Source of the DNA: an uncultured Verrucomicrobiae bacterium
GTDB taxonomy: Bacteria > Verrucomicrobiota > Verrucomicrobiia > Limisphaerales > UBA11358
Direction: 5' to 3'
Length of the DNA: 64,000 nucleotides
Assembly (NCBI GenBank): GCA_963789335.1
Contig: CAWBKH010000013.1
Span: 3,174 to 67,173 of the forward strand
Every line of letters begins with the position of its first letter. Position 1 is the stretch's first letter. Below are positions 1-64,000 of this stretch, piece by piece. The position numbers were made by a program, and so were the translations under genes. The notes below the pieces were generated by a model. The model saw only the letters and a list, made by a program, of their open reading frames with translations, had not been told where the DNA came from and did no database searches.

Positions 1-966
1 ATGGCTATCGGTTCGTTCACAATGGACGACAAGGTAAAACTTCCTCCCGACGCGCTTGCGATTGATAAGAAAGCCATTTGTTTTAAGGACAAGGCCGAAA
101 CAAAATGGCTGGAAATTTTACCGACGCTTGGCTACATAAAATACTATGACCCCAATGCCCTAGCCCAAGCAGTCAGCGCTGTCAAAGATGTTCCTGAACC
201 TGTTATCGGAGTTCCAAATGAAACAGAAACTACACAACTTGGATTGAAATATCTACGACTGCTTGGGATTGACATTTCCGAAATTGCCAGAAAACCGGGC
301 ACGGATAAGTTTGATCTTCATTGGGAAAAGAGAACAAGGGAATGGACGAATCAAAAAACACACAAGGAAATTTGGGAGGTCGAAATGTTTGGGGTCTTCT
401 TCACGCGTTGTATTGATGGTATTGAGGAAAGCGGCTTCGGGAATGTAGAAGTTAGTTTCGGAAACAACGCAAAAGTTTTCGAGTTGGAAGTTAGTTGGAG
501 AAATCTGCAACCTTATCAATTACTGGATAATTTCGTCACGCCGGAACAGGTAGTGAAATCAATTCAAAGCAGACAAACCCGATTGCCGATACTTGAAGGA
601 TGGCCGGTTGACGAGATTAAGACGCTGACTATCACCAACGCAACTCCCCGCTACAGCCGCAAACCAGGGGATGAACCAATGGACTTTGTAGTTCCCGCCC
701 TTCAACTGGATGCAATCATAGACAACGGAAAAACCAATCGCTCCATTTGGTTTCAAACTGGAATTCTTGGCAGTGCCAAGGCGCGTCAAGGCGCTGCCCT
801 TGACAACGGCTACATTGATTGGCTGAGCGTCAAGAGCATAACGATTAAGCAGCCTTGGCCTTGCTATTTTGCAGGCAACTCAAATTTTGTTTATCCTTTC
901 CTGGCGCTCTGGACGACTGCTGAGGTGGGAATAGATTGTCCGATTATAGATGAAACGAAGTTGTGA
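1..966 (+). CDS. Hypothetical protein (may be 5'-truncated by the window edge); paralogue of the next gene
   Basis: 321-aa ORF. It shares motifs with 963..1898 (F-x-x-R-x-IDGI, FG-x-x-x-K, W-x-NL, P-x-Q, LTIT-x-x-TP-x-Y, P-x-x-x-LDA). The stop overlaps the next start (GTGA). Confidence 0.7.
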   Translation: MAIGSFTMDDKVKLPPDALAIDKKAICFKDKAETKWLEILPTLGYIKYYDPNALAQAVSAVKDVPEPVIGVPNETETTQLGLKYLRLLGIDISEIARKPGTDKFDLHWEKRTREWTNQKTHKEIWEVEMFGVFFTRCIDGIEESGFGNVEVSFGNNAKVFELEVSWRNLQPYQLLDNFVTPEQVVKSIQSRQTRLPILEGWPVDEIKTLTITNATPRYSRKPGDEPMDFVVPALQLDAIIDNGKTNRSIWFQTGILGSAKARQGAALDNGYIDWLSVKSITIKQPWPCYFAGNSNFVYPFLALWTTAEVGIDCPIIDETKL

Positions 967-1898
967 AAATCTTCGCCTTTCTCGCGGCACTGTTGGCCGT
1001 AGTTTTTTCTTCTTTTGCCGACTATACGCTCGAAGACCTTTCGCCGCATTTTTCAACCAAAATGCCAATCGTTTGGAATGCGCCGACGAATTATCTACCG
1101 AGAGAGTTTTGGATTTACAGGAAATTGCCGCGCATCTTTTCGGCCACAACCATTTCCAACGCCATCATCCTCGCCTCATTTCAGGACAAAGGATTTCCAA
1201 AGTCTTCGACCAACCGGGTTATCCTGTGGGGCAACCGCTTCAAAGGCGAACCGGAACCGCCTAATTTCGCAATTATACCGGATGAAGGGCAACTGTCTTA
1301 TAGTCTTGGGGATCGCGCGCCGGATTCGCTGAAGGATGTTTTAACGAATGAAACGGCGGTCAATCACGCATGGGATTGTCTCCTCCAACTTGGAATTGAC
1401 CGCAGCGAATTTGTAAAAACAAACGCTGCCGTCCCAGGACTCGGGGGAGTTTTTTTACCGCGACAAATTGACGGAATCCAACCGCATTATGCCTCCCAAG
1501 GTTTTCAATTTCAACAATTCGGCAGTGATGGAAAAATCCGGGAATTTTGCCTGCTTTGGCCAAACCTTGAGCGCGAGCAGAACAGCCCGACTGCCAATCC
1601 GCAACAAATCATCGCCTGCATCCGGGCGTTCAAAACACCCCTTGTTCCTGATGATAAACCCGATTATTTCGCACGGGTTAAACATCTGGCGGAAGCAAAG
1701 AAACTCACCATTACGAAAATTACGCCCTATTACGGCGAAGGCGTTTATGGGGAAACGCCGGCCAACAACGAACCGTCAAAAATTGTAACTCCTATTGCCG
1801 AATTGGATGCCGTTGCCAATTTTGGAAATAGCAATGCCACGGTTAGGCTCTTGTCACCCATCCTTTCTTCTGACGCAAACCGGTTGTTGAATAAATAA
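963..1898 (+). CDS. Secreted hypothetical protein, paralogue of 1..966
   Basis: Signal peptide MKIFAFLAALLAVVFSSFA; shared motifs with the upstream ORF; translationally coupled to it. Confidence 0.75.
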   Translation: MKIFAFLAALLAVVFSSFADYTLEDLSPHFSTKMPIVWNAPTNYLPREFWIYRKLPRIFSATTISNAIILASFQDKGFPKSSTNRVILWGNRFKGEPEPPNFAIIPDEGQLSYSLGDRAPDSLKDVLTNETAVNHAWDCLLQLGIDRSEFVKTNAAVPGLGGVFLPRQIDGIQPHYASQGFQFQQFGSDGKIREFCLLWPNLEREQNSPTANPQQIIACIRAFKTPLVPDDKPDYFARVKHLAEAKKLTITKITPYYGEGVYGETPANNEPSKIVTPIAELDAVANFGNSNATVRLLSPILSSDANRLLNK

Positions 1899-2090
1899 TC
1901 ACTTCATTTCACACGGACGCTATTCTCCTTGTGAAACAAGGCGGCAGACGTAACAGCGGAGCGACCAAGCTGGCGACAGTGATGCACACAGCGATTGCGC
2001 TGGTGTAAACCGGCAAATTTTCCAGTCAGACATCTTCCCTAAGCACAGCTTTAGACCGTGACCGCAGCAGGAAAATTTGCGCGAATTTTG

Positions 2091-2119
2091 CGCAACAGTT
2101 GCGCAACACAAACGCAACA
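2091..2119 (+). repeat. Three direct repeats CGCAACA with 11-bp period (integrase arm-type-like sites)
   Basis: CGCAACA at 2091, 2102 and 2113 in non-coding DNA just after the paralogue pair. The function is inferred. Confidence 0.5.
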
Positions 2120-3062
2120 AGTTCAACGCCATTAAACGCCTTTCAACACTGTTCAACCTTGAGCCGTTCACGCGCTGGCAAAAGGCGTTAAAATCCACGG
2201 TCAGGACGGCGGGAAGCGACGGCTAAAAGGGAAATTTTGAGCATGACACTAACCCCGCCTTGCGCCGGGCAGCGAGCCGCCGGGAGCCGAGCGCAACGGC
2301 GGCTCGCAAAAAATCCGGGCGGCGTAACAAGCGCCGCCGGTAGGAACGCCAAAAGGTCGCCCTATGAAGTGACGATGATGTGCCGAAATTTTCACCGCTC
2401 ATGGGAGCGTGCCAGCTCACGGCACGTTGCTGTCATGGAACATTGCGAGATGGCAGCCCTAAGTCAGCGACGCGCCTGAATTGAGCACCGAACTGGCTCG
2501 CGGCCCGTGGCGGCGCAGTGTGGGAAGGTTGCTCGGCCAGCCGGATGCTGCCGTCATTCGTCACGCCCGCCGCTCGTGGGGATGGCGCAAGAAAAGTTGA
2601 CCGGCGAATCGAATCCTGCTTGAGTGAACACCACAACGGCGACGGTCAAAAAATCAGCGGATGAATCAGGTGTTGACGGTGGAAACATTTCAAGGCTGAT
2701 ACAGCCGGGAACCGGCGTTGCCGGAAAAGTGAGCGCGTCATCCGCTGACAGAAAAACGAAATCGCGCCGGACGTGTGCCGGAGGTTCGTCCGTTGGCTGC
2801 CGCGTTGAGGCGTCACGAGTTTTTCACTTTGGCATTGAGGGTGATGTCTCTGGCTTCGTCGGAACGGCGTTGGAAACTTTCACGCGCGTCGTGCTGTCGG
2901 GCGTCACGGGCCAAGTCAGTGGGCTTCTGTCCTCTGGCGTCGGACGGGCGCACCGCGATTGGCTGCCCCTGGGTACGACCCCCAGCCAATCGCTTTGCAG
3001 TTTGAACGGCTGGTGAAACGTGAGTGTTGCTGTGCCAGGCGTTTGGCCGCCGGTTTCTGCCG

Positions 3063-3371
3063 CTACGATTTCGGCGCTTTCACTTTCGCGGCTTTGGCTC
3101 GCTTGGGCGACGTGAATGGAATTTCGGGCAAGGCCGGTTCGATTCTGCCCCGGTGCGCTTGTTTGGGGATTTTACCGCGATAGACCTTTGGAAAAGCCAG
3201 GATGATTGTCTCTCCTTCTTTCCACCCGGCAAATTCGTCACCGATTTTCAATCCCATGTCCCGCAGCCATTCAACCGGCAACGGCAGACCCCCTTCGCTG
3301 TCAGTCGTAATGATACCGTGCTCTTTTATGGGTGATTTCTCCTGCAATTTGGTTTTATTTCGTGGCATCAT
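3063..3371 (-). CDS. AbrB/MazE/SpoVT-like DNA-binding protein
   Basis: GIITTDSEGGLPLPVEWLRDMGLKIGDEF...EGETIIL fits the swapped-hairpin pattern (G-x-x-x-LP-x-x-x-R-x-x-GL-x-x-GD). Confidence 0.6.
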   Translation of the reverse strand: MMPRNKTKLQEKSPIKEHGIITTDSEGGLPLPVEWLRDMGLKIGDEFAGWKEGETIILAFPKVYRGKIPKQAHRGRIEPALPEIPFTSPKRAKAAKVKAPKS

Positions 3372-3723
3372 TTTTCAAATGTTTCGCCTCGCGCACATCC
3401 CGCAAGGCGGCGGTGCGGGCGATAGCGGGCAACCTCCGCCGCGCGGTGGGCGCGAAAGAACCCATAAGGCTCATGCCCAGTTCCCAAAAAACGAGCGGAA
3501 CAACGCAAGCGACCACCCTGCCGCGCTTGGTTATGTTGACAAAATTCTCACCGCCCAAAGTGCCAGCGCGCCAAAATTTCGCCGATACCAGATAGCCGCG
3601 GCGGTGGCCATCCCGTTTGATTCCGACGAAACCAAATTTGTCGGCGGCGCGGTAAATGGCTTTTGATTCCTTGCGAAATTGCCTCTCGTCAAAATCAACC
3701 ACTTCGACAGGTTTGGGCTTCAT
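3355..3723 (-). CDS. Phd/YefM antitoxin-like protein with an internally duplicated motif
   Basis: FVNITKRGRVVACVVP resembles the Phd 'ITKRGRPVAVLVP' motif; a degenerate second copy FVGIKRDGHRRGYLVS lies upstream. Confidence 0.45.
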   Translation of the reverse strand: MKPKPVEVVDFDERQFRKESKAIYRAADKFGFVGIKRDGHRRGYLVSAKFWRAGTLGGENFVNITKRGRVVACVVPLVFWELGMSLMGSFAPTARRRLPAIARTAALRDVREAKHLKNDATK

Positions 3724-3729
3724 ATTGTT

Positions 3730-4053
3730 CTAGCCGCGCGTTTGAGCCTTGTGCTTTTGTTTCCAGGTTTCCAATCGCTTCCACAAGTCATCGGCATATC
3801 GCTGCCAATTGATCGCTCTAATCTTTTTGGGCTTTTCGGCTTTACACCGCTCCGCAATCACGCGAAGCATCTCTGTCAGCAGCACTTTAGGCGGAATTCC
3901 GGTGCGCTGGCAAAACTCCTTCACCTGTTCCGCGTCTTGGCCGTGCAAGATAATTTCTTTACCTACGATTTCTACCCCGCCTTTGTTGTCCAATGCAACC
4001 GACGCTTTCAACTTCTTGCCTGTCACTGATTTCTTGCTCTGTTCAAATTTCAT
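3730..4053 (-). CDS. Hypothetical protein
   Basis: 107-aa ORF in the co-directional run; its start overlaps the HNH stop (ATGA). Confidence 0.6.
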   Translation of the reverse strand: MKFEQSKKSVTGKKLKASVALDNKGGVEIVGKEIILHGQDAEQVKEFCQRTGIPPKVLLTEMLRVIAERCKAEKPKKIRAINWQRYADDLWKRLETWKQKHKAQTRG

Positions 4054-4754
4054 CTTGATCTTTTCTTCTTTGCTCCGTGTTCCTCGAATGAATGATAGTT
4101 GCGTATGCCTCGACCATTGTTGTTACGGCCAAGAGCGGTGTTATCAATCTTGGCTTTAAGTTCCTGCACAATTTCGTTGAATTTTTCGATAGGCAAATCT
4201 TTTGGAAGATTGCCAAATTCGTTTGCGAGAATGTTGCGAGTGACGCCAGCGTGAATTTTGCCTTTGCGTTTCTGACCATAACTTTGGCCCGCGTTTCGGA
4301 AGTCAGATAGCCGCTTTATCAAATATTCAACGTATCGGTATTGCGGCGGGTTATCAGCTATTGAACCGGATAAGATTATCGGGCCGGGTTTTCGTTCGCC
4401 TTCAAAAACAACTTTGCCGTGAAATTCTTGCGCGATGACCCCGCCACGATTATCTGTGCCACTAACATTCATTCCAGATTTTTTGCCACGTGCGGGATGA
4501 ACGCCATTTTGCAATGCTCGTTTGCGCCAAATCACTTCGCTGTCAGGAATCAGTTGCCGCGTTAATTGGTCATGGCAGGAAGCGCAAACAGCAATGAGAT
4601 TGTCGTCAATTGTATTGCTCGAATTTCTATCTATGTGATGTATTTGAAGTGAACCGATCAATTCCAATCCGCAAAAGGGACAAATGCCACTGACTTCTTG
4701 CAGCAATCGTGTCCTTTGTGCGGCGCTTATTGCTTTTCGGTTTGAATCATTCAT
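4050..4754 (-). CDS. HNH endonuclease with a C-terminal domain of unknown function
   Basis: CPFCG...LQIHHIDRNSSNTIDDNLIAVCASCHD is an HNH/zinc-finger signature. Confidence 0.85.
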   Translation of the reverse strand: MNDSNRKAISAAQRTRLLQEVSGICPFCGLELIGSLQIHHIDRNSSNTIDDNLIAVCASCHDQLTRQLIPDSEVIWRKRALQNGVHPARGKKSGMNVSGTDNRGGVIAQEFHGKVVFEGERKPGPIILSGSIADNPPQYRYVEYLIKRLSDFRNAGQSYGQKRKGKIHAGVTRNILANEFGNLPKDLPIEKFNEIVQELKAKIDNTALGRNNNGRGIRNYHSFEEHGAKKKRSR

Positions 4755-4830
4755 TTTGCCTCACGACAGCAAACGAAAATCATTACTTCCGCTTGCCTCT
4801 TCGGATTACAGCGGGCAGTTTCATACGACG

Positions 4831-7800
4831 CTAAATCATTTCTTCCGCGTGTTTCGCTCGTTGCGCTTTTGGCATGTTGACCTTCGCGGCTTTGGCTTCT
4901 TCCGCCGCGCGTTCCAAATTCAAGGTGAGCAATTTTTCCAAGATGGCTTCGTCCGTCGAATCAGCAGGCCAGCCGTAGGCGGCGGCAACGGCGGCGTCCA
5001 GTTTCTTGTGTGCCAGGTCGAGCCATGCCGGGCGTTCGTTGTAAAGATTCGTGAGCGTGCGTTTTTTGAGCTTGGCGGCGCAATCGGCGTCGCGCGGTTC
5101 AAGGCGCGGATAACGCACCGTACCGACGCCGGTTTTAGCGTCAACCGTCTTGGCGTCGAGGTAGCGATGCCACGGGCCGCCGGTGCTGCCGGGGAATTCC
5201 AGAATGTTTTCCACCGACCATTCCGGCGGATTAAGCCAGCGTTCGCGCAACTCGTTCAACTCTTTGGCAGTGGCGGCAATGGCGGTTTCCTGCGTGGGCG
5301 TCGGGCGCGGAAACGGAAAAGTTTCAAAGCACGTTGTCGGCGTGTAACGAAAGCCGGATTCCTTTTCGCGCAATTGCGTACCTTGCGCCAACGCCCAAAC
5401 TTCGTGAATGCGAGATTGCAGGACACCAAATGAAAAATCGTCGGCTTTTGTAAACACTCTCGTTTGATGATCCGCTAAATTCACCGCATCTAGCCAAACG
5501 AAAATGCGATGTTTGGAAACTTCAGGCGTGATGATATACCGAACTTTCTCCATGAGTGCATTTCGCAAACCAGGTCGCGGCTCACCGTGAATCCACCACC
5601 ACTGCGCGAGACTCTTTCTCCGGTTTTGTAGCCGTTCCGGTTTTACGTTGCTTTCAACGTAACCAAATGGCCCTTGAAATTTTGCGGCGTCAACTTCTTC
5701 GGTGTCGCACCCAAAATCAATTATCCAGCCACCGCCTGTCCGCTGCAAAATGTCTCTTGCGGTAAAGCGAGGGCGCAACACTTCGCTATTCGGAATCCCG
5801 TGTGGATTAGGCGCCGCCAACATTTTGACGACCATTTCTTCATCCAAATCAAACGCGCCAGCTTTCATCACTCCAAGAAAACAAGTTTCTGCATTTTCTT
5901 GAAGTGGTTTTGCCTCTGGCAAAGCCGTATGTCTTGAAAGGTTCGATTCAATGGAAGGGATAGAAGTTCCATCCAGCGTTCTTAAAACTTCGGTGCCGGA
6001 ATCAAAACCAACCATGCTGACGTGAACCGTTGCGCCAGCCAAAATCCATTCGCGGTCACTCTCGGCAAAGAAAATGTCGCCCGTGTCTTTGATACGCTTC
6101 AAAACTTCGCGGTTTGCGCCGCCGCGAATGCCCTGTGTCGCCAGCAATCCCGCGCGTTCGCATTTTTTCTTTTCAATTTGCTCGCGTGCTTTTTCAAACC
6201 AGTAGCAGCATAAATCGGATTGGCCGGGAATCCGCTCGCCATAACTGTCGCGCAGTTGGTCAACGTAGTAATCGCCGAGTTCGCGGCGCATAACTTTGTC
6301 GCCGAGAAACGGCGGATTGCTCACAATAACGTCGGCTTTCGGCCATTCGCGCTCGGTGTAAAATTTCAGCGAGTCATCGCCGGTGTGTTCGCCTGCTTGC
6401 GCTTCCTTCAATGTCTTGGCCTTGCTATGGAAATGCGGCACGAGCAACGCATCTTCGTTTTGGAAACCGTCGAGCACCTGCAAAACGGGCGTGCGGTCGT
6501 TGTCAAAGCCGTTGTCGCGCCGCCATTGCAGGTAGCCGATTTGCACGGACACTTGTGCCAGTTCGTAGGCGTATGGATTGATTTCAATGGCGCGGAGTTG
6601 TTGCACGCTCACTTGCGGCGCGAGTCTGAATCCAAGCTGCGTGGCAAAGGTGACAACTTCCTTTTCCAGGTCCAAAAGCAGTTGCAGCGAGACGTAAAGG
6701 AAATTGCCGCTGCCGCACGCGGGATCAAGCACACTCACGGCGGCAAGTTTTCTTTGGAATTTCACCAGCCGCTCGCGTTGCGCGGCGTCGCCCTTGCCTT
6801 TGGCGTAGGCGGCAGCCAGTTCTCCTTTGATTTGCGACCATTTGCGGCGGAAGGGCTGCATCAGGACGGGTTCAACCAGCGTGCGGATGTCGGCTTCGCT
6901 GGTGTAGTGCGCGCCAAGCTGGGCGCGCTGGCTTTCGTCCAGGGCGCGTTCAAACAGCGTGCCCATGATGCTGGGCTGAATGAATTGCCAGTCCGCCTCG
7001 GCGGCTTCGGCAAGGTCTTTGATTTCCTCCTCGGTCAATTCAAACACGGTGAAATCATCAAACAGATGGCCGTTGAAATGGCGGATGACCTGATTGCCGA
7101 AACGCCCGCCCTTCTGCATTTTCTTGAACAAATCTTCCGTGGTTTCAACAAAATGCGCGGGGTCGTGCAACGAGGCTTTGAGAATTTCTGTGAACAAATC
7201 TGCGGGCAAAAGGCCGGTGTCCTCCGCAAACAGGCAAAAAACAATGCGATTTAGGAAACGGGCGATGCGGAGATTTTTCCTTTGGGCAACGTTCACTTCC
7301 TTGCGGTTCCTGGCGTCGGCCAATTCAACGCTTTCACGCTTTTGCAGGGACAGAGCGACATTGGCGATTTGCGTGGCCAGCTTTTCCGTCACTTCCGCCG
7401 TGGTGCGCTGCGGTTTGAGAAATTCCGGTTCACTGAAAAGCGCGCGGAGAATGCGTAAATTTTCCGGGCGATCAATGTCGGCATTAGTGAATTCATGCGT
7501 CTCTTGAACCGTGCCGTTGAAATTGGTGCGGACGATGTAACGGTCGAAATCGCAAACAACGAGCAGCGGCGGATTCAGCAGCGATTCGCGGTAGCGGAGT
7601 AATTGCTTGTAGGCTTCATCCAGATTTTTCTTTTTGCCTTTGTATTCCCAAGCGAAGCAACCTTTTTTCCACACGTCAGCAAAGCCGCGTTCGGTCGGCT
7701 CGCTGGCGTCCGGCGTTTCGTGCAACTCAAAAAGCTCCGCGTCTTTAACCACGCGCTTTTGATAGCAGAAGAAATCCGCGCCGGATGGATCGGCTTCGTT

Positions 7801-7911
7801 TGGCGTCGGCTGGTCCAGCAGACGGCAAAGGTCTGTGAAATGTTCCTGATAGGCCGAAGTTTCTTTGCCCTGATAGCGCGCCCATTTTCGTTTGAATTCG
7901 GCGGCGGTCAT
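4831..7911 (-). CDS. MmeI/YeeA-like type IIL (IIG) restriction-modification enzyme (adenine MTase + nuclease + TRD)
   Basis: Motif I DPACGSGNFL, motif IV NPPFLG, GAHYTS, N-terminal FAWEYK nuclease-like segment, C-terminal TLTNLYNERPAWLDLAHKKLDAAVAAAYGW. Start placed at MTAAEF (7911); the ORF track extends to 8046. Confidence 0.9.
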   Translation of the reverse strand: MTAAEFKRKWARYQGKETSAYQEHFTDLCRLLDQPTPNEADPSGADFFCYQKRVVKDAELFELHETPDASEPTERGFADVWKKGCFAWEYKGKKKNLDEAYKQLLRYRESLLNPPLLVVCDFDRYIVRTNFNGTVQETHEFTNADIDRPENLRILRALFSEPEFLKPQRTTAEVTEKLATQIANVALSLQKRESVELADARNRKEVNVAQRKNLRIARFLNRIVFCLFAEDTGLLPADLFTEILKASLHDPAHFVETTEDLFKKMQKGGRFGNQVIRHFNGHLFDDFTVFELTEEEIKDLAEAAEADWQFIQPSIMGTLFERALDESQRAQLGAHYTSEADIRTLVEPVLMQPFRRKWSQIKGELAAAYAKGKGDAAQRERLVKFQRKLAAVSVLDPACGSGNFLYVSLQLLLDLEKEVVTFATQLGFRLAPQVSVQQLRAIEINPYAYELAQVSVQIGYLQWRRDNGFDNDRTPVLQVLDGFQNEDALLVPHFHSKAKTLKEAQAGEHTGDDSLKFYTEREWPKADVIVSNPPFLGDKVMRRELGDYYVDQLRDSYGERIPGQSDLCCYWFEKAREQIEKKKCERAGLLATQGIRGGANREVLKRIKDTGDIFFAESDREWILAGATVHVSMVGFDSGTEVLRTLDGTSIPSIESNLSRHTALPEAKPLQENAETCFLGVMKAGAFDLDEEMVVKMLAAPNPHGIPNSEVLRPRFTARDILQRTGGGWIIDFGCDTEEVDAAKFQGPFGYVESNVKPERLQNRRKSLAQWWWIHGEPRPGLRNALMEKVRYIITPEVSKHRIFVWLDAVNLADHQTRVFTKADDFSFGVLQSRIHEVWALAQGTQLREKESGFRYTPTTCFETFPFPRPTPTQETAIAATAKELNELRERWLNPPEWSVENILEFPGSTGGPWHRYLDAKTVDAKTGVGTVRYPRLEPRDADCAAKLKKRTLTNLYNERPAWLDLAHKKLDAAVAAAYGWPADSTDEAILEKLLTLNLERAAEEAKAAKVNMPKAQRAKHAEEMI

Positions 7912-8098
7912 GCCAGTGGATTGTGGCGCGATTTTTTCCCGGCGCGGCATGGCAGGGACGGTATCAAAAAGAATGACACCGGGCAATAAGGGTGAATTTC
8001 GCTTGCCGATACCGCCCCGCCCGGCCATACAAAACAAACATGGCAACTCGAAAAGGTATGCGCGCCCGCCCGGCTAGTTTCCGCATCCGCTAAATACC

Positions 8099-8372
8099 CG
8101 GACACCAAAGGCGGACAAGTTAGGCGGGAGCGATACGCGGACGGAAATGGGCGTCTGTCATTGGTTTCGAGCTTAAAAATCAGCGGAAAGGCAGCCTGTC
8201 CGTTTAATGTGTCCGGTTTTGTGTCCGGGTATCCATCCGTTTTTTGTCCGCCTAACCCACTCTGGTTTGTCCGGTTTTGGGGTTATTTTTACCGCTGACA
8301 CCATTGGCGGACGCCGGGCAGGGGCAAAACACACCTCAAAAATGTCCGTCTATCTTGGGTCAAATACGTCCG
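8099..8372. repeat. Cluster of TGTCCG/CGGACA motifs in direct and inverted orientation
   Basis: CGGACA at 8099 and 8112; TGTCCG at 8197, 8210, 8222, 8245, 8268 and 8343. The region is intergenic between divergent genes. Confidence 0.6.
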
Positions 8373-8562
8373 CCAATCCGGCTTCCAGAGACGACTCCAG
8401 ATGACAATAGCAAAGACCAGCGGAGTCAAACGGCATCCAGAACACACCGAATGACGAGAGATGACGCAACGGTGCCGAACAAAATTTGGCGCAAATCCAC
8501 CGCGTGCAATTCGACGTTGAATCGCCTCAAAAAGTCGTTATGTTGAAAACCCGGACAGACGC

Positions 8563-9333
8563 ATGAAAAGAAAACCTTTACCGGATGACTTTCTCGTATG
8601 CGGTTCAATCCCGCCGGAAGAACGTCGCGCCAAGCTCGCCCAAATGCTTGCCGCCGGTGCGCCGCCCGCTGCCGCAACGGTCTTGGTTGGCAAAATTCCT
8701 GACGCCGATGCCGAAGACCCGCCGCCGTTGCCGTCTTTGCTCGACTTGGTGAAACGCAAATTCGGGCTGCATATTGAGCATAACGCCCCCGAATGGGCCA
8801 AGCGCGCGGCGGAAATGGCTTTCGATTCACTGACGCCGCAACGTCGCAAACGCGCGGCCTCTGCGCCATATAGTGTGGGCTTCGATTCGGGCTACCTGCA
8901 CGGCGCGGCAGAATTGCTGGCGGCCAAAACCACTGCGCCTCCCCCTCGACTGACCACGCCCGACTCGGCGGGAATACGAGAGTGCGACAAACTTTTGAAA
9001 CAGCAGTGGGCCGAGCAACCTTCTGACCAAGCCGCCGATTTTTTCATCGGTTTCCGAGATGGGGAAAGACTCATGCGCGGCGCGCCGGAACGGGCGCGGC
9101 AAATGGCGCAGCGGACTAAAATCTATCGCGCGATTGCCACACGCTGGAGGGAAATTGCTCCCGGCGTTCTCCACAGCACCGACCAGTTACACCAATGGCT
9201 TCTCTCCCAAAAAGCGATTTTGTTCAACACCGATTCACGAGAAACGCGGCAAGTCTGCAAGCGAATCGGCCTTCATTACCGAAATCCCGGCAGACCGCGC
9301 AAACAGAAAACGGAGCCACTTCCCCAATCGTAA
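8563..9333 (+). CDS. Hypothetical protein of the mobile element (possible regulator)
   Basis: 256-aa ORF with a basic C-terminus (RNPGRPRKQK), upstream of the excisionase-like genes. Confidence 0.6.
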   Translation: MKRKPLPDDFLVCGSIPPEERRAKLAQMLAAGAPPAAATVLVGKIPDADAEDPPPLPSLLDLVKRKFGLHIEHNAPEWAKRAAEMAFDSLTPQRRKRAASAPYSVGFDSGYLHGAAELLAAKTTAPPPRLTTPDSAGIRECDKLLKQQWAEQPSDQAADFFIGFRDGERLMRGAPERARQMAQRTKIYRAIATRWREIAPGVLHSTDQLHQWLLSQKAILFNTDSRETRQVCKRIGLHYRNPGRPRKQKTEPLPQS

Positions 9334-9423
9334 ATCCGGTTTGTGGGATTTCCGGCAAAACCGGATTTCCACTCACAAGCCAAGTCCCTATTCCTCTGGC
9401 GTCGCCCGGTGTAATGTGGCGGC

Positions 9424-9636
9424 ATGGCAACGATTCCAAAGTTATCCGATGGAGTGCCAAAACTGGCACTGACACGAGAAGAAACCGCCGACGCACTTGG
9501 TATCAGCGTGGTCACGATTGACCGTTTAACCGAACGCGGTTTGCTCAAACCCTCCCGCGCCACCCGCCGCCCGCTCTTTCCGGTTTCCGAAATTGAGCGG
9601 TTTCTGAAAGAGACCCAGGGCAAGGGTGCTGCATGA
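9424..9636 (+). CDS. Excisionase-like HTH (HTH_17/MerR-like) protein
   Basis: ALTREETADALGISVVTIDRLTERGLL...PLFPVSEIERFL. Confidence 0.85.
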   Translation: MATIPKLSDGVPKLALTREETADALGISVVTIDRLTERGLLKPSRATRRPLFPVSEIERFLKETQGKGAA

Positions 9637-9775
9637 AGTTCACAACGCACGATCTGGTTAGAGCGGCCACGGGAACCCTGTTTAACTTTCATCTGCTCTC
9701 TACCATCCAGAAGGTTTGAGCTGATAAAATGACCCTTTGGAAACATTGTAACGGCAACACTATTGAAAGAGACGT

Positions 9776-9988
9776 ATGGAAAGCATTCCAGAAACTGAAA
9801 GCCCACCAGCGGCAACACCAGCCGAACGGCTGGCGTATTCCATCCAGGAAGCCGCCGACATGCTCGGTGTGAATTATTTTAGCGTTTACCGCCTCATCCA
9901 ACGTGGTAAGCTTAAAGTATGCAGGGCTTTGCGCGGCAAGCTGCTGGTGCCCCGCGCTGAATTGCTGAAACTGTTGCAAACCCAGTGA
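9776..9988 (+). CDS. Second excisionase-like HTH (HTH_17) protein
   Basis: LAYSIQEAADMLGVNYFSVYRLIQRGKL...LLVPRAELLKLL. Confidence 0.85.
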   Translation: MESIPETESPPAATPAERLAYSIQEAADMLGVNYFSVYRLIQRGKLKVCRALRGKLLVPRAELLKLLQTQ

Positions 9989-9994
9989 AGCGTT

Positions 9995-10567
9995 ATGAGC
10001 AGCCGATTTGATCGCCGCCGTCTGACGACGCTGGAGGCACAAGCCTGCATCGAAGCCACAGAGCACTTTGCCGAGCACTTAAAGCAATTTCGCGCCAGCC
10101 GTGCGACCGTTGATCGTCTGGAATGGGACGTGGCGAAAATCGCCTTGGCGGCAAACACGGCTGCTTCTCAAACACCGCAGGGAAATCCGATACCAGCCAA
10201 TGATGGCACGCAATGGCATAGGAGCGTGGACTTGACGGACAACATTTGTCTGTGTCACTGTCCCGTCACCGGCGGAATGGAATATGCGGCGGTGGAATAT
10301 TTCCCGGCTCGTGGGAGGCACGAAATCTGGAGCCGGGGGCCGAACGCCGTGGAAGTGTTGAGGGTATTCGTGCAGGAACAACGGAAGGCGTTGCAGGTTT
10401 GGGCGGAGGACTTGGCGGCGCAGGCAAAGGAATTTCTGGAGGAGAAATATCCCCGCCAGAACATGAGCCGCGCCGTCGGCAGTTTCATGCAATATCTCAC
10501 GCATGTAGATTTGAGGCAGCCTATCCAAGCACTAAACCAAAATCACAGTTGTGGTATCAGGATTTGA
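9995..10567 (+). CDS. Hypothetical protein
   Basis: 190-aa ORF starting 6 bp after the xis-like gene, same strand. Confidence 0.55.
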   Translation: MSSRFDRRRLTTLEAQACIEATEHFAEHLKQFRASRATVDRLEWDVAKIALAANTAASQTPQGNPIPANDGTQWHRSVDLTDNICLCHCPVTGGMEYAAVEYFPARGRHEIWSRGPNAVEVLRVFVQEQRKALQVWAEDLAAQAKEFLEEKYPRQNMSRAVGSFMQYLTHVDLRQPIQALNQNHSCGIRI

Positions 10568-10596
10568 ACGAATCCGCTGCGGGCGCAAACAAAGGC

Positions 10597-10624
10597 TTGA
10601 ATTACCATGACACTGCAATATGTT
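10597..10624 (+). promoter_or_regulatory. Sigma70-type promoter of tRNA-Thr(TGT)
   Basis: TTGAAT-N16-TATGTT followed by a GC-rich discriminator-like segment, 15 bp before the tRNA. Confidence 0.55.
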
Positions 10625-10639
10625 GCCAATCCGCCTTGG

Positions 10640-10714
10640 GCCGCGATAGCTCAGTGGTAGAGCATCCGATTTGTAATCGGACGGTCGTCAGTTCAAGCCT
10701 GACTCGCGGCTCCA
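10640..10714 (+). tRNA. tRNA-Thr (anticodon TGT)
   Basis: Cloverleaf: acceptor GCCGCGA/TCGCGGC, D arm GCTC/GAGC, anticodon arm TCCGA-TTTGTAA-TCGGA, T arm GTCAG-TTCAAGC-CTGAC, encoded CCA. Confidence 0.95.
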
Positions 10715-10736
10715 TTTGCTTTCGTCCAAACGCAAA

Positions 10737-10775
10737 AAATCCCGCACCGGCAGGAAGCGTGTCGTTGCGGGATTT
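10737..10775. terminator. Hairpin between the convergent tRNA and integrase (possible bidirectional terminator)
   Basis: AAATCCCGCA ... TGCGGGATTT inverted repeat. Confidence 0.45.
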
Positions 10776-10795
10776 GAGCCTGAACCGCCCGCCAT

Positions 10796-11887
10796 TTAGA
10801 ATGTCACCTTCAACGCCTCGCGCTGGCTGTGTTCGTCGCGCAAATGGCCGTAGGTCTTCATGCACAGCGCGCCGCCATCCTGATGCCCAAGCCAGCGGGA
10901 AACCGTCGGAATGTCCACGCCAGCCTCAATGCAGCGCGTCGCAAACAGATGCCGCAAATCATGGTGCGTGATGCGTTTGACGCCGGCCAGCTTCGCCGCC
11001 CGGTCTATGGACTTCTGGCACTCGAAAACCTGCATTACCGTTTTGTCCGCCGATTCTTTGGGCCGTTCCGCCCGCATTTTTTCCAACAGTTGCCGCAAGC
11101 TGCTATTCAGCGGAATCCAACGATCTTTGCCGTTCTTGGTGATGCGGGTGTGCAGCAATCCCTTTTCAAAATCCACATCGCCCCAAAAAACGTGCCGTGC
11201 TTCGTCTATCCGCAAACCGGAAAACGCCAGAAAACGAAACAGATTCGCGCAATCCTTTGCCTGACCCGCCCCCGATGTTTCAACATGCGTTGCCATTTCC
11301 TGAAATTGCGCCTGGGAGGGCAGGTGCAATTCCTTGGGCTTGACCGCGTGCCGGTCCACGAACCGGGCCGGATTGTCCACCCGGTAGCCGTGTTTAACCG
11401 CGATGTCGAAAATCCGGCGCACCACGCCCAACGCGCCGTTGAAGCGCGTGGGGCTGTAATCCTTGCCGTGGCGCGCCGCCCAATCGTTGCAATCCTTCTG
11501 GCTGATTTTGGCGATGTCGGTCGAATACAATTTGGGCCACGACTTTTCCAGTGCCTTGAGCACTTCCTGTTTGTAAAGTTTGGTGCGCGGCTTGTTGTTG
11601 TGGTCGTCCTGGATTTCCTTTTTGAACATTTCAATAATGACTTCGCCTTTGACCGACTGGCCTTTGTTGAGGGCCAGCCGCCGGTGATCGTGGAGAAAAT
11701 CGGAGAGCTTGAGCTTGGCCACGGTCAGGACGTGCGTTTCGAGGGAGCGGCGAATTAACTTGCCATTGACGCGGACGCGCCCAAAATATGTGCCGCTGGG
11801 TTTGTAGCGGAGCAGGTTTGGATACGGCGTCTTGACCCAATCCACATCTGCATTGCTCTTGGTTTGTAATCGTGATGTCGTTTTCAT
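10796..11887 (-). CDS. Tyrosine recombinase / phage integrase
   Basis: Catalytic motifs FSGLRIDE (R), ITKNGK (K), HDLRHLFAT (HxxR), LGH and KTYGH (Y); N-terminal arm-binding-like GTYFGRVRVNGKLIRRSL. Confidence 0.95.
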   Translation of the reverse strand: MKTTSRLQTKSNADVDWVKTPYPNLLRYKPSGTYFGRVRVNGKLIRRSLETHVLTVAKLKLSDFLHDHRRLALNKGQSVKGEVIIEMFKKEIQDDHNNKPRTKLYKQEVLKALEKSWPKLYSTDIAKISQKDCNDWAARHGKDYSPTRFNGALGVVRRIFDIAVKHGYRVDNPARFVDRHAVKPKELHLPSQAQFQEMATHVETSGAGQAKDCANLFRFLAFSGLRIDEARHVFWGDVDFEKGLLHTRITKNGKDRWIPLNSSLRQLLEKMRAERPKESADKTVMQVFECQKSIDRAAKLAGVKRITHHDLRHLFATRCIEAGVDIPTVSRWLGHQDGGALCMKTYGHLRDEHSQREALKVTF

Positions 11888-11983
11888 GGCTGGAAAGAAC
11901 ATACCATATACAAATCAAGTATGCAACCGCGAAAAATCTCATTGAGAATAACAGCATAGAATGCTTTATTATCAATGTGTTTA

Positions 11984-12058
11984 GCCAATGTAGCTCAGCG
12001 GTAGAGCAACGGTTTCGTAAACCGTCGGTCGCCGGTTCAATCCCGGCCATTGGCTCCA
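11984..12058 (+). tRNA. tRNA-Thr (anticodon CGT)
   Basis: Acceptor GCCAATG/CATTGGC, anticodon arm ACGGT-TTCGTAA-ACCGT, T arm GCCGG-TTCAATC-CCGGC, encoded CCA. Confidence 0.95.
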
Positions 12059-12060
12059 TC
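12038..12060 (+). repeat. attL: tRNA-Thr(CGT) 3' end
   Basis: CAATCCCGGCCATTGGCTCCATC is identical to 44756..44778. Confidence 0.9.
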
Positions 12061-12105
12061 CCTAACTGTGAGTGCTGCAATGAGTTATGAAAGCGGAACG
12101 GACGA

Positions 12106-12125
12106 GTGCCAGCTGAAGTGCCAGC
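12106..12125 (+). repeat. GTGCCAGC direct repeats (arm-type-like); a third copy lies at 44604..44611
   Basis: GTGCCAGC at 12106 and 12118, and again about 145 bp inside attR. Confidence 0.5.
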
Positions 12126-12130
12126 AGGAT

Positions 12131-12507
12131 TTAATTCTGGCGAATTCGGCAAAACTCCCACCTGCTCGCTGCTGTTTCATGCGCCTCGACCAATCGCTGG
12201 TCGTCCAGTGCCACCGCCAGCACCGATACCGATTTCGGTGCCGAGCAGGTGAAATCATAAAACACTCGGCGTTGACCTTCAGCTTTCTGCCGTTGCGTCA
12301 GCCGTTCACCGTCATTCGGATTTCGATTTTCGCAGAGTGCATAAAACCTTTCGCGGCTGACTTGATAGTTTAATCCCAGCCGTTCCACTCCCGTGCCGAT
12401 CCACTGGCCGGGGCGGATTTCACCGGCGGCGTAGTAATCGTTCTGCGACAGGTGCTCGACAAAGTAACCGCTGTTTCCAGACTTTTATGCGCGATGGCGC
12501 TAAACAT
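12131..12507 (-). pseudogene. MobF (TrwC-like) relaxase N-terminal remnant, frameshifted and truncated
   Basis: ATG at 12507 (MFSAIAHKSL). After a frameshift it reads GYFVEHLSQNDYYAAGEIRPGQWIGTG...RRVFYDFTCSAPKSVSVLA...RLVEAHETA (MobF DYY and D-x-T-x-SAPKSVS motifs) and ends before the HUH motif. Confidence 0.85.
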
Positions 12508-12725
12508 ACGGTGCCATTTTATCGGTTTTCTCGAAGGGCTTTGTGCTGATTCGGCACAACTTTTAATTTCCTGTCGGCTCTCATTTACAGTTTTGTCATT
12601 TTACCGGACGGCGAATCGTCAAAGGTGTCGTTGGGACACCAAACTGAATTTGCAGTTCAAGTTTTGTCGCGGAGTCAAATCGTGGCTGGACTTTGGAAAA
12701 AATTTGTGGTCTGCTGAGAGCTGAT

Positions 12726-12968
12726 ATGAATACCTCCCTCGTGAAATCAGTGCCGCAGGGCGATTTTGCGGAAGTCAGTGCGTTAATGAAGGGCTGGGAA
12801 AACAAATTTCAATCGCTGGTCAGCCAAAAGCAGCCGATCAAGTATGACATGTACCCATTGCCAAACATTCCCCGGGAATTAAAAACCTGGCTCGAGCAGC
12901 AGGGCTATTATGACTTGGTTTTGGAAAACGATCGATGGCAGCACTTTTTGGTTCCAAATTCAAATTGA
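12726..12968 (+). CDS. 80-aa hypothetical protein, copy 1
   Basis: 61/80 identical to 29632..29874; conservation of both copies supports coding. Confidence 0.7.
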   Translation: MNTSLVKSVPQGDFAEVSALMKGWENKFQSLVSQKQPIKYDMYPLPNIPRELKTWLEQQGYYDLVLENDRWQHFLVPNSN

Positions 12969-13183
12969 TTAGACTTTGAGGAGGCCGCGGGAATTTCTCT
13001 GGATAGCATGAGCGAGACGAGCCTGATCTTGCCGTGTTTGGGAGCTTGGTAAAACGTTGTATTGGTGGGGAGAAACATACGCTGCGTGAGTTAAGTTGGC
13101 GTAGGCAGCCGCGGAAGTCAGGGTGCTCAACCACACTTACGCGGGGAAGATCGGCTCTCCAAAAAGGAGCGTCCGTGCCCGTT

Positions 13184-14824
13184 TCAGAACTTGAGGGTCA
13201 GGTCCACCTGATAAATCTCGTAGTTATTGATGGGGTTTATCTGGGGGATGTCCTGACCGCTGCCACCGGTGCCCAGCGAATTGTTGATGCGGCTGGCGTC
13301 GCCCCAGCGGAAAGTGGCGATCAGGTTGTCGGTCAGCCCATAAGCCGCGGCCAGGTAGATGCCTTCCAGATTTTCTTGGCCCTCGAAAAAGTCCGTGTCC
13401 AGCAGATTAGGGTCCAGCGAATATTGTTCGATGTGCTGCCAGTAGGTCTTGATGTCCCACCCGTGCCGCTGCGCAGTTGTTCCATTGGCCATTCCCAAGC
13501 TGCCCCGGCTGGCCAGCTCCAAGCCGATTTGATAGGCTTTCACATCACTCGTTTGCGCGGAAAAAGAATGAGGTATGGCAATGCCGGGGTTGGAAGATAA
13601 AACAGCCTGGTAGGCGGTGGCGGCCTCGCGGGCCCGCTCTGCCCCATCCAGGTTGTAGGCCACATCGCCAAAGAGCCGGGCATCCAGCCGGCTGATTTTG
13701 AAATCGAATTCAAAGGGAACTTCCAACACCAACAGATGGTCGAGGCCGACTTGATTGAAAGGGTAATCGGCGCTTTGATAGCCAATCGCGCCCTGAGGCG
13801 CCGGGTTCGGGTATCCGCTGTAACCGGGCGCGTAGCCACGATTAGAACCACCGAAGTAATAATACGCACCTTCACCGATATAGGGATCGCCGAAATATGG
13901 GGAAAAAGCAGACGCGCTGTTCAGGCCACTCTGCTGAAGTCCAATATAATTGTATAACGTGGCTGCAATCTTCGCGGAAACGTTGGTGGTAATATGATAG
14001 TTAAAGCCGCCCTGCCAGGCAAACATGAAAATATTGTCCGCCTGCTGCCCGGTTCCTGCTGCTGTTCCACTAGGAATCCCCAGTCCTGCGGAGGCGGAAT
14101 TGGGGTCGAAGTCTGCGTAAAGAAATTGCCCAAGCGTGGCAAAGAAGTCCACCGGGCCGACGGTGTATCTCAAACGCTCCGCGAAGCCCTCCGGGCTGAT
14201 GCTCCCATTCCAAACCATAGGCGTGGTGTAGAGCGGATTGGGCATCTTGCCCACCGTCAAATCCACCCAATCCCACGGTCGCCAGCCAAGATACACCTGG
14301 CCAATGTTGATGCCCGAGTTGGATTTGCCGAAAGGGCCTTGGTACGGCGTGCTGCTCGAAGAGGTGCCCAGGGTGACAAAAGAGGAGCGCGGATTGTCGC
14401 CGGTGTCCAGCCTGACGCCATAGTAGAAGTTGTCAAACAGGTCGCCGCGCAAACCCAACCGCACCGCGTAACGAAAGCGCTGGAGGTCAATGCTGTTGCC
14501 CGCGGGGTCTTCCTCATAACGGTCCTCGTAACGCAGCCGGATGTCGCCAAACAGCTCCACGCTCCGAATACCCTGGCTGATCTTCCATTTGGAAGGCGGT
14601 GCCGAGGGCAGTTGCGTTTCGTTGGTGCGGAGCGCCTGCGCCTCGGCCTCGACCTGTTCGGCCTCCTGCTGCGTGACGAAGCCTTTCTTGATAAACAAAT
14701 CCAGCAGCGGGTCGGTGGTATTGGTGGAATCCGCACTCCATCCCCGGGTCGCTACGCTCACGAGTGCCATCATGATAATCCCTGCCAGCCAGGCTGCCCG
14801 GCACCTTGCTTTGATTATTCGCAT
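13184..14824 (-). CDS. Putative porin (Porin_5-type outer-membrane beta-barrel)
   Basis: Signal peptide; LLDLFIKKGFVTQQEAEQV N-domain; FGDIRLRYE...RFRYAVRLGL; C-terminal YQVDLTLKF with terminal Phe. Confidence 0.8.
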   Translation of the reverse strand: MRIIKARCRAAWLAGIIMMALVSVATRGWSADSTNTTDPLLDLFIKKGFVTQQEAEQVEAEAQALRTNETQLPSAPPSKWKISQGIRSVELFGDIRLRYEDRYEEDPAGNSIDLQRFRYAVRLGLRGDLFDNFYYGVRLDTGDNPRSSFVTLGTSSSSTPYQGPFGKSNSGINIGQVYLGWRPWDWVDLTVGKMPNPLYTTPMVWNGSISPEGFAERLRYTVGPVDFFATLGQFLYADFDPNSASAGLGIPSGTAAGTGQQADNIFMFAWQGGFNYHITTNVSAKIAATLYNYIGLQQSGLNSASAFSPYFGDPYIGEGAYYYFGGSNRGYAPGYSGYPNPAPQGAIGYQSADYPFNQVGLDHLLVLEVPFEFDFKISRLDARLFGDVAYNLDGAERAREAATAYQAVLSSNPGIAIPHSFSAQTSDVKAYQIGLELASRGSLGMANGTTAQRHGWDIKTYWQHIEQYSLDPNLLDTDFFEGQENLEGIYLAAAYGLTDNLIATFRWGDASRINNSLGTGGSGQDIPQINPINNYEIYQVDLTLKF

Positions 14825-14871
14825 GAGGTGGGAATGCTGCCGTTCCAATGCGGCGAATTCGTGGCGCGACG

Positions 14872-14888
14872 GTTACAAGTCGGTTACA
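14872..14888 (-). promoter_or_regulatory. Pho-box-like direct repeat upstream of the porin
   Basis: Gene sense TGTAAC-cgact-TGTAAC (11-bp period). Confidence 0.6.
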
Positions 14889-15035
14889 AACCGCAGGCGC
14901 TTTGTTCCAGTCGGTCTGTAGCAATGAAATAAAACCAAAATCAGGAACGAAGGTGGAGCAGAGGCCGCGTTCTTCCAGAAAAACCAATCATCCGGCTTTC
15001 TACCGAAAGCCGCTACGTTTGTAATTTCCAACAGA

Positions 15036-16259
15036 TCACCATCGCAGGACACGATAGCACCGTTGGGGAGTAACGGCGGGATCCGTCAGTTGCAGCATGC
15101 CGCCAGTGCCGGCGTGCAGCGGCAGCGATCGCCAGGCGCTATCGGTGAGGGAGTTTTTATATTCCAACTGATAGACCCGTCCGTTTTGCGTCGGCAGAGA
15201 GACGCTAAAACCGTTCGTTCCAAGAATGGGCTGGGTCAGCACCGCCTGGATCACTGGCGGACCGTTTCCCACCAATGCCAGACTATGCACGTCCCCGGCG
15301 GCAATCTGCACCACATCATTCAAGTTGGTCGGCACGATGTTTTGTAAGTAATCCACGTTAGTATCCGAACCGACACCGGCGCCCCAAGCCCACACGGTTC
15401 CATCGCTCTTCAATGCCAAGCTGTGCCAGCCCCCTGCCGCGATGGCCACGATATTGCTCAAACCCGTGGGAACATTGGTTTCACCGTAAGTGTCCAGCCC
15501 CCACGCAACCACAGTTCCGTTGGCCAGAAGGGCAAGATTGTGAAATCCCCCTGCCGCGATGGCCACGACGTTGCTCAAGCCGGCGGGAATGTTCGTCTCG
15601 CCATCGTCGTTATCTCCCCACGCAAACAAGGTGCCGTCCGACTTCAGCACCAGGTTATGATAGCCACCGGCGGCGATGGCCACCACATTGGACAAACCGT
15701 TCGGAACCGTTCCCTGGCCGTAATCCACATTCACGGAACCTTGCCCGCCCCAAGCGGCCAGGGTGCCATCGGATTTCAAAATCAGACAATGGTAAAAGCC
15801 GCACGCGACGGCCACCACATTGCTTGGATTTCCGGGGACATCAAGCTGTCCGTAGGTATAGTCCCCAACCACAGCCACCGTGCCATCCGACTTCAGTGCC
15901 AGACTGTGCAGTTCCCCGCAGGCAATCGCCACATAATTACTCCCCGCCGGAAAATCGGTCTGGCCCACCGAATCATCGCCCCAGCCTTGCAACGTGCCAT
16001 CGGCCTTCACTGCCAGACTTTGACGCCAACCGCCCGCTACTTGGACGGCATTAGTCAGATTGGAGGGGACCATAGACTGGCCATAATTATTTTGGTCCGG
16101 CGGATTGGAGACGAACGTTCCCGCTCCCCACGCGACCACGGCGGTTCCGGCGCGGACATCCAGCGCCAGACTGAACACCGCCAACATCAAGGCTGGCAAT
16201 TTCAAAAACAATCTGCCCCGGCACCCGGTCACGCATCGTATGCTGCTGATAACGGCCAT
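15036..16259 (-). CDS. Secreted RCC1-repeat beta-propeller protein with a C-terminal 'RxYRV' domain
   Basis: Repeated IAAGGxHxLALKSDGTVxAWG units; C-terminus PTQNGRVYQLEYKNSLTDSAW...GTGGMLQLTD...QRCYRV. Confidence 0.85.
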   Translation of the reverse strand: MAVISSIRCVTGCRGRLFLKLPALMLAVFSLALDVRAGTAVVAWGAGTFVSNPPDQNNYGQSMVPSNLTNAVQVAGGWRQSLAVKADGTLQGWGDDSVGQTDFPAGSNYVAIACGELHSLALKSDGTVAVVGDYTYGQLDVPGNPSNVVAVACGFYHCLILKSDGTLAAWGGQGSVNVDYGQGTVPNGLSNVVAIAAGGYHNLVLKSDGTLFAWGDNDDGETNIPAGLSNVVAIAAGGFHNLALLANGTVVAWGLDTYGETNVPTGLSNIVAIAAGGWHSLALKSDGTVWAWGAGVGSDTNVDYLQNIVPTNLNDVVQIAAGDVHSLALVGNGPPVIQAVLTQPILGTNGFSVSLPTQNGRVYQLEYKNSLTDSAWRSLPLHAGTGGMLQLTDPAVTPQRCYRVLRW

Positions 16260-16318
16260 TGTTCATACCTATAGTTCCCGTGGCTCGGCGCTGTCAAACA
16301 AGCTCATGCGTTTTGCTT

Positions 16319-16335
16319 GTTACAAATGGGTGACG
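16319..16335 (-). promoter_or_regulatory. Pho-box-like direct repeat upstream of the RCC1 gene
   Basis: Gene sense CGTCAC-ccatt-TGTAAC. Confidence 0.55.
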
Positions 16336-16715
16336 GGCTGGCTTGGTGGAAACTGACGACTGAAAGTATGTCCAGGTCCGGTTCGGTCATTTCAATCTGC
16401 CGCGGAAAACAGTCAAGAAGCGTTAAGAGTCGGCGGTTGGCAAGCCGGCGCTCCAGGGTTTTTCAATCCGGCCAACGTTACCTTCTTGCGACGAAGCCCT
16501 CCAAATCTCCAATCCGCGCTCCGGAATCATTTTAAGTTTAATGCAAACAACAACTTACAGTTTCGGCTTTCAAGTCTTAAAATAGACAACCCATGTCCTC
16601 TAACTTGAAGCGAATCAGTGTTGACCCATGATAAAGTTTTGCCTGTTGAACCACTTTGTGGTCAGGCACGGACAAATTGGAGAATGTCAAACAACAGCAA
16701 CAGCATTAAAATTAT

Positions 16716-17522
16716 ATGAAAAAATTAACCAGCGCAGCAATACTGATTGGCGGAGCCATCCTGGCTTCCCAATCCGCGTTCGCACAAACACAGACGTTCA
16801 CGGCGAACGACCTGTACTTTGGGTTTGAAAATTACAATGGGGGCGCGACGGAGGATTACATTATTGATCTCGGCCCGGCTTCCGGCATTGTCGGCGGTTC
16901 CTCCCCGGTCAATCTCAGCGGCGACTTTTCACTGAGCGACTTCAACGCGGTCTTGGGCGGCTCGGCCAGCCTCAATGCGGGCGTGGTTGGCGGCAGTCAG
17001 TACAACCCGCCCGGATGGGACATTTATGCCACGCAGTTGCGCAGTGGCGGACCCGGAAATCCGGCAATGCCAGGCTCCGTTATGAGCACTTCAGAGGGTC
17101 CAATCTCGACGTTTGGCGAATCTCAAATTTCAACCTCGATAGCGGCGCTTTCGACCCTGAATGCGCCCACGGCGGGAATCGGCCTTCTGGACACCAGCCT
17201 GTCGTGGACTTCCGACGTTGAGCCTGCTCCCAATCAGGCCATTCAAACTTTTTATGGAAACTCCGGCATCAATCCCAGCTCGGCCATCGGCAGCGGCGGC
17301 GTGCTTTACGAAGACCTCTGGAAGGCGACGGCCACCTATACCCAAGGCGGTGCCTTTCAATATGAGGGCTATCTTACACTGGACCTCAGCGGCGGCAGCC
17401 CGAACCTGACCTTCACACCCAACCCGACTGCGGTTCCCGAACCGACCGTCCTTGGTTTGCTCGGCGGCGCGGGGTTTTTGCTTCTTTCAATTCGCCGCCG
17501 GTTGAGCCGCAACAAGGCCTGA
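16716..17522 (+). CDS. PEP-CTERM sorting domain protein
   Basis: Signal peptide; C-terminal VPEPTVLGLLGGAGFLLLSIRRR. Confidence 0.9.
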   Translation: MKKLTSAAILIGGAILASQSAFAQTQTFTANDLYFGFENYNGGATEDYIIDLGPASGIVGGSSPVNLSGDFSLSDFNAVLGGSASLNAGVVGGSQYNPPGWDIYATQLRSGGPGNPAMPGSVMSTSEGPISTFGESQISTSIAALSTLNAPTAGIGLLDTSLSWTSDVEPAPNQAIQTFYGNSGINPSSAIGSGGVLYEDLWKATATYTQGGAFQYEGYLTLDLSGGSPNLTFTPNPTAVPEPTVLGLLGGAGFLLLSIRRRLSRNKA

Positions 17523-17597
17523 TTCGGTTTTGCAACTCATAAACACAAAACAGAGAACAAACAAACAAACAAACAATACAACAAGACCAACAAGATT

Positions 17598-18932
17598 ATG
17601 AAAATCAGCACTCACATCACTGCCGCGCTGCTCGCCTTGGGAATCGTCTCCCAGGCCGGCGCCGATCCTGTCGTTTACCTGACCGGTTCAACGGCCTTCC
17701 GCTCCACGGCTGACACAGCGATATTGAACAACACCGGCACCAACAACGGCGGCTTGTTTGATGCCGGTTCCGTCACCTATGTGACGTATGGCAACGCCAA
17801 TCCACTCAGCGCCAATTACCTGGTTGTGCATGGCACCATCAATAACGGCGCAACGCCCGTCTATCTTGACGTGGCGTGGAGCGGTTCCGAAGCCGGCATC
17901 GCCTCAGCCTGCAATACCACGCTTAAAAATACGGATCGCAACGGCAATGTCATCAATCTGGCCGGTTCGCCGGAGCAATGGCTTAACGTGAACGCGGTTG
18001 CGCTGAACGGCAGCGCCATCTCCACCAATCCGCCATCCTACCTGTTGGAAACCAACTCGGACGGAACAGCCGATTACCACGGAGGGGATCTGGCCCAGGC
18101 GGACACGTCCCAAGCGGTTTCCTGGACGCCATTTGTGGCCAACACGCAGCAAGCTATAACAAACTACGGCACTGAAGGCGTGGTCACGTTCGCCATTTCG
18201 AAAAATGTCCAGACAACGCCCTCGCAGGCCTGGCTGGATTGCACAAACATAACCATTCCTCAACTGACTGTCCTGACCGGTGCTGGCTTCCTGCCGGCAG
18301 GTTTCATAAGCGGGAATACAAGCGACGACAGCCAGTTCGTTTACCTTACGGGACGTAACCGGGGTTCCGGCACGCGGATGAACTTCTTGGCAGACCAACA
18401 TTACGGCACCAAAAACGGCGTCCAACAGTATTCCGTCGGCTTGGGAATTGAGGAGCCGGCGAATAACACGCTCATCCTCACCAACGAGGGCAACAACGGT
18501 TATGAAAGCGGCGGTGGAACTGTAAAAGCGCTGTTCATCCCCGGCAGTTGCCAGCAGACCGATCCATTTACCGGAAACAGCGGTTGGTTTGTCATCGGCT
18601 ATGCCAGTCCGGGAGATCTTCTGAATCCTGCCAACACTGTGGGCGTCAATAATTGGCTGACCGTAGATGGCGTGCCTTCTAATAACCAGACCATTGAGAA
18701 CGGCCAATGGTGGTATTGGGGCCATGAACATCTGTATGGCAAATACCAGATCAGCGGCATTCAGCAAACCTTGGGCACCGATCTGTTTAATGCCATCGTC
18801 AACACGCTTAACGTTCAGCAGCTTGGACTCCTTCCGGGAAATCACGATAACGCCATAGCCAAGCAATACATGAATTGCACCAAGAGCAGCGACTCGGCTT
18901 ATCCCACCCCAAGCGCCCCGGGTAATCCTTAA
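17598..18932 (+). CDS. Secreted PstS/DING-like periplasmic-binding-fold protein
   Basis: Signal peptide; N-terminal LTGSTAF, GRNRGSGTR (compare PstS R-x-x-GSGT), SGG and IGY motifs. Confidence 0.55.
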   Translation: MKISTHITAALLALGIVSQAGADPVVYLTGSTAFRSTADTAILNNTGTNNGGLFDAGSVTYVTYGNANPLSANYLVVHGTINNGATPVYLDVAWSGSEAGIASACNTTLKNTDRNGNVINLAGSPEQWLNVNAVALNGSAISTNPPSYLLETNSDGTADYHGGDLAQADTSQAVSWTPFVANTQQAITNYGTEGVVTFAISKNVQTTPSQAWLDCTNITIPQLTVLTGAGFLPAGFISGNTSDDSQFVYLTGRNRGSGTRMNFLADQHYGTKNGVQQYSVGLGIEEPANNTLILTNEGNNGYESGGGTVKALFIPGSCQQTDPFTGNSGWFVIGYASPGDLLNPANTVGVNNWLTVDGVPSNNQTIENGQWWYWGHEHLYGKYQISGIQQTLGTDLFNAIVNTLNVQQLGLLPGNHDNAIAKQYMNCTKSSDSAYPTPSAPGNP

Positions 18933-18972
18933 TCCGCTGGCAGCAAAGGGTTGAAAAGCGGTTTAACAACAC

Positions 18973-19004
18973 GGCCAGCGCGGACACCCTCCGCGCTGGC
19001 CTTT
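18973..19004 (+). terminator. Rho-independent terminator
   Basis: 12-bp perfect stem GGCCAGCGCGGA-caccc-TCCGCGCTGGCC followed by TTT. Confidence 0.65.
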
Positions 19005-19051
19005 CGGCTTATGCGAACGTATAATCAAAAGCCTTCCGAGTTGCCGCTAGG

Positions 19052-19137
19052 TTTTGGAGTGCGCCAGCCCTCTGGCGCTTTCCACACTGCGGCGGCATCG
19101 AGCGGCAGAGGACTGCCGCAGTCCAAGACGCTGCCGC
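19052..19137. repeat. REP doublet (GGAGTGCGCCAGCCCTCTGGCGCT family)
   Basis: The same unit recurs at 50468 and 52457; units are palindromic and in inverted arrangement. Confidence 0.75.
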
Positions 19138-19173
19138 GCCCGCGTTGGCCGATAGTTTAAACGAAGTATAAAA

Positions 19174-20133
19174 GTGAAATTAAAGATTTCCATCTGGCTG
19201 AATATGACTTTGCTCGGCGGCCTGATTTTTGTCCTGATGAACCAGCGAAAGGAAGAAACCACCGCCGCGCCGGTTTTATCTGAAGCCAGACCGCCGTTGC
19301 GGGCGATTGCCACGCCCGCAGCTCCGGCGTCTTCGGACATGGAAACCGCGCCTTTTCATTGGAGCCAGCTTGTGTCTGCGAAGGATTATCGGGCTTACAT
19401 CGCCAATCTGCGCGCCATCGGCTGTCCGGAACCGACCATCGAGGACATTGTCAGGGGCGACACCGACCGGGCGTTTGCCTGGGAACGCAGTCAACTGGAT
19501 CTGGACGGCGCCGGCACGGGCCCGTGGTCGCAGGCGCGGGAGATGCAATTGGTGGCCAGCTTGTTGAGCGGCCAGCCGCCGGTTGAAACTGCCGCCTTGG
19601 CGCAAAGCGCGGAGAATCCGATGGATGGAAACAGCGGCAACAACGAAGCCTCTCAAACGGCCACCCCGCCGCAAGTTGCGGCGAATCAAACGCCGGAGAA
19701 TACGGGTGGCATGGTTGCTCAAGTTCCTGTTCCGTCACAAAATGCCGAAAGGACAGCGCCATCCTACCCGTTGTTCCTCCAGAATGTGAATTGGAGCGCC
19801 TTGGGGTTCAATGCCGACCAGCAGGCCGCCATCGCGCAGGTGCGGCAGCAGTTCTTGGGCGAGATTAACGGTCTGAGCCAAAACCCCAACGATCCGGCGA
19901 GCCAGAATTCTAATCCATCGGTTCCCGACTCCAACAACCCGGCTCCCCTGACGCAATGGCAAACGGCCCTGCAAAACGCCGATGCCCAGTTGCTCGCGTC
20001 GCTGGGCAGCGATGGTTACGAGGCTTATGTGCAACAGCAATACCATAGCTGGTATCAACCCCAGGTGGTCGCGGCCAATGCGGAAGGAAAGCCTCTGGTA
20101 ATTAACCCGGATGCGTTCTCGGTTTCACCGTAA
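19174..20133 (+). CDS. Membrane-anchored hypothetical protein
   Basis: N-terminal hydrophobic segment; PFHWSQL...DYRAYIANLRAIGCPEPTIEDIV motif; helical C-terminus. Confidence 0.7.
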   Translation: MKLKISIWLNMTLLGGLIFVLMNQRKEETTAAPVLSEARPPLRAIATPAAPASSDMETAPFHWSQLVSAKDYRAYIANLRAIGCPEPTIEDIVRGDTDRAFAWERSQLDLDGAGTGPWSQAREMQLVASLLSGQPPVETAALAQSAENPMDGNSGNNEASQTATPPQVAANQTPENTGGMVAQVPVPSQNAERTAPSYPLFLQNVNWSALGFNADQQAAIAQVRQQFLGEINGLSQNPNDPASQNSNPSVPDSNNPAPLTQWQTALQNADAQLLASLGSDGYEAYVQQQYHSWYQPQVVAANAEGKPLVINPDAFSVSP

Positions 20134-20286
20134 CTTTTATTTGAGGGGAGTGGCTGAACCTGGCGCAGAACACACGAAATGAGACCTCTGCAAAAACCTC
20201 GTTTGACTGTAATTGAGTGCCGCAAACTCCGCTAAATTGAAGAGTGCGGCTTTCTCCCGAAAGCCGCCACGTTTGCTTTGCGCCTG

Positions 20287-21222
20287 TCACTCGCTGCGCT
20301 TTTGTTGGTTCGTAGGATTTTGGGCGTGAAACTCGGCCACCATCCGCTCCGCTTCGGCAAATTGTTCGGGCGTGAGCGCATGATTTAGGTTGTATTCTTC
20401 AAAGGAATGCCGGCCGGTTGCGTTCCCCTGTTCTGCGCTCAACGCGAACCATTTGTAAGCCCGCACCTTGTCATGGGGAAGCCCGCCGTCGCCATCCTCG
20501 TACATCAAGCCCAGGTTGGCCTGGGCCATGGCGTCGCCCCTTTCGGCCGCCCGGCGATACCATTTGGCCGCCTCCATCAAATCCGTCTTCACGCCCCAGC
20601 CGTTTTGATACAAAAAAGCCAGATTGTTCATGGCGCCCACGTAACCCTGTTCAGCCGCCTTACCGAGCCATCTGGCCGCCTCGGCATAGTTGACATGTTT
20701 GGTGTCACCGGGATATTCGCCGTTGAGATAGAATTGCCCCAAGGCGTTTTGCGCATAGGTCTGGCCGTGTTCGGCGGATTTCTGCCACCAAGCCACGGCT
20801 TCATCAAAATCCTGTGGCACGCCGTTGCCGTGGGCATAAGCGTAACCCAGGCAGTATTGAGCCAGCGAATCTCCCTGCGCGGCCGCCTTGCGATACCACT
20901 GGAGCGCTTGCGGAAAATCCTGTTTGACGCCCAGGCCGCGCGCGTAATAAGAGCCGAGGGCGGTCTGGGCATGGGCGTACCCTTGATCGGCGGACTGGCG
21001 GAGGTACTCAGCCGCCTTGGCATAATCCTGCGGAACCCCTTCTCCATTTTCATAACACTGGGCAAGCTCATACTCCGCCCGGGCATTGCCTTGGCCTGCC
21101 GCTGACTGGACGGCTTGAAAATGGGAGCGCGGCGAAGAAACACAACCGCCCGTGGCCACAATCAGTAATGCCGATGCCAGCCGGATGCCCGCTATTGGAT
21201 ATCTACGCATGTTTAATTCCAT
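20287..21222 (-). CDS. Sel1-repeat (TPR) putative lipoprotein
   Basis: About seven AQxxLGxxYxxGxGVxxD..A..W...AA.QG repeats; lipobox-like ATGGC. Confidence 0.9.
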   Translation of the reverse strand: MELNMRRYPIAGIRLASALLIVATGGCVSSPRSHFQAVQSAAGQGNARAEYELAQCYENGEGVPQDYAKAAEYLRQSADQGYAHAQTALGSYYARGLGVKQDFPQALQWYRKAAAQGDSLAQYCLGYAYAHGNGVPQDFDEAVAWWQKSAEHGQTYAQNALGQFYLNGEYPGDTKHVNYAEAARWLGKAAEQGYVGAMNNLAFLYQNGWGVKTDLMEAAKWYRRAAERGDAMAQANLGLMYEDGDGGLPHDKVRAYKWFALSAEQGNATGRHSFEEYNLNHALTPEQFAEAERMVAEFHAQNPTNQQKRSE

Positions 21223-21349
21223 ATTGTGACGGGATTCAGATTATTGGGCGCCAGCGCTTCAAACAAGTTACGATTCGGAGTCGAAGGAAAGAAGGTTTGT
21301 TACAATCACGTGATGCGCTGCAAAGTTTGATTCGTCCCGAAGCCGTTTC

Positions 21350-21376
21350 TGTTATAAGCTGTAAACCCCCAGTCAC
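21350..21376 (+). promoter_or_regulatory. Weaker Pho-box-like repeats upstream of the 21491 gene
   Basis: TGTTAT-aagc-TGTAAA-ccccc-AGTCAC (10- and 11-bp periods). Confidence 0.3.
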
Positions 21377-21490
21377 TTGTAAAAACCGCCCATGCGTCCG
21401 ATTATTTGAAGTTCATGTCCTGACACAGGTAGTTTGAATCGCCAATCTTGGCTAACCTTTCCTCTCAAAATTATGACAAACAAAGGAACA

Positions 21491-22534
21491 ATGAAAAAAA
21501 TCTTTCAAAAAATCAACCGGCGGTGTTTTAAACTAACAATCCTGGCAGTCCTCCTATTGCCTGAAATTGCCAGCGCCCAATATTTTACTTATGGACCTGG
21601 CGATTTGGTGGCCGGTTTTCGAAAGCCCAATGTCGGCTCCTACGAGCTGGTGGTGAATGTCGGCAACATTTCCAACTTTCTAGTCCAGCCGATAGGCACG
21701 GTCATCACCCTCTCGCCTACCGCCACGTTTTCTCCCAGCCAGCTTTCGGATGCTTTCCCCAGTTTCACCAATCTGAATTGGTCGGTGTCGGGGTCGTTTG
21801 GCATTAGCGGCACCTGGGATGGATTTGCGCAAAACACAATCTGGTACACCCTGCCGCGCTCCAATCCCAACGTCCAAACCACGCCCCCATCGCGCTATAC
21901 CCTTTATGTCCAGTCACCCGTTAAACTGGACATAACCAATCCAGGCATTGAATTTGCCGCCAATAACATTGGCAGCAACTTGGGAGCGACCAACCAGGAT
22001 AACAACATGTACTTGGTGCGAGAACCGGTCAACGGCGCTTACAGCAGTGAAAATTACTCCGCCTATGTCGAGGATCCAAATGACAATACCCAGGCGACTT
22101 TTCAAGGTCAGTTGCCCTCCACCATCGAAAACGTGACGCCCACCCCGTTCACCTCGGCGGTGGCTTCCGTCTCGGACCTGTATCAATCCGTCCCGACCGG
22201 TTACACGGATCCCAATACCGGCACCAACAACGGCACGGCCTATTATGTCGGTTATTTCACCTTGAAGTATGATGGTTCCATGACGTTCACCCGGGCCGTG
22301 ACCGAACCGCCGGCGCCGCAGATTACGTCCGTCACCCGCGCAAGCGGCACGACCACCATCTATTTTACGACGGTGAGCGGGGCGACCTACACGCTTTATC
22401 ACTCAACCGCGCTGACGACCCCGCTGGCGAGTTGGACGTCTTCGTCAACGCTCACGGGTGATGGCGGCACTGATCATTTGACGGATTCCTCGACGGATGC
22501 CGCGCGGTTCTACCGGGTGAGCGCGCATTATTAA
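21491..22534 (+). CDS. Secreted protein homologous to the PEP-CTERM protein at 16716 but ending in an 'RFYRV' C-terminal domain
   Basis: RBS AAGGA at 21483; signal peptide; shared DL-x-x-GF and Y-x-GY-x-TL...TFT motifs; C-terminus FTTVSGATYTLY...W...GDGG...LTD...RFYRV. Confidence 0.8.
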   Translation: MKKIFQKINRRCFKLTILAVLLLPEIASAQYFTYGPGDLVAGFRKPNVGSYELVVNVGNISNFLVQPIGTVITLSPTATFSPSQLSDAFPSFTNLNWSVSGSFGISGTWDGFAQNTIWYTLPRSNPNVQTTPPSRYTLYVQSPVKLDITNPGIEFAANNIGSNLGATNQDNNMYLVREPVNGAYSSENYSAYVEDPNDNTQATFQGQLPSTIENVTPTPFTSAVASVSDLYQSVPTGYTDPNTGTNNGTAYYVGYFTLKYDGSMTFTRAVTEPPAPQITSVTRASGTTTIYFTTVSGATYTLYHSTALTTPLASWTSSSTLTGDGGTDHLTDSSTDAARFYRVSAHY

Positions 22535-22686
22535 TTAAGTTTGGCTTGTCATTGTTCGTTTCGTGGGCTGCCCGTGGTTCAGAGCGGCCAGCCTTTTTTG
22601 TCTGAATCGAAAAGGATGGCTTCGACAATGGGCCGGCGGCGTTCCATCGCTGACCGGCGTTCCCTTTCGCGCTATACCGTACCCGC

Positions 22687-23556
22687 ATGCAGATTGCAAC
22701 CCTGAGGGTGTTCTGCGATGTCATTGAAACCGGAAGTTTTACCAAAGCCGCACCGAGAAACGGCTGCAGCGTGTCCCATGCCTGTCATGCCTTCCGAAGC
22801 GTGGAGGAGCATTTCGGCGTCCGTTGCGCCGTCCGCGACCGGCAACATTTCCGGGTCACGTCCGAAGGCTGGCTCTGCTACCAGCATTGTCTGGAAATGC
22901 TCCAGCTCCAATGCCAGGCGCTGCGGCAGGTCGAGCGCACCCGCAAAAGCTCCGCTGCGATTTTTATCTTGGCCGCCTGTCTCAGCTTCGGCCTCCATCA
23001 ACTCCAGCCCATTCTCCGGCAGTTCCGGCAGACGTTCCCGCACCTTCAAATCCATGCCCGCTACGGGCACATTGACGAAGTGCATGAACTGGTGTTGAAC
23101 AACGCCGTGGACCTCGGTCTGACCGCCTATCCCCGGCGGCTGCCGGAACTGATCATCGAGCGCGTCCGCGACGAGCGGCTGGTGCTGGTCTGTCATCCGC
23201 AACATCGCCTCGCCGGATGCGCCGAAGTTTCCCTGCCGGCCCTGCGCGGCCTGCCGATTATTGCCTGGCGCGAAATCCCATGGAGCGTCTTTCTGAAAAA
23301 ACTCCCCGACGGTCAGCGCCACCTGTTTGAACCGCACTGCAAATTCAACGAGGTGGAAATGGTCAAGCAAGCGGTGGAAAAAGACGTGGGCATTGCCATC
23401 CTGCCGGAAGCAACGGTCATGTCGGAAGTGTCCAACCACCTGCTGGCGGCGTGCCCGTTTGAAAACGGCCGGTACGCCGAGCCGGTGGCCGTCATTTACC
23501 GCAAAGGCCGGGTGCTGACCACGGCCATGAAAAACTTCATTCAGTTCTTGAAATAA
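22687..23556 (+). CDS. LysR-family transcriptional regulator (divergent HTH)
   Basis: MQIATLRVFCDVIETGSFTKAA; LysR substrate-binding C-terminus (VDLGL, LVLVCHPQHRLA, VEKDVGIAILP). Confidence 0.85.
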   Translation: MQIATLRVFCDVIETGSFTKAAPRNGCSVSHACHAFRSVEEHFGVRCAVRDRQHFRVTSEGWLCYQHCLEMLQLQCQALRQVERTRKSSAAIFILAACLSFGLHQLQPILRQFRQTFPHLQIHARYGHIDEVHELVLNNAVDLGLTAYPRRLPELIIERVRDERLVLVCHPQHRLAGCAEVSLPALRGLPIIAWREIPWSVFLKKLPDGQRHLFEPHCKFNEVEMVKQAVEKDVGIAILPEATVMSEVSNHLLAACPFENGRYAEPVAVIYRKGRVLTTAMKNFIQFLK

Positions 23557-23587
23557 CCGGAGGGAGGGTAATGCGTCATTTTCAATG

Positions 23588-23637
23588 GTAGGGACGCCGC
23601 GCTGCGGCGTCCGGACAGCGCAGCGCGCTGTCCCTAC
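23588..23637. repeat. GTAG-type REP doublet
   Basis: GTAGGGACGCCGCGCTGCGGCGTCC / GGACAGCGCAGCGCGCTGTCCCTAC. Confidence 0.75.
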
Positions 23638-23749
23638 AAATTGATATTCAGCGGCAACCCGGCCACCAACGCGGGAAACTTCCACCAATCCATCGGACAA
23701 TCTGTCGGCAGCGCGCGGCCTTCCGGGTGAGGCCGAAAGCCTTTTACGT

Positions 23750-23838
23750 GGCCTGCCGCGTGAGGCGGAGCCTTTTGCGCGGCACAACCGCGTGGCGTAG
23801 CTTTACGCGGCATTTTTCCGGCTGTCAACCGGCAGTCC
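23750..23838. repeat. About 90-bp direct repeat, copy 1
   Basis: The 18-bp GGCCTGCCGCGTGAGGCG and the 37-bp TTTACGCGGCATTTTTCCGGCTGTCAACCGGCAGTCC are identical to those in copy 2. Confidence 0.85.
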
Positions 23839-23988
23839 TTGATGAAACTGTTTCAACCACGAAACACACGAACCACACGCAAACTTCCGCTCCAATCGTA
23901 AATCGGCAATCGTAAATCCCGACGCCCTGCTGGCCGGCATCGGCCTCTAGGTCCTGCGCCAAAAATCCTCCGCGGTGGAGAAACTGGA

Positions 23989-24219
23989 TCAGATGTCAAC
24001 CGCCGAAAGTCTTTTGTAACGCAGGAAATTGGTGGCCGCTTTGGCCGCGGTGCAATCACCGGCTGCATCCACATAGATGCCCTCGATGCGGGAAGAGCCA
24101 TCCTCCGCTTGACACAAGGCCCAGCAGTTCAGCGGCAAGGACAATTCAGCGTCGTCATCCATCTTAAACACGGCAAACCAATCATCGGCGGGAATTATTT
24201 GTACAATTCTTTCGTTCAT
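23989..24219 (-). CDS. Small hypothetical protein
   Basis: MNERIVQIIPADDWFAVFK... compact, globular-looking 76-aa ORF. Confidence 0.6.
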   Translation of the reverse strand: MNERIVQIIPADDWFAVFKMDDDAELSLPLNCWALCQAEDGSSRIEGIYVDAAGDCTAAKAATNFLRYKRLSAVDI

Positions 24220-24384
24220 GTTTATGTGATCACAGAAATATGGCTTCCTTGGTGCGATTCCGTGTATCGCAAACACGATAATGCGGCTTCTGTGACTGTC
24301 AAATGCGATGTGCCAACGGCCCCCGCTGTTTCTCTCCGCCCAGGTGACGCTCTTTCCCGGCAGCTTTTGGAACCGACGCCGCGC

Positions 24385-25176
24385 TCAGCTTCGTTTGAGT
24401 TCGAAAATCTGAATTCGGATACGGTGGCGGATGTCAAATTGGGCAGGGGCAATTCCTTCCAGCAAAGTCTGATGCTCGCGGTCAAATGCTTCCGTCTGCT
24501 CCGGGGACAACGCCGCGCCAATCCACTTGCAGGCGCGTATGCGCCCACGCCAGGACTCGCGTGTAAATGACACATTAACTGTAAAATCGTGGTACGTTTT
24601 CAACCGGAACCGGGCCAGCGACCAGGCTGGAATGATTTCCACGTTTCCACCCCGGCTCGACTGCCCCGCCGCGGGATTGTGCCTGGCAATCAATTGATCC
24701 GTCTGGCTGGCAATGGGGTTCTCCGCCGCCATCCAGGTCAAGGAACTCACCAGCAGCAACCCTTCCGAACGGAGCAGGCGCGGCGCCTCCGCTTCCATGC
24801 GGTTCATGTCAAAATAGCTCCAGCACATGCTGGCGGTGATCGCGTCAAAATCATGGTCGGGCAAACCCGTGGCCTCGGCCGGAGCCATCTTGAAAGTGAT
24901 TTTGACACCATGCCGGCGGGCGGCCTGTTGTCCGGCCTGGATTTGTCCTTCCGAAACATCCACGGCCGTAACCCGCGCGCCCTGCTTCGCGAATGGAACG
25001 GCCAGTGCTCCAGTGCCCGAACCGAGATCGAGAATGTCCTGTCCCGCCAACCCGATCCCCAGATATTGCAAAAGAACAAAAAAGTCGTTGGGGTATCCCG
25101 GCCGGTGTTGGAGATAATCCTGCGAGGTGGCGCCCCAATGCAGCGGTTTTACATCTTTGGTCTGTGCGTGAGCCAT
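24385..25176 (-). CDS. Class I SAM-dependent methyltransferase
   Basis: DYLQHRPGYP; ILDLGSGTGALA; VTAVDVSEGQI; FDAITASMCWSYFD. Confidence 0.9.
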   Translation of the reverse strand: MAHAQTKDVKPLHWGATSQDYLQHRPGYPNDFFVLLQYLGIGLAGQDILDLGSGTGALAVPFAKQGARVTAVDVSEGQIQAGQQAARRHGVKITFKMAPAEATGLPDHDFDAITASMCWSYFDMNRMEAEAPRLLRSEGLLLVSSLTWMAAENPIASQTDQLIARHNPAAGQSSRGGNVEIIPAWSLARFRLKTYHDFTVNVSFTRESWRGRIRACKWIGAALSPEQTEAFDREHQTLLEGIAPAQFDIRHRIRIQIFELKRS

Positions 25177-25249
25177 GCGTCATTTTTGCCAAAGCAGCAG
25201 GAATGTAAAGGGTCGCGGCGGAGAGAAGCCGTCACCCGCCCGGTCGCGC

Positions 25250-25340
25250 GGCCTGCCGCGTGAGGCGACCTGTCCATCGTAGCCTTGGAGAAGTTGGAAG
25301 CCATTTACGCGGCATTTTTCCGGCTGTCAACCGGCAGTCC
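25250..25340. repeat. About 90-bp direct repeat, copy 2 (contains a minus-strand TTGACA upstream of the methyltransferase)
   Basis: See copy 1; offset 1500-1502 bp. Confidence 0.85.
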
Positions 25341-25462
25341 GTGAGTGTTGAAGGCTGCAGGTTAGAATCTGTTTAAATCGCCTTTCGAAAACCGCGATTC
25401 TACATTCCCAAATTTGCTCGCCTCTGCCCCCTTTCCGGCGCACACTCGCGCTACCAAACGCC

Positions 25463-25843
25463 ATGTCACTCATCAAAGGACGCCGCTACACCTGGGGCGA
25501 GATCGTGGACGAAACCAACGCCGACGGCTCAGGCCCGTATTACCTGCTGCATCGGGACGGGAAGGTCGTGGCGGGTTGCTTCACACTGGAGCTCAACCCG
25601 GAGGCGCCGCTGGTGGTTCTTGCCGGCGACGGCCCGCAGGTCCGCGAGTGGGCGGACATCTTCTGCGCGCAGGCGGGTTCAATCCCGGTATGCCTGAAGA
25701 CTGGCATGGGCGAATGGCTTTGCGTTGGACGCTTCCAACTGGTGCGGGCCAGCACCGACCCGGCCGAAATCGCAAAGTATTCCGCTTCAGCCAAAAGGTC
25801 TGACGTTTACAAAATCCTCTTTCTCGAAGAAGTGGCCAAATGA
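25463..25843 (+). CDS. Hypothetical protein; possible DUF6697/PUA-like nucleic-acid-reading domain
   Basis: 126 aa. GKVVAGCFTLELNPEAPLVVLAGDGP...IPVCLK...W..VGRF resembles domains seen fused to HNH nucleases (recalled, not searched). Confidence 0.5.
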   Translation: MSLIKGRRYTWGEIVDETNADGSGPYYLLHRDGKVVAGCFTLELNPEAPLVVLAGDGPQVREWADIFCAQAGSIPVCLKTGMGEWLCVGRFQLVRASTDPAEIAKYSASAKRSDVYKILFLEEVAK

Positions 25844-26192
25844 CGCATCAGCGCCCGCGGATTTCTGTTTTGCCGCCCTCCGCCCTCCGCCCTCCGTCTT
25901 CTGCCCCTTTCTCAAACCTCAGCTCCTTGCCTCGCTGTAGTGAACGAAGGCGGGTCAACCAACAACCTTCAACCAGCTCGCTATTGACGCGCGCGCCGCT
26001 CCGGCCCACTCTCGTAGTCATGGCGGGTCAGAAGAAACCGTTGGCTCACGAAGAATCCATCCTGGAGATGGCCATCATACGGATCGCGTCGTCAAGGATG
26101 GCGGTTTTGCCGAACCGCAAAGAGATTTTTTGGAATTCCACGCCACCAACGTGTTCTTGAAAAGAGAAATTAGTGGATGAACCGACCAGACC

Positions 26193-27028
26193 TTGAGTTT
26201 TAACCCACCACTTTCAAATGCAGAGGTTGAAGCTGCTTTCCGCAGCAGCTTCACCAAAATCGCATCCATAGCTAGAGGAACTGGCGGTCAGGGTGTTGTG
26301 TTTAAGGCCGAATCGAAACAGCAAGACAACGTGCCATCGCAAACAGTTGCCCTGAAGATTTACTATCCAGGATCGCTGGTGGAAAGAACACACAGAGAAG
26401 TCCAGGCGCTTGCCAGATTGAAATGTGACCACATCGTAAAACTCCACGCCGCCGGCCACACCAATTTACGTGGACAAAATTGCATGTTTGTAGCCACTGA
26501 ATTCATTGAGGGAGAGGTTTTATCTGCTGTGCTCTCTCGCGGTCATCTGCCCACGGGTCAGGTAGCTCGGATTGGCCGCGAAATTGCATTGGCCATTGCA
26601 GCCTTATGGGTTGAGCGCTTGGTGCATCGAGATATTAAGCCGAATAACATTATGTTTGCTCACAATGGTCGTGCGGTGCTGATCGATCTTGGAGTTGCGC
26701 GCCACCTATCGCTGGGTGCGCTCACAACTCTTGGTAAAACTTGGGGGACTGATGGCTATATGTCACCAGAGCAAGCAAACGCGCTCCGGCAATTGTCATG
26801 TAAGTCTGATATTTTCTCCCTGGTGTCGTGCTTCAAGAGCTGTTGCTCGGCATCCATCCAACGGGCAACAATCAATTGGCATTCGCCGGAGGTGGGGTTA
26901 AATGTGCTGCCTTGAAGTTCGGGATGCCAATTCCATTTGAGCTTCTATTGAATTCAATGCTTGTGCTTAATCCACAGAACCGCCCAAATCCGCTTCATGT
27001 CGCCGATTGTTTCCTAAAATACATATAA
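26193..27028 (+). CDS. Hanks-type Ser/Thr protein kinase with an apparent 1-nt frameshift at about 26822
   Basis: GGQGVVF, VALK, HRDIKPNN, LIDLG, GTDGYMSPEQ and SDIFSL motifs. Adding one G at 26822 restores ...SLGVVLQELLLG... and joins the 26828..27028 ORF. Confidence 0.85.
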
Positions 27029-27038
27029 GCAAACGAAT

Positions 27039-28358
27039 ATGAATAACGCATTCTACGCACCCGCGCGTTACAAAATGGCCATCCCTGGCAATGTTCAGGG
27101 AATCTCTGGTGGTCTGATTTTCCCAGCAGGTGTTCCGTCGCCGACCTTAATTCGGCGGGGCCGAAAGGATTTGAGTAAAAAATACCCATATCTCACGCAA
27201 CGACTATTGGATCCACAACTCTATCTTGCGGAGCTTCCTGCCGCAACGTGTCGGAAGGCGTGTGTAAATTTAGCTAGTTACGGCTGGTTTCTAACAGAAG
27301 GAATCAAGCCGTTCGACAGCTCAAAACAAGATCAAACAGAATGGAGACAAGAAGCATTGGGAAAGATTCATCGTGCTTGGAAGGGAACAATTCCGACCGA
27401 TAAGCCGCGCATCCGAACGGCGATTCTTAAATCCGTCCTTTTTCAACAGAACATCGATTGCGAAGCAATTATTCTCCCATCTCCTCTTACCGCCGAGTTG
27501 TCGAGCGACTATACAGTTGAACTCGGCTGGCTTGATAGCGGGTTGGAAGTTGCCGAAACGATTGCGCCTGGCATGGATCGGATTGCATCCGTTGCGTTAT
27601 CAGACACTTCCTTGCGCGGATTAGACCCATGGAAAAACGACTTACTGACGGTAATCATTGATCAGATTACTGCTCGCACACCGGAGGGGGTTTATATCGT
27701 GATCGAACAATCGAATGAACACGGTTACTACTGCACTCATCCTAACACGGTTGGTTCTTTATTACGGTTGATTCATCAGTTTAGAGAAGCGGGATTAAAA
27801 CGAATCATTGTTGGCCCAATCGGATTGGCCGGTCTCCTTGCAACAGCAGTTGGCGCGGATGTTTGGTCCGCTGGCTGGTATCGGGGGGAACGCAGGGTGA
27901 TGCTTGCTGACTTTACAGATCAAATGGGGATGGCGGTTCCGACCTACTACACCCATGGTCTGGCTGGAGAAATTCATCTGGAAGGAGACCTCGACCGTTT
28001 GGTCCAAAGAGGTTTTCTCAAGCGCCTGGAAGACGAAACCCAAGCTAGTAACGGCTTAATAACAGCTTTGAGGGCTCGTCGCAGTGTCGGCACAGTGCCT
28101 GAATGGCGGCATGGCCAATCTAACGTCGAGGCTGCAAGGGAACATTTTTACACTGTTGCTGTTCGCGAGACCGCAAAATTAAATGGGCAACCGAAAACAG
28201 CTTGCTTACGTTACGCAAACGAGTGGCTGAAAGGAGCCGAGCAACTCGCTTCTGATTTATACAGCGTTGGGGGATTTAATCCTCGGACAGAACTTAACCA
28301 CCAGGCCGCTTGGCGTCAGGCTTTTGGTCAATTCTTAGAAGTGGTCGGGGCTTCGTAA
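27039..28358 (+). CDS. Hypothetical protein, predicted alpha/beta (TIM) barrel, reminiscent of P4 Beta/sce7725-type proteins
   Basis: 439 aa starting 10 bp after the kinase; alternating strand/helix pattern (LLDPQLY, IILPSP, GVYIVIE, IIVGPIG, GADVWSAGW). The family call is tentative. Confidence 0.6.
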   Translation: MNNAFYAPARYKMAIPGNVQGISGGLIFPAGVPSPTLIRRGRKDLSKKYPYLTQRLLDPQLYLAELPAATCRKACVNLASYGWFLTEGIKPFDSSKQDQTEWRQEALGKIHRAWKGTIPTDKPRIRTAILKSVLFQQNIDCEAIILPSPLTAELSSDYTVELGWLDSGLEVAETIAPGMDRIASVALSDTSLRGLDPWKNDLLTVIIDQITARTPEGVYIVIEQSNEHGYYCTHPNTVGSLLRLIHQFREAGLKRIIVGPIGLAGLLATAVGADVWSAGWYRGERRVMLADFTDQMGMAVPTYYTHGLAGEIHLEGDLDRLVQRGFLKRLEDETQASNGLITALRARRSVGTVPEWRHGQSNVEAAREHFYTVAVRETAKLNGQPKTACLRYANEWLKGAEQLASDLYSVGGFNPRTELNHQAAWRQAFGQFLEVVGAS

Positions 28359-29062
28359 CCATTTGAAGCAGGACGTGGCGTTTTGTGCAACGCCGCAACT
28401 TTTCGAATTAGCCATATTCGTTCGGCGGTAATCGGTTTCACGTTCTTTGTTGCCAGAATAAGCTCCGTTTTTTTTGCGCTTACGGAAATCAATCCAACTC
28501 GTTCTCGACGGCACGCGTTTTGGAGTCTCGGATTGCGGTCAACCACGGTCTTAGGTAGGGCAACATACGAGTGATTTGAAAATCGGTGATATTCCTTAGC
28601 TTGTCTGATTGCATCTTTCCACCTTCGTAGTTTCGCTTCAACCGAAACGATTTTGATTTTTGATGGGAATGCGTCTCTCCGCACGACCAGAGCCCCGGCA
28701 CGATTGACTCGTAGCAATTTGTCGCGGACCAAGCGAAGTACAGCACGTTCTAAACTGGTTTCCCTCGCATATAAAAGGCGCGCCAGTGTTCTTCGCCCCA
28801 ATGGCCCGCGCTTGAGAAGTGTCGCCAGTATTTCACACTCAAATAACGACGGAACGCGGTTGGAATGTTTCGGAGGCCTTGCATTAGCACGAGTAGCAAT
28901 CAAAACAAGATCCGGTACAATCATTCCAACCGGTAGCTTCATAAATCGAACTACCTTTTTCAGCGTCTTTGAAACAAAATGCGCAGAAATTTGTTTTTCA
29001 ACAATCCACAGGAGATGGTCTTCCAGGGCAAATTCAATTTGGCCAGTCGTCTTGCGATTCAT
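28328..29062 (-). CDS. PD-(D/E)XK nuclease-like protein with an inserted winged-helix domain
   Basis: E...GMIVPDLVLI, then a wHTH (ILATLLKRGPLGRRTLARLL...LERAVLRLVRDKLL), then IVSVEAKLRRWKDAIRQAKEY...SYVALP. Start set at MNRKTT (29062). Confidence 0.65.
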   Translation of the reverse strand: MNRKTTGQIEFALEDHLLWIVEKQISAHFVSKTLKKVVRFMKLPVGMIVPDLVLIATRANARPPKHSNRVPSLFECEILATLLKRGPLGRRTLARLLYARETSLERAVLRLVRDKLLRVNRAGALVVRRDAFPSKIKIVSVEAKLRRWKDAIRQAKEYHRFSNHSYVALPKTVVDRNPRLQNACRRERVGLISVSAKKTELILATKNVKPITAERIWLIRKVAALHKTPRPASNGYEAPTTSKN

Positions 29063-29260
29063 CTGCGTAGAGGTTTGCACATTTTCGCACACATGCGAAG
29101 AGAGAAAATTCGGGGGCAGTCCCGCGCATTGACACATTCCCCCCTGTCCGGTTGGACGACGAGGGCGCAGAGATTTGAGAGTTTTATTTGGGCGGCCTGT
29201 ATTGCCGATGTTTTGATGAATCCGATTACATGAAGGGGCCAGTCCGGCATTTTGAGCCAG

Positions 29261-29982
29261 CTTCGTTCTTGCCGGGCGGCGAATCGTGAAAATTCGTGAA
29301 ATCCGTGTCAGCAAGATGCTTTGTGTTCCAGTTCCTCGGTTGTGTGCTTCAATTTGGTTGCTTTGAGTGTTTGGCGTTCCCTTCAAGTGATTGGCGGGTT
29401 TGGCCTCCGGGCGGGAAGAAAAACGGCGCTGGCGGATGCTGTACGGCTGAACGCTGCCAGCGCCGTTAACTATTCGACCTGGGCTTGAATCGAACGCGAA
29501 AGAGCAAATCACATTGGTACCATTCGGTCAAAGACGGGACCGCAACATGACTGTGACGTTTGGGAGACGTTCGGCGATTAACCGCGTTTTGACTGGACTT
29601 TTAAGCCGGCTTTGTGCCTAATCCAATCTGTATGAATATCTCGCTCGTGAAATCCGCGCCGCAAGGCGATTTCATTGAAGTCAGTGCTCTATCCCGTGGG
29701 TGGGAAACCAAATTTCAAACGCTGGTCAGTCAAAAAAGGGCCATCAAGTACGACATGTACCCGATGCCAGGCATCCCAATGGAATTAATGAGCCGGCTTC
29801 ACCAACAAGGTTATCAGGACCTGATTTTAGAGAATGACCGGTGGCAGCACTTCTTGGTTCCAAAGTCAAATTGAGTCGCCGGCAGTTGAGCGACCTGAAT
29901 GGGCAAGCGCCTGTCATGCCATAGCCCCTCCACTCAAGGTCAGTTCCTCATTTTAAACCATCTTCGCTCTTGCCGGGCGGCG
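29261..29982 (+). repeat. 21-bp direct repeats (29261..29281 and 29962..29982) flanking the 80-aa ORF copy 2
   Basis: CTTCG(T/C)TCTTGCCGGGCGGCG with one mismatch. Confidence 0.55.
29632..29874 (+). CDS. 80-aa hypothetical protein, copy 2
   Basis: 76% identical to 12726..12968. Confidence 0.7.
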   Translation: MNISLVKSAPQGDFIEVSALSRGWETKFQTLVSQKRAIKYDMYPMPGIPMELMSRLHQQGYQDLILENDRWQHFLVPKSN

Positions 29983-30167
29983 GCAGAAGGAAGGCTGAAG
30001 GCTAAAGCTAAAGGCTAAAACTCCCATCGCGGAAATCCGGTTTATGGAGCAGCTTCGCGAGATGGGCCAGCGGGTGCAGATGTTTTTGGGATTGGCCGAT
30101 ATGGTGTCTCAGTTGCCCGGCTTCCCACCGGCGTCGCACGTTGACGGGGTAGCGAGAAAAATCGAAG

Positions 30168-30470
30168 TCATGCAGGGAGTTTCACCGCAAGGACGTCGGC
30201 CTTCTCGATGACCGGCGCCCGCGCGAGCAACTCCGGTGCTTTGGCCATCAAGGCCGCCGCAACTTTTCCCGAGAGATGCGCCTGCCGGCCCGATTCGTCC
30301 GGGAACGCGTCGAAAATGCCGAACGTGGTCGGTCCCAGGCGAATGCCGAACCAGGCCAGCGTGGCCGGTTCCTGTTCAACTAGCGGAAGGCCGCCCTTCA
30401 GAAAGCGTTCAACCTCCGCCTCCTTTCCGGGTTTTGCTTCCAGCCGTACAAATAATGCCACCTTGATCAT
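30168..30470 (-). CDS. Antibiotic biosynthesis monooxygenase (ABM) / putative quinol monooxygenase
   Basis: GGAG RBS; MIKVALFVRLEAKPGKE...EPATLAWF...FGIFDAFPDESGRQAHL. Confidence 0.9.
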   Translation of the reverse strand: MIKVALFVRLEAKPGKEAEVERFLKGGLPLVEQEPATLAWFGIRLGPTTFGIFDAFPDESGRQAHLSGKVAAALMAKAPELLARAPVIEKADVLAVKLPA

Positions 30471-31464
30471 GTTCAACTCCTTTCCATTCGTGCGCCAACA
30501 CCATAACACAGGTGTCCGTCATCCGCCACTGCCCGTGCCCGCCCGAATGAGGTTCGCGCGCTTGGCTATGGACCCGAAGACCCCGGCCTGACGGAAGTGA
30601 TGGCCGTGGTACCCCCATTTATGCCGCGCCGGATTTCCAAAAGCCCGCCTGGAAACCGGGCAACAAGTGATTTTCAGCGCGACCGGCAGGCTTCGCCCCA
30701 GCCAAGCCAACGACGGCTGAATTAGCCCGAAAGATGCGGCAACCGGACTGGTTAATTTCGCTGTCCGTTTGGGTTGGCAGAGAGGTTTTGCTTGTGGCGC
30801 GGCTCGGACAGCGACCTTTCATGGTCGCGCCGCTCTTCTGAGCGTCTCGGTGAAGGCGTATAAACCTCGTCACCAATTGAGCCGGACGCGAGTCCGGCTC
30901 TTATTTTTTTAATGGGTGACTAGCCCGGCGGGTCTCCGAGCCTCTGACTTCTGACCTCTTGTTTATTTCGGCCTTCAGCTTTCAGCATTTCAACTTTTTG
31001 TGTGTCCCGCCGCGTCCCGTTTTTATCCGCTGTCTGTCCAACACACGGAGAATTTGGCCTCTGGGAAGCAGCCGTCAGTGACCGATTGCTGCCAGTCAAA
31101 GATCAAATCGGAGCCGTCCGAGACACAATGGGAGCAATGAGGCGCTCAGAAGCACCAATCTGAGACGGAATCGGAGCCATCAGCGACCGACGGCTCCGTC
31201 TCGACACGTTTTTTTCAGGCGAAACAGCCGCCAGAAATCCGGTTTTGAAGCCATTTTTGAATCGTAACCGTTTGAACCGCCCTTGGTTGGACCGAAACGG
31301 TCTGCGGTCCAAAAACTAAGACGCCAGGTTTGGCCTTCTCATCGCTTCCTGCGCAAAGCGCAGTGCGTGGATTGAAACCCAGCACTCTTCGTCAACTCCC
31401 GTGTTGTCACGATAAAAATATCCCCGGCTGAATGGCAATAGAAATAAAGCGGGCATCAACGCGC

Positions 31465-34400
31465 TCAACTGGCTTTGGGCAGAATGACCGTGACCCGTCC
31501 GACACTCCGAACCAGCGCCGCCTTCTTTTTCTTTTTCTTTTCGTCATCGTTTCCGGTGCTGTTGCTGGCGACCTGTTGCTGGTTTTCGGCGCTGGTCTGC
31601 CCGGCGGCACTTTGGCTGGCGGCGGTGGCGGAGGAGGAAGTGGCCAGGGTGCCCGCGCCGCCGTTGACGGAAGTGCTGAGCACGTTGGCGGTGGCTGAAA
31701 GGCTCCCGCCGCCAGAGGTGTTCACGCCGCCAATGGCAACGATCGTCCCGGAAATCGTGCCGCCACCGGAAAAAGTGGCCGTGCCGCCGGAAAGAACGGT
31801 CCCGGCGAAACTTTGGGCCGCATTGATGTCGGCGTTCCGTTGGGAAATGATCAGGCCCGTGATGGTGCCGCTGGCCGTAGCATTTACGTTCACCCCAATC
31901 ACGCCGGATGTGCCCAGAATAATATTGCCTTCACCAAGGTCCGGCGAACCGCTCGCCGTCAGCGTTATGGTGGGGCTGTCGGGACCGGAGGCGGACAGGG
32001 TCCCGCCGAACGCTTCCTGCGATATTCCACCCAGATTGGCAATAATGTTTCCCTGGAGCGCGGTCACCGTGATATTGCCCGGCAGACGGGCGGCGCCGGG
32101 AACCTGAGACGCGTTCGCCAGCGTGTCCGCCACAATGCCATTCGCGGGAACATACTCTACCGGCTCGGGGCCGGAATAAGCCGGAGAATAGAAATTGACC
32201 GGGATAGCCACCGTGCCGCCGCTGCCGGCGTTGATATCGCCCGTCAGTGACGTGATGCTGACATCGCCGCCGTTCAAGGTGGCGATGCGGGAACTGTCAA
32301 TATTGATGGTGCCCAGAGCGGTCACATTCACGTCGCCGCCGCCCGTGGTGTAAATGCCCAAGCCGAGGTTGCTGGCATTCATGATTTGAGCCTCGAAGGG
32401 CAACAAATCTTGGGAGCCTAAATCCATTGAAATTCCCTGGCTGTTCGCCCCGTCGCCGGTCACATTGACATCTCCACCGCCGAGCGCCGCAATGGTGGAG
32501 CTGGGCATGTTCAAACTCGGCACGATTATGCCATTTACCGTTTGATCATTATCCAGCGTGACCACGTTGATGGTCGCGCCTCCAACAGACAGGATTCCTT
32601 TCGAGTTGCCCAGCGAGATGGAACCGGCGTTGATGTCAAATTCGCCCGGGCCGCCAACGGTATAACCGCCCTTGACAAACCCCAGCGGCGGTGCTCCCTG
32701 ACTGCCTTGATGACTGGCTTGATAGAGAGAGGCGAGTTGAGCGTAATCGGTGCTGGGAGTCAAGGTGACCGTATCGGTCACAAAATGGCCGGAGGAATCC
32801 AGGAGCGGATAGCCATTGGGACCGTAACGCAACACGGTCAGAGACGGCTGCTCCAAGTCCGTCAACAGGTCCAAGGACAAGGGGCCAATGGCGGTCAGCG
32901 TTTTTGTGGCTGAGTTGTAAGACAGTTCGGTCGTGAGTTCACTGCCAATACTTGGGAACATGCCGGCATTGTTCAGGGCGTATGAGGCCCATTGCGAGGG
33001 ATTCGAGGGATCGGCGCTTAAGGGCGACAGGGTGGCTAGCTGTGCTGCATTCACCGCCCCCAGCAGGATTTGAGACCAGGAATTAACCGTACCGGGAGCC
33101 AGGTCCTGCAACGGCAGGCTGGATAAACCTTGATCCAAGGTTATGAAGTTAAATGAGCCCGGGTTGTAAATCTGGCCACCGACAGTGAGGGAGGTGACGT
33201 CGCTGGCGTTCAAATTATTCCCGTAAAAAGTGCAGCCGATCATGTCGCCTGCCACGCTTATCTGGGCCGGTTTGGACACCTGCAAGCTGATGTTTTCCAT
33301 ATTTCCGCCGATGTTAATCACCACCGGATTGTCATTAACCGCCGAGCTGCTGGCGGACAAGGTCAAGGAGGCGTCGCTGCCGTCGTCATTTCCGCTGCTA
33401 AAATCTCCCCGGTCGTTGATTTGGAGATTCCCGTCGGGCGAAGCAAACAAGGTGATATCGGAGTTCGGCAAGGTGACGTCACTTTCAGCGGCGAGCGGCG
33501 TTTGCAAGACGATTCCACCGGGACCGGCGTTGATATTCAGTATCGGGGGCATAATCAAGGGAATGGCGTCGTTTGGCCGCGGGATTTGATAACCGGTCAA
33601 ATAAACTCCGTTGCCGGCCGTCAGCGTGACTGAAGCTTGCGGGCCATAGTCAAAGTAATGAGTCCCGGCTGTGGCCACATAAGTGTATGGATTGATAGTA
33701 TTATTGAAAACGCCATTGGGATTCCGCACTTCCTGCAAATAGATGTCTCCCTGCGCATTCAGGCTCCAACTGCCTGTGGCCAGACTCAATGCCACATTTT
33801 GATTGTCACCAGATTGACCGACGCCGATGTTCTGGCCAGCGTTGATGATGCCCGTGCCGTTCATCACCACATAGTTTCCATAGACACTGCCGCCGGCGTT
33901 AATCGTCACATTCCCCGCTTCGGGTCCAAAGGCCCCTGTCCCGGGATCGTTCGCCGCGACCATCGTGGTGGGGAAACTGACTACGTCGCCGCCGGCGTTG
34001 ATGGTCACGTTCCCGCCGGCGGCGGTGCTGATGCCGCCGAGATTCGATTGATTGTAATTAATTGTCTCGAGCGCACTGCTGGAGACTTGAAATGGAGTAT
34101 AGTAGGGGGCATTCCACCGAAAATTAAACCCGGAGGTATTGTCCCCCGTGTTGACATTCCCATATTCCGTTGTCACGTCAATATTGCCGCCGCCGATGGT
34201 TCGGATGGCGCCGCTGTTGACGATGACTTCGTTGGCGGCATACAGATTGATGGCGTTATGATTGGCGTCGCCGTTCGCAGCTTGAATGTAAGCAGTGCCA
34301 TTCAGATAAATCCCGTCGCTGCCGGAAGCTGGTTGGGAACTTGAAGGAAGCGTGCCGGCAGTCAAATTCACAGTCCAATTGTTTCCGACTTGAATTCCTG

Positions 34401-36282
34401 AACCGTCATCCAAGGTAATGTCGTTGCCCGCAAACAAGCTCAAGGTGCCGGGGGTGCTCGCGTCTGGAGCCCACTGCGAACTCAGCTCGATGTTGTAAAG
34501 ACAAATTTGCGAATAGGGCAATAAATCACTTACATTCAAGTTGGGGCTTGAAGAGGAGGTGGACGTGGCGCTGGAGGAAAGTGTCAGACCGAAGGGATTG
34601 ACGAACAGACGGGAGAATTGTGCGGCGGCCGTGCCATCAATCGTGGAGTTGACCGTGTTTGCAGTGGTTCCATTGCCAAAAATCTCAATAAAACCGTTCG
34701 GTCCGCCATTATTTCCCGAAACGGAAATCTTGGAGCCTGTCGGGTCTGAAAACGTTCCTGCCGAATTCAAGACCACAAACCCACCGGGACTCGTTGTGGT
34801 CGAATCGCCAGCGGCGGAAATGACGGAACTGGCGCCCAAATTCAGGCTGCCGCTGCTGCCACTCGCGTAAATTTCAATGGCTCCATTCGCGTTGCCGATT
34901 GAATCGGCTCGGAGAACTCCGTTCTGATTCACCGTTGTCGCGCTCATGGCAATCCGCCCGGCGTCCGCTTCAATTCCCGCGCCGGGGTCCACCGTGATGG
35001 TGTTTCCAGCCAGTAGTGACAGCGCGCCGATGATGCCGCTCTTTGGGGTCAAATTCCATGGCGAACTCAGTTCGATGCTATTGGCCGCCTGAAGATTGAT
35101 TTGCGACAACCCGGCGGACAAGGAATTGATGTTGAGAGCGAGTTGGCCCGCTACGGGACTGCCGTCGGCATTCAGTGTTATATCCGCCGTGTCAATGGAA
35201 AGGCTGGCGTCCGCATAGCCGGCACCGGCCAAGCCGTTGATGCTGGATTGAAAGGCGCTCATCTGGGGCGCGGAAATCGTCACTTGTCCACCATTGCCGC
35301 CCTGCGTGCCCCCGGCGACATTGATGACTGAGCCGTTTTGATCGGAAAAGCTATTGCCGGATTGAATCGTCACCGAGCCGCCGGGGCTGGTGCCTGTCGT
35401 GTCTCCATTGGCCGAGATGACGGAGCTGGCGCCCAGATTGACCGAGTCGCTCCCGACCAGTTCGATGGTTCCGTTGACGTTTTGGGCGGAGTTGGCCTGG
35501 ATCAATCCCCCTTGATTGACGATTTGGGCCGCCTGTAGAATGACGCTGCCGGCATCGGCAACCAATTTGCCTTCATTGTCCACCAAGCCTTGAGGCAGGG
35601 TGACTTGCGCGCTTAATCCGCGCCCGTCCGGGGACGTGGAAACTAGGACCGTTTGACCGGCGTAAAGACCGATGTTGCCGCCCGGCGCGGCAATCGTCCC
35701 ATTGTTCTCAACGTCATTGGCGATGAGAAAAGCCGAACCGCCGCCGGCAATGTTAATCTGGCCGTAGTTGATGATTTTGGCGGTGGGCGGCGGCGCATTA
35801 AAAGACCAGGGTCCGCCGCTGGAAAGGTCGAACGCAGGCGTGGAAGCCGTGGTCATGACCAAGCCATGAGCGGAAATGGCCGCCGAGCCGCCAACGGTGA
35901 AGCCGTTTGGATTTTGCAGCACCAAATAGCCATTGGCGCTGAGATTCCCGTTGATACTGGAGGCGCTCGGGTTGTTGGGGTCGTTGATGTAGTTCCAAGT
36001 GACCGAGGAGGACGAAGGTTGGTTAAAGACCGTGGCTTCACCAGCGCTGATATTGAAACTTTGCCAGTTGATAAAAGCGCTGGCGGAAGTTTGATTTATA
36101 GTCAATTGCGAACCTGATGTGCCGATGGTAGCCGTGCCTTGGGCAACAACGCCGCCGGTCGGATTGGCGTGGAGGTGAAGAGAGTTCCCTCCCCAAACCA
36201 GCAGAACAATGCCAGTCCCGACCAACCTGCAATAATGAAAGAAAACCTTGTTCACGGTAACACGCCTATCATCCGCCAGCAT
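31465..36282 (-). CDS. Filamentous-haemagglutinin-like TpsA exoprotein (about 1600 aa)
   Basis: Signal peptide, then a TPS domain (ANPTGG...INWQSFNI...NPNG); G/S/T/N-rich beta-helix repeats; C-terminal K6 tract and GRVTVILP. Start uncertain (36282 or 36255). Confidence 0.9.
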   Translation of the reverse strand: MLADDRRVTVNKVFFHYCRLVGTGIVLLVWGGNSLHLHANPTGGVVAQGTATIGTSGSQLTINQTSASAFINWQSFNISAGEATVFNQPSSSSVTWNYINDPNNPSASSINGNLSANGYLVLQNPNGFTVGGSAAISAHGLVMTTASTPAFDLSSGGPWSFNAPPPTAKIINYGQINIAGGGSAFLIANDVENNGTIAAPGGNIGLYAGQTVLVSTSPDGRGLSAQVTLPQGLVDNEGKLVADAGSVILQAAQIVNQGGLIQANSAQNVNGTIELVGSDSVNLGASSVISANGDTTGTSPGGSVTIQSGNSFSDQNGSVINVAGGTQGGNGGQVTISAPQMSAFQSSINGLAGAGYADASLSIDTADITLNADGSPVAGQLALNINSLSAGLSQINLQAANSIELSSPWNLTPKSGIIGALSLLAGNTITVDPGAGIEADAGRIAMSATTVNQNGVLRADSIGNANGAIEIYASGSSGSLNLGASSVISAAGDSTTTSPGGFVVLNSAGTFSDPTGSKISVSGNNGGPNGFIEIFGNGTTANTVNSTIDGTAAAQFSRLFVNPFGLTLSSSATSTSSSSPNLNVSDLLPYSQICLYNIELSSQWAPDASTPGTLSLFAGNDITLDDGSGIQVGNNWTVNLTAGTLPSSSQPASGSDGIYLNGTAYIQAANGDANHNAINLYAANEVIVNSGAIRTIGGGNIDVTTEYGNVNTGDNTSGFNFRWNAPYYTPFQVSSSALETINYNQSNLGGISTAAGGNVTINAGGDVVSFPTTMVAANDPGTGAFGPEAGNVTINAGGSVYGNYVVMNGTGIINAGQNIGVGQSGDNQNVALSLATGSWSLNAQGDIYLQEVRNPNGVFNNTINPYTYVATAGTHYFDYGPQASVTLTAGNGVYLTGYQIPRPNDAIPLIMPPILNINAGPGGIVLQTPLAAESDVTLPNSDITLFASPDGNLQINDRGDFSSGNDDGSDASLTLSASSSAVNDNPVVINIGGNMENISLQVSKPAQISVAGDMIGCTFYGNNLNASDVTSLTVGGQIYNPGSFNFITLDQGLSSLPLQDLAPGTVNSWSQILLGAVNAAQLATLSPLSADPSNPSQWASYALNNAGMFPSIGSELTTELSYNSATKTLTAIGPLSLDLLTDLEQPSLTVLRYGPNGYPLLDSSGHFVTDTVTLTPSTDYAQLASLYQASHQGSQGAPPLGFVKGGYTVGGPGEFDINAGSISLGNSKGILSVGGATINVVTLDNDQTVNGIIVPSLNMPSSTIAALGGGDVNVTGDGANSQGISMDLGSQDLLPFEAQIMNASNLGLGIYTTGGGDVNVTALGTINIDSSRIATLNGGDVSITSLTGDINAGSGGTVAIPVNFYSPAYSGPEPVEYVPANGIVADTLANASQVPGAARLPGNITVTALQGNIIANLGGISQEAFGGTLSASGPDSPTITLTASGSPDLGEGNIILGTSGVIGVNVNATASGTITGLIISQRNADINAAQSFAGTVLSGGTATFSGGGTISGTIVAIGGVNTSGGGSLSATANVLSTSVNGGAGTLATSSSATAASQSAAGQTSAENQQQVASNSTGNDDEKKKKKKAALVRSVGRVTVILPKAS

Positions 36283-36315
36283 AACGCCATTGCTGCTGGA
36301 ATAAATTCGTTTTTT

Positions 36316-36332
36316 GTAACATTCAGGTGACA
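36316..36332 (-). promoter_or_regulatory. Pho-box-like direct repeat directly upstream of tpsA
   Basis: Gene sense TGTCAC-ctgaa-TGTTAC, between the tpsB stop and the tpsA start. Confidence 0.6.
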
Positions 36333-36334
36333 AG

Positions 36335-38914
36335 TCAGAACTGCGCCGTCAGCGCAAAATTAAAGAACGGCTGGTATGCCGAAACGGTGCCGGCGCTCAA
36401 AAGCGGCCAGGAGAAGAGAAATTGTGCCTGCCAGTGGGACCCGGTTGCGGCGGAGAATCCAAAACCCGTGCCCCAAAGCGGGGTTCTGGCCTGACGACCC
36501 TGGGGGGGATCCAGCAAATAGACGTCTGCATAATCCATATAGACCGAGCCGCGAATCGTCAGCGGCGCCCCGTCATAGACGGAGCCGACCACATGCGCCG
36601 GCGTTTGCTGTTCAAGGCTGACATGCCAGCCGGTGTCGCCGAAAACCTCGCCTTCGTGATAGCCCCGGACGCTGTTGACGCCACCCGCGCCATATTGTTC
36701 GGTACTGACCAACGGCTCGCTGGACCATTGGCCGTCCGCACGGATGGACGTCGTCCAATTGGTGTAAAAATCAATTTCCTGCGAGAAGCTGGGCCGGAGG
36801 ACCACCCAATGGCCGGTGGATTGAGCCGAGCCTGTTATAAATTGGAGACTTTTTTCACCCTCAAGTTCCACGCCTTGGTTGGTAAGCGTAGAGCTGGAAT
36901 ACCAAAGATTGGCGCTCAAGCCCAATCCCCAAGTGGCGGGACCAAACGCATCTTGCAGGCTCGCGCTGTAATTCAGCGATAAAGGCAAATAGTCCAGCGT
37001 CGGGTAGGTCGCCGGTACGGCGGATTCTTCATTCGCCGGGGGGTTTGCAACAATTTGGCCTGAAGAGTTTTTATAATAAGTCAAGTCGGTGAAAATATTG
37101 GTTCCATAGGAGCTCAAAGAATAGACTTTGTAATCAAGTCCCCCGGATAAGGAGGAATGGACACTGCCAATTTCCGGCAACGGTTTGGCCAACTGGAATC
37201 CAACATCTTCGTTAATCGTAACGTCCTGGTGAACTACTTGAGAGGTGAGCTGGCGCACAAAGGGAATGTCAAACAGGGTCTCACTGGAGATGGTTTCAAC
37301 GCCGGTGTCAATGGTGGCGCGGCTGCCGTACACAGTCAGTTCAGGCTGGCCAGAAGGCGGCGGCAGCCGGAATTGGCGCGTGGCTTCGCTGTAGCCGAAA
37401 CTGCCGGGTTTGCTCGCCACCACGTCCTCGATTGGCTCCGGGTTGCCCAGCGGCAGGCGGTAAAATCCACTGTAGTAGGCGACGATAGGCTGGTCGTAAA
37501 AATTCCATTGGCCACCCTGCTTATAGAGCTCCGGTGAGAAACCGTATTGGACGCCGAGCGAATTTTCGGCCTGCCAGAGATTGTCATAGACGGCCGAGCC
37601 GTTCACGCGCAGGTCCGGTGTGCCGGGCGAGTTTTGATTGTTGAATTCCACCTTGGCGTGGAGCGGCAGCCGGTCCTTGATGTTGAGGGTGAGTTCGCTG
37701 GTGTCTGGCACCGGGCCGGGACCGATGACGGGATAAATTTGCCGATCCTGATTGGCGTTGGCCCGGTTCAGTTCGGCATTGAAGATCGGGCCGTTGAGCA
37801 CCATGTTCGTGTGCAGGCTGGGCAACGCGCGCATCACGTTGTTGGAACTGAAGTAGCGGTTGCCAGTAACTTTGATGTCCGCCAGCCGGCCTTCCAACAC
37901 CCGCAATTTCACGGTCGCATTGGTGAGTTTCTGTTGGGGCACGTCCACCGCCACCGTTACATAGCCGCGCTCATGGTACGCCTTCCCCAGTTCGGTCACC
38001 ACCGTCTCAATCCCATCGAAGCTGACATTAGTGCCAAAAGCGCCGTCTATGTTGGTAATCGCCTCACCGATGGCCGCCGACGGCAAAATGGAGTTGCTGT
38101 TGATCAGATATTTTTCCACCTCAAACCGGGGACCGGCATTGGTCGAAACCACATGAACCCGGGTGTCTTTCGCCTCGGCATTCAACTCGGTCATCTTCCG
38201 ATGCAAGGCGGCGATCGCTTGGTACATTTCTGTGGGAGTGGCTGGTTTTGTGGCGAAGTTGATTGCCGGCGGCGCCGCATTGGTGGTGGCGGAGGCAACC
38301 GGCTTTTGGGGAGGAACGGGGGCGGCAGCCGGCGGTTTGGACACAATTTCCACACCGTTGCTCAGACTCAGGTAACGTTCACCAGCCACCACGATTTGTG
38401 GAATGGCTGTTTGAGCAACGTTAAACGTGACGATGCCGTCGGTGATTTGCTCCGGCACGAAGGCGATGCTTATCGCCGGATAACCTTGATTATGGTATTC
38501 CAATTGCAGGTCTGAGGCCGCCTGCACTATTTCCTCCAAACTGAGGTTCGGCCCGGCGTATTTGGAAACGATGGAGGCCACGGTATTCGTAGGAAGTAAT
38601 GGACTGCCTTCTACGACATAGGCCCGGACATTGAAGTGAGGAGCCGAGTTGCTTTCGACCATGACTGTTGCTTTGGCTGCCAGCAAGGAGGCCGGGGAGT
38701 TTTGTGAAGGAACAGATTCGGCTGCGGACGTTTTCAACGTCGTTCCTTGTACCCAGCAGCAAACAAGCAACAGCAGGCAAACGGCGCGGCTGCACTCAAA
38801 CCTCGGGCAAAAAAGGGAAAGCCGATCAGTCATATTTGCATTCGTTCGGCGCATGTGAATGCAACGCGACGGCAGAAGCGTGTTTGGTCGCGCAACATTG
38901 ATTGAACAGCCCAT
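36335..38914 (-). CDS. ShlB/FhaC/HecB-family TpsB outer-membrane transporter with an extra POTRA-like domain
   Basis: POTRA segments (F-x-V-x-x-Y...Y...GY...V-x-VP-x-Q), VRGYHEG motif, C-terminal ALTAQF. Start uncertain. Confidence 0.9.
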   Translation of the reverse strand: MGCSINVARPNTLLPSRCIHMRRTNANMTDRLSLFCPRFECSRAVCLLLLVCCWVQGTTLKTSAAESVPSQNSPASLLAAKATVMVESNSAPHFNVRAYVVEGSPLLPTNTVASIVSKYAGPNLSLEEIVQAASDLQLEYHNQGYPAISIAFVPEQITDGIVTFNVAQTAIPQIVVAGERYLSLSNGVEIVSKPPAAAPVPPQKPVASATTNAAPPAINFATKPATPTEMYQAIAALHRKMTELNAEAKDTRVHVVSTNAGPRFEVEKYLINSNSILPSAAIGEAITNIDGAFGTNVSFDGIETVVTELGKAYHERGYVTVAVDVPQQKLTNATVKLRVLEGRLADIKVTGNRYFSSNNVMRALPSLHTNMVLNGPIFNAELNRANANQDRQIYPVIGPGPVPDTSELTLNIKDRLPLHAKVEFNNQNSPGTPDLRVNGSAVYDNLWQAENSLGVQYGFSPELYKQGGQWNFYDQPIVAYYSGFYRLPLGNPEPIEDVVASKPGSFGYSEATRQFRLPPPSGQPELTVYGSRATIDTGVETISSETLFDIPFVRQLTSQVVHQDVTINEDVGFQLAKPLPEIGSVHSSLSGGLDYKVYSLSSYGTNIFTDLTYYKNSSGQIVANPPANEESAVPATYPTLDYLPLSLNYSASLQDAFGPATWGLGLSANLWYSSSTLTNQGVELEGEKSLQFITGSAQSTGHWVVLRPSFSQEIDFYTNWTTSIRADGQWSSEPLVSTEQYGAGGVNSVRGYHEGEVFGDTGWHVSLEQQTPAHVVGSVYDGAPLTIRGSVYMDYADVYLLDPPQGRQARTPLWGTGFGFSAATGSHWQAQFLFSWPLLSAGTVSAYQPFFNFALTAQF

Positions 38915-39481
38915 GCCGCAGCCCGCCGGTCACGACTGATTCCCCCCACATGAACTTTGGGCGGAATTGATGGTGGACAAAATGATCAGATTCATTGCTC
39001 GCAATAACACTCTGTCACATGACATGGCTCTCCCGCGACTTGCGGCTTAGGCAACACCTACAATGCTGTGATCAACACAGACGGTGAAAATTACACCACA
39101 CCAAACCAGTCGGCGCAGCCCGAAGGCGGGCACCTGAACATTCACGTCAGAGAAAGCTGGGCAATTTATATTACAGGCTTTTGTCGGAATTGTGACAATC
39201 CCGAAACAAAGAGCCTGGCGAAAACCGATGGAGTCCTTGAAAACTGAACACTGCCTGTGCCTAGCGTCACTGTCGGATGGTCTCCGCGCGACAAACAACG
39301 GATCAAAAATAAGAAATCAAGTTTCCAGTATTTTTCGGAAACGCCACTGGTTCGTAACATTCACTTCTCAAGATGAGGCGTTGCCACGCTGGCGTATCAG
39401 GAGAGCGGATGAAGAAGAGTTGTTTGGCAACCGCCAGAATCGCAATTAAGTCACTAAAGACACTTTGGAAATTCTGAGAGA

Positions 39482-40354
39482 ATGAAGCGACCGCAGCGTA
39501 CATACGAACCTCATTTGGTCATTCGGGAAATTTCGGTGCCGCCAGGGGGAGAATGGGTGCCGCGATCGCCCGGTTGGTCGCTGATTCAAATGGCCCGCGG
39601 AACCGGTTATTACCTTCAACCACAATTGAGTCAAGAGCTTAAAACAGGAACGGCTCTTTTGGTTGCGGGTCATGGGCAAGGAAGCATTCGCGCCAGCCAA
39701 TTGGGCGGGTTGTCACTATGTGTGTTCAACGTGATTCCGGCGCGGCTTACCGGCCTGATCACCTTGGGCGAACAGGATTTTCTCGAGACGGCGGCCGCCC
39801 GGAAGGAATTTCCCCTTCGAATTCTTCCACCGCAAAATCCGGTTGCCGTGAAAATGATGGAACTGTACGCCGGTCGGAGTTCGGCTGGATTGTTATTCCG
39901 ATTGAACCTGCTTCAACTTTTTGCCGAGGTTTTCGGCAGTGAATTGGAGCAAGCCGCGTCCAATTGGGAGACCGCCGACGCCAAGGAGCGGTTGCGGGTG
40001 TTATTGGAGCGGACGCCGTCGGCTGAGTTGCTGGAAATGAGCTTCGACGAGTTGGCGCGGATGACCCATTGCACGTCGCGGCATCTAAGCCGGATTTTTC
40101 GCGAGTTGGTTGGCATGTCATTTCGCGACAAGCGCGCCGAACTTCGACTGACGCGCGCCCGCGACCTGCTCGCCACCAGCAGATCCAAGGTGGTGGAGGT
40201 GGCCTTGGAGAGCGGATACAAGTCTTTAAGTTTGTTCAATCTGATGTTCACGCGCCATTTTGGAACCAGCCCCGGCCGGTGGCGGCAGAAATATCGGAAC
40301 AACGGAAACGGCAAAAGCATTCGAAGCAAAAGAGTGCCACCGTTCGCGATTTAA
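39482..40354 (+). CDS. AraC-family transcriptional regulator
   Basis: LARMTHCTSRHLSRIFRELVG...VALESGYKSLSLFNLMFTRHFGTSPGRWR. Confidence 0.9.
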   Translation: MKRPQRTYEPHLVIREISVPPGGEWVPRSPGWSLIQMARGTGYYLQPQLSQELKTGTALLVAGHGQGSIRASQLGGLSLCVFNVIPARLTGLITLGEQDFLETAAARKEFPLRILPPQNPVAVKMMELYAGRSSAGLLFRLNLLQLFAEVFGSELEQAASNWETADAKERLRVLLERTPSAELLEMSFDELARMTHCTSRHLSRIFRELVGMSFRDKRAELRLTRARDLLATSRSKVVEVALESGYKSLSLFNLMFTRHFGTSPGRWRQKYRNNGNGKSIRSKRVPPFAI

Positions 40355-40504
40355 AGAAAATCGGAGGGTGCTTCCGGCGTGTCCATGCGGGCGTATGATC
40401 GGCGATCCGAGGATTTCCGTTCAAAGCCGACCTGACGAATCTTTTCAAAATTGTCGCAATTTTGACACATGGCAGTCACATCCCGCCATTAGCTTCTTAA
40501 GCTG

Positions 40505-41410
40505 ATGATTGTTGAGCGACATCTCATCTTGCAGGAGTTGACGCTGCCGCCCTCCACCGAATGGCCTCCCCGTTGCAATGGATGGCTGATGGTGCGTGTG
40601 GCGGTGGGAACGGGCTACTGGTTGCAACATGGTGTCGAACCCCGGCAATTGACGGTTGGTGATGGTTTGATTGCCACTCACAATGTTGACGGTGTCATCC
40701 GGGCCAGCCAGCTTGGCCCGCTGAAACTGCAGTTTTTCACCGTCCAATTGCAATACCTCAACGGCGTGCTCACCGTGGCGGAATGGCAGCAACTGGAGAT
40801 TGACCCGAACAATCCAGCGCCGCCCGTTTCCCTTTTCAAGGCTGAAGAACCCATCGGAAAAAGATTCATGCGGTTGGCCGACCAAACACGCAGCAACCGG
40901 TTGCCTATGCGCTGCGCGTTGCTGCAGCTATGGGCCAACGCCGTGGCCGGCCTGTTGCCGGCCTCGGTTTCTGCTTCCACCAGCGGCAATAAACTCCGCG
41001 ATCATATCCGGGAACTGGTCGGGCAAATGACCGAAGCCGAACTTTCCGAACATTCCTTGACGGAGCTGGCCCGGCAGTTGCATTGCAGCGAACGCCATTT
41101 CAGCCGCTTGTTCCGCGAGGAATTCGGCGTGCCATTTCACGCGCGGCAGATCGAATTGCGCCTTCAACGCGCGCGCCAATTGCTGGCGGAACCCGATGCC
41201 AAAATTATTAATGTCGCCTACGACAGCGGCTACCGGCACCTCGGCCTGTTCAATGCCTTGTTTAAAAAGCGTTTTGGCCAGACGCCCGCTGAATGGCGCC
41301 GGCAATACCTTCGTAAAGGCCATTCGTCTTCCCATAGAAATCATCCCTCTCATTTGGCTGAACGTGCCGCCCTCTTGCTTGCGGTACTCAGCCTTCATTT
41401 CATTTTGTAA
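40505..41410 (+). CDS. AraC-family transcriptional regulator (paralogue of the upstream gene)
   Basis: LARQLHCSERHFSRLFREEFG...VAYDSGYRHLGLFNALFKKRFGQTPAEWR; the N-terminal domains are similar (HLxxxE..PP..EW.PR..GW...GTGY). Confidence 0.9.
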   Translation: MIVERHLILQELTLPPSTEWPPRCNGWLMVRVAVGTGYWLQHGVEPRQLTVGDGLIATHNVDGVIRASQLGPLKLQFFTVQLQYLNGVLTVAEWQQLEIDPNNPAPPVSLFKAEEPIGKRFMRLADQTRSNRLPMRCALLQLWANAVAGLLPASVSASTSGNKLRDHIRELVGQMTEAELSEHSLTELARQLHCSERHFSRLFREEFGVPFHARQIELRLQRARQLLAEPDAKIINVAYDSGYRHLGLFNALFKKRFGQTPAEWRRQYLRKGHSSSHRNHPSHLAERAALLLAVLSLHFIL

Positions 41411-41505
41411 GTATGGACGCCTGCCTCTGTAGAATGAATGGAACGTTGGTTGACATGCACTTTGACTTGGTCGCGGACAACGCATCCAGTCGCCATGAAT
41501 TTGAA

Positions 41506-41522
41506 TGTTACCTATTTGTAAC
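41506..41522 (+). promoter_or_regulatory. Pho-box-like direct repeat upstream of exbB
   Basis: TGTTAC-ctatt-TGTAAC. Confidence 0.6.
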
Positions 41523-41725
41523 CTGCATGCAGAAGCCATTGGTATAAAGTGCAAAAGCAGTGCTATGTGTGTGGCCCAGCCCAACATCTGGTTTTGTAAA
41601 CCGTCACCGGAACTCGGTGAAACGGTTGTGTCATCAATGGGCCGGCCGATCTGCAAATTCGCCTGTGATTTTAACAACCAGGAATTGTCCAAAAACCAAA
41701 CCTCAACCAAATATTTATAACCACC

Positions 41726-42598
41726 ATGTTTGTTCAACCCCTGTTCGCCGCAAATGCCGCGGTGTACGCCATTCAAAACGCCACCCCTGAGGGCAAGATC
41801 ACCGTCATCGTGCTGCTGATCCTGTCGTTGTTCAGTTGGACGATCATCATCACCAAGTTCCGCCAGTTGATGATCGCGCGCAGGGCGACCAAAATGTTTT
41901 TTGCCGCCTACAACTCCACGCGCGATCCGCTCGACATCCAGCGCAAGGGGGAGACATTCGACGGCGCGCCCGCCTACCAGCTTTACATCCGCGGTGCGGA
42001 TGAACTGGTGTATCAATTGAAAAATAATCCGGTGCAGGTTGAAATCGTTGCCCCCACAACTCCGACGGAAGGGGTGGAACATACCAACACCGATTTTCTT
42101 GCCCGGTCCACGGCGGTGAAGGTCAGCATGGCGTCATTCGATGCGGTGAAGGTGATTTTGGAAGAAGCCGCCAGCGGGGAGGCGATGTCGTTGGAAAAGG
42201 GCATGATTGTGCTGTCCACGGCAGTCGCAGGCGGGCCGTTCATCGGGTTGCTCGGTACGGTCTGGGGCGTCATGTCCACCTTCGCCGGTATCGCCGAAAG
42301 CAAAGCCGCCACCCTTACGGCCATGGCACCCGGTGTGGCGGCCGCCTTGGTCGCCACGGTCACCGGTCTATTGGTGGCCATCCCGGCCATGTTCGCGTAC
42401 AACTTCATGGTTACCACCATCCGTGCCATTACGCAGGAGTTGGACGGGTTTGCCAGCCGCTACGCCAATCAGATTGAACACGTTTATGTGGATCACCGTC
42501 CGCTCGCCGAGGAAATCCGGAACGCCAATGAAGTGCTGGCCGGTCGCATCGTCGGCGCGCTGAAAGACAACGAAGCACACGCGCTCGTTGAATCATGA
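41726..42598 (+). CDS. exbB: MotA/TolQ/ExbB proton-channel protein
   Basis: GPFIGLLGTVWGVMSTF...APGVAAALVATVTGLLVAIPA. Confidence 0.9.
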   Translation: MFVQPLFAANAAVYAIQNATPEGKITVIVLLILSLFSWTIIITKFRQLMIARRATKMFFAAYNSTRDPLDIQRKGETFDGAPAYQLYIRGADELVYQLKNNPVQVEIVAPTTPTEGVEHTNTDFLARSTAVKVSMASFDAVKVILEEAASGEAMSLEKGMIVLSTAVAGGPFIGLLGTVWGVMSTFAGIAESKAATLTAMAPGVAAALVATVTGLLVAIPAMFAYNFMVTTIRAITQELDGFASRYANQIEHVYVDHRPLAEEIRNANEVLAGRIVGALKDNEAHALVES

Positions 42599-43011
42599 AG
42601 AAGTGTTCCAAGTCCGCGCATGAATCGTTGACGCAGTTGAACATCACACCGCTACTGGATTTGGCGTTTGTACTGCTGGTCATCTTTATCATCACGACCA
42701 TACCGCCGGTCAACGATCTGAGTTTGAAATTGCCCACCGCAACCAAGCATCTCAAGGATCCTCCCCGCAAGGCCAATTACATCACCGTCCAGGCCGACGG
42801 TGCGATGTATTTGAACAAGGCGAAAATTGCCAATGCCTCCGACATGCTACAGACCCTCATCGGCCTGCGCACAGATGACCCGGACCTGAACATCATCATT
42901 CGCGGCGACAGCCAGACCAAATACCGGCAGATCCGCGCCGTGCTCGATGTGTGCCAGCAGGCCAACGTGCCCAAGGTGGACTTGGCCACCGAGCCTGCGA
43001 ATGGAAAATAA
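42595..43011 (+). CDS. exbD: ExbD/TolR protein
   Basis: LNITPLLDLAFVLLVIFIIT; IIIRGDSQTKY. Confidence 0.9.
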   Translation: MKKCSKSAHESLTQLNITPLLDLAFVLLVIFIITTIPPVNDLSLKLPTATKHLKDPPRKANYITVQADGAMYLNKAKIANASDMLQTLIGLRTDDPDLNIIIRGDSQTKYRQIRAVLDVCQQANVPKVDLATEPANGK

Positions 43012-43014
43012 CCC

Positions 43015-43682
43015 ATGCTGCCGCAGACTCAGCCGCGTAAAAAACGCAACTCGTCAAAGGTGAACCTGCTCATCTCGTTCGTCTTTCATTCGTTGATCGT
43101 GCTCGTGGCGCTCTATTTTGCCGCGCGACATGGATTGCTGGGCAAACAAATCCAGAAAATTTCGGTGGAGATGATCAAGGAGAAACCGCCCGAGAAGCCC
43201 AAGCCGCCGGAAAAACCCAAGGTCGAGCCGCCCAAAGTCGAGCAGCTCAAAATCGTTGCCACGCCCAAAGTCGAGCCGCCCAAGGAAACGGCGCCCCCGT
43301 GGCGGCTCCGCCCACCGTCGCGCCGCCGGCGGCCGAACTGCCGTCGTTCGTCTTCAGCGGTGGCCGGACCGTTGAGAGCAGTTCCGATCCCGTCCAGCTT
43401 TATAAGGGATTGCTCGAATACGCGTTTCGCTCAAAGTGGGACCGTCCCCAAAACATGCACGACGATGATTACGTGGCGGAGGTGAGGGTGGCGGTGGATA
43501 GCGACGGACAAATCAGCCATCTGAAATGGCTCAAAGGCTCGGGCAACACGCGCTGGGACGAGTCGGTGCGGCGCGCTTTGGCCGCCGTGACGCAGATGGA
43601 TCGCCCACCACCCACCAATTTTCCGCCGCAGGTGGTGATTCGTTTCGATGTGCAGCAGGAAACCGAACCGGTGCTCCAGTGA
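43015..43682 (+). CDS. tonB: TonB/TolA-like energy transducer, frameshifted in a C5 run (43294..43298)
   Basis: TM anchor with SFVFH, Pro/Lys-rich linker; adding one C joins the C-terminal domain (WDRP...VAVDSDG...GSGN..WD.SV..AL). Confidence 0.8.
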
Positions 43683-43686
43683 TTTT

Positions 43687-44106
43687 GTGAAAAAAACGTC
43701 CCACAGCCATCATAGTTCGCTCAGCGAATTGAACATCACGCCGCTGCTGGATTTGGTGTTCGTGCTGCTGGTCATTTTCATCATCACCACGCCGCAGATG
43801 ATGAACAATCTGGAGATGACGCTGCCTTCGGGGAAGCCGCCGCCCAAAACCAACCAGCCCAAACCCAAAATCAACAAGATTGTGGTGGACGCAAAGGGCC
43901 AAACCTTTTTGAACGATGAGCTGGTTACTATTCCCCAGCTCAAGGACAAACTGCAGCAATTGCAGGTGGATAATCCCGACTTGAGCGTGGTGGTCAAGGG
44001 CGCCGACGCCGTGAATTACCAGCACATGATCAACGTGCTGGACGTGCTCCGGCAATTGGACATCACCAAGGTCGGCCTGGCTACGGAGGCGGGCGCAACT
44101 CCTTGA
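43687..44106 (+). CDS. exbD: Second ExbD/TolR protein
   Basis: LNITPLLDLVFVLLVIFIITTP; VVVKGADAVNY; GTG start. Confidence 0.9.
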   Translation: MKKTSHSHHSSLSELNITPLLDLVFVLLVIFIITTPQMMNNLEMTLPSGKPPPKTNQPKPKINKIVVDAKGQTFLNDELVTIPQLKDKLQQLQVDNPDLSVVVKGADAVNYQHMINVLDVLRQLDITKVGLATEAGATP

Positions 44107-44219
44107 GCGGGCGTCGCAACAAGTCAATTTGCGTCCGAGCCGGGCGAGCGAAATCATTCCCTTCCGTTGCCCGCTGCGTGTTCAATCGCCCTGTTACCTG
44201 TTCCAGTGTTCCCCAGCGT

Positions 44220-44372
44220 TCACTTGTGGAACCGGAAATTCGTCAAGTCGTAGTCCTGCATGACGTATAGCTTCGTCTTCAGTCGCATTTTGTTGGCGCG
44301 CTTGGCCTGCGTTACGCCGCCCGCCGCGATGAAATCCGCATAGCTGATGATTTCCACGTGGATGAACCCTTT
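44220..44372 (-). pseudogene. ychF: Degenerate 3' fragment of ychF (Obg-family ATPase)
   Basis: KGFIHVEIISYADFIAAGGVTQAKRANKMRLKTKLYVMQDYDLTNFRF resembles the YchF C-terminus (KGFIRAEV..Y.DF...GG...AK..GK.RLEGK.Y.VQDGD...FRF). Confidence 0.7.
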
Positions 44373-44666
44373 CGGGATGTACAGCGGTGCGCATTTTTCC
44401 GGCATTGATTTCCGCTTAAAATGCGGCGACAAATATAGAATGCAATCAAACCGCCCCGTAAGCCTGACAAAAAATGTCCAAAGAGATAACTCAAGTCGGA
44501 GCCAGCGCCGTAACCAGAGATGGGGTGGCTTAGGAGAAGCACGCTGGCAACCGCCTCACGCCTTGTCTCCAGCATGAAAAATCGAAACTAACCCCCTCAA
44601 AATGTGCCAGCAATCCTCATCTGGTGAGGGTTAAATTGAGTTAAAAGGAGTCGGGTGGGGTTAACC

Positions 44667-44694
44667 TTGACATAAAACGTAACGGCCTTACACT
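44667..44694 (+). promoter_or_regulatory. Outward-facing sigma70-type promoter inside the island's right end
   Basis: TTGACA-N16-TACACT about 60 bp before attR. Confidence 0.55.
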
Positions 44695-44755
44695 CCACAC
44701 ATCAGCGATGCCATAGACATTTGATTCTGAGGATCTTGTGCGCTGCGGAGTTGTG

Positions 44756-44778
44756 CAATCCCGGCCATTGGCTCCATC
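44756..44778 (+). repeat. attR: displaced tRNA-Thr(CGT) 3' fragment
   Basis: Identical to 12038..12060; followed by a T-tract. Confidence 0.9.
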
Positions 44779-44953
44779 TTTTTTAATCAAATGACTGGTG
44801 TGTTGTCACTCCAGCCAGCCTGAACGAATGAGGCTGCGTCGTCCTGCCAACGACCGGCGTTCCGCGCAACCGGCAAAAGTGTTCAGGCGTTGCAAATTCG
44901 GCTGGCCAAAGCTTGAATGAATCATCTGGTTTACCGTCAAAGCACAAACTCTC

Positions 44954-45880
44954 ATGGCCCGTTTTTATGAACAACTCGTTGCCGCGCTGACGGAGGACCA
45001 ACCCTTTGCGCTGGCGCTGATTTCCGGCGTCAAAGGCTCCAGCCCGCAGCGCATCGGGGCCAAGGCGCTTTTCTTTCAAGATGGACGCGTCATTGGCACG
45101 CTGGGCGGCGGCTGTTTGGAGGCGGAAGTTCACGCCCGCGCCAAACGCGCGCTGCAAACCGGAACCCACGCCACGTTCGAGATGTTGCTGGACCATGACT
45201 TCGGCTGGGACGACGGATTGATTTGCGGCGGCAGCGTGAGTGGATTGATTTTGCCGCACGCACTCGCGGCGGCCGAAATCTGGCGCACCCTGGCCGCGAC
45301 CGGAGCTCCACGCCGTTGGGGCGTAAAAAATGATTTCTCCATCGCCTGGGCCGAAGACGCGCCGGCCGGCGAATGGCTTTACCAGGAAACCGTTACGCCG
45401 CCCCACGCATTTTGGATCGCTGGCTCCGGCCACGTCGCCCAGGCAGTCGCGCCGCTGGCCTTGCAACTGGATTTTGACGTGACGGTCTTTGACGACCGGC
45501 CCGGACTGGCCAATCACCAGTTTTTTCCCGAAGCTGTTCACCTGCGCGTGGGTGGCTGGCATGAGCTTTTGAAGGAGCCGATGCCCAAGCCGCCAGCCTT
45601 TGGTCTCATCGTCACGCGCGGACATCAACATGACGCGCTGGTGCTGACCGAATGGATTCATCGTCCATTTGTTTATCTGGGCATGATCGGCAGCCGCCGC
45701 AAGGCGCGGATCATTCGCGAGCAGTTTATCCGACAGAATATTGCCAGTACCGCGGAACTCGACAAGCTGGCCTGTCCGGTGGGTGCGGACATTCACGCGC
45801 AAAGCACCCCGGAAATCGCGGTCAGCATCCTGGCGCAGTTCATCGAGAAGCGCGCGGAATTCGCCGGAGTGAAACGGTAA
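44954..45880 (+). CDS. xdhC: XdhC/CoxI-family Moco insertion chaperone
   Basis: GSSPQRIGAK, GTLGGGCLEAEV, CGG, TRGHQHD, YLGMIGSRRK, CPVGADI...PEIAVSILAQ. Confidence 0.9.
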   Translation: MARFYEQLVAALTEDQPFALALISGVKGSSPQRIGAKALFFQDGRVIGTLGGGCLEAEVHARAKRALQTGTHATFEMLLDHDFGWDDGLICGGSVSGLILPHALAAAEIWRTLAATGAPRRWGVKNDFSIAWAEDAPAGEWLYQETVTPPHAFWIAGSGHVAQAVAPLALQLDFDVTVFDDRPGLANHQFFPEAVHLRVGGWHELLKEPMPKPPAFGLIVTRGHQHDALVLTEWIHRPFVYLGMIGSRRKARIIREQFIRQNIASTAELDKLACPVGADIHAQSTPEIAVSILAQFIEKRAEFAGVKR

Positions 45881-45888
45881 AAGCTTTT

Positions 45889-46530
45889 ATGGGTTCCGAG
45901 GGTTCCTTTCAAAACCAGTTGGCCTTCGGTGTCATCATGTTGGGCGCGGGCGCGTCTTCCCGAATGGGTCGCCCCAAACTCCTCCTGCCGTGGGGCGAAA
46001 CGACAATCATCGGCCGTCTCCTGGAACAATGGCAGGCGCTCGGCGCGGCGCAAATCACCGTCGTTTGCCGGCCGGGCGACCTCAAACTGGACGCCGAACT
46101 GGACCGTTTGGATTTCCCGCCCAGGGATTGCATCGTCAATCCGCAACCTGAACGCGGCATGTTCAGTTCGATTCTTTGCGCCGCGCGTTGGAACGGCTGG
46201 CGGGACGGGCTGGCGGCATGGGCGATTGTCCTTGGCGACCAACCCCATTTGCGTCTCGACACGCTTCGGGCCTTGCTGGCATTTCATCACGATCACGCCG
46301 CCGCGATCTGCCAGCCGGTTTATGAAGGGCACGCGCGGCATCCGGTGTTATTGCCATGCCGGGCCTGGGATGAACTGAAGAATTCGCGCGCGAAAACTTT
46401 AAAAGAATTTTTAAAACAAACTTCCTGTCAACTGGTCAAATGTTCTATTGAAGATTCGGGGCTGGCGCTTGACTTGGACCGGCCGGAGGATTATGAGAAG
46501 GCATTTAAGTCCCACTCACGCAATGTATGA
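45889..46530 (+). CDS. mocA: Molybdenum cofactor cytidylyltransferase (MocA-like NTP transferase)
   Basis: LGAGASSRMGRPKLLL, GMFSSI, LGDQP, HPVL, DLDRPEDY. Confidence 0.8.
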   Translation: MGSEGSFQNQLAFGVIMLGAGASSRMGRPKLLLPWGETTIIGRLLEQWQALGAAQITVVCRPGDLKLDAELDRLDFPPRDCIVNPQPERGMFSSILCAARWNGWRDGLAAWAIVLGDQPHLRLDTLRALLAFHHDHAAAICQPVYEGHARHPVLLPCRAWDELKNSRAKTLKEFLKQTSCQLVKCSIEDSGLALDLDRPEDYEKAFKSHSRNV

Positions 46531-47174
46531 ATGATCCGGAAGCAACCGGCGCGGGCGCGTTTTCCCGCCGGACATTTCTCAAAGGACTGGGCACCACGGC
46601 GGTCGCTGCCGTGGCCGCGCAAACCACTGCCGTGGCGGACGAACTGGAAAAGGTCAACGCCGAAAAGGTCGTCGGCCCAGGCGCGGTGCCCGTCACGCTG
46701 AAGGTCAACGGCAAGACCCTCAAGCTTCAACTCGAACCGCGTGTCACGCTGCTCGACGCGCTGCGGAATTATTCCGGCCTCACCGGCGCCAAGGAGGGTT
46801 GCGACCGCGCCTCCTGTGGAGCCTGCACCGTCCTGTTTGACGACCTGCCAATTTATTCCTGCCAGAAACTCGCCATCGAAGCGCAGGGACATGGAATAAC
46901 AACCATCGAAGGGCTGGCCAGGGACGGAAAATTATCGCCGGTGCAGCAGGCGTTTGTCGAAAAGGACGCGCTGCAATGCGGCTATTGCACACCGGGGTTT
47001 ATCATGAGCGTGACCGCGTTGCTGAAACAGAATCCGCATCCGACCGCCGCCGAAGTCAGGCACGCCTGCGCCGGAAACCTGTGCCGCTGCGGCACGCATC
47101 CGCATATTTTGCAGGCCGTGTTTCAGGCGGCGGGTGTGAACGTCACAAGCAAAACGGAGGTCATCCATGCCTAG
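46527..47174 (+). CDS. 2Fe-2S subunit (PaoA/YagT-like) with Tat signal
   Basis: SRRTFLK Tat motif; GCDRASCGAC; QCGYCTPG; NLCRCG. Confidence 0.9.
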   Translation: MNDPEATGAGAFSRRTFLKGLGTTAVAAVAAQTTAVADELEKVNAEKVVGPGAVPVTLKVNGKTLKLQLEPRVTLLDALRNYSGLTGAKEGCDRASCGACTVLFDDLPIYSCQKLAIEAQGHGITTIEGLARDGKLSPVQQAFVEKDALQCGYCTPGFIMSVTALLKQNPHPTAAEVRHACAGNLCRCGTHPHILQAVFQAAGVNVTSKTEVIHA

Positions 47175-49260
47175 CTGGCCGGAACCCACCAAATACATCA
47201 GCCACGCCACCATCCGTGTGGACGGGCCGCCCAAGGCATCGGGTCGGGCGCGATATTCTTCCGACATTCAAGCCGACGGCTGGCTCTACGGCATGATTCT
47301 CCGATCGAAATGGCCGGCGGCAAAAATCTCAGAGATCAATCTGGACCCGGCACTGAAAGTCCCCGGCATCAAGGCGGCTGTCAAGGCGCGCGATGGCGAA
47401 TTTACCGTGCGGTTTTATGGCGAGGAAATTGCCGCGGTCGCTGGCACGACCAAGCAGGCCTGTCTCGACGCCTTGCGTGCCATTGAAGTCAAGGCCGAAC
47501 CGCGTAATGAATTTGTCGTCAACGAAAACGAGGCCCGCAAAGACGGCGCGCCCGAGGTATGGGCCGGCACGCCCAATGTTTCGCCTGGCCGCTCACGCGA
47601 ACACGGCGATGTGGACCACGCTTTCGGCGAATGTGCCGCCGTCATTGAAGGGTTTTACACGACGCCGGTGCAGATACATAATCCGATGGAAACGCACGGC
47701 AACACAGTTTCGTGGACGGACGAAGGCGTCACGGCGTGGGCTTCCACGCAGGGCATTTCCAGCGTGCGCGACGGTCTGGCCGGTGCCCTGCAATTGAATC
47801 AAAGCAAGGTGCGCGTCATCACCGACTTCATGGGCGGTGGCTTTGGCTCCAAGTTCGGCCCGGGCGCGGAGGGCGCGCTGGCCGCGCGCCTGTCGCGTGA
47901 GGCGAAGGCGCCCGTCCGCCTGATGCTCACGCGGTTTGATGAAGCGCTCGCCGTCGGCAACCGGCCTTCCAGTTTCCAAAAAATCAAAATAGGCGCAAAG
48001 GCGGATGGCACCTTGCACGCATTTGAGGCCGAAAATTACGGGACCGCCGGCATCGGCGCCGGCTCGAACCAGGGCGGCGGCGGCGGCGGCGCAGATATCC
48101 CCATGCCCTACCTCTACCGGGTTCCCAATACCCGCGTGACACAGTCGGCTGTTGCCGTCAATGCCGGCGCGTCCCGCGCCTTTCGTGCGCCGGGAAATCC
48201 GCCAGCGTCGTTCGGCATGGAATCCGCCATGGATGACCTCGCCGTGAAACTCGGCATGGACCCGCTGGAATTCCGGCTCAAAAATGATCCCAACGAAGTC
48301 CGCCAGCGGGAATACAAGATCGGTGCGGAAAAATTCGGTTGGAAGGAAAAATACCAGAAGCCCGGCAGTTCGTCCGGCCCGGTAAAAACCGGCATCGGCT
48401 GTGCCGGCGCCGCGTGGCCCGCCGGTGGCCCCCACCGCGGCACGCAAGGTGAGGCGCAAATCAATCCCGACGGTAGCGTCGAATTTCGGCTTGGTGTGCA
48501 GGACATCGGCACTGGCACGAAAACCGTCATCGCCGTGGTCGCGGCGGAAATGCTCGGCCTCAAGCCGGAACAAATTACGGTAAACGTCGGCGATACGAAT
48601 TATCCGCCCGGCCCCGGCAGTGGCGGCAGTACAACGTGCGCTTCGGTGTCTCCGACGGTTTATGACATTTGCCAGCGGGCGTTGCAGCAGTTGCAGACGC
48701 AGTCCGGCATCGCCGACGCGCGCGGGGAAAACTGGTTTGCCGCATGTAAAAAACTCGGCGTCAATCCGCTCGTTGTTCATGGGAACTGGATTGAAGGGCT
48801 TTCCACCCGCCCGGCTTATGGCGTGCAGTTCGCCGAGGTCGCCGTGGACACGGAAACCGGCCTGGTCACGGTGAAAAAGGTTGTCGCCGTCCACGACTGC
48901 GGCCTCATGATTGACACCCTCACGCTCGAAAGCCAGATCAACGGCGGCGTCATCATGGGCATGGGCTATGCGCTTTACGAAGAACGTGTGATGGACGATT
49001 TGTCCGGCGTGATGCTGAATCCGAATTTTGAAACCTACAAACTGCCGGGCATCGCCGACGTGCCGGAAATCGAAGTCGTCCTGTTGAACATGCCCGAACG
49101 CGGCGTCATCGGCATCGGCGAGCCGGCCACGGTACCAACCGCAGGTGCGATTGGGAATGCCGTCGCCAACGCCCTCGGCGTCCGCGTCGGCAGCCTGCCC
49201 ATCACGCCGGCAAAAATTCTGGCCGCGCTCGGCAAAGTTCCGCCCATTGCCACCACATGA
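47167..49260 (+). CDS. Molybdopterin-binding subunit (PaoC/YagR-like, xanthine oxidase family)
   Basis: HNPMETH, MGGGFGSK, AFRAPG, QDIGTG, GSGGS, QINGG, GIGEP motifs. Confidence 0.95.
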   Translation: MPSWPEPTKYISHATIRVDGPPKASGRARYSSDIQADGWLYGMILRSKWPAAKISEINLDPALKVPGIKAAVKARDGEFTVRFYGEEIAAVAGTTKQACLDALRAIEVKAEPRNEFVVNENEARKDGAPEVWAGTPNVSPGRSREHGDVDHAFGECAAVIEGFYTTPVQIHNPMETHGNTVSWTDEGVTAWASTQGISSVRDGLAGALQLNQSKVRVITDFMGGGFGSKFGPGAEGALAARLSREAKAPVRLMLTRFDEALAVGNRPSSFQKIKIGAKADGTLHAFEAENYGTAGIGAGSNQGGGGGGADIPMPYLYRVPNTRVTQSAVAVNAGASRAFRAPGNPPASFGMESAMDDLAVKLGMDPLEFRLKNDPNEVRQREYKIGAEKFGWKEKYQKPGSSSGPVKTGIGCAGAAWPAGGPHRGTQGEAQINPDGSVEFRLGVQDIGTGTKTVIAVVAAEMLGLKPEQITVNVGDTNYPPGPGSGGSTTCASVSPTVYDICQRALQQLQTQSGIADARGENWFAACKKLGVNPLVVHGNWIEGLSTRPAYGVQFAEVAVDTETGLVTVKKVVAVHDCGLMIDTLTLESQINGGVIMGMGYALYEERVMDDLSGVMLNPNFETYKLPGIADVPEIEVVLLNMPERGVIGIGEPATVPTAGAIGNAVANALGVRVGSLPITPAKILAALGKVPPIATT

Positions 49261-50222
49261 AAGCTTTTTCCTACGCCACTGCGCACTCAACCGATAGCGC
49301 CCGTGAACTGGTCGCCGACCAGGGCGCGTATCTTGCCGGTGGCAATGACTTGCTCGGTATCCTCAAGGATTATCTCATGCCCGGCCCGAACATTCTGGTA
49401 AATATCAAGTCGCTGCCCGGCCTGAACCAAATCGCGCGCGGCGAAAAAGGCTGGACCATCGGCGCGCTCGTCACCATCGCGGAACTCGAGCGCGACGCGG
49501 AAATTGCAAAAACTTTCCCCGGACTGCACGCCGCCGCGATGGAAATCGCCTCGCCGCAAATCCGCAACGTCGCCACCGTCGGCGGCAATCTCGCGCAAAA
49601 TTCGCGCTGCTGGTATTTCCGCCAGCGCGACACCGTTTGCCTCAAGAAAGGCGGCGACCTTTGCTACGCGCGGGAAGGCGATAACCGCTACCACTGTTTG
49701 TTTACCGGCAACACCTGCATCAGCCCGGTTGTTTCCAGCCTGGGCACCACGTTCGCCGCGCTCGATGCCACCGCCGTGGTGCTGCGCGACGGCAAGGAAA
49801 CGCGCATGAGCATGGACGACCTCTACCATCTCGCCTGGGAAAATCCGCTGGCGCACAACTCGCTCAACCCCGGCGATCTGATTTTGCGCATCGAGATCCC
49901 GACCGCGCGCAACCGCAGCGCGTACCTGCAAGTCAGCGACAAGCACACATTCGACTGGGCGCTGGTCAGTTGCGCCGCGGCGGCGAATGTCGTTGACGGC
50001 AAATTAAGTCAGCCGCGTGTCGCGCTCGGCAGCATCTCACCCGTGCCGCACCAAGTCGCCGCCGCCAATGATTTTCTCGACGGCAAAACGCTGGACGACG
50101 ACACCGTGTCGCAGGCGGCGGACATGTTATTAAAGGATGCCAAGCCGCTGGCGCACAACGCCTACAAGATGCCGATGGCACACGCGCTCATCCGGCGCAC
50201 ACTGCTCAAACTGAAAGGTTGA
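49257..50222 (+). CDS. FAD-binding subunit (PaoB/YagS-like)
   Basis: AGGNDLLG, ASPQIRNVATVGGNLAQ..RCWYFR, CLKKGG..C, C cluster typical of PaoB. Confidence 0.9.
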   Translation: MKAFSYATAHSTDSARELVADQGAYLAGGNDLLGILKDYLMPGPNILVNIKSLPGLNQIARGEKGWTIGALVTIAELERDAEIAKTFPGLHAAAMEIASPQIRNVATVGGNLAQNSRCWYFRQRDTVCLKKGGDLCYAREGDNRYHCLFTGNTCISPVVSSLGTTFAALDATAVVLRDGKETRMSMDDLYHLAWENPLAHNSLNPGDLILRIEIPTARNRSAYLQVSDKHTFDWALVSCAAAANVVDGKLSQPRVALGSISPVPHQVAAANDFLDGKTLDDDTVSQAADMLLKDAKPLAHNAYKMPMAHALIRRTLLKLKG

Positions 50223-50226
50223 CGCC

Positions 50227-50430
50227 ATGAACCAGACATTTTGCAAGCATCTGCGGACGAAAAGCCTGTATGTCGGCGCGACGCCGGAGGAAGCCTTTGC
50301 GGACAAGGAAGACGGGCAAACCACCCCCTGCCATTTTTGGTGCAACCGCACGCAAACCGTTGTCGGCGTGGACGACCGGCCCGTTCACAAGGACGCCTGC
50401 CAGTCGCCGCGCTCCTGCTTCGAGGAATGA
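50227..50430 (+). CDS. Small Cys-rich protein downstream of the oxidoreductase
   Basis: 67 aa starting 4 bp after the FAD subunit stop; five Cys (FCKHL...CHFWC...C...RSC). Confidence 0.7.
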   Translation: MNQTFCKHLRTKSLYVGATPEEAFADKEDGQTTPCHFWCNRTQTVVGVDDRPVHKDACQSPRSCFEE

Positions 50431-50467
50431 CTTGGAGTGACACGTAACGCGTGACGGGTGGCGCGAA

Positions 50468-50500
50468 GCGTCTTGGAGTGCGCCAGCCCTCTGGCGCTTT
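50468..50500. repeat. REP (GGAGTGCGCCAGCCCTCTGGCGCT family)
   Basis: Identical core to the copy at 19056. Confidence 0.75.
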
Positions 50501-50579
50501 GAAAGCGCGGGCGGAAGAAAAGTCCGTTCCGCGGATTGCGCGGATTCCGCCGATAACAAAATAAAAGCCCTTGATTGCT

Positions 50580-50789
50580 TTATGCACCGGCGTAAATTGC
50601 CAAAGTCCTGCCCAAACTAGCTATGGGGGCGAACTGCGCAATTTTTGCATCCTTCGGTTTGCCGTGGTTCGTTTTGGCGGCGACGGCTCCGATTTCATCA
50701 AAGTAAAAGTTTTCCGAGGCGACAAGCATTTGCTTGATGCCTCTGGGCAGGGACTGGTATCCCGGATATGTCAAAATGATGGTTCTCAT
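50580..50789 (-). CDS. Small hypothetical protein
   Basis: MRTIILTYPGYQSLPRGIKQMLVASENFYF; 69 aa, plausible coding. Confidence 0.5.
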   Translation of the reverse strand: MRTIILTYPGYQSLPRGIKQMLVASENFYFDEIGAVAAKTNHGKPKDAKIAQFAPIASLGRTLAIYAGA

Positions 50790-50953
50790 TTTTCCTTAAT
50801 ACAACTGTGCTATTAGACGCATTGGTAACTAAATGGTTACAGGCACACGGCATTTTTTCGCTGATTACGCCGATGCCGAAATATGAAGACCGGCCCATTA
50901 AGGCGCGACAGGTCGGAACCCAATTTGAAATCCTCGGCTGGACGGTTATTCCA

Positions 50954-51940
50954 TCAACCACCAATGGCGGTCATCGGACGGCACGGCTGGTAGTTGGCGC
51001 GGAACTGGTGTTCCAGCGGTTTCAATCGCAGCGCAGTTTCCAACAATTCCTTCAACGCGGCGTCATCCGCGCCATGTCGCAGCGCCGAGCGCAAGTCCAC
51101 TTCGATATGATTGCCAAGGCACGGACGCACCTTGCCGTCGGCAGTGAGCCGCATCTTGTTGCATTGCTCGCAGAAATGCTCGTTTGTCAGCGCGCCGATG
51201 AAACCGACGAGCGCGCCGGTCTGTTTCAGCAAATAATACTTCGCCGGGCCGTGGCCGAGCTTGCGGTCAGGCTGCGGAACCAATTCATCCTTCTGCGCCA
51301 GCAATTGCATCGCCTCGCCACACGGGAGGAAATTTTTCTCCGTTAAAACCTCCGTCGAGGTCAGCGGCATCAATTCGATGAACCGCAGCGGCAGGCTGTG
51401 TTCGGCGGCGAACAAAACCAGCGGCCAGAGTTCGTGCTCATTCACGCTGCGCATGAGCACACAATTCAATTTGACTCGCTCAAAGCCCGCGGCCACCGCG
51501 GCGCGAATGCCAGCCAAAACCCTGGTCACGTCACCGCCCGTGATGCGCCGGTAAAGTGTCGGCTCCAGTGCGTCGAGGCTCACGTTGACTGTGCGCAAGC
51601 CGGCGTCGCGCAGCGGCTGCGCCAGCGTCGCCAGCTTCATGCCATTGGTGGAAAGGTTGACGGATTCGACGCCGGAAAGCCGGGCCATGGCGCGGATGAT
51701 TTCGGGCACGTCGCCGCGCGTCAGCGGTTCGCCGCCCGTGAGCCGGAATTTGCGGAAGCCCAGTCTCGTCGCCGCATACACGACCCGCACGATTTCCTCC
51801 GCCGTCAAGTGGTCCGGTTTGGTTTCCCAGCCCTTGTAACCTTCCGGCATGCAGTAGAGACAACGCTCGTTGCACCGGTCGGTGACCGAGATTCGCAGAT
51901 AATCAATTTTGCGTCCAAACGGATCCATTTTTTCCATCAA
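50954..51940 (-). CDS. moaA: GTP 3',8-cyclase
   Basis: YLRISVTDRCNERCLYCM (radical SAM CxxxCxxC), LTGGEP, FCEQCNKMRLTADGKVRPCL, C-terminal IGG. Confidence 0.95.
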   Translation of the reverse strand: MMEKMDPFGRKIDYLRISVTDRCNERCLYCMPEGYKGWETKPDHLTAEEIVRVVYAATRLGFRKFRLTGGEPLTRGDVPEIIRAMARLSGVESVNLSTNGMKLATLAQPLRDAGLRTVNVSLDALEPTLYRRITGGDVTRVLAGIRAAVAAGFERVKLNCVLMRSVNEHELWPLVLFAAEHSLPLRFIELMPLTSTEVLTEKNFLPCGEAMQLLAQKDELVPQPDRKLGHGPAKYYLLKQTGALVGFIGALTNEHFCEQCNKMRLTADGKVRPCLGNHIEVDLRSALRHGADDAALKELLETALRLKPLEHQFRANYQPCRPMTAIGG

Positions 51941-51957
51941 CCATCAACTCTCAATTA

Positions 51958-52446
51958 TCATCCAACATGCGGATCTTCTCCCCGCAAATGCGCCAGCCCC
52001 TCGCGGATGGCCGGTGCCAGAATCTCCAGACACTCGCGCACCGCCGACGGCTTGCCCGGCAGGTTCACAATCAAACACGCGCCGCGCGTGCCGGCCACTG
52101 CCCGCGACAAAATCGCCGTCCGCACTTTGGCGAACGACTGGGCGCGCATGATTTCGCCGAACCCGGGCAATTCCTTTTCCAGCACCGCGCGCGTCGCTTC
52201 CGGCGTCACGTCACGCGGCGAAATCCCCGTGCCCCCGGTTGTGACTACCATATCGCATTTCAGTTCATCTGCAAATTTTCTCAACGCTGCCGAAATCGTC
52301 TCCACCTCGTCCGGCACGATGAGCGATTCAAATTGCGCGTCGCCACCGAGAAACTCGCACAGCGCGTTTTCAATCTCCGGCCCGCTGCGGTCTTCATAAA
52401 CACCCGCCGAGGCGCGGTCGCTGATGGTGAGGCGGCCGATTTTCAT
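51958..52446 (-). CDS. mog: Molybdopterin adenylyltransferase
   Basis: LTISDRAS.G.YEDRSG; TTGGTG...RDVTPEAT; NLPGKP. Confidence 0.9.
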   Translation of the reverse strand: MKIGRLTISDRASAGVYEDRSGPEIENALCEFLGGDAQFESLIVPDEVETISAALRKFADELKCDMVVTTGGTGISPRDVTPEATRAVLEKELPGFGEIMRAQSFAKVRTAILSRAVAGTRGACLIVNLPGKPSAVRECLEILAPAIREGLAHLRGEDPHVG

Positions 52447-52456
52447 AATTGTGCGC

Positions 52457-52546
52457 GCCAGCGTCTTGGACTGCGGCAGCCCTCTGCCGATTTGAGATCA
52501 ATTGCGCGTCCGAGAAAAGCGCCAGAGGGCTGGCGCAGTCCAAAAC
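52457..52546. repeat. REP doublet
   Basis: GCGTCTTGGACTGCGGCAGCCCTCTGCCG ... AGCGCCAGAGGGCTGGCGCAGTCCAA. Confidence 0.75.
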
Positions 52547-52566
52547 CTAACGGACTTATGGACAAT

Positions 52567-53028
52567 TCATTCCAGTCCATGTTTCACCTTTTCCACCACC
52601 CGGATGCCTTCAATCCGCATTTTTTTGTCCACGGCCTTGCACATGTCGTAAAGCGTCAATGCGGCCACACTCACGCCCGTCAATGCCTCCATTTCCACGC
52701 CGGTTTGCGAACTGGTGTCCGCCGCGCAGAAGATATCAATGGCCGCGCGCTGGATTTTGAAACTCACTTCGACGTGGTTCAGCACCAGCGGATGACAGAG
52801 CGGAATCAACTGCGACGTTCGTTTGGCGGCCTGAATTCCTGCGATTTGCGCCACAGTCAGCACGTCGCCCTTCGGCAAGGCGTTCTTTTTTAGCGCGCGG
52901 ATCGTGGCCGGCGCACAAACCAATCTGCCTTCGGCGACCGCGCGCCGCCGCTGGATCGGTTTGTGGCCGATGTTGACCATGCGCGCACCGCCCGCGGCGT
53001 CGAGATGCGAAAATGTTTTCTTTTTCAT
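52567..53028 (-). CDS. moaC: Cyclic pyranopterin monophosphate synthase
   Basis: SHLD..G.ARMVN, KGDVL..AQIAGIQAAKRT, LIPLCHP, TGVEMEAL, LYDMCKAVD. Confidence 0.95.
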   Translation of the reverse strand: MKKKTFSHLDAAGGARMVNIGHKPIQRRRAVAEGRLVCAPATIRALKKNALPKGDVLTVAQIAGIQAAKRTSQLIPLCHPLVLNHVEVSFKIQRAAIDIFCAADTSSQTGVEMEALTGVSVAALTLYDMCKAVDKKMRIEGIRVVEKVKHGLE

Positions 53029-53093
53029 TTCGTGGCAGCCGATGTGAATCGGCTCAATTCAAAATTAGAGCGGACTTACGTCCACTGCTACAA

Positions 53094-54791
53094 TTATTCG
53101 GTTGTTGTTGACAAAAAATCCACTTCCTCGCCAGTTTCAATCGAGCCGCGATTCGCAGGCACACGGACCAGCGCATTCGCCGCTGAGAGACAGGCCACGT
53201 TGCCAGAATTCGCCCATGCCAGCAGACGCAAACGCGCAACCGAGTCCGAACCGATTTCCAGCTTCGCCGGCCAGAGTGTTTCGCGCGGGCACGGCGCATC
53301 ATCGAGTTTTCCGGCCAGTTGCCCGCGCAAAAATGTTGGCGGTTCACCGCCCGTTAAACAGGCCAGCGCCGTGGCCACAGCAAAATGATAACAGACAAAG
53401 TGCGACAGGGGGTTGCCCGGCAACCCGAACGCGATACGAATTGTATCTGGTGGGGCGAGGCTACTGACGAGCCGGCTCGCGGGGACGCTTGCCCCACCGG
53501 CCACGCCAAAAATCAGGGGCCGGCCGGGACGCAGGTTGACTTGGCTGAAGACAATTTCAAATCCCAGCCATTCAAGCAGTTGGCGCGTAAAATCTTTTTC
53601 ACCCACGCTCGCTCCGCCGGAAACCAGCAACACATCCGCATTGCTGATGGCCGATTGCCGGCTGCCGATTTTGTTTTTGGCGAGCTCGAAATTTTCCGGC
53701 AGATGCGCCTGTTGAAATTCGCACGGAAATGCCTGCAACAGGCCGCGTATCAGATACGAATTGCTGTCGCGGATTTGGCCCGGTTTCGGCGTCTGCTCCG
53801 GTGGCACGATTTCGTCGCCAGTCGTGAAATGACAGACGCGCAACCGGGGGCTGACGAGCGGGTTGGCATTTCCGGCTGTTGCCAGCAAAGCCAGTGCGCC
53901 GGCATCCAGTTTCGCACCCGAGTGCAGCAACGGCTCACCCGCGCGCAAATCCTCGCCGCGAAGGCTGACGTTCTTTGCCGACTCGCGGCGCACGATGCGA
54001 ATCTGGTCGCCGTTGCGTTCGACGTTTTCCTGCATCACCACCCGCAAGTTTTCACATGGCAGGGCCACGCCGGTAGCCACGCGCACGGCTTCGCCGGGTT
54101 TTAGTTGGCGCGGTTTCCAGTCGGCGGCGTGAAGCATGTCCACGACGGAAAAGGTGTCTGCCGGGTCATCGGCAAGTATCGCGTAGCCGTCGCGGGTTGA
54201 GCGGTCAAACGGCGGCAAATCTTCCGGCGCGCAAACCGTTTCACGCAATACCCGGCCAAAGGCTTCGGCCAGCGGAACTCGAACGGCGGGCAACGGCTGG
54301 CAGCGGGAACGGATTTCGACCAAGGCTTCGTCGAGCGAGTGGATTACGTTTTTGTTTGTAGTTCCGGCTTTAGCCGGTTCGGGCCGCCTGTAGGCGGGAC
54401 CTCTAACCGGCAATGCCCGACACTTCCAAATCGGCACGTCCTGCTTGAGCCGGTTCATGAATTCGGTCAGCAGTTCAAGGGCCTCGCCGCGATGGGCCGA
54501 TGCGACGCCGACATAAATCGCCGTTTCACCGACGGGAATGACGCCTATGCGGTGAATAACCATTGCCGCCAGGCACGGATGCCTGGCCGCGAGTGATTCG
54601 AGGATATGCCGGATTTCGCGCTCGGCCATGTCCGGATAGGCTTCGTATTCAAGCGCGGAAATTTTTTGTTCGTTTTCCTCACTGCGCACAACGCCGCGAA
54701 ATTCCAACCACGCGCCGTGCGCCCCAATTGACGGCGGTGGAGATATTTTTTCCGCGATTGGCTGGTGCGTGAGTTGGATTTCGATTTCCAT
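53094..54791 (-). CDS. moeA: MoaE-MoeA fusion (molybdopterin synthase catalytic subunit + molybdopterin molybdotransferase)
   Basis: N-terminal MoaE (F.GVVR, LEYEAY, HRIG, LKQDVPIWK); C-terminal MoeA (GRVL..., PFDRSTRDGYA, TTGDE, SGGASVG.KD, GLPGNP). Confidence 0.9.
   Translation of the reverse strand: MEIEIQLTHQPIAEKISPPPSIGAHGAWLEFRGVVRSEENEQKISALEYEAYPDMAEREIRHILESLAARHPCLAAMVIHRIGVIPVGETAIYVGVASAHRGEALELLTEFMNRLKQDVPIWKCRALPVRGPAYRRPEPAKAGTTNKNVIHSLDEALVEIRSRCQPLPAVRVPLAEAFGRVLRETVCAPEDLPPFDRSTRDGYAILADDPADTFSVVDMLHAADWKPRQLKPGEAVRVATGVALPCENLRVVMQENVERNGDQIRIVRRESAKNVSLRGEDLRAGEPLLHSGAKLDAGALALLATAGNANPLVSPRLRVCHFTTGDEIVPPEQTPKPGQIRDSNSYLIRGLLQAFPCEFQQAHLPENFELAKNKIGSRQSAISNADVLLVSGGASVGEKDFTRQLLEWLGFEIVFSQVNLRPGRPLIFGVAGGASVPASRLVSSLAPPDTIRIAFGLPGNPLSHFVCYHFAVATALACLTGGEPPTFLRGQLAGKLDDAPCPRETLWPAKLEIGSDSVARLRLLAWANSGNVACLSAANALVRVPANRGSIETGEEVDFLSTTTE
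54357..54407. repeat. GTAG-type REP doublet inside the moaE-moeA reading frame
   Basis: TGTAGTTCCGGCTTTAGCCGG-ttcggg-CCGCCTGTAGGCGGGAC encodes the linker PVRGPAYRRPEPAKAGTTN. Confidence 0.6.
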
Positions 54792-54800
54792 GCAAATCTT

Positions 54801-55043
54801 TCAGCCGCCCGACACTGGCGGAATCAAAGCCACCTCGTCGGCGGCGGCAAAGGTTGCGTCGGGCGCGGCGTATTCGCAGTTTTTCGCGAGCCGGACGCTG
54901 GAGCGATAAGCGGCAAGCTTCGGAAATGTCTTCAGCAGTTCCGCCCAAAGCTGTTCCACGTTCAGCAGCGACGACGACGACGTGATCTCGGCTGAATCGC
55001 AGCCGGTGGCGTCTTTGAGCTGGGCGAAAAATAGCACGCGCAT
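54801..55043 (-). CDS. moaD: Molybdopterin synthase sulfur carrier
   Basis: MRVLFFAQLKD...DEVALIPPVSGG. Confidence 0.95.
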   Translation of the reverse strand: MRVLFFAQLKDATGCDSAEITSSSSLLNVEQLWAELLKTFPKLAAYRSSVRLAKNCEYAAPDATFAAADEVALIPPVSGG

Positions 55044-55099
55044 TTTCAAATGTATGACGATTGAAACATAGCGAATGGGACAGACAAATTCATTTCATT

Positions 55100-56170
55100 T
55101 CAGCGCGGCACAAGATGGATGACCGACGCCTTGATGAGCGCGGTGATGGTTTCGCCTTCGCGCAAGGCGAGTTCGGCACAGGCGGGGCGCGTGATGAGGG
55201 CGAACAGCGGAAAGCCGGCGTCCAATTCCACACGCACCAGCGCGCCTTCCGTGCGGAGGGACAAAATGCGGGCGGAAAGACGGTTGCGCACGCTGCTGGC
55301 CGGCGCCGCGTCACGCTGAAGCACCACGTCCTCGCCGCGGATGCAAACAAAAACTTCGCGCGCCTTGGCGTCGGGCGCGAGCGCGGTGAGGGTCACGCCA
55401 TTGACACTGACCGTGGCCAGTCCGTCGTTCACGCTGGTGATGCTGCCGGGCTGAAGCGTTTCAACGCCGACAAACCGTGCCACTTCGGCGTTGGCTGGAT
55501 GGGCGAAAATGTCGGGCACCGGACCGGTTTGCTGGACTTTCCCGTTGACCAACACGATCATTTCATTCGCCAGAGTGAGCGCCACGAACCGGTCGTGCGT
55601 CACGCAGAGCATGGGAATCTGAAACTCGTCGCGGATGCGGGCGAGGTAGGGGATGATTTTTGCTTTCAGCGGCGTATCGAGGCTGGCGAGCGGTTCGTCG
55701 AGCAACAACAGGCGCGGTGACGCGAGCAAAGCACGGGCCAGGGCGACACGTTGTTTTTCACCACCGGAAAGTCCGGTCACAGCGCGCGGAACGAGCGGCT
55801 GGATTTCCAGCACTTCGATCACATGTTCAAAGGTGAACAACGGATTGGCGGCGGCGCGGGTTTTGCGGCCGTAAAGCAGATTTTGGCGCACGGACAGATG
55901 GGGAAACAAGGCAAAGTCCTGAGGCACATAACCAATACCGCGGCGTCGCGTCGCGACGGAAAATCCCTTTGCGGTATCTTCCAGGACGTGTTCGTCCAAT
56001 TGGATGAAAGCCGAGCGCGCCGCGCGCAATCCGGCGATGAGATCCAGCAGCGACGTCTTACCCGCGCCGGACGGGCCGAAAACGGCGGTGACGCGCGGGT
56101 TCATTTCCACGTCCACTTCGAGCGTGAAATGGGCCAGCGGCAGGGAAATGTTTTTTAGCAGCAGGCTCAT
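55100..56170 (-). CDS. modC: Molybdate ABC transporter ATPase with TOBE domain
   Basis: GPSGAGKT, LSGGEKQRVA, LLDEP, VTHD, SVRNRL...ALIKA. Confidence 0.95.
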   Translation of the reverse strand: MSLLLKNISLPLAHFTLEVDVEMNPRVTAVFGPSGAGKTSLLDLIAGLRAARSAFIQLDEHVLEDTAKGFSVATRRRGIGYVPQDFALFPHLSVRQNLLYGRKTRAAANPLFTFEHVIEVLEIQPLVPRAVTGLSGGEKQRVALARALLASPRLLLLDEPLASLDTPLKAKIIPYLARIRDEFQIPMLCVTHDRFVALTLANEMIVLVNGKVQQTGPVPDIFAHPANAEVARFVGVETLQPGSITSVNDGLATVSVNGVTLTALAPDAKAREVFVCIRGEDVVLQRDAAPASSVRNRLSARILSLRTEGALVRVELDAGFPLFALITRPACAELALREGETITALIKASVIHLVPR

Positions 56171-56823
56171 GCGGTTTTTTTGCGGCGTAGAAAGAATTCG
56201 CTGCCCCAGACGGCAACGAAGGCAAGCACGACGGATGCGGCAAGCAAATGATAGGCTTGCGCGTTCTGGCCTATGGTCACGTTTTCAAAAATACCCAACG
56301 AAATCGTCCTCGTTTTGCCTTCAATGTTTCCGGCGACCATGATGGTCGCGCCGAATTCGCCGAGCGCGCGGGCAAACGCGAGCAACATTCCGCCCACGAT
56401 GCCGCGCGCAGCGAGCGGAACGGTGATGGTGAAAAACACGCGCCAACCGCCCGCGCCAAGCGTGCGGGCGATTTGTTCGAGGCGCGGATTGACCTCTTCA
56501 AACGCCGTGCGCGCGGAGCGGACGAGCAACGGCAGCGACATCACGCTCAACGCCAGCAGCACGGCACGCCAGGTGAAGACGATTCTGAAATCAAATAATC
56601 CGCCAAGGCCTTGCTTTCCCAACACCGTCAGCAGGATCAAACCCGTCGCCACCGGCGGCATGACGAGCGGCAGCGTGACAAAGGTTTCGACAATGGATTT
56701 GCCGGGCCAATTGCCACGCGCCAGCGCCCACGCAAGCGCGAGGCCGATGGGCAGAATCGTCAGCGTGCTCAACGCGGCCACCCAGATGGTGAACCAAACA
56801 ATCTGCCATTCGGCGGCGCTCAT
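56167..56823 (-). CDS. modB: Molybdate ABC transporter permease
   Basis: LPLVMPPVATG, EQIARTLGA, FARALGEFGATIMVAGNI. Confidence 0.95.
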   Translation of the reverse strand: MSAAEWQIVWFTIWVAALSTLTILPIGLALAWALARGNWPGKSIVETFVTLPLVMPPVATGLILLTVLGKQGLGGLFDFRIVFTWRAVLLALSVMSLPLLVRSARTAFEEVNPRLEQIARTLGAGGWRVFFTITVPLAARGIVGGMLLAFARALGEFGATIMVAGNIEGKTRTISLGIFENVTIGQNAQAYHLLAASVVLAFVAVWGSEFFLRRKKTA

Positions 56824-57593
56824 TCTCGCAACAGGAAGCCATACTGCGTGAAGACTTGTCCAGCTTCCTTGGAAGAAAGGTAATCGAGGAATTTTTTTGC
56901 GGCGTCTGGTTGCGGCGAATCTTTCACCAGCGCCATCGGATAGCTGATGTCCGGGCCATCGGCGGGCAGGACTTCGTAGGCGATTTTAACATTCTTGGAA
57001 ATGGCGGCGTCGGTTTTGTAAACAACGCCCGCGTCCACGTTGCCGGACGCGACGGCGGCGAGCGCGGCGCGGACATTTTCTATCGGAACAACTTTCGGTT
57101 CGACCGCCGGCCAAAGTTGAAGTTTTGTGAGCCACGCCTTGGCATAGACGCCGGCGGGAACGGCCTTGGGATCGGCGAGTGCGAGCAGCTTCACATCGGC
57201 ATTGGTGAGGTCGCTTCCGGATTTGATTTGCAGCGTGCTGTCGTTCGGGACGACAACCACAAGCGAGTTGCCAAGAATGCTTTTCCGCGTGGCCGGGTCA
57301 ATTAAGCCTTTCTTTACCAGCCTGTTCATTTGCGCCTCATCGGCGGAGAAGAAAATGTCGGCGGGCGCGCCGGCCTCAATTTGCTGGGCGAGCAGGCTGG
57401 ACGCGCCGAAGTTGAAGATGATTTTGTCGCCGGATTGCTTTTCGTAATTCGCGGCAATTTGTTTTAAAACATCCGTCAAACTCGCGGCGGCTGACACCAT
57501 GATTTCCGCTGCCGAGGCGGAATGCCGCGGCAGCAGGTAGAAACCCGCTGCCATGATCATTAAAAAAAGGCGCTTCGAATTCTGCTTGGTCAT
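56820..57593 (-). CDS. modA: Molybdate ABC transporter substrate-binding protein
   Basis: SAAASL, FGASS.LAQQI..GAPADIFFSA, DPKAVPAGVYA, ENVRAAL, VYKTDA. Confidence 0.95.
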   Translation of the reverse strand: MTKQNSKRLFLMIMAAGFYLLPRHSASAAEIMVSAAASLTDVLKQIAANYEKQSGDKIIFNFGASSLLAQQIEAGAPADIFFSADEAQMNRLVKKGLIDPATRKSILGNSLVVVVPNDSTLQIKSGSDLTNADVKLLALADPKAVPAGVYAKAWLTKLQLWPAVEPKVVPIENVRAALAAVASGNVDAGVVYKTDAAISKNVKIAYEVLPADGPDISYPMALVKDSPQPDAAKKFLDYLSSKEAGQVFTQYGFLLRE

Positions 57594-57604
57594 AAATCCT
57601 CCCG

Positions 57605-58585
57605 TCAGAATGGCACCCGCAGCGATAAAATAAAGTTCTGGCGATAAAGCGGGTGGTCGGTTACTGCGATTTGATAACCCGCGCCAATGGTCAGTCCCAG
57701 CCGGTCGGCGATCGAGATTTTCCCAATAACCAATCCAGGAGTAATGAACGCCTGGTCCAGCCCGTCATGTTTGCCATTCGGCCAGTGAGTGTAATTGACC
57801 TCCACTTCCGGCCAAAGATTCTTCATCACACAATATTGGAACGCCGTGTTTAGCACGAGGGGCGTTCCCGCGCCGTCCGGCGCACTGCCGTCGTCGGGCA
57901 CGGACACGCCAAAAGTTCCCTGGCAGTCGAAATTGCCCCAGCCTTTTCCAAAGGCGATGGTGGGGGTGACGACATAGTGATGCGTTGTGAAGTCCGCACT
58001 ACCCGTGGGCACGGCAAGTCCTAGGAAAGCGGTCAGGATGTAGTTGCCCTCTTCCTCGTTGGCGGACAGCAGGCGGTATTTGAGCAGAAAGCTTTCATCG
58101 GTCCAACCTTGCTTACTTGGCGAAGTGTCCTCGGATTGCCAGGCCGGAATGCCGAGAATAAGCTCAATGCGATCGGCCGGGATGAGTTCCAATCCTTTGC
58201 CGCCGCCAAAACTCTTCAAAGTATCGCCACCGGGCAGATGTTCCCATGACTGGTCGTAACGAAGCTCCTGTTCCAAGCGAGGTGTGACGGTTGCCACGGG
58301 TGTTATCCAATCCGGCTGTTCCGCCTGGGTCTTTGACACGCGCGCAAACCAGTTGCTGAAATAGTTTTCCAATGCCGAAGCGGAAGGCGGACTATCGTCG
58401 CTGCTGCCACCAAAGCCATCCGCACGGCACGGCAAAGCCGCCAGCATTGCCAGCAGAATCGCGCCGGCGGTGATCCTGAAAGAGAATGGAAAAGATTGTT
58501 GCAAGAGAGCAGCCATACGCGTCACCCTGCAAACAACGGAAACCTTTGATTCAAAACCGGGAAACGAACCTCTAATCAATTTCAT
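57605..58585 (-). CDS. Outer-membrane beta-barrel 'transporter' heading the modABC operon
   Basis: Signal-like segment, amphipathic strands, C-terminal LSLRVPF; 11 bp from the modA start. Start uncertain. Confidence 0.7.
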   Translation of the reverse strand: MKLIRGSFPGFESKVSVVCRVTRMAALLQQSFPFSFRITAGAILLAMLAALPCRADGFGGSSDDSPPSASALENYFSNWFARVSKTQAEQPDWITPVATVTPRLEQELRYDQSWEHLPGGDTLKSFGGGKGLELIPADRIELILGIPAWQSEDTSPSKQGWTDESFLLKYRLLSANEEEGNYILTAFLGLAVPTGSADFTTHHYVVTPTIAFGKGWGNFDCQGTFGVSVPDDGSAPDGAGTPLVLNTAFQYCVMKNLWPEVEVNYTHWPNGKHDGLDQAFITPGLVIGKISIADRLGLTIGAGYQIAVTDHPLYRQNFILSLRVPF

Positions 58586-58603
58586 TGCCCAAGCTTAATG
58601 ATT

Positions 58604-58627
58604 CGTTATATGTTGTAAAATATAACG
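58604..58627. promoter_or_regulatory. ModE operator
   Basis: Perfect inverted repeat CGTTATAT-N8-ATATAACG matching the ModE consensus, directly upstream of the barrel-modABC operon. Confidence 0.85.
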
Positions 58628-58681
58628 GTTGCGGGCGGTGGTCTTTTTCACCTTTGCATGAAATCGTTCCAGCATTGCGCT

Positions 58682-59053
58682 TCAATCACGCAAAAGTTTT
58701 CGCAAGGCGCGCCAGTCAGTCTGGGCGGCCTTCAGCGCCGCCTTTTCCATTCGCTGATACAGAATCAGCACACTTCGCCCGGCGGCCGTCAATTCCGCGC
58801 CGTCGCGGTCCTGGCCGCCCCGCGCTGTCTGGATGACCTGTTTTTTGAAGCAGGTGTTCATGGTCTGGATGAGCAACCAGGCGCGCATATAGGACATGCC
58901 CATGCGTTTGGCCGACTGGCCGATCGAGCCGGTTTTCGCCACCCACGACAGCAATTCCGCCTTGCCCGGACCAAAGGCAATTTCTTTTCCGCTGGTGATG
59001 CGAAGACGCGGCCGCAAAACCGGTTGGACAGCCGGGCTGCTTTTCTTTTTCAT
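58682..59053 (-). CDS. modE: ModE-type winged-helix regulator (short form, no TOBE domains)
   Basis: FGPGKAELL...TGSI..SAKRMGMSYMRAW..I..MN...GG...GAELT. Confidence 0.9.
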   Translation of the reverse strand: MKKKSSPAVQPVLRPRLRITSGKEIAFGPGKAELLSWVAKTGSIGQSAKRMGMSYMRAWLLIQTMNTCFKKQVIQTARGGQDRDGAELTAAGRSVLILYQRMEKAALKAAQTDWRALRKLLRD

Positions 59054-59195
59054 AAAACGCCACCAGCGTAGGCGGACGGATACGAAATGACAAAGCAATC
59101 CGCACCGCTGACATGCCGCCAAATGCGCGGGCGAAGATTTTTTAGAAATAAGTTGCCGCCGTGCAAGCCGTTGCGGTATTGATTTTTTATTCTAA

Positions 59196-59963
59196 ATGCA
59201 ACTCGGCCGGATCGCCATATTTCCCATCAAGTCCCTCGACGGCATTTCAATTGAAACGGCCCGCATCACCAGCGGCGGCATCCTGGAAAATGACCGCGTC
59301 TTCGCGATTTATGATGAGGCGGGAAAAGTGGTGAATGGCAAACGCACGCCCCGAATTCACGAGTTGCGCTGCGAGTTCGACGCCCAAATTGCCGAAGTGC
59401 GGTTGTGGCACGGCAACGCAACGCCAGTGCAATTTCAACTGGACGATCCCCGGCCCGCCGGCAAATGGTTGGGCGATTTCTTTGGTTTCCCGATTGCCTT
59501 GCGGCACGAACCGGAGAAGGGCTTTCCCGACGACCGCACTGCCTTCGGACCGACCATCGTCAGCGAGGCCAGCCTGCTCGCGGTGCAGAGCTGGTTTCCC
59601 GAAGTTGCGCTTGAAAGCGTGCGCCGCCGGTTCCGCACGAATCTGGAGCTGACCGGCGGTGAGCCGTTCTGCGAAGACCGGCTGTTTGGCGCACCCGACG
59701 AACTCAAACCGTTTCAAATCGGCGCAGTGAAGTTTTTTGGCCGCAATCCCTGCCAACGGTGCGTCGTGCCGACGCGTGATCCCAACAATGGCCGGCCCGT
59801 AGCCGATTTTCAAAAAAAGTTCATGCAATTACGCCAGGAACAGCTTCCCGGCTGGGCGAACGCGCAGCGGTTCAATCATTTTTACCGGTTTGCCGTAAAC
59901 ACTTCCATTCCGCCGGCGGAAACCGGAAAATATTTGCGCGTCGGTGACGCGCTTCAATTTTGA
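59196..59963 (+). CDS. MOSC-domain protein (YcbX/mARC-like)
   Basis: IFPIKSLDG, NDRVFAI, RRFRTNL, PCQRCVVPT. Confidence 0.9.
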   Translation: MQLGRIAIFPIKSLDGISIETARITSGGILENDRVFAIYDEAGKVVNGKRTPRIHELRCEFDAQIAEVRLWHGNATPVQFQLDDPRPAGKWLGDFFGFPIALRHEPEKGFPDDRTAFGPTIVSEASLLAVQSWFPEVALESVRRRFRTNLELTGGEPFCEDRLFGAPDELKPFQIGAVKFFGRNPCQRCVVPTRDPNNGRPVADFQKKFMQLRQEQLPGWANAQRFNHFYRFAVNTSIPPAETGKYLRVGDALQF

Positions 59964-60101
59964 TTTTTGGTTTTATTTTTGACCGCGTTGGGCAATTTGC
60001 GACAGCCATTTTCGCGGCAGGGTTTTCCATTGATTAACTTTTCCTAAGAAATCCGGCGTCGTGATGATTGGCATTAGCGATGCTTGCGGGAGGTTGTCGG
60101 T

Positions 60102-60851
60102 ATGGCAACATCGTTACCTGAAAGGCATCAAGTGGAGGACGGCGCGATACAATCCCAGTTATCGTCCTTTGGGGCGCGGCTCCGCGAGCTGCGTTTGCGG
60201 CGCGGGTGGACGTTGCAGGAACTGGCCGCACGAAGCGCGCTGTCCAAGGCATTTTTGTCCCGGCTCGAATCAGGCGACCGGCAGGCTTCCATTGCGGCGG
60301 TATTGACGCTCTCGCGGATTTTTGATGTTTCGCTGGCATCACTTTTTGAATCACCGCTGGCCACCGAACCGTGCGTCATTGTGCGCGCGACGGACGCCGC
60401 GGAAAAGACCATCAATGGGTTGAAGTACGTTCCGTTGTCCAACGCGGGCCGGTTCTTCAATCTGCAGCCATTGCGCATCAGAGTATCTCCCTCGCGCCGC
60501 GGCAACGAGCATTATCATCACGAGGGCGAGGAATGGATTTATGTCTTATCCGGCCGGCTCACGCTGTCGCTGGCGGGAAAGACCTACGATTTATCACCCG
60601 GCGATGCCGCGCATTTTGAGTCGCGTCTGCCGCACCGGCTGATCGCGCCGGGACCAGAAGACGCGCAGGTTTTGCTCGTGGCGTCGCCGGTTTCCAGTCC
60701 CTCGGTGAATCAACTCAATTTCAACCAGCACCGGGCCATTCCGGGCATCAGCCTGTTGCCGCTGCCGATGGGCAGTCCGACCTCGATATTGAGGCGTCGC
60801 CGCGCCCGTGGAAATTTGAAGTCCATCAATCTGAAAAAGGAAAAACGTTAA
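60102..60851 (+). CDS. XRE-family regulator with cupin domain (PuuR-like)
   Basis: GARLRELRLRRGWTLQELAAR..LSKAFLSRLESG; HEGEEWIYVLSG...GDAAHF...PH; RBS GGGAGG. Confidence 0.9.
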   Translation: MATSLPERHQVEDGAIQSQLSSFGARLRELRLRRGWTLQELAARSALSKAFLSRLESGDRQASIAAVLTLSRIFDVSLASLFESPLATEPCVIVRATDAAEKTINGLKYVPLSNAGRFFNLQPLRIRVSPSRRGNEHYHHEGEEWIYVLSGRLTLSLAGKTYDLSPGDAAHFESRLPHRLIAPGPEDAQVLLVASPVSSPSVNQLNFNQHRAIPGISLLPLPMGSPTSILRRRRARGNLKSINLKKEKR

Positions 60852-60866
60852 CCAAGGAGAAAGATT

Positions 60867-62258
60867 ATGAACAAACTGCGTTCCAATTGCCTGAACTTCA
60901 TGGAATTACTGGCGCAAAACATTGCGTTGATTTCACCGACCATGACAGCGGCACTGATTGTGCCGTTGATGTTTTCCACCACCGGCAACATCAGTTGGCT
61001 GGCCTACGCCGTGGGCACGGTGATGCTGTTGTTTGTCGCGTTCAGTTTGAACCAGTTTGCCAAACGCACGACCATGGCAGGTTCCATGTATAATTATGCC
61101 TCGGCCGGTTTGGGCTTTGGCGGTGGCGCGCTTTGCGGCTGGTGTCTGGTGTGGGCGTATCTCTTCATTGGTTTGGCCGGGACGACGGGTTTTACAATTT
61201 TCGCCAGCACGCTGCTGATGGCGGTTCACATCAATTTGCCGCCGATGGTTCTGTTCGCCGTGTGTTTGGGAACCAGCTTCTTTCTGGGCTACAAGGACAT
61301 CAGAATTTCAACGCTGGTCATGCTGGGATTGGAAGGGTTCTCCTGTTTCTTCATCCTATTGTTGGTAGCCATCGTGCTTGGGCACCACCATTTCGCCCTC
61401 GACACGACGCAATTCAGCTTCAACGGCGCGTCGCTTTTGAGCTTGGGCATGGGCGCGGTAGTGGCCATTTTCAGCCTGGTAGGTTTTGAAAGTTCAACGG
61501 CCTTTGGCGAAGAAGCGGTCAATCCGCTCAAGACCATCCCGCGCTCGGTTATATGGAGCCTAGTGCTGACAGGCACCTTCTTCATTTTGGTCAGTTACAC
61601 GGAAGTGCTCGGCACGCGGGGATACACGACCACGCTGGACAAAATTGACGCGCCGTTGAACGTTCTGGCCACCATGTATCATGTGCCTTACCTGTGGCCG
61701 CTGCTCTCGGCGGGCGCGATGTTCAGCTTTTTCGCGCTGGCCTCGTCGTGCATGAACGCCGGCGCCCGCGTAATGTTTGCGATGGGGCGGCACGACTTTT
61801 TCCACAAATCCACCAGCGCCGCGCACAAAAGCCATGGCACTCCGCATGTCGCATTGGCCACCATGGCGATCGTGATGTTCAGCGTCGTGACATTTTGCAA
61901 GTACGCCTTCAAAATGGAAGTGCTCGACGAATTTAATGATGCAGGCACGATGGGCGCGTTTGGTTTTCTCGGCTCTTACATTCTCATCACCTTGGCCGCG
62001 CCCGCTTTTCTGAAGAAGCGGAATGAACTTCAACCCAAGGACATTGTCCTTTGCGTGGCGGCCATGCTGTTGTTGTTAATTCCGGCGGCGGGCATGTTTT
62101 ATCCCTTGCCCGACCCGCCCGTAAGATACTTCCCATATATCTTCGCTGCTTATCTGTGGTTCGGCCTCCTGCGCATCATGGCCATGCGACATCAGAAGCC
62201 GCAGCGGGTCGAGGAAATCAGCCTCGAAATCCAAAAGCTGCACGCGGAGGCCGCATGA
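60867..62258 (+). CDS. APC-family amino-acid/amine permease
   Basis: About 12 TM segments; ISPT, AGSMYNY, FSLVGFES...GEEAVNP.KTIPRS, RVMFAMGR. Confidence 0.9.
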   Translation: MNKLRSNCLNFMELLAQNIALISPTMTAALIVPLMFSTTGNISWLAYAVGTVMLLFVAFSLNQFAKRTTMAGSMYNYASAGLGFGGGALCGWCLVWAYLFIGLAGTTGFTIFASTLLMAVHINLPPMVLFAVCLGTSFFLGYKDIRISTLVMLGLEGFSCFFILLLVAIVLGHHHFALDTTQFSFNGASLLSLGMGAVVAIFSLVGFESSTAFGEEAVNPLKTIPRSVIWSLVLTGTFFILVSYTEVLGTRGYTTTLDKIDAPLNVLATMYHVPYLWPLLSAGAMFSFFALASSCMNAGARVMFAMGRHDFFHKSTSAAHKSHGTPHVALATMAIVMFSVVTFCKYAFKMEVLDEFNDAGTMGAFGFLGSYILITLAAPAFLKKRNELQPKDIVLCVAAMLLLLIPAAGMFYPLPDPPVRYFPYIFAAYLWFGLLRIMAMRHQKPQRVEEISLEIQKLHAEAA

Positions 62259-63079
62259 CGAAGCAAGTCGGTGTGGTTGCCGCTATTCACCGTTACCCGG
62301 TCAAATCCATGATGGGCGAGGAATTGAACGCCGCGCAGGTCGGAACCCAAGGTGTGCGCGGAGATCGTGCCTTCTCTCTGGCCGACCCCGTTACCGGCAA
62401 AATTGCCAGCGCGAAAAATCCGTCCAAGTGGCCGGCACTGTTTTCCTACCGTGCCACGTTTATCCGGCCGCCCGAGGCCAACGGCGCGTTGCCATCGGCG
62501 CAAATCACGTTCCCTGACGGAGATGGCGTTTCCACGGAAGATAAAAACATCGAGGCCAAATTGTCGGCCAGTTTGGGCAAACCCGTCCGGTTCTTGACTG
62601 GCGCGATGGGGACCGGCACGCTTGAAGAATACTGGCCGGACATTGACGGCTTGGCGCGCCGCGACGTCGTCACCGATGAAGTGATGCCCGCCGAAACCTT
62701 TTTCGACTGCGGCGCCATTCATTTTCTCACCACAGCCACGCTCGACAGCCTGCGCGGTTTTTATCCCGAAGGCCGGTTTGAATCGCGCCGCTTTCGCCCG
62801 AACCTCGTCATCGAAACCACGCCCGGCGTCAAAGGCTTCCCCGAAAATGAAGAATGGAACGAAAAAGTCCTGGCCCTCGGCGACGAGGTGAAATTGAAAA
62901 TCACCGGGCCGTGTGGTCGTTGCGTGATGACGACTTTGGCGCAAGGCGATTTGCCGAAAGACACCGGCATTTTGAAAACTGCGGCGCGGCACAATCAGGC
63001 ACGCGTTGGCGCTTATGCGTCGGTGCTACAAGGTGGCACAGTCCGTCGAGGTGATTTGGCTCGGATCGAAGCGTCCTGA
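62255..63079 (+). CDS. Second MOSC-domain protein
   Basis: HRYPVKSMMGE, GDRAF, RRFRPNLV, PCGRCVMTT; ATGA overlap with the permease. Confidence 0.9.
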   Translation: MTKQVGVVAAIHRYPVKSMMGEELNAAQVGTQGVRGDRAFSLADPVTGKIASAKNPSKWPALFSYRATFIRPPEANGALPSAQITFPDGDGVSTEDKNIEAKLSASLGKPVRFLTGAMGTGTLEEYWPDIDGLARRDVVTDEVMPAETFFDCGAIHFLTTATLDSLRGFYPEGRFESRRFRPNLVIETTPGVKGFPENEEWNEKVLALGDEVKLKITGPCGRCVMTTLAQGDLPKDTGILKTAARHNQARVGAYASVLQGGTVRRGDLARIEAS

Positions 63080-63132
63080 ATGTCGGCACAAGGATTTGGC
63101 TGAATATGTTATTGTGACCGCTCCGTCGGAAA

Positions 63133-64000
63133 TCACCGCTTCAGCTTTCGCTCCAAAATTTCACCGGCAAGTGCCGGGTTGGCCTTGCCCTTGCTTAGTT
63201 TCATCACTTGGCCTTTGAGAAAATTAAGCGCGGCGGCCTTGCCGGATTTAAAATCATTGACCGGACCGGGGTTGGCCGCAATCGCCTCGTCGCAGAATTT
63301 TTCGATTGCACTGTTGTCGCTTACTTGAGCTAGGCATTTCTCTTGAACGATTGCTGCCGGAGACTTGCCCGTCCCGAACATCTCGGCGAACACCCGCTGC
63401 GCGGCGGAACTGCTGATGGTTTTGGCCTCGACCAGCGCCACGAGTTCCAGCAAGGCTTCGGGCTTGAATCTCAAGGTGTTGAAAGTTAAGGCGGGCGTTG
63501 CCGAACCTTGAGTTTGAGCTACAAGCGAATAACTTCTATCAACACTCAGCGCAGCACACAAATTGTTGATGACCCAGTTTGCGATTGATTTACCAACTTT
63601 TTTCTTCTCCTTTGCTGAGTTCAGGACTTTTTCAAAATAATTCCCCAGTTCAATGTTACTCTTGAACACTTCGGCGTCACCGGCGGGCAATTGGTAGTCG
63701 CGCATGAACCGCTGCTTGCGCGCCAGCGGCAGTTCTACTTTGCGCGACTCTACTTCGGCCAGCCATGCTTTCGTCGGCACGAACGGCATCAAATCAGGAT
63801 CAGGAAAATAACGATAATCGTGGGCGTATTCCTTCGTTCGCATTTCCTCGGTCACGCCCGCGACATCGTCCCAGCGGCGTGTGGATTGAATCAGTTTGCC
63901 GCCCTTCTTCAGCACCTCAATTTGACGCGGGATTTCGTACTCCAACGCACGGCGCACGCCGGAAAAGCTGTTCATGTTCTTGATTTCAATCTTCGCGCCC
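63133..64000 (-). CDS. gatB: Asp-tRNA(Asn)/Glu-tRNA(Gln) amidotransferase subunit B (partial, 5' end outside the window)
   Basis: EIKNMNSF, MRTKEYAHDYRYFPDPDL, FLKGQVMKLSKGKANP. Confidence 0.95.
   Translation of the reverse strand, partial: GAKIEIKNMNSFSGVRRALEYEIPRQIEVLKKGGKLIQSTRRWDDVAGVTEEMRTKEYAHDYRYFPDPDLMPFVPTKAWLAEVESRKVELPLARKQRFMRDYQLPAGDAEVFKSNIELGNYFEKVLNSAKEKKKVGKSIANWVINNLCAALSVDRSYSLVAQTQGSATPALTFNTLRFKPEALLELVALVEAKTISSSAAQRVFAEMFGTGKSPAAIVQEKCLAQVSDNSAIEKFCDEAIAANPGPVNDFKSGKAAALNFLKGQVMKLSKGKANPALAGEILERKLKR

What the first reader, a model, noticed from the sequence alone, without database searches (positions are those of the whole stretch)
26193..29062. Candidate novel anti-phage system: Ser/Thr kinase + TIM-barrel protein + convergent wHTH/PD-(D/E)XK nuclease
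The kinase and a 439-aa unknown alpha/beta protein are 10 bp apart. A nuclease-like gene converges on them with a 31-bp 3' overlap. The block looks more AT-rich than its flanks and sits in an island hotspot. Kinases (Stk2-type), P4 Beta-like TIM barrels and sce7726-like EAK..W..A..QA..Y nucleases each have defence associations, but I do not recognise this trio as a named system. Model (inference): a phosphorylation-controlled toxin-antitoxin or abortive-infection switch.
Basis: partly seen in the sequence, partly recalled or inferred. Interest (0 to 1): 0.75.

Follow-up and report, generated by a model that had tools for sequence, protein, structure and literature searches.

The report
Mobile kinase, TIM-barrel, nuclease gene trio
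Three genes (a protein kinase, an uncatalogued barrel-shaped enzyme and a DNA-binding nuclease) move together as one unit between unrelated bacteria and look like an undescribed, untested defence-type module, but the copy in this genome has a broken kinase gene.

Summary
The window carries a Hanks-type Ser/Thr kinase (26193-27028, one frameshift), a 439-aa protein 10 bp downstream (27039-28358), and a convergent 244-aa gene (29062-28328) that overlaps it by 31 bp. All three lie in a 4-kb low-GC block inside a tRNA-Thr-flanked island.

The trio is a real unit:
- In 34 loci anchored on the 439-aa protein, the kinase is adjacent in 32 of 32 assessable cases and the third gene in 32 of 33.
- In 80 metagenome loci anchored on the third gene, 71 carry the partners. 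There are three layouts, and in one of them the kinase and barrel are fused into one protein.
- The three proteins co-evolve (r = 0.87-0.93).

Predicted structures show a TIM barrel whose nearest solved fold is tRNA-guanine transglycosylase, and a PD-(D/E)xK nuclease with a winged helix inserted in its core. Neither family matches Pfam, NCBIfam or PADLOC, and I found no paper describing them.

Phage P4's gop-beta-cII Abi locus has the same gene layout, but profile comparisons show no homology, so "Beta-like" and "sce7726-like" fail as memberships.

Association with defence islands is only occasional. The best reading is an undescribed, phosphorylation-linked conflict or defence cassette, probably inactive here. 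Function is untested.

The parts
26193..26915 (+). Hanks-type Ser/Thr kinase, N-terminal 240 aa up to the frameshift. It holds the glycine loop, the AxK lysine, HRDIKPNN, DLG and the SPE motif.
   Evidence: Pfam Pkinase 2.7e-27. PADLOC PD-T4-6 model 8.5e-39 and mad6 1.8e-34. Family motifs shown in the 25-sequence alignment.
26828..27028 (+). Remaining C-terminal part of the kinase (subdomains IX-XI) in a different frame. The frame change is at about 26817-26830, so the gene is a pseudogene here.
   Evidence: Three-frame translation. The kinase HMM matches both pieces, profile positions 3-214 and 206-275. No indel in contigs of three samples.
27039..28358 (+). 439-aa TIM-barrel protein with a C-terminal helical bundle. 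It belongs to an uncatalogued family, and its nearest solved fold is tRNA-guanine transglycosylase.
   Evidence: AF2 pLDDT 93.3, pTM 0.93. Foldseek PDB top hit 9hn7_A (QTRT1/2), E 4.6e-5. No Pfam, NCBIfam, PADLOC or PHROG hit. 620 clusters at 50% identity with E<=1e-3.
28328..29062 (-). 244-aa PD-(D/E)xK nuclease with a winged-helix DNA-binding domain inserted between the catalytic Asp (D51) and the E142-x-K144 strand.
   Evidence: Alignment invariants D51, E142, K144, Q154. AF2 pLDDT 89.4. Foldseek top hit 3dnx, and MarR/IdeR/Z-alpha wHTH hits for residues ~70-130. Weak MarR/ArsR profile hits.
28328..28358 (.). 31-bp overlap of the convergent 3' ends of gene 2 and gene 3.
   Evidence: ORF coordinates. 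Similar overlaps or abutting ends occur in other loci.
26050..30000 (.). Low-GC block (0.46-0.53) holding the trio and a small 86-aa ORF. It is taken as the horizontally acquired cassette.
   Evidence: Composition profiles. Gene 2 is absent from 60 related genomes, 36 of them in the same genus.

Best explanation
The three genes form one self-contained, horizontally mobile conflict cassette, most probably an anti-phage or anti-plasmid system of a kind not yet described.

Shown:
- The kinase, barrel and nuclease travel and evolve together.
- The kinase and barrel genes are tightly packed: 10 bp apart here, a few bases apart or overlapping in other loci. In one clade they are fused into a single polypeptide.
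- All three families keep invariant catalytic-type residues.

Inferred mechanism:
1. The kinase and the TGT-like barrel work as one complex.
2. The barrel binds or chemically acts on a nucleic-acid or nucleotide cue from an invader.
3. This switches on the kinase.
4. Phosphorylation then licenses the wHTH-nuclease to cut DNA and/or shuts down host functions, giving abortive infection.
5. The wHTH may also autoregulate the convergent transcription unit.

In this genome the kinase carries a frameshift in its C-lobe, so the local copy is probably inactive.

The confidence of 0.5 is for the defence or conflict role. That the trio is a conserved functional unit I hold at about 0.95, and the specific order of events at about 0.2.
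For: Co-occurrence:
- Gene-2-anchored loci: kinase adjacent in 32/32 assessable and gene 3 in 32/33 assessable.
- Gene-3-anchored metagenome loci: 71 of 80 carry the partners, 7 are cut by contig ends and 2 are exceptions.
- Three layouts occur, including kinase-barrel fusion ORFs of 687-716 aa. Their C-terminal half matches the gene-2 family at hhalign probability 98.3%, E 2.6e-14.
- Pairwise-identity matrices of the three proteins correlate at r = 0.87-0.93 over 23 intact loci.

Mobility:
- The trio is found in at least seven phyla besides the window's own.
- It is absent from 60 relatives and has lower GC than its flanks.
- It is inserted in unrelated neighbourhoods.

Defence or mobile-element neighbours in some loci: HsdR plus a Schlafen/AlbA_2 protein; a PLD-helicase plus an Eco57I-type methylase; T4SS conjugation genes; DUF4145 plus a transposase.

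Catalytic competence:
- Kinase motifs are conserved.
- Nuclease residues D, ExK and Q are invariant and E14 nearly so.
- The barrel has invariant D58, D189 and D274 and nearly invariant E223 and H306. The strands they sit on come from the AF2 secondary structure.

Precedent: P4 gop-beta-cII has the same layout. It is an Abi, TA-like locus triggered by a phage protein (bioRxiv 10.1101/2023.04.06.535777; PMC9122126). The kinases score 1e-36 to 1e-45 on PADLOC PD-T4-6 and mad6 models.
Against: - No experiment exists for any member.
- Most neighbourhoods are housekeeping or ordinary genes: DnaE2-like polymerase, AcrB, permeases, TGT/SecD and others. Enrichment in defence islands is therefore not demonstrated, and I ran no statistical control.
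- The trio was not found in PLSDB plasmids, INPHARED phages or IMG/VR.
- The kinase similarity to PD-T4-6 and mad6 is at generic kinase-domain level. It is of the same order as the similarity to PknB.
- Which protein senses, which kills, and whether the barrel is an enzyme at all are inferences.
- The local copy has a broken kinase.
Confidence: 0.5

Rival explanations
1. A modification-restriction type system. The TGT-like barrel exchanges or removes a base in host DNA (as DpdA does), the wHTH-nuclease cuts unmodified DNA, and the kinase regulates the balance.
For: - The nearest solved fold is TGT.
- The fusion clade keeps a CxCxxC...H signature after the barrel, as TGTs do.
- Convergent gene pairs are common in RM systems (general knowledge).
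- A gene-3 relative sits directly after a cytosine-5 methyltransferase-like ORF in L137 (read by eye).
- Kinases occur in the modification-linked systems BREX type 2 and MADS (NCBIfam hits).
Against: - There is no profile similarity to TGT (PF01702 finds only the housekeeping tgt in the own genome; hhalign 0.3%).
- The window-type barrel lacks the zinc cysteines.
- No precursor-biosynthesis genes are linked in any context table.
- Loci with a disrupted barrel gene keep an intact nuclease ORF (L028 with an IS insertion, L030). That would be lethal if the barrel were the protective modifier.
Confidence: 0.15
2. A selfish toxin-antitoxin or addiction cassette with no role in defence. One enzyme is toxic, a partner neutralises it, and the module persists by post-segregational killing and horizontal transfer.
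For: - The genes are tightly packed, sometimes overlapping, with a convergent overlap.
- Distribution is patchy and the trio is absent from relatives.
- Copies decay often: the window kinase frameshift, the IS insertion in L028, and fragmented copies in L029-L031.
- The P4 analogue is described as TA-like (10.1101/2023.04.06.535777).
- Beta-related PD-lambda-2C belongs to a TA-like system (10.1101/2022.05.12.491691).
Against: - Copies with any one gene broken still keep the other two as open frames (window; L028, L030). No member therefore looks like an obligatory antidote.
- Three enzymes of 244-439 aa are unlike classical small TA pairs.
- Several fragmented copies come from long-read MAGs where frameshifts may be sequencing errors, so this argument is weak both ways.
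Confidence: 0.15
3. A cellular signalling or DNA-repair module. The MmcB-like nuclease acts in lesion processing and the kinase signals damage.
For: - The best structural match of gene 3 is 3dnx. From memory I place this in the MmcB-like PD-(D/E)xK family; I did not test that.
- In Pyxidicoccus the trio lies beside a DnaE2-like polymerase.
Against: - That adjacency is seen once in more than 30 contexts.
- Absence from all 60 relatives and the cross-phylum patchiness do not fit a housekeeping repair role.
Confidence: 0.05

Closest known systems
P4 gop-beta-cII (DefenseFinder Rst_gop_beta_cll; PADLOC gop/beta/cll)
   Same: The layout is identical: first gene, then a mid-sized partner protein on the same strand, then a convergent PD-(D/E)xK-type protein. 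The catalytic ExK...Q...Y block of gene 3 lines up with P4 cII. It is a small mobile cassette and is described as Abi and TA-like.
   Different: - The first gene is a 133-aa Gop rather than a kinase.
- There is no detectable homology of gene 2 to Beta (hhalign 0.15-0.3%).
- There is no detectable homology of gene 3 to sce7726/cII (0 of 22 on NF033832; hhalign 0.5%).
- P4 cII has no wHTH between the Asp and the ExK strand.
Single-gene Ser/Thr kinase defences (PD-T4-6 of E. coli; Stk2 of staphylococci)
   Same: Both use a Hanks-type kinase as a core component. The PADLOC PD-T4-6 models are the best defence-library hits (1e-36 to 1e-45, covering about 80% of the 292-311-position models).
   Different: - Those systems act as single genes. 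Here the kinase is a bare ~275-aa catalytic domain and always has two partner genes, or is fused to one.
- The scores are at generic kinase-domain level, equal to those for mad6 and close to PknB.
Kinase-containing multi-gene defences (BREX type 2/Pgl PglW; MADS MAD6; KKP of Pf prophages)
   Same: A protein kinase sits inside a multi-gene anti-phage locus, and a phosphorylation-controlled switch is proposed.
   Different: No methyltransferase, PglZ, ATPase or phosphatase partners are linked here (context tables). The partner families are different and uncatalogued.
tRNA-guanine transglycosylase / DpdA family (PF01702)
   Same: It is the best solved structural match of gene 2 (9hn7_A, E 4.6e-5, TM 0.46/0.52). 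The fusion clade has a CxCxxC...H motif after the barrel.
   Different: There is no sequence or profile similarity. The window-type proteins have no zinc cysteines. The catalytic Asp equivalents could not be mapped.

Membership tests
gop-beta-cII (P4 hotspot Abi system) | Middle gene belongs to the Beta family (Pfam PF14350 / PADLOC beta) | tested here: not met
   0 of 41 gene-2 homologues hit PF14350. There is no PADLOC hit. hhalign of the gene-2 family against 36 or 119 Beta proteins gives probability 0.15-0.3%.
gop-beta-cII (P4 hotspot Abi system) | Convergent gene belongs to the sce7726 family (NF033832), as P4 cII does | tested here: not met
   P4 cII hits NF033832 at 2.5e-44. 0 of 22 gene-3 homologues hit it and the own genome has no match. 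hhalign probability is 0.5%, although the motifs co-align.
gop-beta-cII (P4 hotspot Abi system) | First gene is a Gop homologue | tested here: not met
   The first gene is a Pkinase-domain protein. The PADLOC gop model does not hit it.
gop-beta-cII (P4 hotspot Abi system) | Gene order and orientation: X, then partner, then convergent nuclease-fold gene | tested here: met
   P4 annotation compared with window ORFs and the type A loci.
PD-T4-6 | Match to PADLOC PD-T4-6 kinase models | tested here: inconclusive
   E-values are 1e-36 to 1e-45 over ~80% of the shortest models. The scores equal those for mad6 and are similar to PknB, which is kinase-domain level.
PD-T4-6 | Acts as a single-gene system | tested here: not met
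   The kinase is always linked to gene 2 and gene 3, or fused to a gene-2 homologue.
Hanks-type (eukaryotic-like) Ser/Thr kinases | Glycine loop, AxK lysine, alpha-C Glu, HRDxxxxN, D(F/L)G and (A/S)PE motifs | tested here: met
   All motifs are conserved in 25 orthologues. The window copy has them but is frameshifted at subdomain IX.
PD-(D/E)xK nuclease superfamily (gene 3) | alpha-beta-beta-beta-alpha-beta core with E...D...(D/E)xK...Q catalytic residues | tested here: met
   E14 is nearly invariant and D51, E142, K144 and Q154 are invariant. They lie on the expected elements of the AF2 model. The Foldseek top hit is 3dnx.
tRNA-guanine transglycosylase family (PF01702) | Match to the TGT profile | tested here: not met
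   There is no PF01702 hit in 41 members. The own-genome search finds only the housekeeping tgt. hhalign probability is 0.3%.
tRNA-guanine transglycosylase family (PF01702) | TIM barrel followed by a CxCxxC...H zinc site | tested here: inconclusive
   The barrel fold and best TGT structural hit are met. The zinc motif is absent from the window protein and from all 261 stand-alone homologues, but present in all 8 fusion-clade proteins.
BREX type 2 / MADS | Linked methyltransferase, PglZ/ATPase or other Mad components | tested here: not met
   None are present next to the trio in the annotated contexts. In L007 an Eco57I-type methylase is a neighbour but is not conserved with the trio.

The most novel reading that the evidence does not exclude
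The barrel is a zinc-less descendant of the transglycosylase fold. It acts on nucleic-acid bases and is gated by a dedicated minimal Hanks kinase. The 'barrel plus wHTH/PD-(D/E)xK nuclease' pair is the conserved core of a broad superfamily of immune cassettes whose first gene is swappable: a kinase here, an FRG-like protein in L149, and Gop in P4. P4 gop-beta-cII would then be a far-diverged member of that superfamily.
Probability: 0.15. Interest if true: 0.85.

Novelty: new variant of a known kind. Interest (0 to 1): 0.6.

Why it matters
If the trio is a defence system, it adds a widespread module to bacterial immunity: 620 clusters at 50% identity for the barrel protein alone, in at least eight phyla. 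Two of its three protein families are absent from Pfam, NCBIfam and PADLOC. It would link eukaryotic-like kinase signalling to a transglycosylase-like barrel and to a nuclease with a DNA-binding domain built into its catalytic core. That combination has no characterised precedent. The kinase-barrel fusions and the shared layout with P4 gop-beta-cII give concrete, testable hypotheses about who talks to whom. For this particular genome the finding is less important, because the local copy is probably dead.

Tried and rejected
1. P4 Beta homology. I fetched P4, built Beta alignments of 36 and 119 sequences, and ran hhalign against shallow and deep gene-2 profiles. Nothing was found.
2. sce7726 membership. 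I tried an NCBIfam scan of 22 homologues, a search of 301 genomes of the phylum (only 2 true members, too few for a good profile) and hhalign. All were insignificant.
3. TGT homology by profile. Insignificant. Only the fold and the CxCxxC motif of the fusion clade speak for it.
4. PDB sequence search with both profiles. Only weak wHTH hits were found.
5. Target-site duplications, terminators or promoters bounding the 4-kb cassette. Nothing was above chance.
6. Presence on plasmids, phages or IMG/VR contigs. None was found.
7. Literature. No description of this trio was found. DefensePredictor's kinase system DS-6 is HipA-type and is not this one.
8. Homology of the L149 453-aa ORF to gene 2. 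Not detectable.
Defence-island enrichment is therefore only described, not tested.
Full report
**1. What is in the window**

The first ORF (26193-26915) is a Hanks-type protein kinase. Its Pfam Pkinase score is 2.7e-27. It stops after 240 aa because the frame changes at about 26817-26830, inside subdomain IX. The missing C-terminal 66 residues, including the conserved RP of subdomain XI, continue in another frame to 27028. A kinase HMM built from intact orthologues matches both pieces in order, at profile positions 3-214 and 206-275. Logan contigs from three soil samples span the site without any indel. The frameshift therefore exists in the population, although these runs may include the assembly's own source.

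Gene 2 (27039-28358, 439 aa) starts 10 bp after the kinase stop.

Gene 3 is convergent. Alignment with 21 homologues places its start at 29062 (MNRK...), giving 244 aa rather than the 394-aa maximal ORF. Its 3' end overlaps gene 2 by 31 bp.

GC falls to 0.46-0.53 between about 26050 and 30000, against 0.57-0.64 on both sides.

The block lies between tRNA-Thr(CGT) (11984-12058) and a 21-nt copy of that tRNA's 3' end at 44752-44776. An integrase lies at 10796-11902 and an MmeI-family RM enzyme at 4831-8046.

**2. The three genes are one unit**

*Loci anchored on gene 2.* The gene-2 protein has more than 135 close homologues, all labelled hypothetical. A full HMMER profile search found 620 cluster representatives (50% identity) at E<=1e-3 and 207 at E<=1e-30. 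I collected 34 distinct loci anchored on gene 2, from contig look-ups and from species-representative genomes. I scanned them with HMMs for the three proteins.
- The kinase is adjacent in 32 of 32 loci where the flank exists.
- Gene 3 is adjacent in 32 of 33. The exception is L076, where a PT-HINT protein follows gene 2.

*Loci anchored on gene 3.* A metagenome scan gave 80 loci, which I classified:
- 40 have the window's layout, kinase then barrel then convergent nuclease.
- 20 have nuclease, kinase and barrel in one direction.
- 11 have a single 687-716-aa ORF followed by the nuclease gene.
- 7 are cut by contig ends.
- 2 are exceptions.

*The fusion clade.* The C-terminal ~410 aa of those long ORFs, after the kinase domain, align with the gene-2 family at hhalign probability 98.3%, E 2.6e-14, over 275 columns. 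These are natural kinase-barrel fusions. That is the classic indication that two proteins work together physically.

*Co-evolution and mobility.*
- Over 23 intact, non-redundant loci, the pairwise-identity matrices of the three proteins correlate at r = 0.87-0.93.
- The hosts span Planctomycetota, Gemmatimonadota, Myxococcota, Acidobacteriota, Rhodothermales, Chloroflexota and Calditrichota.
- None of 60 relatives of the window's genome has gene 2, including 36 species of the same genus.

The trio is therefore an accessory, horizontally moving cassette.

**3. What the proteins are**

*Kinase.* The family is a bare ~275-aa catalytic domain with every catalytic motif conserved: GxQG, AxK, alpha-C Glu, RIVHRDxxPxN, DLG and SPE. 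It also has a conserved N-terminal peptide, F(D/N)PPL(S/T)xxE(V/I)xxAF.

*Gene 2.* It folds with high confidence (pLDDT 93.3, pTM 0.93) as a TIM barrel with a C-terminal helical bundle.
- The best solved match is the queuine tRNA-ribosyltransferase QTRT1/2 (9hn7_A, E 4.6e-5, TM 0.46/0.52). Other barrels follow at TM 0.25-0.35.
- Viral-library matches are weak.
- Invariant D58, D189 and D274 and nearly invariant E223 and H306 sit at or just after predicted strands in the AF2 secondary structure. This is where barrel enzymes place their active sites.
- All eight fusion-clade proteins carry CxCxxC followed about 17 residues later by His, right after the barrel. This is the arrangement of the TGT zinc site.
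- None of 261 stand-alone homologues has the cysteines, although the His (H369) is invariant.
- Bacterial TGTs from the same phylum show CxCxxC at the equivalent place.
- Profile comparisons with TGT are nevertheless insignificant. The protein is TGT-like in fold only.

*Gene 3.* It folds (pLDDT 89.4) as a PD-(D/E)xK core: helix with E14, strand, strand with D51, strand with E142-x-K144, helix with Q154, strand. A winged helix of about 60 residues is inserted between D51 and E142. Foldseek returns 3dnx across the split core, and MarR/IdeR/Z-alpha winged helices for the insert.

Neither gene 2 nor gene 3, nor their homologues, hits Pfam, NCBIfam, PHROGs or PADLOC-DB v2.

**4. Comparison with P4 gop-beta-cII**

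Its hotspot locus reads gop (133 aa), beta (355 aa, PF14350), then convergent cII (264 aa). cII is annotated as an sce7726-family protein, and I confirmed this (NF033832, 2.5e-44). This is the same order and orientation as the window's trio.

The locus is a validated anti-phage hotspot system (PMC9122126). It is described as a TA-like Abi system triggered by a phage accessory gene (bioRxiv 10.1101/2023.04.06.535777). A Beta relative is required for defence in PD-lambda-2 (bioRxiv 10.1101/2022.05.12.491691).

Homology could not be shown:
- The gene-2 family against the Beta family gives hhalign probability 0.15-0.3%.
- Gene 3 against cII/sce7726 gives 0.5%, although the ExK, Q, Y and following strands co-align.
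- P4 cII lacks the inserted wHTH.

The resemblance is therefore architectural. Membership is not met.

**5. Is it a defence system?**

Evidence for:
- Mobility, patchiness and compactness.
- Two nucleic-acid-type enzymes plus a kinase.
- The P4 parallel.
- Best PADLOC hits of the kinases to PD-T4-6 and mad6.
- Some telling neighbours: HsdR plus a Schlafen/AlbA_2 gene; a PLD-helicase plus a large Eco57I-type methylase; T4SS conjugation genes; DUF4145 plus a transposase; and HsdS beside the variant in L149.

Evidence against:
- Most neighbourhoods are ordinary, and I ran no enrichment statistics.
- The trio is absent from PLSDB, INPHARED and IMG/VR.
- The kinase similarity is generic.

Decay is seen in the window (kinase frameshift) and in L028 (an IS630-like transposase between kinase and barrel). 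Fragmented copies in L029-L031 come partly from long-read MAGs and may be sequencing errors.

In the broken copies the other genes stay open. This argues weakly against any one member being an obligatory antidote, and so weakly against a strict RM or classical TA logic.

**6. Earlier notes of this scan**

Earlier notes describe the same kind of trio in at least seven other genomes, with barrels of 388-399 aa. They also describe FRG-first and PP2C-containing variants. These are unchecked AI notes and I used them as leads only.

Independently, I found one locus (L149) where a gene-3 relative converges on a 453-aa ORF preceded by a 283-aa ORF with a WFRGQ motif. I could not show that the 453-aa protein is related to gene 2.

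**7. Verdict**

The fold assignments are confirmed. The two family assignments (Beta, sce7726) are not met. The trio is a robust, undescribed three-gene cassette whose kinase and barrel act together. A defence or abortive-infection role is the best-supported reading but is untested. The copy in this window is probably inactive.

Noticed in passing
window 29614-29874 and 12726-12968: An 86-aa ORF just beyond gene 3, inside the low-GC block, is 76% identical to an 80-aa ORF 17 kb away in the same island (E 6e-47). It has no Pfam hit and is not linked to the trio in other loci.
   Followed up: partly
window 29237-29281 and 29938-29982: A 45-nt direct repeat (82% identical) brackets the 86-aa ORF. 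It might mark a small separate insertion.
   Followed up: no
L139, L140, L144, L150, L151, L153, L155, L156 (metagenome loci): Natural fusions of the kinase with a gene-2-type barrel (687-716 aa), followed by the nuclease gene. The barrel half carries CxCxxC...H, which is absent from all stand-alone homologues.
   Followed up: yes
L149 4686-7405: A gene-3-like nuclease converges on a 453-aa ORF preceded by a 283-aa ORF with a WFRGQ (FRG-like) motif, next to an HsdS-like gene. The layout is the same but has no kinase. Homology of the 453-aa ORF to gene 2 was not detectable.
   Followed up: partly
L137 135-4771: A gene-3 relative sits directly after a cytosine-5 DNA methyltransferase-like ORF. 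It is followed by a short kinase remnant and an 819-aa ORF that by eye resembles a single-subunit RNA polymerase. This may be a phage contig. None of these by-eye assignments was tested.
   Followed up: no
L076 43-3304: A gene-2 homologue (E 3.5e-67) is followed in the same direction by a 656-aa PT-HINT (polymorphic-toxin type) protein instead of the nuclease. The contig starts at gene 2, so the kinase cannot be assessed.
   Followed up: partly
L028 6822-7951: An IS630-like transposase (two ORFs) is inserted between the kinase and the barrel gene in a complete Candidatus Leptofilum chromosome, and the barrel gene is also split.
   Followed up: partly
L035 32-2040: A true sce7726-family gene (NF033832, 1.4e-39) converges on a 470-aa ORF that matches neither Beta nor gene 2. 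This is another instance of the 'partner then convergent nuclease' layout.
   Followed up: no
P0265 (1193 aa): One database protein joins a gene-2-type region (residues 1-395) to seven PATR autotransporter repeats. It is probably a gene-call or assembly chimera.
   Followed up: no
window 31465-38914: A two-partner secretion pair lies just downstream. It comprises a 1622-aa repeat-rich exoprotein and an 859-aa ShlB/FhaC-type transporter with POTRA domains.
   Followed up: no
kinase N-terminus, window 26193-26250 and orthologues: A conserved peptide F(D/N)PPL(S/T)xxE(V/I)xxAF precedes the glycine loop in most aligned orthologues across phyla. It could be a docking or autophosphorylation segment.
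   Followed up: no
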